A stretch of 64,000 bases of DNA from Macrostomum hystrix (Eukaryota; Animalia; Platyhelminthes). Below, piece after piece: positions 1 to 64,000 of the stretch. A model generated the notes under the pieces. That model saw only the letters and a list, made by a program, of their open reading frames with translations, was not told the origin of the DNA and searched no databases. The position numbers and the translations under genes are program-made. The stretch covers positions 15,810,001 to 15,874,000 of the forward strand of contig CATNEN010000038.1 of NCBI GenBank assembly GCA_950097015.1, written 5' to 3'. Positions within the stretch are counted from its first letter, which is position 1, and every line of letters starts with the position of its first letter.

Positions 1-280
1 CCTAGTGGTTAGGGCGTCGGACTCACGACTTGAAGGTCGGGGGTTCGATTCCCGACTCCACTGGAACAATTTGCGTCCTTTAGCAAGACACTTAACTCTG
101 CATTGCTTCAGTTCACCCAGCTGTTAAATGGGTACCTGCATCAGCTGGGATAATTGAAGGTGGGTGTGGCGTCCCCCCAGTCCGTGGACTTAACAGCCTT
201 ACGCAGCCTTCAGATGCGCCGCGCAATAGCTGCGGCTGTGCTGTCAGCTGCACATCTGACCCCATTGGGGCAGGTGTAAT
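1..280 (+). mobile_element. tRNA-derived SINE with a conserved central domain (cut at the 5' end by the window edge)
   Basis: A-box remnant CCTAGTGGTTAGG and B-box GGTTCGATTCC, then TCCTTTAGCAAGACACTTAAC...CACCCAGCTGTTAAATGGGTACC, resembling conserved SINE central domains. Confidence 0.7.
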
Positions 281-309
281 CAATTATTAATTTCAATTAG
301 GGGATTATA

Positions 310-875
310 ACTCAGTGAGTTAGGATTTCAGTGAATTAGGATTTCAGTGAATTAGGATTTCAGTGAATTAGGATTTCAGTTAATCTGGATTTCAGTGAAT
401 CAGGATTTTAGTGTATCGGGATTTCAGTGAATCGGGATTTCAGTGAATCGGGACTTTAGTGAATCAGGATTTTAGTGTTTTGGGATTTTAGTGTATCGGG
501 ATTTTAGTGAATCGGGATTATAGTAAATCGGGATTTCAGTGAATCTGGATTTCAGTGAATCAGGATTTTAGTGAATCAGGATTTTAGTGAATCAGGATTT
601 TAGTGAATCAGGATTTTAGTGTTTTGGGATTTTAGTGTATCGGGATTTCAGAGAATCGGGATTTTAGTGAATCGGGATTATAGTAAATCGGGACTTCAGT
701 GAATCAGGATTTCAGTTAATCTGGATTTCAGTGATTCTGGATTTCAGTGAATCTGGATTTCAGTGAATCAGGATTTTAGTGTATCGGGATTTCCGTGAGT
801 CGGGATTTCAGTGAATCGAGTTTTTAGTCAATAGGGATTTTATTTAATCGGGATATAAATAAAACGGGATTTCAA
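310..875. repeat. About 16-bp minisatellite (GTGAATCAGGATTTCA variants)
   Basis: Tandem copies visible in the sequence. Confidence 0.9.
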
Positions 876-1065
876 TAAATCGAAATTTAACTTTGCCACC
901 AAGTTTGTTAATAAAGACGTATCCTACGCATATGTTTCCATAGCAACCAAGAAGACGAATGTACACAATGAACAAATCAAATTTAGATTAAAATAATTCT
1001 GTACTGGGACAATGCACAAAATCCCGACTGAATGCTGGAAGGCAAATAAGAGAGCAGCTCAGCAT

Positions 1066-4000
1066 TCAGACTCTAACCCAGCTCTTTCCAACCGAATAGT
1101 AAATAGCGCCCAGTTTAGCGGGCTCAACCCCCAGCCTGTAGGCCAGCAGGATCAGCGCGTTGAGGCCGCAGACGGCCAGGAATCCGTGAGTAATCCAACG
1201 CCTAGGCGAAGTCATGACGGCGGCGTCGGCGATGGCCACGTGACCGAATAATTTTAATCGTTCGGAAAATTCGATATCTTCCAAGAATGGCCAATCGCGA
1301 TATCCGCCAGCCATTGTGTAATAATAGGCGTGCATGAAGAGGCCTTGGCTACCAATGGGCATCTCGTAGCGCCTGCAGCGCCAATTAGTGTGCAGCTCCA
1401 GCAGGAGGGTGCGCAGGGCCCATGGTATGTCTTTAGTGAAGCACAATTCGTTGGGCAGTTTCAGGTGAAAGGTGAACGCGCCGGCCACAATGCCCGGCTT
1501 GCTTAGTGCGTGCACTAATATTTCGTCCCAGTTCTCTGGCAACGAGCTGTCAGCGTGCAGGGCCAGGTAATAGGCGCCACGAGCGTACCGCACGCCGTAG
1601 CGAATCATGTAGCCTCGCCCAGTTGGCAGGGAGTCCGGCAGGCGACGTATTTCGATGCTAACTCGGCGCAGCTGCGACGGCGGCAGGAAGGTGCCCGCCC
1701 GGTGACGAATGAAGTCGCGAACCACCTGAACAGAAAAGATTGATTAGAGAGATAAAAAATTGTATTTAATAAATAAACCTACTTAGTCAGTTTCTGGAGT
1801 GCTCAGAAATTTTCTGATGTGCTCAGTGAGTTTCTGGTGTGCTTAGTGAGTAGCTGGTGTGCTCAGTGAGTTTCTGGTGTGCTTAGTGAGTAGCTGGTGT
1901 GCTCAGTGAGTTTCTGGTGTGCTTAGTGAGTAGCTGGTGTGCTCAGTGAGTTTCTGGTGTGCTTAGTGAGTAGCTGGTGTGCTCAGTGAGTTTCTGGTGT
2001 GCTTAGTGAGTAGCTGGTGTGCTCAGTGAGTTTCTGGTGTGCTTAGTGAGTAGCTGGTGTGCTCAGTGAGTTTCTGGTGTGCTTAGTGAGTAGCTGGTGT
2101 GCTCAGTGAGTTTCTGGTGTGCTTAGTGAGTAGCTGGTGTGCTCAGTGAGTTTCTGGTGTGCTTAGTGAGTAGCTGGTGTGCTCAGTGAGTTTCTGGTGT
2201 GCTTAGTGAGTAGCTGGTGTGCTCAGTGAGTTTCTGGTGTGCTTAGTGAGTAGCTGGTGTGCTCAGTGAGTTTCTGGTGTGCTCAGTGAGTTGCTAATGT
2301 GCTCAGTGAGTTGCTGGTGTGCTCGGTGAGTTTCAAATGTGCTCAGTGAGTTTCAAATGTGCTCAGTGGGTTTCTGGTGTGCTCAGTGAGTTTCTGGTGT
2401 GCTCAGTGAGTTGCTAATGTGCTCAGAGAGTTGCTGGTGTGCTCAGTGAGTTGCTGGTTTGCTCAGTGAGCTGCTGGTGTGCTCAGTGAGTTTCTGGTGT
2501 GCTCAGTGAGTTTCTAATGTGCTCAGTGAGTTTCTGGTGTGCTCAGTGAGTTTCTAATGTGCTCAGTGAGTTTCTGGTGTGCTCAGTGAGTTTCTAATGT
2601 GCTCAGTGAGTTTCAAATGTGCTCAGTGGGTTTTTGGTGTGCTCAGTGGGTTTCTGGTGTGCTCAGTGAGTTTCTAATGTGCTCAGTGAGTTTCAAATGT
2701 GCTCAGTGGGTTTTTGGTGTGCTCAGTGGGTTTCTGGTGTGCTCAGTGAGTTTTAAATGTGCTCAGTGAGTTTCAAATGTGCTCAGTGGGTTTCTGGTGT
2801 GCTCAGTGAGTTTCTGGTGTGCTTAGTGAGTAGCTGGTGTGCTCAGTGAGTTTCTGGTGTGCTTAGTGAGTAGCTGGTGTGCTCAGTGAGTTTCTGGTGT
2901 GCTTAGTGAGTAGCTGGTGTGCTCAGTGAGTTTCTGGTGTGCTCGGTGAGTTTCAAATGTGCTCAGTGAGTTTCAAATGTGCTCAGTGGGTTGCTAATGT
3001 GCTCAGTGAGTTTCAAATGTGCTCAGTGGGTTTCTGGTGTGCTCAGTGAGTTTCTGGTGTGCTCAGTGAGTTGCTAATGTGCTCAGAGAGTTGCTGGTGT
3101 GCTCAGTGAGTTGCTGGTTTGCTCAGTGAGCTGCTGGTGTGCTCAGTGAGTTTCTGGTGTGCTCAGTGAGTTTCTAATGTGCTCAGTGAGTTTCTGGTGT
3201 GCTCAGTGAGTTTCTAATGTGCTCAGTGAGTTTCAAATGTGCTCAGTGGGTTTTTGGTGTGCTCAGTGGGTTTCTGGTGTGCTCAGTGAGTTTCTTGTGT
3301 GCTCAGTGAGTTTATAATGTGCTCAGTGGGTTTCTGGTGTGCTCAGTGAGTTTCTGGTGTGCTCAGTGAGTTTCAAATGTGCTCAGTGAGTTGCTAATGT
3401 GCTCAGTGAGTAGCTGGTGTGCTCAGTGAGTAGCTGGTGTGCTCAGTGAGTTTCTGGTGTGCTCAGTGAGTTTCAAATGTGCTCAGTGAGTTGCTAATGT
3501 GCTCAGTGAGTAGCTGGTGTGCTCAGTGAGTTGCTAGTGCGCCCAGTGATTTTCTTGTGTGCTCAGTGAGTTGCTAATGTGCTCAGTGAGTAGCTGGTGC
3601 GTCCAGTGAGTAGCTGGTGTGCTCAGTGAGTAGCTGGTGTGCTCAGTGAGTAGCTGGTGTGCTCAGTGAGTAGCTGGTGTGCTCAGTGAGTTGTAAATAC
3701 GCTCAGTGAGTTTCTGGTGTGCTCAGTAAGTAGCTGGTTAGCTGGTGTGCTCAGTGAGTAGCTGGTGTGCTCAGTGAGTTTCTGGTGTGCTCAGTGAGTT
3801 GCTGGTGTGCTCAGTGAGTAGCTGGTGTGCTCAGTGAGTTGCTGGTGTGCTCAGTGAGTTGCTGGTGTGCTCAGTGAGTTGCTGGTGTGCTCAGTGAGTT
3901 GGTGTGCCCAGTGAGTTGCTGGTGTGCTCAGTGAGTTGCTAGTGCGCCCAGTGATTTTCTGGTGTGCTCAGTGAGTTTCTAATGTGCTCAGTGAGTTTCA

Positions 4001-7000
4001 AATGTGCTCAGTGAGTTGCTGGTGTGCTCAGTGAGTTGCTGGTGTGCTCAGTGAGTTGCTAATGTGCTCAGTGAGTTGCTACGCATTTCCACACTGCTAA
4101 ATTATGAAGAAGACCCACAAAATGCAATCAGTTAATCATAGTTCAAAGTCCAAGCTGTTCTTTAGCTGTTGCATTGGACTGTAGCAGTGGGTGAGACAAC
4201 AAGCAAAACAAAAATCAAAACATTTACTATCTTGCCAACACTCGTCTGCAAACTTAGACTTCTTCTTGGCATGATAAAAATGACAGATAGAAGTCCAAGC
4301 TGCAATTCAATCAATGTGAATTCTCAATTGAGACAAACCTCAGCTGTGCCGTCCACAGAGCGGCCATCAACAACGACAATCTGTAGCGGCCTCTTTTTCG
4401 AACAATTGAATAGCAAATTTCGTAGAGTGGTCTCAATGTGATCGGCCTCGTTCCGAGCCGGTATGAGAACAGTCACTTTTTCGCTCATAAACAGACTGCT
4501 TGGAATGCCCAGCTCACTCTCCATCAGGTCGAGATCCTCAATGGTGTCGACGTCACGTAGGATCGGTCGCATTGTGGCGCAAAGTATGCCCAATCGGAGT
4601 GCATTGGCAAACTGTAGTGCGTAGGCGGAATTTAATATCAGATTTGCTTTGATACCGGGGGTTAACAACCTTTGGCATGCAAAGCTTGTAAACTGGGCCA
4701 CCATAGCTACTCTCAACACGTACTGCTGGTCATCTCTCCTGTGTCTCATCTATACTGCGTCTCCTCTCTCCTTTGTCTCACCTCTCCTGCGTCTCATCCC
4801 TCCTGTGTCTAATCTCTCCTGCGTCTCATCCCTCCTGTGTCTAATCTCTCCTGCGTCTCATCCCTCTTGCGTCTCATCCCTCCTGCATCTCATCTCTCTT
4901 GCGTCTCATCCCTCCTGCATCTCATCTCTCTTGCGTCTCCTCTCTCCTTCGTCCTATTTCTCCTGCGTCCCATCTCTGCTGCGTCTCATCTCTCCTGCGT
5001 CTTCTCTCCCGTGTCTAATCTCTCCCGTGTCTAATCTCTCCCGTGTCTAATCTCTCCCGTGTCTAATCTCTCCCTTGTCTCATCTCTTACTTGTGTCATC
5101 TTCCCCCGCGTCGCATCTCCCCCGCGTCACATCTATCCGGTGTCTTATCGCTCCCTTGATGTCTTATCCCTTCGCCATTCGTTATCTTTGCATTATTTTA
5201 TCAATCCGGGTCTAGTTTTACTCGTCTCTTATCTTTCTAATGTCCAATATCTCCAGTGTCCTATCTATTGACCTGCTATCGCAGTTTTTAACTACTTCAT
5301 TGTCCCACGAGGTATATATATATTAACAATATATAAACTATGCAGATATTTTAATAATCAAAACTAGTTTGACGAAATTCACCCTGAAAGTCGTCCCAGA
5401 CGGACAGGAAGTGTTAAATGTCTTTTTTCAGAAAAAACATAAGCTTGACACAGACCAGTAAGTGGACAAGCATGAGGTCATCCCCGTTCAGTACAAAGTT
5501 CCAAGTCCGAACCTAAATCAGTCAGTCTAGTGTTTCACAGCTAGTACTCGTAGTTGTCACAGATCGCCCCAGCGACCTAGCATTCTTATCTCTGAGCTGC
5601 TTTTTTGGCGTTGTTTTGATTTTTTCAGTTTTAAACTAATTTAATCACAGACACAGACAAGTTTTTATTTTTAACGCTATCAGCACGATAAAAAATGTCG
5701 CAAGACTCTGGTAGACAAACAGGCTGAGCGGCAGTGCGGTTTTCAAAACGCGATGCATCTCGCACCAAGATTCATGAGCTTAAATCAGCGACCTACGCTT
5801 CAGGGCCTTAGCTGAACCCACTCCCTACGCTTCAGGGCCTCAGCTATTCTCACCAATACGCTTCAGGGCCTCAGCTATTCTCACCAATACGCTTCAGGGC
5901 CTCAGCTATTCTCACCAATACGCTTCAGGGCCTCAGCTGTTCCCACCCCCTACGCTTCAGGGCCTCAGCTGTTCCCACCCCCTACGCTTCAGGGCCTCAG
6001 CTATTCTAACCAATACGCTTCAGGGCCTCAGCTGTACCAGCGCATTCTATACATTCACTAAAGGAGACAATTATCTTTTGACTTCAAACGGTATAAATAT
6101 ATGGCAAATATTTGGCACGCAAGACACATGTGCAAAGCTAATATGTCACGCGCGTACAACGTGCTTTGGTAAAAGTCTTATGAGTTTCATTATTTCACTT
6201 TGCACTACAAGGTTTCGGAATGTGAAAACTCATATTACTAACCTGACAGTCAAATACTGTGCTAGAGCCCCAGAGGATGTTGCGAAACAGGCTGCTAAGG
6301 TGTCGCCTAACTGACTGTCGCTCGGCGCCTAGTAGATAGAGACCACCGCTACCAGTCTTGCCAAGGACAAGGCCGATACCAGAGTCCAGGCAGCGAAGCG
6401 CTTGCAGAGCGTGCCGATCTGACAATGCGGGAACATCTGAGCTGAGCAGAACAACCTGCGGGTTGAGGTTAGAATGGCTTGCTCTGGTTGATCTAGGGTT
6501 AAAGGATGTCGATTCTGAGGATCTAAGATCAAGGATGTCGACTATGGGGATCTGGGATCAAAGGATGTCGATTTTAGGAACTTTGGATCAAAGGAAATTG
6601 ATTCTATGGATCTGGGATCAAAATATTAGATGCTAGGGATTTAGGATCAAAAGAGGTCGATTTTGAGAATCTGGGATCAAAGGATGTCGATTCTAGGAAT
6701 TGGGGATCAAAGGATGTCGATTCTAGGAATTGGGGATCAAAGGACATTGTTTCTATGGATCTGGGATCAAAGAATGTCGATTTTGAGGATCTAGGATCCA
6801 TGGATGTCAATTCTATGGATCTGGGATCAAAGGATGTCAATTCTTGGGATTTGAAAACAAAGGATGTCAACTCTAGATATTGGGGATCAAAGGAGGTCAG
6901 TTTTGAGGATCTGGGATCAAAGGATGCCGATTCTGAAGTTCTAATATGGGGATTTTTTGAAAATTAATTTTAAAAGATAAAGGACGCAATTTTAGAGAAG

Positions 7001-8315
7001 AAATCCTGACGTTAAGTAGATTCTGTATTGATGTATTGATCTGGCCTGTATTGATACACGCTCTTATGGCGACGGCATTTGATTCTTAGGATCCGTGATG
7101 AAAATCACAACTCAAGAATCACAACTCAAGCATTAGAGAACAACAGACCTGAGAGTAGCCCCTGCCGAACAGGCTCCACAAGGCGGATTCCAGCGTCGCG
7201 CCGATGGTGCTACCCGACTGTGGCAGCGGTGTGGCGGCGCCTGCTACGCCGGCAGCCTTGGAGGAGATCAAAGAGAAGCCGCCGCCATTTTTTCCCGAGC
7301 TCTGGCGCCGTCTCTGGGGACCCAGATGGGCGATTCGGCACGGCGCGACATTGGAGTCTGAGGCGGGTGACAGTGATTTGAGAGAGAATTAATCTAATAA
7401 TAATAATTGAACAGGGACTCTAGCACATATTTTCGTGATCATGCTACTGGCACAGGTGTGTACATTCTCATTGCGCCTTAAGTAGAGGTGAAAGGATTGG
7501 CATGATGTCAATCAATGATCAAGATCTTCCAAATGCAACTCCAATTTTTTTTTTGAAGTCTCACCAAACTTCGAAGCGTAGGGAGGCTGCTCAAAGGATT
7601 TGAGCTGGTCCAAGTAGCGTTGAAATTCTCCGAATTCAAGTGCGTCATTCACGCAGAAGTTGTCTTCATTCTCGCCCGGATTAACATCGGCTCCATTCCA
7701 AATGTAATCATCCGCCTCTTCGAGTCCCTGATGACGAAGCCCGTCGTCTAGATAGGCGTCCAAGTCTTCTCTGGCGTTACCGTTTGCGTAACCACCGCCG
7801 CGTACAATGGACACTTTGGCCTTAGAAAACTCGGCGTGCCTATCAACGCATTCCATCCACAGGTGTACTGGACGATTGCAGGCGCTGGACTCGCATACTA
7901 CGTGGCACTGGTCCTTGTAGGCAATGAAGATATCCGTATCTGGTAGGTTCCGACGCAGTGGCTGCAGACGGCGCACTAGATTCTCAGTGAGTACACGCAT
8001 AACCATAGCGGCATTGTTTGGCCCAGTGTAGGGCATGAGGCGGGATTTGGTTTTGCCAGGATTTGGCAGTCTGGTGAAAACAACAACAGCTCGCCGAGTG
8101 GGCTTCGACAGGCGCACCAGACTAGACGCTGTGCTAACAACTGGAATTAGAAACTGCATAGTTACTAACCAGACAAATAACTTTATCGGCCAATTAAAAC
8201 ACTGCTTTGCTAGTCTAGCGACAATACGAACAGTTTCCATGGCAACCAGCCACAACAAAAGCAGATAGGTTCGCAGCATGCTGCGCTTTCGCCTTAGCAT
8301 GGAGCCGTGGAGCAT
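1066..8315 (-). CDS. Spliced gene, about 701 aa: DUF2064/TIGR04282-like transferase fused to TIGR04283-like family-2 glycosyltransferase (arsenosugar-pathway-associated families)
   Basis: Exons on minus: 8315-7565, 7357-7149, 6455-6243, 4611-4339, 1725-1066. All introns GT-AG, phases 1,0,0,0, total 2106 nt open. N-domain motifs: VVVFTRLPNPGKTKSRL, PQSGSTIGATL..LFGRGYSQ|VVLLSSDVP, LVLGKTGSGGLYLLG, LFRNILWGSSTV, LRDVDTIEDL. C-domain motifs: VLIPARNEA, VVDGRSVDGT, GRG..YYLALHADS, VAGAF, NWR..PIGSQGLF, GGY..PFLEDIEFSERL, TSPRRW. Confidence 0.88.
1790..4080. repeat. 20-bp minisatellite (GCTCAGTGAGTTTCTGGTGT), with a 40-bp dimer block at its start; intron 4 of the GT gene
   Basis: About 115 tandem copies. 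Confidence 0.97.
4725..5150. repeat. Degenerate CT-rich 17-19-bp tandem repeat (CCTGCGTCTCATCTCT)
   Basis: Tandem degenerate copies. Confidence 0.8.
5790..6035. repeat. 31-bp minisatellite (TACGCTTCAGGGCCTCAGCT...)
   Basis: About 8 tandem copies. Confidence 0.9.
6490..6940. repeat. 30-bp degenerate minisatellite (GATCTGGGATCAAAGGATGTCGATT...)
   Basis: About 15 copies. Confidence 0.88.
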
Positions 8316-9304
8316 TTTATTTTCTCTTTGTATATGAAACACTTGACACTGACACCTTGCGATGATGTGTCTGGAAAAAAAATTGTAAGTAAAACATGCA
8401 ATGCAAGAAGCTAATTTAGTAAAAAAAGTAAAAAGTACTATTATTTTTACATTTTCTATCAGATGTAGATAAACTAAATGTGAAATGTTAAAGGCTTGCT
8501 CATTACTGTTACTTAAATATTACTAAATATTGTTTACAGTAGCTAGCTAAAGACTACTAAAAGAAATATGAAATTCTTTTTTTTCAGAATGATTATTAAC
8601 TCTGATGATGTTTTAATAAACAAATTGAAAAGCAAATAAATAGGCCACAAAACATAGGTGTATACATAGTGTGTGTGTGTGTGCCTTCTCTGTAAAAATT
8701 GCATCAGTGTCAACAAGCAGGGCCAGAGATCCACTGCTTCACTAACTTGACTTGCTTACATATCACATCCCATTCTGCCCATTCTTAGTTATGGACTCAA
8801 GGGTTCTATGATTGCAGAAAACCCCTTAGTCACTATTTAAAGGATCAAAAAGTTTACCCTTCTGGAGAATATGGAGCAGCCCATGCCTTCATTTGACATG
8901 CTAGTAACAACATGAAGATTGCCAAGCTGACCCAGTGAACCTGCCTGCTACTTTTGGCATTGGTTAGCTGCACCCAAGACTGACCCAACTTATCTTTTAC
9001 ATTGGCGGTTGAGATAGGGTCCTTTTAGCATATTTGTGACATTATATATACTCCCTGTCAGTAGAAGCTATAATGTATAAACTACAACAGGCCTCTAAGC
9101 TTACTTTATAGAATTGTAGCTACTGATAATCAATATAGACATGCTTTATTGATTACAGCTTTGGCATTTTGATGTGAGTCTATATAGGCCCCTAAAAGTT
9201 TTTATAAATGTAAGCTATATACATATACATTTAGCTATCCATTATATTGACATATAATAAGCAAAATTATAATAGAGTTTCAACTTAAAAAATCACAACT
9301 TAAA

Positions 9305-9450
9305 AAATGTTGGCCTTCAAAGGGCCAACAAGCCCACAAAGCCTTCTCTCTGTGGCTATGCCCCAAACAAAAGTGGCATTGCCATGGAATCAAACTTAGG
9401 GACCTTGGTGCAAGAGGCAAACAAGATAACCACTCCGCCACTGACCCCCT
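9305..9450 (-). mobile_element. Degenerate tRNA-derived SINE (same family as 63088-63232)
   Basis: Reverse complement reads ggggtcagtggcggagtggtta...gtccctaagtttgattcc...gccac..tttggggc..agagagaaggctttgtgggctt..gaaggccaac, which aligns with 63088-63232. Confidence 0.6.
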
Positions 9451-12400
9451 GCCTATTAGGTTATTAATTTAGGTTATTGATTGATTTGCTAGCTAAGATG
9501 GTGCACCATGAACATTAATTAGTAAAAAGCCAAACTTGATTTTTAAGACCATGTGTTAATTATAGCTTAGTAACTAGTTATATAGGCCTAATTAGAATTA
9601 GATTGAATCTTTAAAATCAAGGCCTAGCAACACACTATACCTTGTGGTTAGAAATTAATTAAATAGCTGCTGGCTTCTGTAGTAGTGGCTTAAGATTTAT
9701 ATTTTAAAGGATTCATAATAAACTTAAGCAACAAGGCCTAGACAGCCAAACTAACCCTTAACACAAAGGCAGCTAGGCAAATAAATGGACTTATGTCTTC
9801 ATACCTAAGCCATATGCTAGTGATTCTAGTTCTCTAGACTCAATTATTTTAACAATATTTTTTCCTTTTCAGCCTAAGAGTATAGCCTAAAAAGCATTAT
9901 GGCATGAAGTAACATTGTCTGACTTAAAGGGCTGAAACAGCTTGTGGGAGTGGGTCTTTCAAAGAAACATAAGATAGAAATGAATACTGTAATACTATAG
10001 TAGGGCCTACACTTTTCAATCATTGTATGGTAGGCCTTGGCCTATGGTCAATGATTTGCAATTTGATAGCCTATCCTTCTAAGTTCTAGAATCTAGGACC
10101 CTAACAAACTAGAGGCCCAAAAATAGTAACATCAGTAACATCAAAATAGGCCGATCAGAGGAATGTGAGGCCATTGAATGGCAAAGTCTTAAGCCATTTC
10201 AAAACAAGTGAATGCCTTTCAAAACCAACACATGGCTGCATTGAAATATATATATATGTGGAGCAATAATTTACAATACCTTTACACATCAGGCAATGTT
10301 CTACTTCCATTCATACTATTTTTTGTTCTATGTTTGATTTTTTTGGTTGAATTTGTGCCACACATGCATTCTGAGTTTGAAAAAGTTGTGCTGGCATAGC
10401 TTTGCCATGACTTGACATTTGGACCTTATGTCTATGGCAAAATCTGGAAAATATGGGGGAACAGGAAGCTAAAGCACAGAAATTCTGTAGCTGAAGATTT
10501 CAAATGCATGGCACAAGTGCTGCTCTATTTGAAAGCCACCTCAAAGAATTCTTATGGCACTGTCTATACCCCAAGAATAGCTTTGTTGCCCTCCTCTACT
10601 GGATTAGGCACTATTACCCTGTTTCAAAGAAGACTGACTAAGACTTTTCAGAACTGTCTGACCAAACTACTGACTTTTTGTTACCCTTAAACTTCTTTTT
10701 TTGTCAATGTCTGTCATTTGCAAACAAAAAAATAATATAGGCCTAACAAATGGAAGTAGAACATTGCCACACATTATTATCTAGGCTAGGCCTTCTGATA
10801 AAATATCCTATAGATTTTTTTAAATTTAAATGAAAACCCTTTGAGTTAAAATTAAATAAGTTGATTTAAATCACTTTGCATGGGAAACCAAAGGATTCCC
10901 TATAGGCCTAGTCTCTATGCCTTACAAATTAGCTTGTCAACAGCAGGCAGATTCTTCCAAAGTCTCAGCATATTGATGCCCACTTGATCGCTGTGCTAGA
11001 CTTTCTTGGAAAGACAGGAATTATTTGACTCCGTGTTATGGGCCTCGGCCTGTGTCCGCCTGTAAAAGAAGAAGGGCCATAAAGGAAAGAAGGTAAAATT
11101 TGTACAGCTTATTTAGGCCCTACAATTCTTATGTCAGATTGTATCTAATCTTACCGAACTTTTTGTTACATACCCACCATTATTATTTATTTCTTCATTT
11201 GAACCAACTCAACGTCCCTCGTACCTGCGAATGGAATGGATGCGATCCAGCCGATCCCACTGCAATCTGTCTGGTCTGAACACGCTCCAAATTCTAAGTT
11301 TTAAACAGTGAAATTTTTAGCAATTGGCATTTAATTTTATAGAAAATATTATTAAAAATTAAGCTTTTAGCACTACAAACAGAAAATATATTCTTTACGT
11401 AAATTAATAACTGCACTGAAGCGAAGCCCGACTTGTATTACTTCAAGCAGATATCAAATTATTTTGGCAAGTTTCTTGGAAATATAATTCCTAAAAATTT
11501 TAAGTCTCAAAATTTTAACAAAAAATGACAAGATATTATCATTAAAACTGTTGCTTTCTGCCGGTTTTAAAACTGTAATCCTCATTATTGACTTGCAACA
11601 CACTTCTTTATGTCGGCATTTCCTTTTTCTTATGTTGACCAGTGTCTAAAGCTTGTTAATGCAGGCCTCTGCATTATAATAACTCGTTTTTGGTGCACAT
11701 TATTTGATGTTATATGTGCCATTCAATGCGATTTAAATCTCACTGCTAAGCGCCGCTGACAACTTGGCTACCCCCATTGGCTGGGTGGATGAACAATCCG
11801 GCCAAGCAATGTATATATAAATCTGCGACCTTCGATCATGCCACTTGTACTTATTGACGCACCGCCAGGGTTGGTAAAATTGGGCACGGCCTCGGCATAC
11901 TAAATGCGGCCCCTGAGATGTACCGGCCTCTATAGTAGTGCAGTGTAAGTGAATCATAAATCTTACTGGATTTTCACAATACGCATTTGTACAAAGCATA
12001 ACCGAAACCGCTAAGTGTACATTATGCAGTCTCAACTTGCGCGCAGACCCCAAAATAGTCAGCGCCAGACGGCGCGCTGCATGGCCAGAGTCGCGGATGA
12101 AATCCGGTGTATAGGCCGCTCTGGACGGTATTCAGATACAGTGTCTACTTAGCTATTAGTTCGGGCAGTTCTAATATGTACTTGCAGTTCTCGAACTTAC
12201 AGCCGCCACGACTGTTAAACTTGAGGCACAAGGGCGCTCGATCCCTGAACCACCGGAATCATCCTGTCCGAGCGCGGGCCCGAGCCTGTTGCGGGATCTG
12301 CTGCGGAGCGATGATCGAGAAGCCGTGCCACCATTGAGAAACTCTGCCCATATGCAGTCTTGCATGCCTGAATATGCTGCTCTCTTCTGAATAGTCCTCA

Positions 12401-15400
12401 TGGTGTCGTAGCCTAGCTGCCTCGATCAACAAGCCAATCGGCGTCCGGCCGACGTTCCCGCTGGTTCAAAGTCTGCTGACTTTCGAATTCCTGTTTAAGT
12501 GCCTAGAGCTAGCACAGAAATAGCTCGACTATCGTTTTACAGCAGGTACCGCCGGATACCCCGTCGAGATCGAGCTGTCCCCGAGTGATCAGGGTGTCAA
12601 GGATGCGCGCATTTGTTCCGATTATATCCACTGATCGATGCTAGCGACTCGGGCCTGAGCTGATTGGCGGCTTGGCACGGCAAGCTGTCCCAACGATGAG
12701 TCGACGCCTCGGCACCGCAGAGATCCACGACAACGGAGTTGCGTGACACTGGGCAATTTCGCCAGACTGCCGAATATTCTAGCCCGTTGCCATGTCTACT
12801 AGCACCTCTCAGCGTACTTTTTATGTTTTTTTCGCTACTGCAGTCAGCTAGCTGACGCATCGAGGCTGTCTCCTGCAGTTTCGGTTTACTGCACCTACTA
12901 GTTGTTAACGATTCACCGTTTATCTGAATGTATCCAATTAATGCTGCATGCATAATGATATTTAAAATAATTTTCGATTACAATTCGCTCCTGACAGTGA
13001 CACACTGATAAAGGTGGAATATAATAGACTTAGTTTAATTAACTGCGCGATGACGCTTCTACGTTTTTAATTAAAAACATTGAGTTATTACGATCGACTC
13101 CACGCTCGCCAGCAAGTATCGTTCTCTCGAAAAGAAAGATTTTTCTAAATTTGACTGCAGATTAGTTGTATACCACTCGTGTTAGGTGAATGCCAAAATT
13201 GAGCATGTTATAAATATATAAGATGTCATATCGTGCATGGCCGGTTGATTGCTTTTTGTAAATTTTCTGGTTATTCGATTTTTTCAGTTCAAAGCGATTT
13301 CCAAACCCGATTTCTGCTGGTTTATAAACAACAGAAAGTGTATTTAGAATACCCACATGTTTCTTGTTTCTGCATTTCCCAAATTATTCAACCAATCCCC
13401 ACATGGGATTCGCCATAGAAAGGTTTCTTCAGAGTTGTCCTTGTCACTGCAGGGTCCTCCGATAAGAATCGCTGAATATCTCGACGATGCTGACGTCGGA
13501 CGGCTTTTATAGTTCACCGTACGGGGGAAAATGTAGCTTGGCCTTTTTAACTGTTAAACGCCTAACTTGACCTGCAGTCGGTGCTCGTCTCGATGGCTTC
13601 CTCGACCTGAGCGCCAGAGAACTGCAACAGGCGGCACATCTTCTCGTCACTGTTGTACAGCACGTGCCTGCTGATTCCCGATTTCATAGTAGCCGCCATT
13701 TCATAGTAGATGGTTGGCCACCTGCAGCAGGTCAGAGAAGCAGTACTCAGAGCTCTGGTGCGCTTGAACCGAGTCCGCTGCCATGCGGTGTCTGCACTGT
13801 CTGCAGGTGCGAACTCGCAGTCGAATACTTTTAGAGCGGAGTGTGACGATAAATTGATGAAGACAGTAAGTCCGTAGCGGCGACAGTTAAAGTTCACTTC
13901 AGTCTTAGAGTCAGTTCCAAATATGTGGGGTAGCGGTAGCACTTTATTCTCGTGATACACTGGGATGCACGACAAGCAGAGAGTAAGAAAAGTAAAGGTG
14001 CAGGAGCTCAACGATGGTAATAGTAATAACGGCACGGCGAGGCAAAGAACGGAAATAGTGCGCGAAGCTAGGGCAGACACGAGAAGCCGAGCAGTGGGCA
14101 GGGCGAATAGGCAGAACAGTCTCAGAATCAGAACAGGCAAGGCCAGACAAGGCAAGGCCAGACAAGACAAGGCAATACAGACAACAAGTGGAGCGCGAGC
14201 GGGCCTAAAGCCCTTAGTTAAATAAGCTTAGTAAACTGCAGAACAGGGCGATCGATAACTCTAGAAACTGGCCCCAGCCAATGAGCGTGTAAGTACACTG
14301 GTCTGGGCAGACGACAATTAGACACTAGCAAAACCAAGCTGGGGCATCGCGATGTGCACTAACGCCTACTAACTGTAACACTCTAAGAATTACAGCTTAA
14401 CCATACGAAACTGAAAAATGGATGATAGCCAGACGACATCAGTAAAACGGCCCTAGTTAGTACACACGTAAATTAGCTATGTAAATTAACACGTTAATTA
14501 AATTGCTAGGTGCGCTTTCAACAAGTGACAACGTCACAGGAGCATCGAATGTCAATCAGATATAGCCAACACTGTTGATATTCCGTTTCATAACGCAGTC
14601 TTCGTTATTCCCTGCATCTGTTGGCTCACCGGCGGACCATCGCAAGTCAGCCGTCGATATCGACATTTTTTCCAGCTGTGAAACTAAAGATTGAAGGTTT
14701 CTTGAAGTTTAGCTAAAGTGGATCAGTATGCATTCGTTTATTTATACATGAACAGTACCTTGATTTGACAATTCGTTTTTGTTTGGCTTAAAACTGATTC
14801 CATATGTGTGGTTTTGAATGCTATAATCTCAGAATACCGATCAGGGACATGCTGAAATTGAGATGCTGAAATTAAGATGCTCAAACCACAATAACTGTGA
14901 CTGCCAACAGCTGTGATTGGGTCGATACCTTAAGTAACTTTTGCATCATCAGGTTAATTGCGCAAACCCTTTTCCCCTGAACTCGCTATAAACCTACGTT
15001 TTCAAATCCGAAAACGACTAGAAAAGTGTCGAACAAATAAGCATTTTCTTTCATTTTTTCCTGCAGTAAATCTTTGTAAAGTAAGTCTTTGCCGATTAGT
15101 TGTGCTGCATCTGTATAAGTATCAACAAAGTATCGTAGGTATCGTAAGTAAGTAATTTTAAACTAACAAGCTTTTCATACTAATCACACATATGTGCATG
15201 ACAGCTCATGAAAACCAAACTGTCTGGAAGAGCCTAATTATAGCGCTTGTTAAATATTCAAAATTTTCTCCAGAAAATATTCACAAATATGCTAGTTTTT
15301 GTATGTAGCTTGAAATGCAATGTGTATGCAATTACTTTGCTCATGCAAAAGCAGCTGGTGGGCGACGTATTGCACTCAAGGACGACTTGGGTATAAAAAA

Positions 15401-17139
15401 GCTTAAGTATACTTCAATAACAACATGAATAAAGAAGAATGCGAACTGAGAAATGGGAATGTTAAATCAATCGTAACACTTGAAATAAAAAACGCATTGA
15501 AATTTTTAATCAAGTTATTGTGCAATAGTGCAGAAAGGTAAACACTTCTCTTCGACGCCGTCACTCATCACTCATCACAAATTTCGTGTCGTGCTTTTAC
15601 GAAAATATAGTTAAACAAAGCTTCTCCATTATTTTTAACAATAAAGGCTACCTTCTTGTATGCATGTCGATAGCGAAATTTCACTCAGTAAGTTCATCAG
15701 GCAGAAAAAATTCAGTGTGAACAAGAAAAAAATAATTGTGAGAAAAGGTTTTTCATATGTTTAACTTCGTATTCGTCTATTGATTTATAGATGGCAGTCG
15801 ATGCATGTCTTGCTCACACACAATTGTAAGTATAGTTGCAAGTTTGTGACGTGTGTCGTAATGGGACCTATTTTAGCTTTAATAAAAGCCTTCAATATTT
15901 AAACTAAATTTTTTGTTTGACGATCCTATTAAATTTTACAACTTTGTTGTTAAATTATAAGATTCATGCTCAATCGATTGTGAATAAATATTTAATATTT
16001 TACTAATAAACTTGGAAACTTATAATTTATAAGTTATAAAGGTAGTGTTAATTTTCCAGCTAGTTAAAGTAGCCATTGTGCTGCTTATTCTTGAAATCTG
16101 CTGTCAAATCGTAGCCACGATTTTTAGTTTCTAGATTGACTTACATTATGCTAAAATTAAATGAATAAAAAATCATAAGCTCTTTATGTCTATGGATTTT
16201 GTTGGCCAGTAATTTATAAAGTAAAAAGTAATAACTCTTAAAGCCTTTTTTTGTGACCTAATTTTATATGCAGTATTAATTAGAATTTTTCGTTGCCTGT
16301 TAGAACATAGTATATTTTAGGTAATCCATTAGTTATTTAAAATATGGAAATTTTCTGATAAGGTTTTTTTTATTTTTTGCTGCTTCTGTAAGTTGCTTGA
16401 CTGGAATTTCCTATTTGCTCCTAATTTAAACAAATTAATGAAAGTTTCAGAGGTTAAACTCACTTTTTTTGTAGCTTGAAATCGAAAGTTTTGTGTTTAT
16501 GTTGTAGTACACGAATATATTATTACGTGGTATGTTAAGAAAATATCCTAAAAATGCGAGTTCGCAAAAATTGAACTCTTAAAGTTCACAAAAGCTATTA
16601 TCTCGCTTTAGTCTAGCTTTGTAGATTGTTATAGTTAAACAAACCTATTGTCAGTTCCTTAGACCGCAAGTAAGTTCTAGGCGATAAATAAAAAAATTAC
16701 GATTGTGATTGACTGATATTTTTACAATTAAGATTATTGCAGCTCTAGCCCTAATATAGTAAGCTCTCTTATCGGAATCAGGCAACAGCTTTTAGTAGAT
16801 CACAAGCAAGCCAGTCCTAAATCTCGTGTCAGAAATCTGCAAATGCCTGCACATTGTGAGCCCGCCCTCTGTCGCCACCTTCTAGGCCCAAGTTGCTGGT
16901 CCTAAACAGCCATGCAGTTTGGCGAGTCAGCAATTTTCTTCTATTTTCGTCTGTTAATCAAACACGGAGAACGACCCCACTGGTCGTTACCTTATAATTC
17001 CCTCCTAGCCTTATCTTCGTTGGCTACACGAAGCGCTATTTGTCCAGACCAAACGGCGCTGCGCAATTTGTCGGACCGAAATGCTAAAAATGAACTCGAA
17101 ATTTTTGAAGTCGTGCGCGCGCTGACCACGCAGTGGGCC

Positions 17140-17350
17140 ATCAGCCAATGAGACGCGTGGGCGAACAAAACCTTTAATCCCTTCCCAACTTCTTTCGCCT
17201 AAGTTCTAATTGCAACGAATCAATTTGAACGCGGGACTGACCTTACTTGACTAATCAGCGTTTCCTATAAAAACCGTTGCAGTTTGCAGTCTCGTTGAAA
17301 ACGGTTTATTTTCGAGTCTATTGCGGCAGCAGCATCCGCGCCAATGAGCT
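17140..17350 (+). promoter_or_regulatory. Candidate promoter of the C2CD2-like gene
   Basis: AGCCAATGA near 17143, TATA-like CCTATAAAA near 17264 and GCCAATGA near 17340, all upstream of the ATG at 17480. Confidence 0.35.
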
Positions 17351-17479
17351 AGCTGATGAACCGCCAGTGAGAAGAGCAACCCTGTCATTGATCCACCGGT
17401 CGTCATAAATCAGCGCCACACTTTCTGTATCTTCTCAGCTTTTCAATTTTTTTACAATCCTTTTGAAAAAAATTCCGAC

Positions 17480-20400
17480 ATGGCCGACGTTACAATGCGA
17501 CTAATCTGGTATCGCTTGAACGAACTGTACAACAGCACGTCGGCTCACCTAGCTGGAACAGATCTGGCTAAAATTGATATTCTCGATCTGCTATTTGTTG
17601 GCTGGTGTCTGTTCGGGATTCTGGCCACAATCATCGTCAACTTCATCTACGATTTCATGCATCCTAAATCGCCTAGCCGGGACCAACATCGAGAGGTTGG
17701 GCGTGGTTGTGACAATGAACGTCTGTCAGAGCTTCTGACCACGCAGTCGCCATTGACGAGATTCAACAATGGCCCTCTGAGCGTCATCGGCGAGCTGTTG
17801 GAGACGAAGGATTCCACACCGGAGTTGACGTCAGCGCCGAAGCTGCTCACCGAGGGCTCCGAGTCCTGCCTGTGGCTCAACACTCTGGTTGCCTGGCTGT
17901 TTCTGAATAAAAGCGGCGCCCCAGCCCTTTTGGAGGCCTGGCTCGGTGCCCTTAACTATGCCCTGGCCAAGGAGAAGCGCTTCGATGGCCGGGTGAGGCT
18001 GCGGCTTCTTTGCAAAGTAAATTGCGAAAGCAGAAGACGTCAAATCCTAGAGTTAGACAGAGGATGGATGGTGGGTGAGTGTCAGATGGAGGAGAAGATG
18101 GGTGAGAGTCAGATGGTGGAGGAAGATGGGTGAGAGTCAGATGGAGGAGAAGATGGGTGAGAGTCAGACCTTTGGAGGAAGATGGTTGAGAGTCAGATGA
18201 TGGAGGAAGATGGGTGAGAGTCAGATGATGGAGGAAGATGGTTGAGAGTCAGATGATGGAGGAAGATGGGTGAGAGTCAGATGGAGGAGAAGATGGGTGA
18301 GAGTCAGACGGAGGAGAAGATGGGTGAGAGTCAGACGGAGGAGAAGATGGGTGAGAGTCAGATGGAGGAGAAGATGGGTGAGAGTCAGACCTTTGGAGGA
18401 AGATGGTTGAGAGTCAGATGATGGAGGAAGATGGGTGAGAGTCAGATGGTGGAGGAAGATGGTTGAGAGTCAGATGATGGAGGAAGATGGGTGAGAGTCA
18501 GAAGGAGGAGAAGATGGGTAAGAGTCAGATGGAGGAGAAGATGGGTGAGAGTCAGACCTTTGGAGGAAGATGGTTGAGAGTCAGATGATGGAGGAAGATG
18601 GGTGAGAGTCAGATGGAGGAGAAGATGGGTGAGAGTCAGATGGTGGAGGAAGATGGGTGAGAGTCAGATGGAGGAGAAGATGGGTGAGAGTCAGACCTTT
18701 GGAGGAAGATGGTTGAGAGTCAGATGATGGAGGAAGATGGGTGAGAGTCAGATGATGGAGGAAGATGGTTGAGAGTCAGATGATGGAGGAAGATGGGTGA
18801 GAGTCAGATGGAGGAGAAGATGGGTGAGAGTCAGACGGAGGAGAAGATGGGTGAGAGTCAGACGGAGGAGAAGATGGGTGAGAGTCAGATGGAGGAGAAG
18901 ATGGGTGAGAGTCAGACCTTTGGAGGAAGATGGTTGAGAGTCAGATGATGGAGGAAGATGGGTGAGAGTCAGATGGTGGAGGAAGATGGTTGAGAGTCAG
19001 ATGATGGAGGAAGATGGGTGAGAGTCAGAAGGAGGAGAAGATGGGTGAGAGTCAGATGGAGGAGAAGATGGGTGAGAGTCAGACCTTTGGAGGAAGATGG
19101 TTGAGAGTCAGATGATGGAGGAAGATGGGTGAGAGTCAGATGGAGGAGAAGATGGGTGAGAGTCAGATGGTGGAGGAAGATGGGTGAGAGTCAGATGGAG
19201 GAGAAGATGGGTGAGAGTCAGATGGTGGAGGAAGATGGGTGAGAGTCAGATGGTGGAGGAAGATGGGTGAGAGTCAGATGGAAGAGGAAGATGGGTGAGA
19301 GTCAGATGGAGGAGAAGATGGGTGAGAGTCAGATGGAGGAGAAGATGGGTGAGAGTCAGAAGGAGGAGAAGATGGGTGAGAGTCAGATGGAGGAGAAGAT
19401 GGGTGAGAGTCAGACCTTTGGAGGAAGATGGTTGAGAGTCAGATGATGGAGGAAGATGGGTGAGAGTCAGAAGGAGGAGAAGATGGGTGAGAGTCAGATG
19501 GAGGAGAAGATGGGTGAGAGTCAGACCTTTGGAGGAAGATGGTTGAGAGTCAGATGATGGAGGAAGATGGGTGAGAGTCAGAAGGAGGAGAAGATGGGTG
19601 AGAGTCAGATGGAGGAGAAGATGGGTGAGAGTCAGACCTTTGGAGGAAGATGGTTGAGAGTCAGATGATGGAGGAAGATGGGTGAGAGTCAGATGGAGGA
19701 GAAGATGGGTGAGAGTCAGATGGTGGAGGAAGATGGGTGAGAGTCAGATGGAGGAGAAGATGGGTGAGAGTCAGATGGTGGAGGAAGATGGGTGAGAGTC
19801 AGATGGTGGAGGAAGATGGGTGAGAGTCAGATGGTGGAGGAAGATGGGTGAGAGTCAGATGGAGGAGAAGATGGGTGAGAGTCAGACCTTTGGAGGAAGA
19901 TGGTTGAGAGTCAGATGATGGAGGAAGATGGGTGAGAGTCAGAAGGAGGAGAAGATGGGTGAGAGTCAGATGGTGGAGGAAGATGGGTGAGAGTCAGATG
20001 GAGGAGGAAGATGGGTGAGAGTCAGATGGAGGAGAAGATGGGTGAGAGTCAGATGGAGGAGAAGATGGGTGAGAGTCAGAAGGAGGAGAAGATGGGTGAG
20101 AGTCAGATGGAGGAGAAGATGGGTGAGAGTCAGAAGGAGGAGAAGATGGGTGAGAGTCAGATGGTGGAGGAAGATGGGTGAGAGTCAGATGGAGGAGGAA
20201 GATGGGTGAGAGTCAGATGGAGGAGAAGATGGGTGAGAGTCAGATGGAGGAGAAGATGGGTGAGAGTCAGAAGGAGGAGAAGATGGGTGAGAGTCAGATG
20301 GAGGAGAAGATGGGTGAGAGTCAGACCTTTGGAGGAAGATGGTTGAGAGTCAGATGATGGAGGAAGATGGGTGAGAGTCAGAAGGAGGAGAAGATGGGTG

Positions 20401-23400
20401 AGAGTCAGATGGTGGAGGAAGATGGGTGAGAGTCAGATGGAGGAGGAAGATGGGTGAGAGTCAGATGGAGGAGAAGATGGGTGAGAGTCAGATGGAGGAG
20501 AAGATGGGTGAGAGTCAGAAGGAGGAGAAGATGGGTGAGAGTCAGATGGAGGAGAAGATGGGTGAGAGTCAGAAGGAGGAGAAGATGGGTGAGAGTCAGA
20601 TGGTGGAGGAAGATGGGTGAGAGTCAGATGGAGGAGGAAGATGGGTGAGAGTCAGATGGAGGAGAAGATGGGTGAGAGTCAGATGGAGGAGAAGATGGGT
20701 GAGAGTCAGAAGGAGGAGAAGATGGGTGAGAGTCAGATGGAGGAGAAGATGGGTGAGAGTCAGACCTTTGGAGGAAGATGGTTGAGAGTCAGATGATGGA
20801 GGAAGATGGGTGAGAGTCAGATGGAGGAGGAAGATGGGTGAGAGTCAGATGGAGGAGAAGATGGGTGAGAGTCAGACCTTTGGAGGAAGATGGTTGAGAG
20901 TCAGATGATGGAGGAAGATGGGTGAGAGTCAGATGGAGGAGAAGATGGGTGAGAGTCAGATGGTGGAGGAAGATGGGTGAGAGTCAGATGGAGGAGAAGA
21001 TGGGTGAGAGTCAGATGGTGGAGGAAGATGGGTGAGAGTCAGATGGTGGAGGAAGATGGGTGAGAGTCAGATGGTGGAGGAAGATGGGTGAGAGTCAGAT
21101 GGAGGAGAAGATGGGTGAGAGTCAGACCTTTGGAGGAAGATGGTTGAGAGTCAGATGGAGGAGAAGATGGGTGAGAGTCAGATGGAGGAGAAGATGGGTG
21201 AGAGTCAGAAGGAGGAGAAGATGGGTGAGAGTCAGATGGAGGAGAAGATGGGTGAGAGTCAGAAGGAGGAGAAGATGGGTGAGAGTCAGATGGTGGAGGA
21301 AGATGGGTGAGAGTCAGATGGAGGAGGAAGATGGGTGAGAGTCAGATGGAGGAGAAGATGGGTGAGAGTCAGATGGAGGAGAAGATGGGTGAGAGTCAGA
21401 AGGAGGAGAAGATGGGTGAGAGTCAGATGGAGGAGAAGATGGGTGAGAGTCAGACCTTTGGAGGAAGATGGTTGAGAGTCAGATGATGGAGGAAGATGGG
21501 TGAGAGTCAGAAGGAGGAGAAGATGGGTGAGAGTCAGATGGTGGAGGAAGATGGGTGAGAGTCAGATGGAGGAGGAAGATGGGTGAGAGTCAGATGGAGG
21601 AGAAGATGGGTGAGAGTCAGATGGAGGAGAAGATGGGTGAGAGTCAGAAGGAGGAGAAGATGGGTGAGAGTCAGATGGAGGAGAAGATGGGTGAGAGTCA
21701 GAAGGAGGAGAAGATGGGTGAGAGTCAGATGGTGGAGGAAGATGGGTGAGAGTCAGATGGAGGAGGAAGATGGGTGAGAGTCAGATGGAGGAGAAGATGG
21801 GTGAGAGTCAGATGGAGGAGAAGATGGGTGAGAGTCAGAAGGAGGAGAAGATGGGTGAGAGTCAGATGGAGGAGAAGATGGGTGAGAGTCAGACCTTTGG
21901 AGAAAGATGGTTGAGAGTCAGATGATGGAGGAAGATGGGTGAGAGTCAGAAGGAGGAGAAGATGGGTGAGAGTCAGATGGAGGAGAAGATGGGTGAGAGT
22001 CAGACCTTTGGAGGAAGATGGTTGAGAGTCAGATGATGGAGGAAGATGGGTGAGAGTCAGAAGGAGGAGAAGATGGGTGAGAGTCAGATGGTGGAGGAAG
22101 ATGGGTGAGAGTCAGATGGTGGGGAAAGATAAGTGAGAGTCAGATGGAGGAGAAAGATGGTGAGAGTCTGGGGGGAGGAATGTGGCAAAAGGGTCGGAAG
22201 TTGTCAGCATTAATCTCCCATAGCTGTCTGCAATATAAGGAAATCTGCACTAAAAAAGTTAACTTGCAAAATCTAACCCGCTTTGAATAAGTCAACACTT
22301 TTTCTTGCCTCAGGTATACACATAAAAATGTCCACTAACGGGATCTTTTAGTTTGGCCTGAAAAAAATGCATCGTGGGGGGATACGGAATTAAGCTGGAC
22401 GCGAAGTACCTACTGTGTTGTGAAATTTTTAATGCCCACAATGCCAAATGGCCTTGTGGAATTGGGGACCATTAAGACCAATGGCTTTGCTTGGCTAGCT
22501 ATAGGAATAGTCAAATCCCTGATCGCCAATGTGATGGCACGCGGTGGTTCCAAGTGCAAACGGAATCTGTCCCTCCCTGACCTGTGTTCCAAATTTACTT
22601 GCTCTCGTTCTGTTTGTTTGCCGGGACGCCCGCTGCGTGTTGCGCGGGCCGCCACGAAACCTCCCGACATCCGTCAGACCGACTGGTCGTTTGGGGGGCC
22701 GAGGTGAACAAGGCCCACCTCACTCCTTCTCTAGTTAACCTAGAGATATTTCGCTCTGTAGCTGCTGGGAGGGAATCGAATTGCAGGCACAGCTCCTAAA
22801 CCGCCTCCATTCGTCATTATTTTGCGGCTTTTGCCCGGGTCAAATGCCAATCTGAGATGGTCAGAGGTTATTCAATATTCCTCACCTGCAGTAAACTAAG
22901 AACTGACCCACTAACCCTTAGCTGTGAGGAGCCATGACCCTATTGACCCGTTTATCTTGGTATCTGACATAGAATAATGCCATAAATCTGACATCCTAAC
23001 CCCCGATTCTTCCAGCATCTGACACCCTAACCCCGATTCTTCTAGCATCTGACACCCTGACCCCGATTCTTCTAGCATCTGACACCCTGACCCGGATTCT
23101 TCTAGCATCTGACACCCTGATCGACCCCGATTCTTCCAGCATCTGACACCCTGACCCCGATTCTTCTAGCATCTGACACCCTGATCGACCCCGATTCTTC
23201 CAGCATCTGACACCCTGACCCCGATTCTTCTAGCATCTGACACCCTGACCCCGATTCTTCTAGCATCTGACACCCTGACCCCGATTCTTCAAGCATCTGA
23301 CACCCTGACTCCCGATTCTCTTAGCATCTGACACCCTGACTCCCGATTCTCTTAGCATCTGACACCCTGACTCCCGATTCTCTTAGCATCTGACACCCTG

Positions 23401-26400
23401 ACTCCCGATTCTCTTAGCATCTGGCACCCTGACTCCCGATTCTCTTAGCATCTGGCACCCTGACTCCCGATTCTCTTAGCATCTGGCACCCTGACTCCCG
23501 ATTCTCTTAGCATCTGACACCCTGACCCCGATTCTTCTAGCATCTGACACCCTGACCCCGATTCTTCTAGCATCTGACACCCTGACCCCGATTCTTCTAG
23601 CATCTGACACCCTGACCCCGATTCTTCAAGCATCTGACACCCTGACCCCGATTCTTCAAGCATCTGACACCCTGACCCCGATTCTTCAAGCATCTGACAC
23701 CCTGACCCCGATTCTTCTAGCATCTGACACCCTGACCCCGATTCTTCTAGCATCTGACACCCTGACCCCGATTCTTCAAGCATCTGACACCCTGACTCCC
23801 GATTCTCTTAGCATCTGACACCCTGACTCCCGATTCTCTTAGCATCTGACACCCTGACTCCCGATTCTCTTAGCATCTGACACCCTGACTCCCGATTCTC
23901 TTAGCATCTGACACCCTGACTCCCGATTCTCTTAGCATCTGACACCCTGACTCCCGATTCTCTTAGCATTTGACACCCTGACTCCCGATTCTCTTAGCAT
24001 CTGACACCCTGACTCCCGATTCTCTTAGCATCTGGCACCCTGACTCCCGATTCTCTTAGCATCTGACACCCTGACTCCCGATTCTCTTAGCATCTGGCAC
24101 CCTGACTCCCGATTCTCTTAGCATCTGACACCCTGACCCCGATTCTTCTAGCATCTGACACCCTGACTCCCGATTCTCTTAGCATCTGACACCCTGACTC
24201 CCGATTCTCTTAGCATCTGACACCCTGACTCCCGATTCTCTTAGCATCTGACACCCTGACTCCCGATTCTCTTAGCATCTGGCACCCTGACTCCCGATTC
24301 TCTTAGCATCTGACACCCTGACTCCCGATTCTCTTAGCATCTGGCACCCTGACTCCCGATTCTCTTAGCATCTGACACCCTGACCCCGATTCTTCTAGCA
24401 TCTGACACCCTGACCCCGATTCTTCAAGCATCTGACACCCTGACCCCGATTCTTCTAGCATCTGACACCCTGACCCCGATTCTTCAAGCATCTGACACCC
24501 TGACCCCGATTCTTCTAGCATCTGACACCCTGACTCCCGATTCTCTTAGCATCTGACACCCTGACTCCCGATTCTCTTAGCATCTGACACCCTGACTCCC
24601 GATTCTCTTAGCATCTGACACCCTGACCCCGATTCTTCTAGCATCTGACACCCTGACCCCGATTCTTCAAGCATCTGACACCCTGACCCCGATTCTTCTA
24701 GCATCTGACACCCTGACCCCGATTCTTCTAGCATCTGACACCCTGACCCCGATTCTTCTAGCATCTGACACCCTGACCCCGATTCTTCAAGCATCTGACA
24801 CCCTGACTCCCGATTCTCTTAGCATCTGACACCCTGACCCTGATTCTCTTAGCATCTGACACCCTGACTCCCGATTCTTCAAGCATCTGACACCCTGACC
24901 CAGATTCTTCAAGCATCTGACACCCTGACCCCGATTCTTCTAGCATCTGACACCCTGACCGCTGATCTGACACGCTTTCCAAGTGAATTTTCCAAGTGAA
25001 ACGAACCGATCGGCGCACAGTAAGCTGAGAGTGACAATTAAACTCCCAGTTGAAAGGGCGTTATTGTCCAAAGGAAAAGTAGCTGGCGCATACTCCCTCC
25101 TCCGTGTCTCTCACTTCCCTTGAAATAAGCAGAGGATCCCTTAGCCAATACAATATCAAATTGTGTGTACTAGCGCAAGATCCACATAAAACAGGAAGGA
25201 CGGCGCCTTTCTTTACACAAAAGGCAGACGAGGGTAAGCATGCCGCTGTCGATACGAAAATCAATTTTTTTCAGTTCCAGCTCAACACACCCGCCTATGA
25301 GCTCCTGTTTTTTTGGGGAGATCATTGTACTATAGCGGTGCAGTGTGCAAGGTCCAGGGTGGAGACTAAAGGGGGATTGCTCGCACTTACTCGCCAGCCT
25401 GTGTCCGTACGTTCGTCCGTGAGTCGATTTCTTAAATAGGCACCGCCCCAGTCTTACCACTGAGCAGTTTAATGCTTCTACTCTGCGACTTAACTAACTC
25501 TCACCTGTGCAATCCGCATGTACGTCTGACTGTGCGTACATGTTTCTTGCAGTACCGACGCAAACTGGGCTAGAGAGTTGGATAATAACTAAAAAATAAG
25601 AAAGACTGGCAATAATAAACGGATAAAAATGAGTAAACAGAACTCGCCTTAAGAAAAAATAGCAATGTAAACATTATACCAGAGGAACAGATTAGTGGAA
25701 AGACCACATATATAATAAGATATTAATTGTTGAGGACCACATGCCTAATGAGAGATGAGTAATTGAGGACCACATACCTAATGGGAGATGAGTGATTGAG
25801 GACCACATACCTAATGAGAGATAAGTGATTGAGGACCACATACCTAATGAGAAATGAGTGTTTAAGGACCACCTATCTAATGAGAGATGGCTGATTGAGG
25901 ACCACATACTTAATGAGAGATGAGTGATTGAGGACCACATACCTAATGAGAGATAAGTGATTGAGGACCACATACCTAATGAGAAATGAGTGTTTAAGGA
26001 CCACCTATCTAATGAGAGATGGCTGATTGAGGACCACATACTTAATGAGAGATGAGTGATTGAGGACCACATACCTAATGAGAGATGAGTGATTGAGGAC
26101 CACATACCTAATGAGAGATGAGTGATTGAGGACCACATACCTAATGAGAGATGGCTGATTGAGGACCACATACCTAATGAGAGATGAGTGATTGAGGACC
26201 ACATACCTAATGAGAGATGAGTGATTGAGGACCACATACCGAATGAGAGATGGCTGATTGAGGACCACATACCTAATGAGAGATGAGTGATTGAGGACCA
26301 CATACCGAATGAGAGATGAGTGATTGAGGACCACATACCTAATGAGAGATGGCTGATTGAGGACCACATACCTAATGGGAGATGAGTGATTGAGGACCAC

Positions 26401-29400
26401 ATACCTAATGAGAGATAAGTGATTGAGGACCACATACCTAATGAGAGATGAGTGATTGAGGACCACATACCTAATGAGAGATGAGTGATTGAGGACCACA
26501 TACCGAATGAGAGATGGCTGATTGAGGACCACATACCTAATGAGAGATGAGTGATTGAGGACCACATACCGAATGAGAGATGGCTGATTGAGGACCACAT
26601 ACCTAATGAGAGATGAGTGATTGAGGACCACATACCTAATGAGAGATGAGTGATTGAGGACCACATACCGAATGAGAGATGAGTGATTGAGGACCACATA
26701 CCGAATGAGAGATGGCTGATTGAGGACCACATACCTAATGAGAGATGAGTGATTGAGGACCACATACCTAATGAGAGATGAGTGATTGAGGACCACATAC
26801 CTAATGAGAGATGAGTGATTGAGGACCACATACCGAATGAGAGATGGCTGATTGAGGACCACATACCTAATGAGAGATGAGTGATTGAGGACCACATACC
26901 GAATGAGAGATGGCTGATTGAGGACCACATACCTAATGAGAGATGAGTGATTGAGGACCACATACCTAATGAGAGATGAGTGATTGAGGACCACATACTG
27001 AATGAGAGATGAGTGATTGAGGACCACATACCGAATGAGAGATGGCTGATTGAGGACCACATACCTAATGAGAGATGAGTGATTGAGGACCACATACCTA
27101 ATGAGAGATGAGTGATTGAGGACCACATACCTAATGAGAGATGAGTGATTGAGGACCACATACCGAATGAGAGATGGCTGATTGAGGACCACATACCTAA
27201 TGAGAGATGAGTGATTGAGGACCACATACCGAATGAGAGATGGCTGATTGAGGACCACATACCTAATGAGAGATGAGTGATTGAGGACCACATACCGAAT
27301 GAGAGATGGCTGATTGAGGACCACATACCGAATGAGAGATGGCTGATTGAGGACCACATACCTAATGAGAGATGAGTGATTGAGGACCACATACCTAATG
27401 AGAGATGAGTGATTGAGGACCACATACCTAATGAGAGAAGCTGAAGATTAGAAATAATAAAAATGTGCTGCTGTTGCTCATGAGATAACAGGCTATTGGT
27501 CACTATTAACAAAACAATGGTAAAATAATGAATACGAACTGTTAACAATCGGCTCTCAAGTTTCAAAATAAGCAAAATGGGCGTGCTGAAAAGGAAAAAA
27601 TTTCGATTAACGGATTATATATTCTAGAATTAATCCGATTGACTATGTAATGTTCTAATTTTGCGATCTTGCATAATATATTGTTACTATTTCCTACAAA
27701 TTCGGCTTTTTATCTATGTTTCTTTACCTAAATAATTCAACCAAATAAAGCCTGAACCATTATAGCTAACAACGCTATCACGAATTTGATTATTGTCACA
27801 ATGCAGAGCCTGCTGTTTGAAGACATCATCGTGTCTGATGAGCCGCCCCAGATTGTTTCCGTGCGAGGCACACATGGTCAGGATAAGCATATCATGGTGA
27901 GAAAAAACTATTATCTAATTATAACGATTGCCGTTAATCATGCTTGGGGCTAATTAAGAGAGCGGTCTAACGCATTCACCTCTCGCCCGATGGTTATGGA
28001 GCTCGATTCCGCGGCGGGGCCACATCCATTTCTCACAAATTTGTGTCCACGGACCCATAAATAAAATATATTTATTACAAGTTTGTCCACAGACACATGA
28101 GTAAAATAGATTTCTTACAAATTTGTGTCCGCGGATCCTTGAAAAAAAGCATATTTCTCGCAAATTTGTGTCTACTGACCCTTCAAAAATATAATTTATG
28201 ACAAATTTGTGTCCATGGACCCTAGAAAAAAATATATTTCTCACAAATTTATGTACATCGACGCTTGAAAAAATAATTCAAACAAATTTTTGTCCACGGA
28301 CCCAAGAAACAAATATGCTTCTCATAAATCTGTGTCCACGGACCCTCCGCAGGAACTGCTGCTTGAAGTTCGCGCCAGCCAAGTGAAGCTGCGGGTCCGC
28401 CTCTCGGAGAAGGAGCTCTGCGAGGTTGCGCTCAGCGACATCTCGGCCAAGGTAGAGCTGACTTGAGAATGCCTTTGTGGATCGCGGCAAACAAAAAAAA
28501 CCAAGAACCAAAAAGCTTTTCCTTTGATTGGGCCTCCACACTTGTCGATTCTGTCTACTATGTTTTGTGTAGTCAACAAAACTATCCCCACTAATTAGGC
28601 CTTTTGGGATCTGGGATCGTTTTCAAAGAAGTGAAAAAGCCGGCAACTTTTTTCGGCCAATTATTTCAAAGCCTCTTTCAAAGTTGTTGACGGCTGCTGG
28701 GTGTTTGACATCAAGCTGATGGCTGACGAGAGTTGCAGGAAACGCAGACATCTCTCATTTACAAACGTGTAAACGAACGTTTCGACAAATTTCGATTTTG
28801 AAATGGCGGCACATAAAAAATCATTGCTTGGAGGCACATCGAAAAAACTATTGGCGGAAAACTATTGGCGGAACAGAATCGAATATTGGTTTTGCGGCAC
28901 ATCAAGAGTGTCTTTTTTTGTCGGCACATCAAACGAATCGTGGTTTGGCGGCACATCAAAAGAATCTTTGTGTGGCGGCAAATCAAAAGAATTGTGTGGC
29001 GGCACATCAAAAGAATCTTTGTGTGGCGGCAAATCAAAAGATTTTTTGTGTGGCGGCACATCAAAAGAATATTTTTTGGCGGCACATTAAAAGAATTTTT
29101 GTGTGGCGGCACATCAAAAGAATCGTGGTTTGGCGGCACATCAAAGGAACTTTTGCGTTGCGGCACATAAAAAGAAGCATTGTATAGCCAGAAAAATCGT
29201 GGTTTGGCGGTACAACAGCCGGTTTAACTAAACTTACTCGGCACTTCAAACGAGCCATGCCACATGCGAGTAATCGTCAAGATATTATCCTTGTGTGACC
29301 TCTGATAAAAAATTTGATGAGATTAGATGAGACTCCTACAACGCCTTTGAGGCACATCAAAGGAGATGTAGGAGGGTGATTTATCAATTAAAAGTTTCAT

Positions 29401-32400
29401 TGTGGATAAATATATCAAGGGTTCAAGTCAAGTAAATAGCTATACTTAAGTTCAGCGTCCCTTGCTTTAAAAAAAGCATAATGCTACAATTAAAACTATC
29501 CAGGTGTCCGCCGATCTTCGTCTCTGCCCCGACGGCTTCAAGGGCTCCCTTCGGCTGCTGGAACGACCCGTACTGAGCTCAGAGGTGCGGCTGTTAAGCA
29601 AATCAAGCGGCGCCAATGATAGTGCTGCCTACGCGTGGATTGCCGAGGAGGTGACAACGGCGGTCAGCCAGGCTGTGACGGAGATCTTCTTGACGGACGG
29701 CGAACGCAGCGGCAGCCCCCACCAGCCGGCAAGTCGATCATCAGCCGTCAGCGGCTGCTTCGAGTTCGGCCCGTCGTCGGGAACCGCTACCGCAGCCGTC
29801 AGCAAGCGTGACACGGCCAGCCAGACAGCATCCCTGCCGCCGTTGCCTTCGTCGGCGGCCGCGGCAGCGGCGGTCGCTGCTGCAGCCACCGCTTCTGCGG
29901 CTATTGTGGCTTCGTCTCCGGTGGCCAAAGTGGACGCAATAGCTAACGAAGCCAAAGTGGTGAGTTTAGCAATTCAATTTCGGAATGATAGAACTTGCGA
30001 ACTAAAGTTCTTGCGAACTAAAGTTCTTGCGAACTAAAGTTCTTATCGATTTTAACTAATCGATTTTAAGGTTTGAAAAACATCTTACCACCTGTTATAC
30101 AACTTTATTAGTCAAGTTATTATGTCTGCGACTGTTACCAGTTGTCCAATTACCAGTTGCCACCATAAACTTCTTGTGCATTTTTAACTCTTTAGGCACT
30201 CTTTAGAAATTTAGTTGTTCGCAACTGTTGGCTGAATGCGAAACACACAGGAGTAGTAAATTTCTGCATGTGCCAAGTTAAAATTCATCTGTCCGTTTGG
30301 CTTTTTTATTCTACGAGCCGTACAACTGTTAGTATTGGTTTTAAATATCAAAGTTCTGCTACTATTGGTTACGAATCGTAATATGTTTTGGCATGCATTT
30401 TTGCATCTGACGTCTATTCAAATTCATTTATGTTTTTTTCTAAAGAAAATGCGAGCTATTTTTATTTAAGACGCAATTCCGTAGATTTATTGATCTTAAG
30501 TTCGTTTAGTAGAATAGGGATATCCGTCAAAAAAGGATTTTCATCGAAAAGGGATTTTCGTTGAATTGGGATTCTCGTCGATTTAGAAATTTCGTCCAAA
30601 AGAATATTTTCGTCAAATAGGGATATTCGTGGAATAGGGATTTTCGTCCGATAGGGATTTTTGCTGAATAGGGATATTTGTCGAATCGGAGTTCTCGTCG
30701 ATGTGTGATTTTCGTCGAATAGGGATTTTTGTCGAAAGGGATTTTCGTTGAATAGGGATTTTCATCCAAAAGGGGATTTTCATCGAAAAGGGATTTTTTT
30801 CAAATAGTAATTTTATGAAATTAAGATTTTTATCCAATCAGGATGTTTTCATAAATTTATTTCCGTATGATGAGGATATCGTATTGTTGTGGTTTGGGAT
30901 AATCTGCGATTTTTTATCCGTCCGTGAAGGCTTTGCCGCAATTCCTACTGAGCCCACTGAACTTCTGTCCACAGACTCCCAGCTACGCCCCTGCAGCTGC
31001 TGCGGCTGCTTCTGCCTCTGTCGCCGTCAAGGAAGTCAGCAACAATCGGTCCAGAGCCGCCCAGTCAAATGAGACGCCTCAGTCGCAGCCCGTCTGCCTG
31101 CTGGTGAAGCTGATCAAGGCCACCGGCTTGAAGCCGTGCGTCGGCAGCAGCGGCAGGCCGCTGAATCCATTCGCCTGCGTAGAAATGGACGAACCAAACC
31201 AGCGTCACGTGACGGGCAGCGTGTACGGCACCTCCAATCCCTACTGGGATCAGCACTTCATGCTGTGAGTCGCCGGCTGAAAAAGTGGTGCTTTGGTTAG
31301 CGTAGTGGTTACATACATCGCTCACCAAAGTCCCTAATTGGTGTATTTTAGTCTTTTAGTCCAGCGGTTAGAGCTTCGGACTTCAGACCGAGAGGGCAGG
31401 AGTTCGAATTTCAACCCGTGGGGAAAAATTGTCCCTGTTGGGACGCAGGTTAGTTTAAGATCCCGTTGATAATAGCATCAGTAAATATGACTCTTATATG
31501 GACACAGATACTTGACAGGCGTTGTAAACGCTTTGTCAAGTACATTTTTTACTACTAACAGGTGTAGTGACGCTCTGTCTAGTACTTTTGTTGCTACTAA
31601 CAGGTGTAGTGACGCTCTGTCTAGTACTTTTGTTGCTACTAACAGGTGTAGTGAGGCTCTGTGATACTGTAAGGAGCTGCTGTGATGCAGTAGTCCCCAG
31701 TACAGGCGTTAAGCTTTAATTACTACCTAGAAAGATACTTACCAAGGCTAGACTTCAGACCGGGGCCGATTGCAATAGCTCGCTTGAAGATGTAACTATA
31801 CTTATCAGGGTGCCATAAATAACAGCCAGAAAAGGGGGGAAGGCAGACAGAGGGAGAGAGAGTAGCACGCACGTATGGCTCAGCCACTCAGGGCAGAGCT
31901 GAACAAAAAGGGAGATGGGGAGGGGCAGACAGTCAGAGGGCGAGAGAGAGGGTGAGCTGATCCAGCCGAGACAGAATCAGATTCCGCCATCTCGAGTCGA
32001 ATTCCCAACCACAACATTCTAATCCCCACGCCAGAGACCTGTCGAAGCGTTCCAACCGGTTGTCTCTGCACGTGTTCGATCGCAATGGTCAGGCCGACAC
32101 ATTGCTCGGCTCGGCCAGCCTCCTATTGGCCGACCTGCCCTCACAAGGAGCCCGGGTCATTCAGCCGCTCCGAATGCCGCGTCGCGACTCTGCCTCGACG
32201 GCCAGCATCGCTGCACCGCCGCCAACCCTGACTGCCGAGTTTCTGTTCATGTCGGCGTCGAGCGCTGCAGCCGTCGTCACTGCCACTCCACAGCCAAGCG
32301 GCCACTTTTCCGGTCCGCGTGCGCCCAGCGCGTCGAGTGTGTTAGCGGAGTCGGCTGTCACAGTGGTGCAGGTGTCGCCAGCTAGCGCTCACCACAGCTC

Positions 32401-35400
32401 CGGCGTTGGCTCGTCGCCAAAATCTGACGAGAGCGCTGGCGGTGGTGGCTTCGCTGATGGTGCTACTGGCAAGAAGGCAATATCGGAGGAAGTGCTGGAG
32501 CAGCGGCAGCAACCAGTCGATGGAACCAGTGAGTTGTTGTCCAGCATGTCAGAAAATGATGACACAGCTCGCATTCCACACAGGAGGTACTTAAAACGTC
32601 ATCACCATACTTTATCTCAAACTAAAGATAAAGAACTAGAACTAGAACTAGAGCTAGAGTTCTTGCGAACTAGAGTTCTTGCGAACTAGAATTCTTGCGA
32701 ACTAGAGTTCTTGCGAACTAGAGTTCTTGTGAACTAGAATTCTTGCGAACTAGAATTCTTGCGAACTAGAGTTCTTGCGAACTAGAGTTCTTGCGAACTA
32801 GAATTCTTGCGAACTAGAATTCTTGCGAACTAGAGTTCTTGCGAACTAGAGTTCTTGCGAACTAGAGTTCTTGCTAACTAGAATTCTTGCGAACTAGAGT
32901 TCTTGCGAACTAGAGTTCTTGCGAACTAGAGTTCTTGCGAACTAGAGTTCTTGCGAACTAGAGTTCTTGCGAACTAGAGTTCTTGCGAACTAGAGTTCTT
33001 GCGAACTAGAGTTCTTGCGAACTAGAGTTCTTGCGAACTAGAGTTCTTGCGAACTAGAGTTCTTGCGAACTAGAGTTCCTGCGAACTAGAGTTCTTGCGA
33101 GGGATGCGAATTTCGAGACAAGTGTCCCATTTTGCTGTTGCTGATTCATCTTGTTCATGATTTTTATGGTGGTTATGATTACTGTAGCTGGCCTGAGGGT
33201 CGTGAACTCGACATCGAAATTGCATGCGAAGCCATTGACAATGCGCCCCAGGCATTCGCAGGCAGGCTTCGTTGCAACAAAAATCTGTTCACTTTAGCGA
33301 GCCGATGCTCAACTCGACCCTTGAACAGCAGCAGCAGCAGCAAAAGCAGCAGCAGCAACAGGGGGAGCTAAACGAGGAAACAAACACAGGTGACCGCGAG
33401 CCCGAGATGGCGACGGGCAGCGCAGAAAAGTTGGCATGGAGACAATCGCTGAGGCGATTCTTTAACAGATCTTGTAGGTTGTCAAACAGAAGCTAAGCCA
33501 GTCTAATCTGTCTACTTATATATAGTAGTACTATCAGTGCATACTTTTTTTCCTTCGTACATTTTTAATTCCTCGAAGCTAACTTTTTGCCAATCAGAAG
33601 CTCACTTTTTGCATCGTTTGCATTGGAAGTCTTGCTTGCTTTTTTGGTAATCGGAGAAGTTGTTGAAAAGGCTATAATCAATTTAGATGCCAATGGAGTA
33701 AATTTCACTGTCTGAACTAATGTCGAATTACATAAACGTTTGTATGAATTTTCATCTTATTGAACAAAAAATTACCTTTGCTTCTTGTGGTAATTGGTTG
33801 CTAGTTAAAAATTACTTTACATTTCTGTTGCCTAGATAAGTCCTAGGAGATAGGGAGTCTTACCTGTTCGACGGAGAGTCTCACCTGTTCGATAGAGAGG
33901 CCATCTGTTCATTAAGATGTGTCACCTGTTCAGCAGGGTGTCTCGCCTGTTCGATACGGAGCCCCACCTATTAGACAGGGAGTTTCGCATGCTCGATAGG
34001 GTGTCTCACCTGTTCGATCGGGTGTCTCACCTGTTAGATAGGGTGTCTCACTTGTTAGATAGGGTGTCTCACCTGTTAGATAGGGTGTCTCACCTGTTAG
34101 ATAGGGTGTCTCACCTGTTAGATAGGGTGTCTCACCTGCTAGATGGGGTGTCTCACCTGCTCGATCGGGTGTCTCACCTGCTAGATAGGGTGTCTAACCT
34201 GTTAGATCGGGTGTCTCATCTGCTAGATAGGGTGTCTCACCTGTTTGATCGGGTGTCTCACCTGCTAGATAGAGTTTCTCACCTGTTAGATAGGGAGTCA
34301 GAGGAATAATCAGAAAGTCTTACTTGTTTGACAGGTAATCTCACCTGTTCCTTAGCTTATAACAGCGAACCTTGCCTACCAAACCGAACAGACTCCTCCC
34401 TGTCGCGCACAGTTGACGAGTTCATGAAGTCTACTGATGTGTCCTATCAGCCCATGAGCTCAACAGATAGTGCGGCTAGTCAGCCAGTGACGCCTGCAGG
34501 TGAAGCTCAGCAGCAGCCACCGCCAGTGCCCCAGCATAGTGCCTATTTAACTGCTGATACGAACGGTAAGCAATGGCAAAAAAATTTTGTTTCAAGTAAA
34601 ATATTTCCTAGATTTAAATAACTTACACATACATGTTACAATACTGTGCGAAATTCATAATTATATAACTTATTTCAAGTTTGAATGTAATTTAATTATC
34701 GTTAATGCTTTATGATTTTTGTTTCAGTAGAATTTGTCAGTTTCTAATTATAACTCAAGTGAGCTTTAAGTAAGGTAATCGAGAAATTATATATTATGAT
34801 TATTTTATTAGCTTGTGACTGTGTGCACTGACATGCAGACAGCCAGGAGGCAATTCTGCCTATTTTACTGAATTCTCAGTGTTGTGTGTGAGGCAGCGTG
34901 GCCAAATGAAGAACGGAGCACTGGGTTAGAAGGTTGGAAAAAACGCGAGCCCTCCAAAGGCCTGTGCGCACTACTATATATTTTAGCCAGTCAGAGTAAA
35001 CAACAACCCCCGTCCCGGCCTAGACCGGTTCGGATGGACCGACCCCCCCAGCCAATCAAAACGCGCCACGCGCACTCTAAGGCGGCATGCAAGCCGCATA
35101 CACAACACTCAGCACAATACACAAGGAGTGTACATTTGCCCTGCATGGTCAGGCAGTGTACACTGTCAATGTACTTTAGAGCGTAAATTGAAAATTTACC
35201 CTTCTATCCCTGGATCTTTCGAAATTCGCTTGGTCGACGAGAGCGTCAGTTGTTGCTATTTTTAGAATCGCGTGAGTTTCAATCAGTCACGTTACTGGCC
35301 TCAGACAAGGAAAAAATAGCAATCAAATACCGTATATTTAGTTTGTTTGAGTTTTATATTTTCACTTAATGTAATGCACTCGCTGTATGTCACCATAGCA

Positions 35401-38400
35401 ACCAGTTTTCCACTCTGAAATTTTCTGCTCATCCGCATTAAACAAAGCCCCAGAGCCGCTCTATGTGACGGTTGAGACGCTGGTTGTGCCCAACTGGCCA
35501 GCAGCTAAAAAGCGGGTCGCTGATGACGTAAGAATTCTGATAAGATAGGCCGCAGAATGAGTTAATAGCATGGCATGCTAGTTGTGACAGTTATTTATCG
35601 CAGTCGATCTTTTTCTATATCTAGCCCACATGTCTTATTCATCTCTTTACACTGCCATCTTTATATCAACTGCAAAGTGTGGATTGCTAATCTATTGCTG
35701 CGATTATGAGCACGATCCTAACAACACTATGGCTATGGTTTCATCTGCGATTCTGGCTACGATTCTCGCTACGATTCCGCTTAGAACAACAGCAAGCTCA
35801 TACTAGGGTTTTCTCTGGATATAGTTTTATCGACGATTTTGGCTACGATTCTTGGCTCGATTCCTTCTACGATTCCTTCTACGATTCCTGCTACGATTCC
35901 TGCTACGATTCCGTCAACGATTCCTGCAACGATTTCTGCTTCGATTCCTGCTACGATTCCTGCTACGATTCCTGCAACGATTCTTGCTACGATTTCTGCT
36001 ATGATTCCTGCTACGATTCCTGCTACGATTCCTGCTACGATTCCTGCTACGATTCCTGCAACGATTCCTGCTACGATTTCTGCTATGATTCCTGCTACGA
36101 TTCATTACTTCTACGATTCCTTCTACTATTCCTGCTGTGATTCCTGCTACGATTCCGTCAACGATTCCTGCAACGATTTCTGCTTTGATTCCTGCTACGA
36201 TTCCTTCTACGATTCCTGCTACGATTTCTGCTACGATTCCTGCTACGATTCCGTCTACGATTCCGTCTACGAACCTGCTACGATTCCTGCTACCGTTCCT
36301 TCAGATCCTTCGACTTTTATAACCAGAAACGATTACAATGCTCGCTAGATAAGCAATCCACTTGCGTCCAGAATGGCAAGCAAATCTATTTTTCTATTTC
36401 TTTAATCTCCCTAAAATTTCTCGGAAAGTTTTGCTTGGTTTTGGAATAGTGATTCAGGTGTCATCTATGCTATAGCCAGACATGCATAATCTGTGAAGAT
36501 CTTCGGTTTATTTATTACTCTGGCATGACCGGGTCCTTGACGACACATTTTCGGATAATATGCTTTTTCGTTTTTTGCCTGCCCATTAATAGTGGAGATT
36601 TGCAAGCATATTGATATGCTGGTATTGTTAGCAAGGAATTAAACAAAGTTTATTTATCTTTAATTATTATTATTCCATGATGAATTTTATGAAGATCTTT
36701 GTTTAAAGAATATTTTAAGAGAGTTTCATTAAGCTCTTTTATGCAACATCTGGGCAACCCAGAGGACGCCTCAGATCCACCTGCTGCTCCCTACTCAATG
36801 ACTTCAGCGACGTCAACCAGCGATCATCCACAGACACCGTTGGACTACACACAGAGTCTACCTGTGCTGAATGTGGTGCGAAGCCTAATTAGTGTTTTAG
36901 AGAATAAAAAGCTTGTCTCCCTGGGTATTTAGGCCACGATTTACTACTTGATTGAAAAATTCCATTCCATTTAAGCTTTCTAAGAATATGCTGAATTTAA
37001 ATTCTGAATTTACAACACAATATGCTGAATTTACAAACGCCAAAACATCGTGAATTTAAAGTAGCTTAAATTCTATTCCTATTTGTAATTTTTGCCATGG
37101 TGTAAATTAAAAAGAATTGAAATCAAAATAAATCATTCATTCGATTTCAAATTTGTGATTAAACTTCTAATTTAATGAATAAAGCTTTTTTAAACAGTTC
37201 TTATCGTAATGATAATTTAATACAGCAAAAACTTATTTCGTTTATAATCACATTTAAATACAACCCACTTTTATATATTGCGGTTTTCGGGTCATTTAAT
37301 TTAGCGCTTGTGTCGCAGTTTTATTTTATTGAGGTGATTTTATATAATTGTTTGCCGGATTTGTTTGAACAATGCTCTGTATTAATCACATGATACCCAT
37401 TAACTGCAGCAGCTTGGCTACACCAGACTAAGTCCCTTGATAGCCTGAATCCTATGGTGAGAGCTAGAAGATCATAAAACAACTTGAAGTGAAAACTCCT
37501 TGACTTACCTACTGTCATTGTTGTCTTCTAGTCAGTAAGAAAGATTTTTTTCAATCGCTGTAGTCCTTGTCGTAAGTAAATCCTAAGAATTGTCAACTAT
37601 TTCGCTCGTTCTTAGAAAATTTCATGTTGTCTTGACTCAACTGTAAAGTGAAAGTCTGATAGTTCTAGTTATTAAGTTTTTGTATCATAGATGACGCAGC
37701 ACGCAGCTTTGGCGTGATAAGTAAAAGACCTTCAATATTTGATTGGCTAGAGAGGGTAGACTTGTGGCTATTTTTAGAATAATCTTTTTAAGGGATATCC
37801 CTTCTTCAAACCGTAGCTAACAGCCCACAAGCACGTGACCGACTGCACAGAAAGTTAATTTTTCACGAAGTTCGAGTGCTGTCCTCTTTATTATCTCTGT
37901 CTTGTATTTAGGTTTTTTACCGATTTCAGATTTATCCCAAAACTGTCTTTTTACGGTTAAAATTATATATTTGTTTAATTGATTCGGCTATAGAAAGCTC
38001 TTTGCCTTATTAAAAAAGGCATTTTGATGGTCACTTTGCTTAGTGTATTGTGCGTGATGTACTCGTGCTGTGACAAACTAAATGGTATTGTCAAAAATGC
38101 ATAGATCGGCTATTCGGTTCACATTTTATGCTGTTACGCAATTATTTTTCAGATTCCTGGCGAGGACGATGGACGAGGTACTACAAAATCGAAAGGTGAC
38201 AGGGATGGCAGCATTATTAATTAATTAAATAATACTTGAAGGATGGCTGTGGGCAATGGCACATAGGTGACAGTAGACCCGAAGCCAGCTAGAAGGTAAT
38301 TCTGCCCATTTCGCTGACTCCTGAGCACACAGATACTCTACGTTAGCCACACTCTCACACAGGTGTGTAGACGTGGCCTGACTTTCTCATCGTCAGCTAG

Positions 38401-40060
38401 TTACACTATGGTACACTATCAATGGGCCATAGAGGCTGGCTATCAAAGGTGTAAATGGAAGGACAAACCTCGAAGCATCATTTCCGCGGCTGCTGACCAA
38501 ATAAATGTGGCCTCGCCACAACAATGACCCCAGGCCAACTCCAATGCTTCGAGCAACTGTTTTTAGGCAACAAGAAGGCATCCAGATCCGGCAGCTTTGC
38601 CAGTAGATTTCGCCGAGTCTTTCTCGGCCCAGACCGGAAGTCGACCGGGAGACAGCAGCAGCAGCAGCAGCAGCCGCCGCCGCCTCATCGCTCGCCGAGC
38701 ATAGACCAGGTGTTTTCAGATGAAGGCTATTACACTACTGGCCAGAGGCCTAGCACTAGTCGCGCCTACTCAATCGAACCAGCGTATAGCGAGCTGACGC
38801 CGTCACTGCAGCAACAGCAGCAGCAGCAGCAGCTGCCACCGCATGTCGGCGCTTCCGCCGATGAGTTCGGCAACGGGCAGCGCAGAAACCGCAGCCTAAG
38901 CAGCAGTTTGCGGCGACTGTTCACAGGCGGCAGAAAGAAGAAGATCAGACAGCGAGCTGAGTCAGGTGAGGCCATAGACTTTGAGCTGCTTTTCTAGCTA
39001 CCATCTTCACCCACATCTCACTCTCTGTCTGTCTGACTATCTCAGTCTCTCTGCATTTTTCTGTGTCGTCGTTAATTTCAATGATAATCTCATTGGTCTT
39101 CTACAAGTCCTTCACAAATCGGGTACTTCATATGTGAAAGCAGAATTTCACATCGCTACTAAATCTTATTTTTTCATTAGGACCAGTGCCTGTTCCTGTC
39201 CTGAAAACGACAAGTCCGCTTAGATCGCAGAGGCCAGCAGGTACTTACTGAGGAAACCAATTGAAGGCAAAACGCATTCAATGTCTATTATAGGCGTTTG
39301 AAAGCATGGATATTGTTGTTATATAAGTATCCTTTGCATGAACCACATTACGTCATGACATACTATGCCATAATACGAACCTACGAAGCTTTTTAGCAGA
39401 TTTCGTCAAGCGTTCGAGTCACTGCATGGCTGCCAACCTCCCTAGCCAATTAAACCTAGCTCGTTGCTACAATCCTATGTTCAATTGAACTGACCTTAAC
39501 TCTATCCAATCTTCTTAACCAATCAGAATTATCGTAAATATTAATTGCGTTCAGCCTTCCTAGCCAATCAAATTTAACTAATCTGGCTGGCCAATTAGCT
39601 GCATCTATCCTTCCTGGTCAATAAAACGCATTTAACATCCCTAACCGATTGAATGCGTCCAACTTTCCCGGCCAATCAAATGCGTCAACTATCCTGGCCA
39701 AGAAAATGTGACCAAACCTCCTCTGGCTAATTAAGTTCGTCCGTCCTTTACGGCCAATAAAATGCGTTCAAACTCCCTGGCCAATTAAATGTGTTCCATC
39801 TCGCCAGCCAATCAAATGCGTCCAAACAAAGAATCAGCTTCCCTATTTCAAATGACATAGGTTGCTTGGTCTTGTGTCTTTTCTAACGCTGCCCAAGCGA
39901 TATATATCATGCCATCTTTGAATCGCCCACAGAGACCCGGGGTCTGTCAGGTCAGCCAGGTTCGTCCTACGACACAGCCGGCGGACAGTCTACCTCGTCA
40001 ACGGTGCCGAAGTCGTCCGGAGGTCGAGCTGGCGGCTGGAACAGCGAAGAAATTCTTTGA
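17480..40060 (+). CDS. C2CD2/C2CD2L (TMEM24)-like TM-SMP-C2 lipid-transfer protein, about 1034 aa, 12 exons
   Basis: Exons 17480-17992, 27807-27896, 28353-28451, 29504-29959, 30975-31264, 32035-32586, 33262-33473, 34356-34565, 36763-36875, 38153-38195, 38567-38965, 39933-40060. GT-AG with consistent phases, 3105 nt. N-terminal TM (LLFVGWCLFGILATIIVNFIY), SMP-type start ESCLWLNTLVAWLF, C2 domain (LLVKLIKATGL..NPFACVEMDEP..TSNPYWDQHF..LHVFDR..LLGSA), low-complexity basic tail. Exons 9, 10 and 12 are less certain. Confidence 0.8.
18062..22165. repeat. 27-29-bp purine-rich minisatellite (GATGGGTGAGAGTCAGATGGAGGAGAA); intron 1 of the C2CD2-like gene
   Basis: About 4.1 kb of tandem variant units. 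Confidence 0.97.
22985..24965. repeat. 30/31-bp minisatellite (TCTGACACCCTGACCCCGATTCTTCTAGCA)
   Basis: About 65 copies of two unit types arranged in blocks. Confidence 0.97.
25728..27437. repeat. 33-bp minisatellite (GAGGACCACATACCTAATGAGAGATGAGTGATT)
   Basis: About 52 copies. Confidence 0.97.
27945..28025 (+). mobile_element. tRNA-like SINE head
   Basis: gagagcggtctaacgcattcacctctcgc...gagctcgattccgcggcggggccac resembles the head at 63095-63165. Confidence 0.5.
28030..28348. repeat. Degenerate repeat of about 42 bp (ACAAATTTGTGTCCACGGACC core)
   Basis: About 8 copies, running into the exon 3 acceptor. Confidence 0.8.
28800..29212. repeat. Degenerate repeat of about 30 bp (GTGGCGGCACATCAAAAGAAT)
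   Basis: About 13 copies. Confidence 0.85.
30510..30850. repeat. Degenerate repeat of about 17 bp (GGGATTTTCGTCGAATA)
   Basis: Tandem degenerate copies. Confidence 0.8.
31355..31480 (+). mobile_element. tRNA-derived SINE fragment
   Basis: A-box TAGTCCAGCGGTTAG and B-box-like AGTTCGAATTT; no acceptor stem. Confidence 0.45.
32633..33100. repeat. 16-bp minisatellite (GAACTAGAGTTCTTGC)
   Basis: About 28 copies; three related copies also at 29990-30045. Confidence 0.95.
33850..34350. repeat. 21-bp minisatellite (GATAGGGTGTCTCACCTGTTA)
   Basis: About 20 copies. Confidence 0.92.
35840..36300. repeat. 12-bp minisatellite (CTACGATTCCTG)
   Basis: About 38 copies. Confidence 0.93.
39440..39830 (+). 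repeat. Degenerate CCAAT-containing tandem repeat
   Basis: About 12 copies of a GGCCAATCAAATGCG-like core in the last C2CD2-like intron. Confidence 0.6.
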
Positions 40061-40329
40061 GACTGCTATAGCACCGCTTTGCCACTGAAGTAGAAGACTT
40101 TGCAGGTTCAACAGTGCCTTGTGACACCTGTGAAAATATAAATTTATTTTGCTGAGCAAATTCTTCCTCTTGTAATATGCACACCATTTTAGCTCGAATT
40201 TGTTGCACAGTTATATCTCCACCGATGCTTTTGAAATGTCTGTACTTGCAGAAAATTTTGTCTGACTACTTCCATACCCTGACCCAACATCAGGCCCTTG
40301 AAACCGATAACAAACATCAGGCAATTCAT

Positions 40330-40650
40330 GATCCCACACCAGGCCATCACCCCGCATCAGACCATGACACCACATCAGGCCACGACCCCACATCAGGCCA
40401 TGACCCACACGAGGCCATGACCCACACCAGGCCATGACCCACACCAGGCCATGACCCACACCAGGCCATGACCCACACCAGGCCATGACCCACACCAGGC
40501 CATGACCCACACCAGGCCATGACCCACACCAGGCCATGACCCACACCAGGCCATGACCCACACCAGGCCATGACCCACACCAGGCCATGACCCACACCAG
40601 GCCATGACCCACACCAGGCCATGACCCGCATCAGCCCATGACCCCACATG
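40330..40650. repeat. 17-bp minisatellite (CAGGCCATGACCCACAC)
   Basis: About 18 copies. Confidence 0.93.
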
Positions 40651-41529
40651 CGTGTGGAGCTTATTGCTCCATTTCATTCATTCCAATCCATTTATAGCGT
40701 ATAGCTCGATGCAAATTCTCTGTTTTACGGCTTATTAAGCTAAGCGTGCAATATTTAGATGCAATTCGCGCATGCAATTTCATTGCCTCTCCTAAGGTTG
40801 AAGCAGAAATTTTTTCGACTATTCAATAATTTAGGAGAGTTGAGTTTTATGCCTACTAAAATTTATTGTATCGCCCATTTCCGTTGCTCAGTGTTAAAGC
40901 TATTGCGGCCTCGCTGCGGAATCGAACTCATGACCACGCCAACGCTACCCCCAAGCGTTGCCAGCAGTTTCAAGTTAATTGTTATATGAAAATTTCCAAT
41001 AATAATGAAATCTTAAAATATCTATCTATGAATTTTGATTCTGCTTTAGATAATCGTTAAGCACTACTTGCCGCCTTCAGGTGAGTAGTTATTCCGGATA
41101 GTTTTCGCTGAAATCGATCACTCAGTGACGCCACTCGCGTTAAGGCTAAATTTTCTATATTTTGATGCACTTTCGATTAATAGCTTTTTTCACAGCCTTC
41201 CAGTGTCGAGTATTCTCTGTCATTGTGGTACCATTTTCGATTGTCATTTGATATAATTAATTAAGCAGTCAGTCACGTGCTGTTTTTTACAAAATTATAT
41301 TAGCGCGCTTTATATTATGAAACATAACTTTCGTAGTGTTTCAATATTTGTTTTTGTATTTAGCTTATGGTCGTACAAAGTATACAACATTTAATTATTC
41401 TATATTATTAACACAACTTTTATTAATTTTTGGAGCCTAAAATTCTATCAAAAAGTATCCTACTTTGGAAAAATTAAAATGAGAGTAAAATGAGAGATTT
41501 AAGTTACTACTGTAATTCAGAATTGCATG

Positions 41530-41910
41530 TCATTCAGGATTAACTATTATTTAGGATTATCTGTAATTTAGGATTACCTGTAATTCAGGATTACCTGTAA
41601 TTCAGGATTACCTGTAATTTAGGATTACCTGTAATTCAGGATTACCTGTAATTCAGGATTACCTGAAATCCAGGATTACCTGTAATTCAGGATTACCTGT
41701 AATTCAGGATTACCTGAAATCCAGGATTACCTGTAATTCAGGATTACCTATAATTTAGGATTACCTGTAATTCAGGATTACCTGTAATTCAGGATTACCT
41801 GTAATTTAGGATTACCTGTAATCCAGGATTACCTGTAATTCAGGATTACCTGTAATTCAGGATTACCTATAATTTAGGATTACCTGTAATTCGGGATTAC
41901 CAGTAATTTA
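41530..41910. repeat. 17-bp minisatellite (CAGGATTACCTGTAATT)
   Basis: About 21 copies. Confidence 0.93.
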
Positions 41911-42164
41911 TCAGCAATATTTCTGCTCTATTTCTGATTTTGCAGTAAATTGTTCTGCTTTACCATTCACTGTGCTCGATTAGACAAATTGCATACGTAA
42001 TTGAATGTTCAAGCTAAATACACACTGTTACAAGTCGGAAACTCGTCATTTAGGTTTTAAACTTGACTGTTCAACTAAAGATTTTAAACTCGTTTACTCA
42101 CATGTTCAGTGGACATAAAATAAAGCATTTTGAAGCACTGGTTACATCAGGTCTCATTCCGTCA

Positions 42165-42646
42165 CATCCACCATCCTTCAAGATCATCTCGACCACCATC
42201 CTTCAGGATTATCCAGTCCACCATCAGGATGATCTCGTCCTCCATCCTTCAGCATCATCACGTCCACCATCCTTCAGGATGATCCCATCCACTATCCTTT
42301 AAGATCATTTCGTTTCGTCCACCATCCTTCAGGATGATCCCATCCACTATCCTTTAAGATCATTTCGTTTCGTCCACTATCCTTCAGGATGATCCCATCC
42401 ACTATCCTATAAGATCATTTCGTTTCGTCCACTATCCTTCAGGATGATCCCATCCACTATCCTTTAAGATCATTTCGTTTCGTCCACCATCCTTCAGGAT
42501 GATCTCGTCCACCATCCTTCAGGATGATCTCGTCCACAATCCTTCAGGATCATCACGTCCACCATCCTTCAGCATCATCACGTCCACCATCCTTCAGGAT
42601 CATCATGTCCACCATCCTTCAGGATCATCATGTCCACCATCCTTCA
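42165..42646. repeat. About 25-bp repeat (CCACCATCCTTCAGGATCATC...)
   Basis: Tandem copies ending at the 42659 acceptor. Confidence 0.88.
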
Positions 42647-42671
42647 TTGCAAATTTCAGTTTCGGCTGCTC

Positions 42672-44420
42672 ATGGACCTGCTTCTCAGAGCTCTGCCAGC
42701 TCCCAGCTACGCGATGAAGCATCCTCATCACCAGCCATCGCAGCAACAGCAGCAGCAACATCAGCCTGGGCAACGGAAACCTCATCGTCGCAGACGCCGA
42801 CGCCAATCTGTCAGCCTGGACGCCAGCCGCCTTCTCGATCGTCGCCGAAGTCGTCAAGCTCCTGACGAAATCGACGCGGAAGCGACGGCGTCTTTCAGCA
42901 CTGAACAAGCAGGCAGGCGATTGTCAGATTGCACCGACTCTCAGCAGATTCTCATTCGTCAAAGGAATGGACAGAATCAGCAGCAGCAGCAGCAGCAGCA
43001 GGCCAAAGGTCGCACTATTTACTATTCGCTACGACAGACAGACTCTCAGATTGACTGCGGCGTCGCTGTGCCCGGAGCTCCACCGGCCACGCCACTGCCT
43101 GTTGAAAATCCTGGACTAAAATACGTGCTCAGTCTGCAGGATACGAGGGTGAGACTTCTGGAGGTCAATAGTTCGATTCAGAATTAAGAGCCGCTACGAG
43201 TAGAAGGAGGGGGAACCACGTTTCTTAAAATTAGTTTATGAGCAGAAGCTATACACATTTAAATGCGATCTTTTTTATTGTATGCAGATTCAATATATAA
43301 AGTTCTCTATTTTCAAATTTGAAATCGAGAATTTTTTCCGTAGGTTCTGTTACTTCCAGTGCTTCGATTATGAAATACATATTTATACACATTAAGCTTG
43401 ACAGAAATCGATGAAGCTATAACAAAGAAAACTTATATAAAAGTCGACACTTTGATTGGCTTCCAATCAAATACAGATGTTCAAAAATCTATCATTTCCA
43501 TTTAACCCCAAAACGTTTTTCTAAGAAATGAAGTTTGCCGCATTTTACTCCGATGGGTCATTGTTTCAAATTTTGTCTTTTTCTTTACGGAGACGCAAAG
43601 TTAATGATTTTTCCTTTTCGTGCCAATAGGCCAAGCGCGAGCTGTCACTCCGCTTAACTGAGATTCGCGAGAAGCGGAAGGATGTCGCTAAACAGTCCGA
43701 CCTGAGAGCGCAGCTGGAGGAGAGGGAGAAGGAACAGGTCAGGCTAGCTCAGCAACGTGTTGAGCAGAGGAACCGGGTGAGCACATTTTGACTGCTCAGG
43801 GATTTTTTGTGTGAAATGAGAAAACAGCAGATGTGAGAGAGAGAGAGACAGCAGGTGCGATGTAGAGAATTAAACAGCAGGTGAGAGGGAGAGAGACAGC
43901 AGGTGAGGTGGAGAGAGACAGCAGGTGAGATGTAGAGAAACAGCAGGTGAAAGGGAGAGAGACAGCAGGTGAGATGTAGAGAAACAGCAGGTGAAAGGGA
44001 GAGGGACAGCAGGTGAGAGGGAGAGAGACAGAAGGTGAGAGGGAGAGAGACAGCAGGTGAGAGGGAGAGAGACAGCAGGTGAGAGGGAGAGAGACAGCAG
44101 GTGAGAGGGAAAGAGACAGCAGGTGAGAGGGAGAGAGACAGCAGGTGAGAGGGAGAGAAACAGCAGGTGAGAGGGAGAGAGACAGCAGGTGAGAGGGAGA
44201 GAGACAGCAGGTGAGGTGGAGAGAGACAGCAGGTGAGAAAGAAAGAGACAGGTGAGAAGGAGAGACAAAGGGTTGGAGAGGCACCTAGTTGCTACATATC
44301 TACTTTAGGTAGCATCCAGCGCTCGCAAACTCATTCCAGATCTATGCGTTGAACAAGCTGATGACTGAGCTGGAGTCCTTAGACTTTCAAGTATTCCGCG
44401 CATCTAGGGGTGCCAATTAG
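42672..44420 (+). CDS. About 234 aa Gln-rich/coiled-coil protein with C-terminal SVBP (small vasohibin-binding protein, CCDC23)-like motif
   Basis: Exons 42672-43148, 43630-43776, 44340-44420, all phase 0, GT-AG. The spliced C-terminus QQRVEQRNR|IYALNKLMTELESLDFQVF resembles the SVBP core [24 protein letters not shown] recalled from human SVBP. Probable 5'UTR donor at 41081 and acceptor at 42659. Confidence 0.7.
43820..44270. repeat. 22-bp minisatellite (CAGCAGGTGAGAGGGAGAGAGA)
   Basis: About 20 copies. Confidence 0.92.
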
Positions 44421-45349
44421 CAGTATATCTAGGAAATTCTGATTAATAAAGATGATAAATCGTTTAGATCTTATATTAGTCTAGTTTTTTCTTCTTCAAT
44501 GCATCAAAAGCTTAACAAATATGGTTGTTGAAATCAACGAAAATATTTTTTTCTCACTTTTTAAACACTTTTTGTATTTGTTTTAATACTCACTCGATAC
44601 TGTTATGTAAATATAATATGCATTTTCACTAATATTTATGTATTCAAACTAATGGCGTAATAATTATTTGTCTCATGGGTACAAATGTACAAATGTACGA
44701 AACCATATTTCGTGTCAAAATGAATAAACAAAGAAAATTTAAATTTTGTAGTTCACTTCGGAATTTTTAAGGTTATCCGAGTCATCAAAAAGCAAGGATT
44801 TTTACATGATCTAACTTTTTTCAGCTTTTAGTTTCCATGTGACAATAAATCGTGTAAGCTTCGAAACAAATTTAATATACGATTTTATAATTGCTTTGTG
44901 TTTTGTTTCTTTTAAAATGATTTTCAGTTTTAACAGTTCTGTAATTTAATATACTAACGAAAACGTAATGCAACGTTAAAATAGGAGCGAAAACGAGACA
45001 GGATAGATGAAGATTTGCGTGAGAGACAAACAAAAAGATGAGAGAGTTAAGTGATAAAAATATAACTTAATATGTTACACGAGGAACAGAAAAGAGTTGA
45101 TAATTCAAAATTCAATTTACGTATGCAGAATTCCGTAAAAAACATAATACGAGTAATGCACAGCAACTACAAGAGTAAAACTATAAGCTGTTAAACAAAT
45201 ATTTATGAGGTAATAGAATAAAAGTTAGAAGTAAAGCAAAACAATCCAAGTTTCCAAAGCCTTCAAACTGGAGTTTATTATAAAACAATGGTTAAAGCTG
45301 ATTGCAGTGACGCTTGCTGCTGACCCCCTGTAATACACATAGCAGTGCG

Positions 45350-48300
45350 TCACTTGTGCACAATGCAATTCTTTAGCAGAGCCTGTCGCTCCATCTGTCG
45401 CTGCTGTCGCCGCTGCTTGCGCTTATTGCGTCGTCGCCTACCGCCTCCGCCTCCGCCGCCTCCGCCGCCGCCGCGGCGTCGTCTTTTTTCGCCAATGTCT
45501 GCGGCGGTCGGGGCGTCGCCCAGCATTTGGTCTCGGCTGGTTGACGGCGTGTTGAAGTCGATCTGTGCAGCAGAATGATTTTTTGATTTATCGATTTTTT
45601 GTTTTGGAGACTAGGTTCTAGCACATTAGTAATTTGGCCTATTTTAACTCTGATAATCATGCTGCCTGATTTGTTCAAATTATTTGGTCCAGGATTTTAA
45701 ATTTCTGTGCCTGGGATTTCTCAATCTGGGATATTAAACCTGGATTTTTAGTCTGGAATTTTCAATCTGGGATTTTCCATCTGGGATTTTCCAGCTGGGA
45801 TTTTCAATCTGGGATTTTCAATGTGGGATTTTCAATGTGGGATTTTCAATCTGGGATTTTCAATCTGGGATTTTCAATCTGGGATTTTCAATCCGGGATT
45901 TTCAATCTGGGATTTTCCATCTGGGATTTTCAATCTGGGATTTTCAATCTGGGATTCTCAATCTGGATTTTCAATCTGGGATTCTCAATCTGGGATTTTC
46001 AATCTGGGATTTTCAATCTCGCATTTTTAATCTCGGATTCTCAATCTGGGATTTCCAATCTGGGATTTCAATCTGGGATTTAAAATCTGGGATTTAAAAT
46101 CTGGGATTTGCAATCCGGGATTTTTTTCTTCCTGGATATTGCTTCAACGTGTACAATAAGTCCTTTCGGACATGAAAACTGTGTAGATAAACAAATATCC
46201 ACTGTCTCATTCGGGAACTAATTAGAGATCACTTACCCCCAGACTTTTGGCCTGCTGCAAGAATGACATCATGCACTGCCGTATGCAGTCGTGGCAGAAT
46301 TCCTGTGATTGTTTAATGCGCAAAATTACACAGAAACTTTCCTAAAAAGCAATAATAAAGCAAGAAAAGTGACAGACGCGTGCACTTACTTTTTTATCCG
46401 CATAGATGTACACCAGCCTGTCGCACTTTGCAATGCACTCCCTGCGGCATTCCAGGAAAGCGCGAAGCTTGTCTGCAGTTGAGAAGCATTGAATAAATAT
46501 GGGATAATTGAAAATCCACTTAGGATTTGTAGGATTGCGATATTTAAAAAATGAAAGTGTTGGGAATTCAGACATTTGAGAGACTATTTATATTCAGGCG
46601 TAGATAATCTGGGAGATTCTTAATACAGACCTAGATAATCTGGGAGATTTTCAATACAGTCCTTGATAATCTGGGAGATTGTTAATACAGTCCTAGATAA
46701 TCTGGGAGAGTGTTAATACAGACCTAGATAATCTGGGAGAGTGTTAATACAGACCTAGATAATCTGGGAGATTTTCAATACAGTCCTTGATAATCTAGGA
46801 GATTTTCAATACAGACCTAGATAATCTGGGAGATTGTTAATGCAGACCTAGATAATCTGGGAGATTGTTAATACAGACCTAGATAATCTGGGAGATTTTC
46901 AATACAGACCTAGATAATCTGGGAGATTTTCAATACAGACCTAATTAATCTGGGAGATTTTCAATACAGACCTAGATAATCTGGGAGATTGTTAATACAG
47001 ACCTAGATAATCTGGGAGATTGTTAATACAGACCTAGATAATCTGGGAGATTGATAATACAGACCTAGATAATCTGGGAGATTGTTAATACAGACCTAGA
47101 TAATCTGGGAGATTTTCAATACAGACCTAGATAATCTGAGAGATTGTTAATACAGACCTAGATAATCTGGGAGATTGTTAATACAGACCTAGATAATCTG
47201 GGAGATTGTTAATACAGACCAAGATAATCTGGGAGATTGTTAATACAGACCTAGATAATCTGGGAGATTGTTAATACAGACCTAGATAATCTGGGAGATT
47301 CTTAATACAGACCTAGATAATCTCGGAGATTGTTAATACAGACCTAGATAATCTGGGAGATTCTTAATACAGACCTAGATAATCTGGGAGATTTTCAATA
47401 CAGACCTAGATAATCTGGGAGATTTTCAATACAGACCTAGATAATCTGGGAGATTTTCAATACAGACCTAGATAATCTGGGAGATTTTCAATACAGACCT
47501 AGATAATCTGGGAGATTGTTAATACAGGCCTAGATAATCTGGGAGATTGTTAATACAGACCTAGATAATCTGGGAGATTGTTAATACAGACCTAGATAAT
47601 CTGGGAGATTGTTAATACAGACCTATAGATAATCTGGGAGATTGTTAATACAGACCTAGATAATCTGGGAGATTGTTAATACAGACCTAGATAATCTGGG
47701 AGATTTTCAATACAGACCTAGATAATCTGGGAGATTTTCAATACAGACCTAGATAATCTGGGAGATTTTCAATACAGACCTAGATAATCTGGGAGATTTT
47801 CAATACAGACCTAGATAATCTGGGAGATTGTTAATACAGACCTAGATAATCTGGGAGATTGTTAATACAGACCTAGATAATCTGGGAGATTGTTAATACA
47901 GACCTAGATAATCTCGGAGATTGTTAATACAGACCTAGATAATCTGGGAGATTCTTAATACAGACCTAGATAATCTGGGAGATTTTCAATACAGACCTAG
48001 ATAATCTGGGAGATTTTCAATACAGACCTAGATAATCTGGGAGATTTTCAATACAGACCTAGATAATCTGGGAGATTTTCAATACAGACCTAGATAATCT
48101 GAGAGATTGTTAATACAGACCTAGATAATCTGGGAGATTGTTAATACAGACCTAGATAATCTGGGAGATTGTTAATACAGACCAAGATAATCTGGGAGAT
48201 TGTTAATACAGACCTAGATAATCTGGGAGATTGTTAATACAGACCTAGATAATCTGGGAGATTCTTAATACAGACCTAGATAATCTCGGAGATTGTTAAT

Positions 48301-49396
48301 ACAGACCTAGATAATCTGGGAGATTCTTAATACAGACCTAGATAATCTGGGAGATTTTCAATACAGACCTAGATAATCTGGGAGATTTTCAATACAGACC
48401 TAGATAATCTGGGAGATTTTCAATACAGACCTAGATAATCTGGGAGATTTTCAATACAGACCTAGATAATCTGGGAGATTGTTAATACAGGCCTAGATAA
48501 TCTGGGAGATTGTTAATACAGACCTAGATAATCTGGGAGATTGTTAATACAGACCTAGATAATCTGGGAGATTGTTAATACAGACCTATAGATAATCTGG
48601 GAGATTGTTAATACAGACCTAGATAATCTGGGAGATTGTTAATACAGACCTAGATAATCTGGGAGATTTTCAATACAGACCTAGATAATCTGGGAGATTT
48701 TCAATACAGACCTAGATAATCTGGGAGATTTTCAATACAGACCTAGATAATCTGGGAGATTTTCAATACAGACCTAGATAATCTGGGAGATTGTTAATAC
48801 AGACCTAGATAATCTGGGAGATTGTTAATACAGACCTAGATAATCTGGGAGATTGTTAATACAGACCTAGATAATCTGGGAGATTGTTAATACAGACCTA
48901 GATAATCTGGGAGATTGTTAATACAGGCCTAGATAATCTGGGAGATTTTCAACACTGACCTTTGGGATCTATGATCAGAGGTTTTGTAAAACAATATTTG
49001 GGATCTGGTTTTGGATCTGGGAAGGTGAGATTGGGAGGGCTTTAGGCGACTAAAAACATTCGCTAATCCGGGTATCGCGTCTAGCTCAGTTTGATACTCG
49101 AAATTCGCCTCTTGCTAGTAAAGGCAAATACGTCATCAAATCAATCGATGCTAATTTATGCATACGAATACAACAGTCATCATTTCTGTTGGCTAACCAC
49201 TTTGCGATATTCCTTCGGGTAGAAATTTATTGATGGTCGTCTGGTGGTTGCCATAGCTACCGGAGGGGCGCACAGAAGCCTCAGCCGCGGACTTGGACAG
49301 GTAGCTCGAGTCGTCGATTAGGCCGATCGCAGAAATTTCGCGCACCAATGAGCTGCATAGCAACCCAAGCAGCATCAATCTCAGCTTCTTCATCAT
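45350..49396 (-). CDS. Small secreted precursor-like protein, about 164 aa (signal peptide, CxxxCxxxC motif, Arg/Gly-rich basic C-terminus)
   Basis: Exons 49396-49198, 46472-46390, 45562-45350, phases 1 and 0, GT-AG. Signal peptide MMKKLRLMLLGLLCSSLVREISA, then DKLRAFLECRRECIAKCDRLVYIYADKK, ending KRRRRG9RRRRNKRKQRRQQRQMERQALLKNCIVHK*. Confidence 0.65.
45705..46125. repeat. 14-bp minisatellite (CTGGGATTTTCAAT)
   Basis: About 29 copies. Confidence 0.92.
46600..48958. repeat. 31-bp minisatellite (TAGATAATCTGGGAGATTGTTAATACAGACC)
   Basis: About 76 copies, with a 963-bp higher-order duplication. Confidence 0.97.
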
Positions 49397-49559
49397 GAAG
49401 TGTGCTGTTTGTGGAATTTTCAGTTAGACCTGGGCGTCAGCAGAAAGAGGTAATTATTTTTCAATTCTTTCTTCTACGACAAAATATAAAATGAGAAATT
49501 TTAAGAAGCAACATATTACGGAACATCCAGAATCTGTTTGACATATTTTTAAGACAATA

Positions 49560-50380
49560 CTCCAACCTGTAATATATGAATCCTACCTGTTAGATATGAA
49601 TCCTACCTGTTAGACAATAATCCGACCTGTTAGATATTAATCCTACCTGTTAGATATGAATCCCACCTGTGAAAAAATATTCCTACCTGTTTGATATGAA
49701 TCCCACCTGTGAGAAAATATTCCTACCTGTTTGATATGAATCCCACCTGTGAAAAAATATTCCTACCTGTTAGATATGAATCCACCAGTGAAAAAATATT
49801 CCTACCTGTTACATATGAATCCCACCTGTGAAAAAATATTCCTACCTGTTTGATATGAATCCCACCTGTGAGAAAATATTCCTACCTGTTTGATATGAAT
49901 CCCACCTGTGAAAAAATATTCCTACCTGTTAGATATGAATCCCACCAGTGAAAAAATATTCCTACCTGTTAGATATGAATCCCACCAGTGAAAAAATATT
50001 ACTACCTGTTAGATATGAATCCCACCTGTGAAAAAATATTCCTACCTGTTTGATATGAATCCCACCTGTGAGAAAATATTCCTACCTGTTTGATATGAAT
50101 CCTACCAGTTATACAATAATCCTACCTGTTAGACAACAATCCTGCCTGTTAGACAATAATCATTCCTGTTAGACAATAATCCTACAAGTTAGATATGAAT
50201 CCTACCTGTTAGACAATAATCCTACAAGTTAGATATGAATCCTACCTGTTAGACAATAATCCTACCTGTTAGACAATGATCCTACCTGTTAGACAATAAT
50301 CCGACATGTTAGATATGAATCCTACCTGTTAGACAATGATCCTACCTGTTAGATATGAATAGTACCGGTTAGGTATGATC
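49560..50380. repeat. 20-bp minisatellite (TCCTACCTGTTAGATATGAA), partly a 40-bp dimer
   Basis: About 40 copies. Confidence 0.93.
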
Positions 50381-51949
50381 TAGACTGTTTGAACCAGAAA
50401 ATATAGATGTAACGTGCTAGATATACAAGTAATAAACGTGCTTCATATTGGTCTAACCAGTTAGACATGACCTGTTAGATACTTTATTATCGTTCAGACC
50501 ATGAGATTCGAAGCAAAAAAGATACAACTGAGTAAATTGTCAGAATTAGAAAAGCCATAGAATTTATGAGAAATGCACTCACTTAGTTGACTTCGCCTGC
50601 AATTACTGTTTGGCAAATAGTCAAATATTTAGAGATTTAAAAAGATCTTGAGTTCTCTACAAGGTCCCTATTTGGCAGCACGCGACAGTATAAATACACG
50701 CCAATTTCTCATTGGATTTCCTATCGGGCTAATTAATTCAAGTGATTCGACGGACAAAACTAAAAATGTTAATAATTCTCAACAGCCATTGGCTCGTGCG
50801 CAGGGGCGCAGGGATCGACAAATATAGAGAGGCCGGGCCACATTCTGTAAAGATTCTGCAATGCGGTGAGAACACTTTGTCAGAGAGAGAGAGAGAGAGA
50901 AAGAAATGGTCAGTGCATTGTTCCGAACATTCCCCAATATGAAGAATGATAACACCGTGAGCACACATGCACTTGAGTTGGCACTATTTAATAGGTTACA
51001 GCAGCTGTCTTAGCTCAATTAGGCGTGGGAGAGAATTAATAATACTCGTACTTGGGCCCGAGCCACCCACACTGCTTTTAGCTCTTGTTATCTTCTTTCA
51101 GTCGGATAGCGTGAATCTATACCTGCGCCAGTTTACACTCTCACGGTATGGTTGGTCACTGGAGGCGAGACACGGCTCACACTGCTGCCACAGCCGCCAT
51201 TGATGAAGACAATATGAGCTGCGCTAAGAGAAAGTGTTTGCTTTTTCAAGGGCCGGGCAACGCCTGCTGTATATTGCAGCATTGCGCATTGCACTGCAGT
51301 GCGAAGGTGAAGACTCAGACACCACGAGAGGCGAACACAAATTTCTTCGTTCTCGCTTTTTTCACAGCGACGCAAATTAGACTAATAATTTACTAGTAGT
51401 TTACGGCTCTACAGTCTGAAAAAAACAACTGCATGAGAACAGATTTCAATCTCACAGCAAACTCTTTGAATACACAATGAATATACATTATAGAATTTTC
51501 TTACGTGCGATCAATGCTAATAGGCCGAAAAAATCGACTCTTTACATATTATATAGGTTTTTGTCATAAATAAATATTACCTACGTATTGCGATAATTAT
51601 CATTTCTTGTTTAGCAGAAACTAATACAATTCATATCTTCAATTATTATATTAGCCCCAATGGCAGAATATGAAGAAACTATAAATCTCTTCGGCAGAAA
51701 AAAGGTTGAACAAAGGTAAAAAAGAACTGATTTTTCTCTCAATGCGCAGTCTAGGACGGTATAATGCTTTTGAGTCACATTCGCGATAATCAAAGTTGGC
51801 AAATAATGAAACTTTGCCAAATGCACAGAAAATACTGTGCACACAAACTATGGGCATGGCAAATTACAGAAACAATTTTATCTGTTTAACATATTGATAA
51901 CATTCTGTGAGTGTGGCCACGGAAAATATCTAATATCTAGTGGGTAGTG

Positions 51950-54470
51950 TTGAGGAGGGCTAAGATCTCATGGGTGGTTTAAAGGAAGGCTGTGATCTCA
52001 TGGGTGGTTTAAAGGAAGGCTGTGATCTCATGGGTGGTTTAAAGAAAGGCTGAGATCTCATGGGTGGTTTAAAGGAAGGCTGAGATCTCATGGGTGGTTT
52101 AAAGGAAGGCTGAGATCTCATGGGTGGTTTAAAGGAAGGCTGTGATCTCATGGCTGGTTTAAAGGAAGGCTGAGATCTCATGGGTGGTTTAAAGGAAGGC
52201 TGTGATCTTATGGGTGGTTTAAAGGAAGGCTGTGATCTCATGGGTGGTTTAATGGAAGGCTGAGATCTCATGGGTGGTTTAAAGGAAGGCTGTGATCTCA
52301 TGGGTGGTTTAAAGGAAGGCTGTGATCTCATGGGTGGTTTAAAGGAAGGCTGTGATCTCATGGCTGGTTTAAAGGAAGGCTGAGATCTCATGGGTGGTTT
52401 AAAGGAAGGCTGTGATCTCATGGGTGGTTTAAAGGAAGGCTGTGATCTCATGGGTGGTTTAAAGGAAGGCTGTGATCTCATGGGTGGTTTAAAGGAAGGC
52501 TGTGATCTCATGGGTGGTTTAAAGGAAGGCTGTGATCTCATGGGTGGTTTAAAGGAAGGCTGAGATCTCATGGGTGGTTTAAAGGAAGGCTGTGATCTCA
52601 TGGCTGGTTTAAAGGAAGGCTGAGATCTCATGGGTGGTTTAAAGGAAGGCTGTGATCTCATGGGTGGTTTAAAGGAAGGCTGTGATCTCATGGGTGGTTT
52701 AATGGAAGGCTGTGATCTCATGGGTGGTTTAAAGGAAGGCTGTGATCTCATGGGTGGTTTAAAGGAAGGCTGTGATCTCATGGGTGGTTTAAAGGAAGGC
52801 TGTGATCTCATGGCTGGTTTAAAGGAAGGCTGAGATCTCATGGGTGGTTTAAAGGAAGGCTGTGATCTCATGGGTGGTTTAAAGGAGGGCTGTGATCTCA
52901 TGGGTGGTTTAAAGGAGGGCTGTGATCTTATGGGTGGTTTAAAGGAAGGCTGTGATCTCATGGGTGGTTTAAAGGAGGGCTGTGATCTCATGGGTGGTTT
53001 AAAGGAGGGCTGTGATCTCATGGGTGGTTTAAAGGAGGGCTGTGATCTTATGGGTGGTTTAAAGGAAGGCTGTGATCTCATGGGTGGTTTAAAGGAAGGC
53101 TGTGATCTTATGGGTGGTTTAAAGGAAGGCTGTGATCTCATGGGTGGTTTAAAGGAGGGCTGTGATCTCATGGGTGGTTTAAAGGAGGGCTGTGATCTCA
53201 TGGGTGGTTTAAAGGAGGGCTGTGATCTCATGGGTGGTTTAAAGGAGGGCTGTGATCTTATGGGTGGTTTAAAGGAAGGCTGTGATCTTATGGGTGGTTT
53301 AAAGGAAGGCTGTGATCTCATGGGTGGTTTAATGGAAGGCTGAGATCTCATGGGTGGTTTAAAGGAAGGCTGTGATCTCATGGGTGGTTTAAAGGAAGGC
53401 TGTGATCTCATGGGTGGTTTAAAGGAAGGCTGTGATCTCATGGCTGGTTTAAAGGAAGGCTGAGATCTCATGGGTGGTTTAAAGGAAGGCTGTGATCTCA
53501 TGGGTGGTTTAAAGGAAGGCTGTGATCTCATGGGTGGTTTAAAGGAAGGCTGTGATCTCATGGGTGGTTTAAAGGAAGGCTGTGATCTCATGGGTGGTTT
53601 AAAGGAAGGCTGTGATCTCATGGGTGGTTTAAAGGAAGGCTGAGATCTCATGGGTGGTTTAAAGGAAGGCTGTGATCTCATGGCTGGTTTAAAGGAAGGC
53701 TGAGATCTCATGGGTGGTTTAAAGGAAGGCTGTGATCTCATGGGTGGTTTAAAGGAAGGCTGTGATCTCATGGGTGGTTTAATGGAAGGCTGTGATCTCA
53801 TGGGTGGTTTAAAGGAAGGCTGTGATCTCATGGGTGGTTTAAAGGAAGGCTGTGATCTCATGGGTGGTTTAAAGGAAGGCTGTGATCTCATGGCTGGTTT
53901 AAAGGAAGGCTGAGATCTCATGGGTGGTTTAAAGGAAGGCTGTGATCTCATGGGTGGTTTAAAGGAGGGCTGTGATCTCATGGGTGGTTTAAAGGAGGGC
54001 TGTGATCTTATGGGTGGTTTAAAGGAAGGCTGTGATCTCATGGGTGGTTTAAAGGAGGGCTGTGATCTCATGGGTGGTTTAAAGGAGGGCTGTGATCTCA
54101 TGGGTGGTTTAAAGGAGGGCTGTGATCTTATGGGTGGTTTAAAGGAAGGCTGTGATCTCATGGGTGGTTTAAAGGAAGGCTGTGATCTTATGGGTGGTTT
54201 AAAGGAAGGCTGTGATCTCATGGGTGGTTTAAAGGAGGGCTGTGATCTCATGGGTGGTTTAAAGGAGGGCTGTGATCTCATGGGTGGTTTAAAGGAGGGC
54301 TGTGATCTCATGGGTGGTTTAAAGGAGGGCTGTGATCTTATGGGTGGTTTAAAGGAAGGCTGTGATCTCATGGGTGGTTTAAAGGAGGGCTGTGATCTCA
54401 TGGGTGGTTTAAAGGAAGGCTGTGATCTCATGGGTGGTTTAATGGAAGGCTGTGATCTCATGTGTGGTGT
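51950..54470. repeat. 30-bp minisatellite (TGTGATCTCATGGGTGGTTTAAAGGAAGGC), left of the LTR insertion
   Basis: About 84 copies, with a 1080-bp higher-order duplication. Confidence 0.98.
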
Positions 54471-54774
54471 TGTCGTTTGTGACAATAATTTCAAAGTTAG
54501 GTTAGTTGAAGTAGAAAGCTGTAGTTGATCGTTATTAACAGAGTTTATTTGTAGATTATTAAACGGTTGAACGGATCGTGAGAGCATAGCGCATTTGTCT
54601 CTTGAATATAATTTAGGGGTTTTGAACCTAGACATTACTGTACTGGGCTAAAGAAAGCATTCTAGAATATTCTAGAATGGTGTTGCTATTTTTAGAAGCG
54701 TGCGCATCAACTGGCGAAGGAAAGATAGGCTAACGATAAGGGCGGTTTTATGGAGGTTCAGTCTGAACCCGACA
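54471..54774 (-). repeat. 3' LTR of the Bel/Pao element (304 bp)
   Basis: Direct repeat of 60895-61198 with TG...CA termini. Confidence 0.95.
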
Positions 54775-54953
54775 AGCTGGGGCGCCGGAAGCGCAAGCTA
54801 AAAAAAAAACGCAAGTTGAAGGTGTGAATTGGGATCGCAAATGGGTAGTAGGGTGGGTAGTAGGTTAATAACGCAAATAGGTAATAGTGTAAACTGATAA
54901 AGAAGCATGCATGAACGTCCTTTAGTCACATTAGTCAATTGAGTCTCTGTCAG

Positions 54954-57900
54954 TCAGTCCAGCAAGGCGCTGCGTATAATGTTCCGGCGTTGCGCACGCT
55001 TGGCCCGGGTGGACATTTCTGGTGTTCTTGGATGCATGCTTAAGTCCGGAGTCGGCCCAGCGTCTTGAGCTTCCAACGGTGCTGTAGCATCGAAGTCTGT
55101 GTCTGCTGTCACGTTCGGTGAGGCGCCGTTGATGTCGAGATCTACCTCGAGAGGAACGAGATGAGCTACTGCTCGGCAGGACTCGTTACCACTGCTTGTG
55201 CGCACGGTGACATAGCGTATGATACCATTGGCGTCTGGGTGTGTGGTAACGACCCGACAGGTCTTCCATGACCCACGTGGTGTGTTCTCAGCGAGAAGGT
55301 AGAACTGACCGACTCGAGGTTCAACCCTGCGGTCGGGAAAGCGAGTACGATTGCTCAGATGAACGTTTTGAAGATGTTGTATGTACTCGCGTCGCCAGCG
55401 ATGCCAAAAGGAGTCGACGATCTGTTCCCGGTGACGGTAAGCCGCTCGGAGTCTGTCTGCAGTCGTAGAACCTGTTGGCAAGATGTTGCCTTCGGGCGCA
55501 CTAGGCACATCAAGCCGAGACGATGGTGCGATAAGGCACGCGGGCGTGATCGGACGTGGGTCCTTCGGGTCGCTGCTCAATGACGTCAATGGGCGACTGT
55601 TGATGACCGCCTCTATCTTGCAGAGAAGTGTAGTGAGTTCCTCATCGGTGATGCGACGGTGCCAAAGAGCTGGGCGAAGACTTGATTTGACCATAGCCAC
55701 CAGACGTTCTACGGCTCCTTGATGCCACGGTGACCGAGCCGGGGCAAACCTGAAGTGGAGCTTTTTGACTGCAGCGAACGGTTGGAGGTCGCTGTATAAC
55801 TTACTCTGGAAGGCTGGAGAGAGAAGAGTGTCAACGACTTTTGCAGTGGCTTGGAACGCAGTGGCTTGATCAAGGAAAATGGTGCCCTCAGTTAGACCTC
55901 GGCGTGCCCAGAAGCGTTCAAATGCATGTAGTACGGCGTCTGCTGAATAATCGTGCAGGAGCTCGATATGAACTGCTCGACTGGTCGCACAGCAGAGGAG
56001 TAGGGCCCAACGTTTTCGAGTAAGCTGTGTTCTGGGATCGAAGGTGTAGATCGGTCCTAGCTGGTCGACGAGAATCGAATTAAAGGCAGGTTGGGACGAG
56101 TCGAGGCGTTCGGGTGGAAGCTGGCCATGTGATGGACGTGGAAGTGTTGTTGCCTTAGAGAGACGGCATTCCCAACATCCTCGGACAACGTTGCGGACAG
56201 TTAAAAGTCCACGGGCGACCCAGAATCGTTCACGGAAACGGCTAAGTACAGTACCCGCTGATGCATGCTCTTCTTGACGATGGATATACATTATAATGAG
56301 ACTAGTGAGGCGATGATCAGCCGGCAATAGCAGAGGATGAGTTGAGTCTGCACTAATCGTGGCGTTCGTGAGCCGGGAACCTAGCCGTAGATATCCACTT
56401 TCATCTCTGAATAGATCCAACTGGTGGATGAGCTTACACGACTTGTGCTTTCCGTTAGCTAGTGCGGCAAACACATCAGCAAAGTGAATTTCTTGAACGT
56501 GCTGGATCCATAGCATTAGAGCCATTTCTCGCTCGATAGCGTCGGGAATGCCTTTGCTGCTGCTGTGCTTCGCGAACCGGAGGACATAAGACGTCGTGCC
56601 AAGGAGGGAATGGAGTCGTGAGAAACGGTAGAGATCCATGACCGATGGAGCACCTGCTCCAATAGCTGTCGCCGTGGTGTTCAAGGATGTTGCCTTGCAG
56701 ACTTTGCTCTCTGATTGAGTATTACTGTCCGATTGGTTGCATTGTGGAGCCGTGTTCCAGGAAGGCCAGTTCTCGTAGGGCTGTTGTAGGAAGGCAGGAC
56801 CTCTGTAGAAGTCTGAGCCGATGAGCTGAGAGAGACCTAGCGGCTTAGTGCAGTAGTCAGCAGGATTGTCCTTAGTGTGGACGTAGCGACGGTCTGTTGT
56901 AAGGTTCGAATTCCGAATCTCTTGTACTCGCCGTTCTTCATATGGCCGAAGGTTCTTACCGTTCTGGATCCAGTGAAGGACGATCTGAGAGTCGATATAG
57001 TGAGTAACACCGACGATGTTCAGATGCGGGACTAGCATTTCGTGAAGGAGCGCCGTAGTCCGATTGGCCAGGAGTGCGGCCCATAGCTCGATGCGCGGAA
57101 CCGTTATGAGAAGGTTTTTCTTTCCAGACGGTACGAGACGTGACTTGGCTAGGATGAGATTACAGGTTGATCGGTCGTCGATCGTCTGCTGAACGTAGAC
57201 AACAAAGCCGTACGCTTGGGTCGAGCCGTCACTGAAGACGATCAGCCGACAGGGTTTCGCTCTGTTCTCAATGCAGTAGCGAGGCACGGCAATGCGATCG
57301 ACCGCCGTAAATTCCTGATGAAGCCTTGTCCATGCTGCAGTCGTTTCAGCGTCAGCAAGCTTGTCCCATGGGTCGTTGGGCTTGAATGCCTTGTAATAGA
57401 GCAGGCGTCCTGCCAGTACTAGTGGGGCTGCGTACCCGAACGGATCGTAGATCTTACAGATCGCGCTGAGAAGTTGGACGCGAGTGAGTCCATCCGTCAT
57501 TGGGATATCAGGTTTGGTGAGATGCAACACGTCGAGGGTTGTATCCCACGTGATACCTAAGTTTTTAACTTCGGTTCGTGAGATTCGATCTTCCAGGGGA
57601 ACATTCACCAGGGCCTCTCGGTCATTAGCGGCGAATTCTCGAAGGTTGAAGCAAGCAGAACGGAAGAGTGTGCGAAGACCATTGACCAAACGAGGGCCTT
57701 CATCTGACTTTTCGTAGCCAATCACGAGATTGTCAACATACAAACCGCTTGGAATTGAAGCAATCTCTTGGCGAGAAAGGCCGAAACTCCCAGTTTCCGT
57801 AGCGTCAAGACAGAGCTTGAGAATTACCGCTTGTAAGATCCATGGTGATGGGCTGGCACCCATGACGATGCGGGTGAAACGCCAGAGCTGCCAATTGTCC

Positions 57901-60806
57901 TGGCTGAACGGCTTCGAGTGGTCTTTCGGCAAGATAATTCGCAAGGCATCCCGGAACTCTGGGTGAACACAGATCTGGTAAAATGCTGATTGCAGATCGC
58001 TTACGCAGGCGTATTTGAAAAGGCGTAGGCGGAGCTGGACTTGAAGAAGGCTAGTCAAAAGGTTCGGTCCGGTCTCAAGAAGATCATTTAGGCAAGGCCC
58101 GTTAAGTGACGTACGAGCTGAGGCGTCGACCACAGGACGAACCTTGGTGGTGCTCGAGGTGTGCTTGAACACCGGGAAGTGTGGCAGTACATGTACAACC
58201 TGGCCTTTTGGCTGGGTCCCATCCACAGGCTCTAACACACCTTCTTCGATTCGCTTATGGAACTCACCGTAGTACTGGTTTCGTTGTTCCGGCGAAAGGC
58301 GACGATGAATGGCCTGTGCTCGGCCAAATGCTTGTCCAAAGTTAGACGGAAGCCTCTCAATTCCGGGTTTAAGGGGTAGAGCTACGGAGAACCGACCGTC
58401 GGTCCCACGAGTAGTGGTATCGATAAGTTGCTTTGTGAGTCGTTCACCATTGAGATTCAGTGTCTCTGCTCCCTTTTCCAGACCAAGAAGGTCCAGGCTT
58501 GTCATGCGTTCGACGAGTTCTTCCAGGTTGGGCTGGCGGATGTTGCAAAACAAGGAAGATGTTGGGATTTGACCGCCTTGAAAACCGGGTGTACCTTCTA
58601 ATGAGCCGGTGAGAACAATGCCAAAGGGTGTGAGGTGCGCAGTGAAGGTAGGTCGCAAGGAAATCGCGCTGATACCTGGGCCGATAAGGAGCTGCGCATA
58701 GTCACTACCGATGATAAGGTCAAGCTCCATTTCATCATTCTCCGCTGGCGGAATTTTTTGAACATCTTGAGGCAGGCAAGCAAGGGTGGCTTGTATGTCC
58801 TTCGGTAAGGTGACTGCTGGTATGTGGATAGATGGTGCCACGACTTCCGTGGAGAGAGCCTTGATTGGCATACGGCGACCGTCTTTAGTAGATAGCTCCA
58901 GAAGAACGATTTCGGCTTGGACTTGTCGTCGTGTGGCGCTATGGCATGAAGAGCTGTCCAGCGTAACCTTGCCGTAGACCTTGAGACCGAGCTTGCGGGC
59001 GATGTCTCGCCTCAGGTAAGAGTAGGAACTGCCTCCATCAATGAGAGCATTGACGAGTGTCGACGCCCCAGTGCATGGGTTGTGAGCCGGAGCCGTGAAG
59101 GTTGCCATGACTGAAGGTCCCAGGTTGCCGTCCTGAGTTGTGGAGAAGCATGAAACTGCGTTGATCTGATTGATGCTTGAACCTTCAGACTCGGTTTTGG
59201 GATTCGATGTAGCATTGAGGTGACTGTTCGCCTTGGGCGTAGTTCTGTTTGTAGATGCTTTCTGAGTTGGGTTGACGGTAGACTGTGTTGACTCACTGAA
59301 TAGAGCACCGTGAACAGTGGTGTGGTGTCTCTCTTTGCACTCACGACACCTGAACTGAGATAGGCATCGCTGAATCCCATGTGCACGGAGGCAGTTGAGA
59401 CATAGCTTCTTTTGACGAAGTATTTTGAGCCTAGCATCTGGTGAAGGGATGCGGGTGCGGTGAAAGACGTCATGACTAGTCTCATCGCAGTAAACGCAGT
59501 TAGGTCGTAATGCTTGACCACTGTTATTTGGAATCTTCAAACTGTGGCCCGGAGAACGCCAGGTGATATTTCTCGGCAGGTTGGACCTAGAGACGCGACT
59601 CGACTTAGATTTGAGACTGGAGTGGGTAGATGAGGCCGCGTTGAAAAGGCTAGCTCCAGCGAAAGGTGTAGAAATCGTACCGATTGTTTGTTTGGCGACC
59701 CGAAGTGCGCGGAGCTTGATGTCCAGGTAGTCTTGTAGCTCCACCATGGTGGGCATTAGCGGCTTTGCGACTTTGATCCGTTGATCCTGTAGGTCCATCT
59801 GTACAGATGCTGGGAGCTTTGGCAAGATGGCGAAGACGTAGGCATCTACAGCCGCTGTAGGCTCACCAAGCCGTGCGAGTTGACCAATAGTAAGACGGAG
59901 GTCGTCCGTGAATTCCTCGAAAGAATGATACTCAAACTCAATGAGTTGATGCATGCCGAGGAGGCGCTTGTAGCAAGCACTCTTTTGCTCCTGAGAGTCG
60001 CCATAGTTGATCTGGAGAATTCGACACGCCTCTTGGAAGGCGCCCTGTTGGCAAGCGTCCAACCCACCTAGCTTCTTGAGGGCATTCCCGGAGAGTAGGC
60101 CCCGTAGGGCCTCGAACTTGTCGACCTCGGAGTAATCGACTTGATTGATTCGGTGACAGAAAGAATTCCAGAAGGCGGGGAAGCTTGCCGGATCTTCCCC
60201 GTCAAATGGTTGGAGCTGCACCTTACGTAGGATGGTGTCACTTAGTAGCGAGGCTGGCCGCTGGGCCAGCTGGGTGCTGGAAGTCAGCGGAGAGTTGGAA
60301 GGTGCCGGTGGGTTCTGGCGGATACTGAGCTGCTGCAGCATCTGCTGATTCTGTTGCATGAGTACAGTCATGGCGCCTAGAATCTGCTGCATACAGTCTG
60401 GTTGCTGTGTCGCTGTCTGAGAAATCGGAAGCGTATCTGAGCTGGGCATCCGTGCTGAATGAGTCGACTCAAGTAAAAGGTAGCTGGTTCGATTCGGAGA
60501 CCAGACGGAAGTGGCAGTTGCTGGCGGCGTGCTGGACTGTTGAGAGTTGGCGAGACTGGCGTTGCGGCTGGTGTCGCCCGAAATAGCCGTGCCTTGGTGG
60601 CTGCTAGGAATTTGTTGCAAGGAATTGGCAGGCAGTGAAGCGGTTGAAGGTCCAGGGTTGGTCGGCTGTGGCGTTGCGTTTGCGGCATCTCCGAGATCGC
60701 GTGCGGAAGCTGTGTGCATGTTGCTGCGAGTGCCTTTGCTGTGTGCGGGCTTAGCAACGGTTGCCGATCGCTTGGATGTGGATGTGTGGCCCTTCCGAAT
60801 TACCAT
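54954..60806 (-). CDS. Bel/Pao Gag-Pol polyprotein (gag with three Zn knuckles, aspartic protease, RT, Pao-type RNase H, integrase), 1950 aa
   Basis: Gag LQPFDGEDPASFPAFW; knuckles CVYC..H, CLNC..H..C, CREC..HH..H; protease ALIDGGS; RT DLQSAF and YVDN; RNase H FSDGS, PRIEL, DSQ, NPAD; integrase HHCC plus DQLGP, DQAT, ERLV. Domain order PR-RT-RH-IN. Confidence 0.95.
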   Translation of the reverse strand: MVIRKGHTSTSKRSATVAKPAHSKGTRSNMHTASARDLGDAANATPQPTNPGPSTASLPANSLQQIPSSHQGTAISGDTSRNASLANSQQSSTPPATATSVWSPNRTSYLLLESTHSARMPSSDTLPISQTATQQPDCMQQILGAMTVLMQQNQQMLQQLSIRQNPPAPSNSPLTSSTQLAQRPASLLSDTILRKVQLQPFDGEDPASFPAFWNSFCHRINQVDYSEVDKFEALRGLLSGNALKKLGGLDACQQGAFQEACRILQINYGDSQEQKSACYKRLLGMHQLIEFEYHSFEEFTDDLRLTIGQLARLGEPTAAVDAYVFAILPKLPASVQMDLQDQRIKVAKPLMPTMVELQDYLDIKLRALRVAKQTIGTISTPFAGASLFNAASSTHSSLKSKSSRVSRSNLPRNITWRSPGHSLKIPNNSGQALRPNCVYCDETSHDVFHRTRIPSPDARLKILRQKKLCLNCLRAHGIQRCLSQFRCRECKERHHTTVHGALFSESTQSTVNPTQKASTNRTTPKANSHLNATSNPKTESEGSSINQINAVSCFSTTQDGNLGPSVMATFTAPAHNPCTGASTLVNALIDGGSSYSYLRRDIARKLGLKVYGKVTLDSSSCHSATRRQVQAEIVLLELSTKDGRRMPIKALSTEVVAPSIHIPAVTLPKDIQATLACLPQDVQKIPPAENDEMELDLIIGSDYAQLLIGPGISAISLRPTFTAHLTPFGIVLTGSLEGTPGFQGGQIPTSSLFCNIRQPNLEELVERMTSLDLLGLEKGAETLNLNGERLTKQLIDTTTRGTDGRFSVALPLKPGIERLPSNFGQAFGRAQAIHRRLSPEQRNQYYGEFHKRIEEGVLEPVDGTQPKGQVVHVLPHFPVFKHTSSTTKVRPVVDASARTSLNGPCLNDLLETGPNLLTSLLQVQLRLRLFKYACVSDLQSAFYQICVHPEFRDALRIILPKDHSKPFSQDNWQLWRFTRIVMGASPSPWILQAVILKLCLDATETGSFGLSRQEIASIPSGLYVDNLVIGYEKSDEGPRLVNGLRTLFRSACFNLREFAANDREALVNVPLEDRISRTEVKNLGITWDTTLDVLHLTKPDIPMTDGLTRVQLLSAICKIYDPFGYAAPLVLAGRLLYYKAFKPNDPWDKLADAETTAAWTRLHQEFTAVDRIAVPRYCIENRAKPCRLIVFSDGSTQAYGFVVYVQQTIDDRSTCNLILAKSRLVPSGKKNLLITVPRIELWAALLANRTTALLHEMLVPHLNIVGVTHYIDSQIVLHWIQNGKNLRPYEERRVQEIRNSNLTTDRRYVHTKDNPADYCTKPLGLSQLIGSDFYRGPAFLQQPYENWPSWNTAPQCNQSDSNTQSESKVCKATSLNTTATAIGAGAPSVMDLYRFSRLHSLLGTTSYVLRFAKHSSSKGIPDAIEREMALMLWIQHVQEIHFADVFAALANGKHKSCKLIHQLDLFRDESGYLRLGSRLTNATISADSTHPLLLPADHRLTSLIIMYIHRQEEHASAGTVLSRFRERFWVARGLLTVRNVVRGCWECRLSKATTLPRPSHGQLPPERLDSSQPAFNSILVDQLGPIYTFDPRTQLTRKRWALLLCCATSRAVHIELLHDYSADAVLHAFERFWARRGLTEGTIFLDQATAFQATAKVVDTLLSPAFQSKLYSDLQPFAAVKKLHFRFAPARSPWHQGAVERLVAMVKSSLRPALWHRRITDEELTTLLCKIEAVINSRPLTSLSSDPKDPRPITPACLIAPSSRLDVPSAPEGNILPTGSTTADRLRAAYRHREQIVDSFWHRWRREYIQHLQNVHLSNRTRFPDRRVEPRVGQFYLLAENTPRGSWKTCRVVTTHPDANGIIRYVTVRTSSGNESCRAVAHLVPLEVDLDINGASPNVTADTDFDATAPLEAQDAGPTPDLSMHPRTPEMSTRAKRAQRRNIIRSALLD

Positions 60807-60874
60807 TTGGTTCGCGCTGATACGAAGCTGAATTGAGGTGTAGAACTTTAAGGCGGGCAGTTAAGCAGGCCTTT

Positions 60875-60892
60875 AACCACGCTCTGCTACCA
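60875..60892 (-). promoter_or_regulatory. Primer-binding site complementary to initiator tRNA-Met
   Basis: Minus strand TGGTAGCAGAGCGTGGTT starts 2 nt after the 5' LTR and is complementary to the ...CTCTGCTACCA 3' end of animal tRNA-iMet. Confidence 0.8.
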
Positions 60893-60894
60893 TT

Positions 60895-61198
60895 TGTCGT
60901 TTGTGACAATAATTTCAAAGTTAGGTTAGTTGAAGTAGAAAGCTGTAGTTGATCGTTATTAACAGAGTTTATTTGTAGATTATTAAACGGTTGAACGGAT
61001 CGTGAGAGCATAGCGCATTTGTCTCTTGAATATAATTTAGGGGTTTTGAACCTAGACATTACTGTACTGGGCTAAAGAAAGCATTCTAGAATATTCTAGA
61101 ATGGTGTTGCTATTTTTAGAAGCGTGCGCATCAACTGGGGAAGGAAAGATAGGCTAACGATAAGGGCGGTTTTATGGAGGTTCAGTCTGAACCCGACA
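60895..61198 (-). repeat. 5' LTR of the Bel/Pao element (304 bp)
   Basis: Direct repeat of 54471-54774, followed on the minus strand by the PBS. Confidence 0.95.
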
Positions 61199-61550
61199 GG
61201 TGTAATGGAAGGCTGTGATCTCAAAGTTGGTTTAAAGGAAGGCTGTGATCTCATGGGTGGTTTAATGGAAGGCTGAGATCTCATGGCTGGTTTAAAGGAA
61301 GGCTGTGATCTCATGGGTAGTTTAATGGAAGGCTGTGATCTCATAGGTGGTTTAATGGAAGGCTGTGATCTCATGGGTGGTTTAATGGAAGGCTGTGATC
61401 TCATAAGTGGTTTAATGGAAGGCTGTGATCTCATGGGTGGTTTAAAGGAGGGCTGTGATCTCATGGGTGGTTTAAAGGAAGGCTGTGATCTCATGGGTGG
61501 TTTAAAGGAAGGCTGTGATCTCATGGGTGGTTTAAAGTAAGGCTGAGATT
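61199..61550. repeat. Same 30-bp minisatellite, right of the LTR insertion
   Basis: About 11-12 more diverged copies, continuing the register across the TSD. Confidence 0.95.
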
Positions 61551-62348
61551 ATTCACCCTGAATATTTGTCTTAGAAAACATTTTAGAATTCGAAAAATCT
61601 AGCTCAAAGTCCCACTGATTTGTTCGCCAAAATTAAATTTTGTCTCAATTTGTCGAGCTGAAATGTTTATATTGCTAAATGAAAATCAAAAGTTACTACT
61701 GCAAGTAGCAATAAATGTTCTATTATATTGTGATTCTCTGATAAAATCAGCAAAAAAGCATTAGCAACAAAAAATGTCAAACCCTATACCTTTCTAGTTA
61801 GTCAGCATAAACAAAAAACTCGCAACTTGAACCTGTTTAACAGAACGGAAAATTTATTGTGCTGCACCCGAACGGAGCAACGCAAGCACACGAAAATCAA
61901 GAATCAAGACGCCATCTCTTCAGACTGTCGAGATATTCAATGCTTCTGAATTTTTCCCAATCGCGCTTGTGTATTTCATACACCCCTATACACAAATTAG
62001 CACTGCGCCTCAGTGCGGCCTTGCCAGGTCTTCAAAATGTATCATCATGTCACCCGAATGTGCCTGCATCATCTCTGACTTCGGTGGTCTTCTAAACTTA
62101 TCTAGACGGACTGCTGGACCTTCAAGGGCTACAACAGGTGTAACTATGCCACTATGGACGCCCTGACGCGAATTAGTCCGATTTCACTGATCAAGCTTAA
62201 ACATTAGGCGCAGCTCAACCACAGGACAACCTCGCCTAGTCTGTCAACCAACCATATCACCACCCAACGCTGCTAGCATTCAGGTGCTGCTAAAAAATTT
62301 CAGGGGGAACTGCAGTTTGTCTAAAGAAGCCATCGAGGCTCATTGTTG

Positions 62349-64000
62349 TCACCCGCGCCGACTCGCCATAATCTGGCGGATCCAGTCCACGTAGGCGCTG
62401 ATGCGCATGAAATTAGCCGGATAGAGCTCCGGATTGGCCCCGGCTGCTGCGGATGAAGCGATGCCAGCCAGGTAAGGCACGCCCTTGTACTCGCAGCGAA
62501 GGCCACCGCCGCTGTCACCCTGCAAATTATATTGGCTATTAGAAATTTAACTTAAATATATATAGTGCCTCAGATGAAAAAGGGTTAGAATATTGCACTT
62601 CCCGGTCAAATTGGTCCTTGGTTTTGCCGTCGCTTGAGATATTCTATGACCAAATCTGCTGATTTTGTTTCACTCAATTTAATCCTGGGGGCACCTATTT
62701 CGCGCATGTATTTGAAAATCGCATTATTTTGTAAGTCGCAAGCATGCGTGATTCTGACAGTATAGCGCCAGCTTTATAACTGCTGATGGAGAATAAGCGA
62801 GGCGTGAGCATGCTGAATGGCTCCTAGGCCTTCCAGCTGAATGTCATTCGATTTACGTTGGATGCATCGCTCGCTGAAGATCCTATTTTATAAGTCCCTG
62901 CTCGCATACCAAAGTACTCGTAAAACAGAGGACTACTTAGGTTAGGAATTCATCGAGGAGAACTGTATTTGATAATATTGTTCCTTATTATGTTACCATT
63001 CCAGTTTTTTCATGAGTTGCAATCAATTGATCAGTGCTCCGCTTCTTTTAAACAAGCGATTTTAATCAAGGAATGTCACAATGCAGCGGGGGGTAGGTGG
63101 CAGAGCGGTAGACGCGTTTACCTCACGCACTAATGTCCCTAAGCTCGAATCCGCAACGAGGCCACAATAATTTGGGGCGGAGAGAGGGCTTTGGGGCTTT
63201 TCGTGAAATTTACGACCTTGAGGGCCAACCTCTAAGGTATAGTAACACTACCTGACGATGAGAAAATCAGGCCTGCATACAGTATATCTGTGTGTGTGTG
63301 CTCAGGAGTCAGCGAAATGGACAGAATCGAATCCTCGCTGGCTACTCATTTCGAGTCACCAAACAATTATTAGCAAAGCTGCAATTGCAACGCGTCGAAA
63401 TTTTACTAAGCAGAAATTTCACAACGTCGAGCGACACTCTTTCTTAAGATCGAAATTTCGAAACGTCGAAATTACTCGACGTCGAAATTTATTATTGTCG
63501 AAAATTTTATCCAGCCATTTCACAACACAAAAAAATTTTAATGCTGTTATTCTTAACAATGCCGAATTATCGTAGGCCTTAAATATAACACTAATGGGTA
63601 GCATTTGTATGAGTTATTTATCTGACATAACATGGCATGATGAGTGCTAACTGCTTTCCTGCAACGGAAGTTTCGGATCTGAATTCGGAGTTATGAAATT
63701 TCAACGTTAGGATATTTCGGGTTTTTGAAGTTTCCTTGATTAAAAGTAAAAGTACCTCTCGCGGTACAGTTTTTATGGCTGTCTTTAGGTGCGCCAATTT
63801 TTGATGCATCATAACTCACCGGACAAACGGTTGTCCTGTTGGCCTGAACGCACAGGTTTTTGTGCCACAACAGCGGATCACCATCGCGGTAGGTGCTGGT
63901 ACACAGGCTCAGCGGCTTCACCGTGAAGTTGGCCATCAGGAGTTTCTCGCGAACTCCGCCGCTAGGCCGGGTGCAGCCCCAGCCGGAGTAGAAGCAGAGC
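62349..64000 (-). CDS. Chymotrypsin-family (S1) serine protease, last two exons; 5' part lies outside the window
   Basis: Exon >64000-63820 encodes CFYSGWGCT...LCVQANRTTVCP. Exon 62519-62349 encodes GDSGGGLRC...LAGIAS...FMRISAYVDWIRQIM. The phase-0 GT-AG junction rebuilds CPGDSGG with the catalytic Ser. Confidence 0.88.
63088..63232 (+). mobile_element. tRNA-derived SINE in the protease intron
   Basis: A-box GGTGGCAGAGCGGTA and B-box-like AGCTCGAATCC; the body is shared with 9305-9450. Confidence 0.6.

What the first reader, a model, noticed from the sequence alone, without database searches (positions are those of the whole stretch)
1066..8315. Intron-containing eukaryotic gene fusing both arsenosugar-cluster transferase families (DUF2064/TIGR04282 + TIGR04283)
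Seen: five exons, separated mostly by satellite-filled introns, splice in frame into about 701 aa. Exon 2 (7357-7149) has no minus-strand ORF in the track. The N-half carries the DUF2064/TIGR04282 motif series (FTRLP.PGKTKSRL, PQ.G..IG, VVLLSSDVP, VLG...GG.YLLG, LF..I.W.S..V, DVDT.EDL). The C-half carries the TIGR04283 GT2 series (IPARNEA, VVDG.S.DGT, LHADS, NWR..P.GxQG, P.LED, TS.RRW). Known: in bacteria these two families occur with the radical-SAM enzyme ArsS and the methyltransferase ArsM and are annotated as arsenosugar-biosynthesis glycosyltransferases. Arsenosugar synthesis is usually attributed to cyanobacteria and algae. Inference: this probable animal may encode a bifunctional enzyme for making or remodelling arsenosugars or arsenolipids (or a related organo-As/Se glycoside), ancient or horizontally acquired and then intronised. 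The spliceosomal introns argue against bacterial contamination.
Basis: partly seen in the sequence, partly recalled or inferred. Interest (0 to 1): 0.9.

Follow-up and report, generated by a model that had tools for sequence, protein, structure and literature searches.

The report
Flatworm gene fusing two sugar-transferase domains
A Macrostomum flatworm has a real, expressed, intron-bearing gene that joins two bacterial-type transferase domains; bacteria keep these domains next to an arsenic-sugar enzyme, but the worm lacks that partner, so an arsenic role is an untested lead.

Summary
Window 1066-8315 (minus strand) carries a five-exon, 701-codon gene.

- **Splicing:** Three of the four GT-AG junctions are seen directly in about 2.4-kb spliced transcript contigs from three public runs. 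The fourth follows from the contigs' continuation, the splice signals and collinearity with a 714-aa Macrostomum lignano protein (61-88% identical per exon).
- **Domains:** The N half is a DUF2064/TIGR04282 (CofC-like) domain split by a disordered insert of about 170 aa. The C half is a TIGR04283 GT2 domain.
- **Origin:** The genome is a Macrostomum flatworm. The gene has a single locus and is not contamination.
- **Relatives:** Orthologues, all labelled "uncharacterized", occur from sponges to amphioxus. They form one clade against bacterial fused homologues, so the gene is a long-standing resident of animal genomes.
- **Arsenic link:** In bacteria the fused gene sits beside, or is fused to, the radical-SAM enzyme ArsS. 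This flatworm genome has neither ArsS nor ArsM/AS3MT.
- **Divergence:** The Macrostomum proteins fall below both curated cut-offs and have replaced two family-invariant aspartates.

A self-contained arsenosugar pathway is therefore excluded here. ArsS-independent work on dietary organoarsenicals, or on a non-arsenic substrate, stays open. No earlier finding of this scan covers this gene.

The parts
8316..8371 (-). 5' UTR. The transcript contigs stop matching the genome at 8371, just after a T-rich tract and AG (8372-8371), and each carries 23 further non-genomic letters. This is probably a spliced-leader acceptor.
   Evidence: The letters of the 23-nt extension were not shown, so the leader is inferred, not read.
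7565..8315 (-). Exon 1 (CDS): start ATG at 8315; two hydrophobic helices (aa 17-36 and 44-62; 8130-8267); DUF2064 N-terminal part with FTRLPNPGKTKSRL (8037-8078); then the start of the lineage-specific insert.
   Evidence: The donor TTTG|GTGAGA at 7565 is seen in the contigs.
7358..7564 (-). Intron 1, 207 nt, GT..AG, no satellite.
   Evidence: Joint 7357/7565 in X2, X3 and X4.
7149..7357 (-). Exon 2: the end of the insert, then the PQSGSTIGATLESAL motif (7179-7223) of DUF2064.
   Evidence: 75% identical to P0001 residues 264-333.
6456..7148 (-). Intron 2, 693 nt, GT..AG, holding a 30-bp satellite at 6490-6934.
   Evidence: (joint with the cut placed 2 further right).
6243..6455 (-). Exon 3: DUF2064 core with VVLLSSDVP (6429-6455), GSGGLYLLG (6327-6353, where the family has DGGYY) and ILWGSSTV.
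   Evidence: TIGR04282 profile positions 99-161, 39 bits.
4612..6242 (-). Intron 3, 1631 nt, GT..AG, holding a 16-bp satellite (4730-5154) and a 31-bp satellite (5794-6033).
4339..4611 (-). Exon 4: the end of DUF2064 (LRDVDTIEDL, 4531-4560), a linker, then the start of the GT2 domain (IPARNEA 4444-4464; VVDGRSVDGT 4345-4374).
1726..4338 (-). Intron 4, 2613 nt, GT..AG, holding a 20-bp satellite of 114 copies at 1785-4077.
   Evidence: It is inferred from the contigs' 847-nt continuation and collinearity with P0001.
1066..1725 (-). Exon 5 (CDS plus stop): the rest of the GT2 domain. It holds LHADS (DxD, 1546-1560), PIGSQ (G-loop, 1345-1359, where the family has PYGDQ), FLED (xED, 1276-1287) and TSPRRW (1195-1212).
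   Evidence: TIGR04283 profile 57-221, E 1.8e-35; 88% identical to P0001 residues 496-714.
881..1065 (-). Probable 3' UTR. Its end is estimated only from the length of the transcript contigs.
   Evidence: inferred.

Best explanation
Shown: this is a genuine, transcribed, five-exon nuclear gene at a single locus in a Macrostomum flatworm. It encodes a 701-aa protein with four parts. (i) An N-terminal pair of hydrophobic helices. (ii) A DUF2064/TIGR04282 domain with a CofC/MobA-like nucleotidyltransferase fold, interrupted by a disordered, fast-evolving insert of about 170 aa. (iii) A short linker. (iv) A GT-A family-2 glycosyltransferase domain of the TIGR04283 type. It belongs to a eukaryotic clade (sponges, many marine invertebrate phyla, amphioxus, one diplonemid) whose relatives are bacterial proteins with the same fused domain order. 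In bacteria those sit beside, or are fused to, the arsenosugar radical-SAM enzyme ArsS.

Inferred mechanism: the enzyme is tethered to a membrane and works in two steps. The N domain uses a nucleoside triphosphate to activate a phosphorylated sugar-like compound, as CofC, FbiD and MobA do. The GT2 domain, whose DxD and xED catalytic motifs are intact, then transfers that group to an acceptor with inversion. In bacteria the likely cargo is the 5-dimethylarsinoyl-ribose part of the ArsS product. This flatworm has no ArsS and no ArsM/AS3MT, so here the enzyme must work independently of them. It acts either on organoarsenic ribosides taken up with its algal food or on a non-arsenic analogue such as a 5-deoxy- or 5-methylthio-ribose derivative. 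The two Macrostomum-specific Asp-to-Ser changes suggest altered donor or substrate handling.
For: Gene model and expression: spliced contigs in three runs, no mismatches, GT..AG introns. A single locus for both domains in the 220-Mb assembly and no intronless copy. Families: TIGR04282 and TIGR04283 are the top hits for E1, E3 and E5 and for the full-length orthologue P0001; Pfam gives DUF2064 plus Glycos_transf_2. Fold: the AlphaFold model of P0001 has pLDDT above 90 over both domain cores and about 30 over residues 137-303, with two N-terminal helices. Foldseek matches 3CGX (TM 0.76 by target) and GT2 enzymes such as 6P61 (0.82), WrtF, SpsA and PcManGT. The family profile hits 3CGX at E 1e-48 and weakly hits CofC-type guanylyltransferases 7P97, 2I5E and 6BWG; TIGR03552 CofC also hits the animal orthologues. 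Clade: eukaryotes lie on one side of a branch with support 99 and 100, and their identities come. Bacterial link to ArsS: ArsS lies directly upstream in 18 of 50 loci and elsewhere in the genome in 20 of 31 others. One open frame joins ArsS, TIGR04282 and the start of TIGR04283. Absence of partners here: with the positive control. Catalytic motifs kept (SSDVP, DVD, LHADS, FLED) and two invariant Asp replaced. GT-A motif roles are from PMC7185993.
Against: No enzyme of either family has a demonstrated activity, so the two-step scheme rests on fold analogy. My assignment of PYGDQ as the G-loop and LED as the xED motif rests on order and spacing, not on a residue-level superposition. The Macrostomum proteins score below the curated cut-offs (147 against 182 bits; 91 against 134), and loss of two invariant Asp could mean lost rather than altered activity. 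Membrane topology is only predicted. Absence of ArsS and ArsM was tested exon by exon in one assembly, so a very divergent or unassembled gene cannot be fully excluded. I could not test whether the other animals that carry the fusion also carry ArsS.
Confidence: 0.6

Rival explanations
1. One reading: the animal itself makes arsenosugars or arsenolipids, with this bifunctional enzyme as the glycosyl-transfer part of the pathway.
For: In bacteria the fused gene is next to or fused with ArsS, and 38 of 49 genomes checked have ArsS. NCBI names both families 'arsenosugar biosynthesis glycosyltransferase'. All named eukaryotic hits among the best 120 are aquatic invertebrates, animals known from general knowledge to hold much organoarsenic.
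Against: No ArsS and no ArsM/AS3MT in this genome, with a working positive control. AS3MT is reported absent from flatworms (PMC5398495). The family names rest on gene neighbourhood only; no paper found tests them. The Macrostomum protein is a divergent member below cut-off with two invariant Asp lost.
Confidence: 0.12
2. In Macrostomum the protein is catalytically impaired or has a new role: it is kept as a membrane scaffold or binding protein, or only one of its two domains still works.
For: Ser replaces the family-invariant Asp of DGGYY and of PYGDQ. Among about 170 fetched family members, only the two Macrostomum lignano sequences lack the PYGDQ Asp or fail to match the DGGYY motif. A disordered insert of about 170 aa splits the N domain. 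Scores are below the curated cut-offs.
Against: The metal-binding and base motifs (SSDVP, DVD, LHADS, FLED) are intact. The domain exons are 78-88% identical between two Macrostomum species while the insert has drifted to 61% with indels, which looks like purifying selection on the catalytic parts. The gene is expressed and correctly spliced.
Confidence: 0.15
3. Bacterial contamination, a recent horizontal transfer, or a dead gene fragment.
For: Both domains have mainly bacterial relatives at 33-45% identity.
Against: The locus is at 15.8 Mb on a 35-Mb contig. It has four spliceosomal introns removed in transcripts. Its neighbours are a Pao-type retrotransposon and a C2-domain gene. Orthologues occur in ten animal phyla as one clade, with Ambulacraria recovered as a well-supported group. 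The frame is open over 701 codons.
Confidence: 0.01

Closest known systems
Macrostomum lignano hypothetical proteins BOX15_Mlig000337g1/g2 and BOX15_Mlig008274g1 (PAA49238.1, PAA51690.1, PAA81193.1; 714 aa)
   Same: Orthologues. They are collinear over all five exons and 61/75/87/78/88% identical per exon. They have the same insert, the same two Asp-to-Ser changes and the same start MLHGSMLRRKRSML.
   Different: A different species or lineage, with indels in the insert. They are annotated only as hypothetical or 'Glycosyltransferase 2-like domain-containing'. M. lignano carries several copies; this genome has one locus.
Uncharacterized animal DUF2064-GT2 proteins of about 490-550 aa (e.g. Branchiostoma floridae LOC118415510, Mizuhopecten LOC110451009, Lytechinus LOC121410582, Amphimedon LOC100636312, Sycon LOC135814017, Priapulus LOC106817586)
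   Same: Same domain order; several sampled members share an N-terminal hydrophobic segment absent from the bacterial proteins; same clade.
   Different: Of the seven scanned, five pass both curated NCBIfam cut-offs; Priapulus narrowly misses TIGR04283 (177 bits). All keep the two invariant Asp and have no 170-aa insert. No function has been published for any of them.
Bacterial fused TIGR04282-TIGR04283 proteins ('rSAM/selenodomain-associated transferase 1/2', about 450 aa; Desulfobacterota, cyanobacteria, Planctomycetota)
   Same: Same two domains in the same order, 40-43% identical to animal members, with the same conserved motifs.
   Different: No N-terminal anchor and no introns. They are usually adjacent to ArsS, co-occur with it, or are even fused to it. 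Their biochemical activity is untested.
PDB 3CGX (Desulfovibrio DUF2064 protein, structural genomics) and the CofC/FbiD/MobA nucleotidyltransferases
   Same: The N domain shares sequence and fold with 3CGX. It has weak profile similarity to CofC-type guanylyltransferases. It keeps an Asp in SSDVP and a D-x-D in DVDT, which from memory correspond to the metal-binding Asp triad of FbiD.
   Different: 3CGX has no known substrate. Similarity to CofC is remote (E 0.02-0.5). The window's domain carries a large insert and SGGLY in place of DGGYY.
GT-A family-2 glycosyltransferases (K4CP 2Z87, PcManGT 6YV7, DPMS 5MLZ, GpgS, SpsA, WrtF)
   Same: The C domain has the GT-A core with NE, DG.S.D, DxD-type HAD, a G-loop and xED, in the order described for the GT-A common core.
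   Different: Only 12-19% identical. Donor and acceptor are unknown, and the G-loop Asp is replaced by Ser in Macrostomum.

Membership tests
TIGR04283 (NCBIfam 'arsenosugar biosynthesis glycosyltransferase', GT2) | Whole-protein HMM score at or above the curated cut-off of 182 bits | tested here: not met
   The full-length orthologue P0001 scores 147.4 bits. The window's exons score 23.8 (E4) and 122.5 (E5) separately; the joined protein was not scored, by rule. Other animal orthologues score 177-221.5 bits; five of six pass and Priapulus at 177 just misses.
TIGR04283 (NCBIfam 'arsenosugar biosynthesis glycosyltransferase', GT2) | Best-scoring family among all GT2 models | tested here: met
   It is the only hit for E5 (E 1.8e-35) and the top hit for P0001 (E 4e-43). 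The short E4 piece alone scores slightly higher with HpnB (34 against 24 bits), which is normal for the generic GT2 N-terminus.
TIGR04283 (NCBIfam 'arsenosugar biosynthesis glycosyltransferase', GT2) | Family-invariant catalytic motifs: HAD (DxD), PYGDQ (G-loop), LED (xED) | tested here: inconclusive
   LHADS and FLED are kept. PYGDQ reads PIGSQ: the Asp kept by 170 of 172 fetched members that match the motif is Ser here and in M. lignano. Motif roles were assigned by order and spacing after PMC7185993.
TIGR04282 / Pfam DUF2064 (PF09837) | HMM score at or above the cut-off (NCBIfam 134 bits; Pfam 25.8 bits) | tested here: inconclusive
   NCBIfam: P0001 scores 91.1 bits, which is not met. Window exons: E1 34.2, E3 39.1, E2 no hit. 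Pfam DUF2064: P0001 scores 41.9 bits, which is met; the window's E3 ORF alone scores 19.3. The split by the 170-aa insert costs score.
TIGR04282 / Pfam DUF2064 (PF09837) | Conserved motifs P.PG..K.RL, Q..G.LG, GSD.P, DGGYY, W.G, D.D...DL | tested here: inconclusive
   The K/R loop, Q and G, SSDVP, WG and DVDTIEDL are present. DGGYY reads SGGLY, and GSD reads SSD.
TIGR04282 / Pfam DUF2064 (PF09837) | Fold like the solved DUF2064 protein 3CGX | tested here: met
   The family profile hits 3CGX at E 9.7e-49. The model of P0001 matches 3CGX at Foldseek E 4e-12 with target TM 0.76. This was tested on the orthologue, not on the window's joined protein.
Arsenosugar biosynthesis system (ArsM + ArsS + transferases) | Radical-SAM ArsS (TIGR04167 / PF12345) in the same genome | tested here: not met
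   No match in G000 with the family model or with a cyanobacterial ArsS protein at E up to 1. The radical-SAM control LipA was found in two exons at E 3e-57 and 4e-51.
Arsenosugar biosynthesis system (ArsM + ArsS + transferases) | Arsenite methyltransferase ArsM/AS3MT in the same genome | tested here: not met
   NF008823 gives one weak hit, which is COQ5/UbiE (193 bits to UbiE). NF038099 gives none. PMC5398495 reports no AS3MT in flatworms.
Arsenosugar biosynthesis system (ArsM + ArsS + transferases) | Activity on dimethylarsinoyl-adenosine or -ribose | not testable with these tools
   This needs enzyme assays. No published assay of either transferase family was found.
Eukaryotic (mostly metazoan) DUF2064-GT2 orthologue group | Falls in the eukaryotic clade, with the same domain order and an N-terminal hydrophobic anchor | tested here: met
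   P0001 lies inside the clade of animals plus Diplonema, separated from bacteria with support 99 (73 rows) and 100 (33 rows). It sits on a long branch, so its place inside the clade is unsure. The window's exons are collinear with P0001. For the anchor.

The most novel reading that the evidence does not exclude
Animals from sponges to amphioxus, this flatworm included, keep a dedicated membrane-bound enzyme that processes 5-modified ribosides. On this reading the animals themselves convert dietary or symbiont-made dimethylarsinoyl-adenosine into arsenosugars or arsenolipids. That would make part of the organoarsenic chemistry of marine invertebrates host-encoded rather than purely algal or microbial. 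It would also give the first handle on what the TIGR04282 and TIGR04283 enzymes do.
Probability: 0.18. Interest if true: 0.8.

Novelty: new variant of a known kind. Interest (0 to 1): 0.55.

Why it matters
The steps after ArsS in arsenosugar synthesis are unassigned biochemically, and the two candidate transferase families are named from gene neighbourhood alone. Where marine animals get their arsenosugars, arsenolipids and arsenobetaine is usually credited to algae and microbes.

This work shows that both candidate transferases exist as one fused, intron-bearing, expressed gene in ten animal phyla. That gives a concrete gene to knock down in a tractable animal, since Macrostomum has RNAi and transgenesis. 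The absence of ArsS and ArsM in the flatworm shows the fused enzyme can persist without its bacterial partners. This either points to dietary substrates or warns that the 'arsenosugar' name is too narrow. Either result would correct or sharpen database annotation that is now spreading to thousands of genomes.

Tried and rejected
- **Joined protein:** The spliced protein was never built, scored or folded. Exons were searched one by one, and the natural M. lignano orthologue P0001 stood in as the full-length proxy.
- **The look-up of encoding contigs:** Intron positions could not be compared, and the animal genomes could not be searched for ArsS.
- **ArsS in other animals:** One Atlas call on ArsS returned only bacterial clusters. 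The question stays open.
- **Exon 1 donor:** I first looked near 7900, where the TIGR04282 match ends. No in-phase GT exists there. The true donor is 7565, and the long stretch before it is a coding insert, not an intron.
- **ArsS-less bacteria:** I considered that these might be the source of the animal clade. The 11 genomes without ArsS are MAGs, and some are nearest neighbours of genomes that have it, so incompleteness cannot be excluded. The tree is unrooted, so no donor can be named.
- **Literature:** Searches for DUF2064, TIGR04282/3, 'arsenosugar glycosyltransferase' and DUF3641 found no functional study.
- **Neighbours:** ORFs in about 10 kb on the gene's 3' side and 9 kb on its 5' side showed no evidently related enzyme; they were not run through a family search.

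Full report
**Observation.** The minus strand of window 1066-8315 holds five open stretches that match two protein families in order.
- Exon 2 is open only in the frame that starts at 7355 and carries the PQSGSTIGATLESAL motif.
- I enumerated in-phase splice sites and laid public runs on 4100-8400.
- Three runs of one study (X2, X3, X4) each hold one contig of 2365-2386 nt. Each contig lies without a single mismatch on 8371-7565, 7357-7149, 6455-6243 and 4611-4339. It then continues for 847 nt beyond the laid stretch.
- The skipped parts begin with GT and end with AG on the gene's strand.
It has GAG|GTTTGT and TTCAG|G, phase 0 on both sides, and the two letters GT shared by intron start and exon 5 explain why the contigs appear to reach 4337.
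- The coding exons add up to 2103 nt, or 701 codons, ending in TGA at 1068-1066.
- Tandem repeats fill introns 2, 3 and 4 but not intron 1.
- The runs are of unrecorded type. Their contigs cover a third of the sampled words, which is the exonic share, and no intronless copy exists in the genome. I therefore read them as RNA.
- A fourth run from another study holds a 242-nt piece of exon 1.
- I did not build or search the joined protein. Every search was made exon by exon or with natural database proteins.

**What organism.** The best database relative of exon 5 is a 714-aa hypothetical protein of Macrostomum lignano, 88% identical.
- All five exons are collinear with it, at 61, 75, 87, 78 and 88% identity.
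- The window lies at 15.8 Mb on a 35-Mb contig of a 220-Mb, 42-contig assembly.
- The rest of the window holds a Pao-type retrotransposon and a C2-domain gene.
- Earlier notes of this scan also call the genome a Macrostomum flatworm and mention spliced-leader trans-splicing.
- Fitting that, the transcript contigs leave the genome at an AG after a T-rich tract (8372-8371) and carry 23 more letters. I could not read those letters.
- Contamination and recent transfer are excluded.

**What protein.**
- NCBIfam gives TIGR04282 for exon 1 (profile 1-58) and exon 3 (99-161), a generic GT2 start for exon 4, and TIGR04283 for exon 5 (57-221, E 1.8e-35).
- The full-length M. lignano orthologue hits TIGR04283 (147 bits) and TIGR04282 (91 bits) as its two best families. 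Both are below the curated cut-offs of 182 and 134.
- Orthologues from amphioxus, an annelid, bivalves and a sea urchin pass both cut-offs. The priapulid misses the TIGR04283 cut-off by 5 bits. Pfam agrees.
- The stretch I first took for intron 1 is coding. Macrostomum has an insert of about 170 aa in the DUF2064 domain, which evolves fast with indels and is modelled as disordered, with pLDDT about 30 over P0001 residues 137-303.
- Both domain cores are modelled at pLDDT above 90. They match 3CGX (a DUF2064 structure) and GT-A family-2 enzymes.
- Two N-terminal hydrophobic helices precede the domains. The bacterial proteins start directly at the first motif.

**Relatives.**
- Named hits come from sponges (Amphimedon, Sycon), cephalochordates, echinoderms, hemichordates, molluscs, a brachiopod, nemerteans, an annelid, a priapulid and Macrostomum. 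All are 'uncharacterized'. One diplonemid transcriptome also has it.
- No vertebrate, insect or nematode protein is among the named hits in the 120 best or among those of the list that I looked up.
- In two trees the eukaryotes fall on one side of a branch with support 99 and 100 against bacterial fused proteins. Inside the clade, Ambulacraria form a well-supported group (99) and the spiralian sequences cluster more weakly (86).
- Macrostomum sits on a long branch, so its exact place is unsure.
- The fusion is therefore not an animal invention. The same domain order is common in Desulfobacterota, cyanobacteria and others.
- The tree is unrooted, so I name no donor.

**The arsenic link.** In bacteria the link is real at the level of gene context.
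- ArsS lies directly upstream on the same strand in 18 of 50 loci.
- It is elsewhere in the genome in 20 of 31 further genomes.
- In one MAG a single open frame joins ArsS, TIGR04282 and the first half of TIGR04283.
- The 11 genomes without ArsS are MAGs, and some are close kin of genomes that have it.
- ArsS itself is characterised (papers cited in PMC12159101). I found no paper that tests either transferase family.

The flatworm lacks the partners.
- The whole assembly gives no ArsS match with the family model or with a cyanobacterial ArsS protein. The same kind of search finds the radical-SAM enzyme LipA in two exons at E 3e-57 and 4e-51.
- The only ArsM-like hit is COQ5/UbiE, and the arsenosugar-type ArsM model finds nothing.
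- Palmgren et al. also found no AS3MT in flatworms (PMC5398495).
- The known route from arsenite to arsenosugar is therefore not encoded here.

**Residues.** I checked 99 columns conserved in at least 85% of 63 family members and the invariant columns of a 23-sequence alignment.
- The window keeps the K/R loop, SSDVP, WG, DVDTIEDL, IPARNEA, DG.S.DGT, LHADS, FLED and TSPRRW.
- By order and spacing, following the GT-A common core (PMC7185993), HAD is the DxD motif, PYGDQ the G-loop and LED the xED motif with the catalytic base. This assignment is an inference.
- Two invariant Asp are Ser in both Macrostomum species: DGGYY reads SGGLY, and PYGDQ reads PIGSQ.
- Among about 170 fetched members, only the two M. 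lignano proteins depart at these motifs. The window's exons 3 and 5 read SGGLY and PIGSQ as well.
- The catalytic exons are much better conserved between the two species than the insert, which argues for continued selection.

**Mechanism.**
- Shown: a two-domain protein with an anchor, a CofC-like nucleotidyltransferase fold and a GT2 fold.
- Inferred: the N domain activates a phospho-sugar with NTP and the GT2 domain transfers it.
- In bacteria the cargo is probably the ribose part of the ArsS product.
- In the flatworm the enzyme works without ArsS and ArsM, on dietary organoarsenic ribosides or on a non-arsenic analogue.
- The rivals are de novo arsenosugar synthesis in the animal (about 0.12), an impaired or re-purposed protein in Macrostomum (about 0.15) and contamination (about 0.01).

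**Novelty.**
- The sequences are already in public databases as uncharacterized proteins, and the bacterial families are named.
- New here: the verified gene model in this genome, and the recognition that both ArsS-linked transferases exist as one fused gene across animal phyla.
- Also new: the Macrostomum form is a divergent variant with an insert, two lost Asp and no partner genes.
- I rate it a new variant of a known kind, with interest 0.55. The arsenic reading would be important but is untested, and in this genome it lacks its expected partners.

**Limits.**
- ArsS in other animals could not be tested.
- Junction 4 and the spliced leader were not read directly.

Noticed in passing
window 54954-60806 (minus): One uninterrupted 1950-aa ORF of a Pao/BEL-type LTR retrotransposon (Peptidase_A17, DUF1759, DUF5641, integrase zinc domain). 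Arrays of a 30-bp satellite flank it on both sides and read as PMRSQPSFKP repeats (51960-54635 and 61096-61524). I observed it only.
   Followed up: partly
window 4730-5154 (intron 3): The 16-bp satellite in intron 3 is covered by very many short contigs in all four runs. Summed depth reaches about 1e5 at 4964-5107, with variant joints and two common A>C differences (5033, 5049). This repeat family is therefore abundant, and possibly transcribed, elsewhere in the genome.
   Followed up: no
window 8371-8373: All three transcript contigs leave the genome at an AG that follows a T-rich tract and carry 23 further letters. This is probably a spliced leader.
   Followed up: partly
L060:1294-3522 (+), bacterial MAG G002: One 742-aa open frame joins ArsS (340 bits), TIGR04282 (210 bits) and the first 119 positions of TIGR04283. 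This is a 'Rosetta stone' fusion of the radical-SAM enzyme with both transferases. The matching locus L027 shows stops further on, so the end may be frameshifted in the MAG.
   Followed up: partly
bacterial genomes G011, G012, G022, G030: The ArsS matches in four Desulfobacterota-type MAGs each contain one in-frame TGA. This fits the selenocysteine forms of ArsS that the family name mentions.
   Followed up: no
G000:C30:664130-664456 (L002): This is the only other match to TIGR04283 in the flatworm genome (E 1e-7, profile 2-98, open frame 238 aa). It is probably an ordinary GT2 such as a dolichyl-phosphate glycosyltransferase. I did not examine it.
   Followed up: no
window 29504-43187 (+): A multi-exon gene with a C2 domain (30924-31265) and long Gln/Ala/Ser-rich stretches. 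Its introns are again filled with tandem repeats, so satellite-filled introns seem to be a general feature of this genome.
   Followed up: partly
P0020 (Diplonema ambulator, EukProt) and P0181 (ENA metagenome, 540 aa): A diplonemid transcriptome protein and a marine metagenome protein fall inside the otherwise animal clade of fused transferases (support 90-93 for the pair). The eukaryotic clade is therefore not strictly metazoan, or the transcriptome carries prey or contaminant sequence.
   Followed up: no
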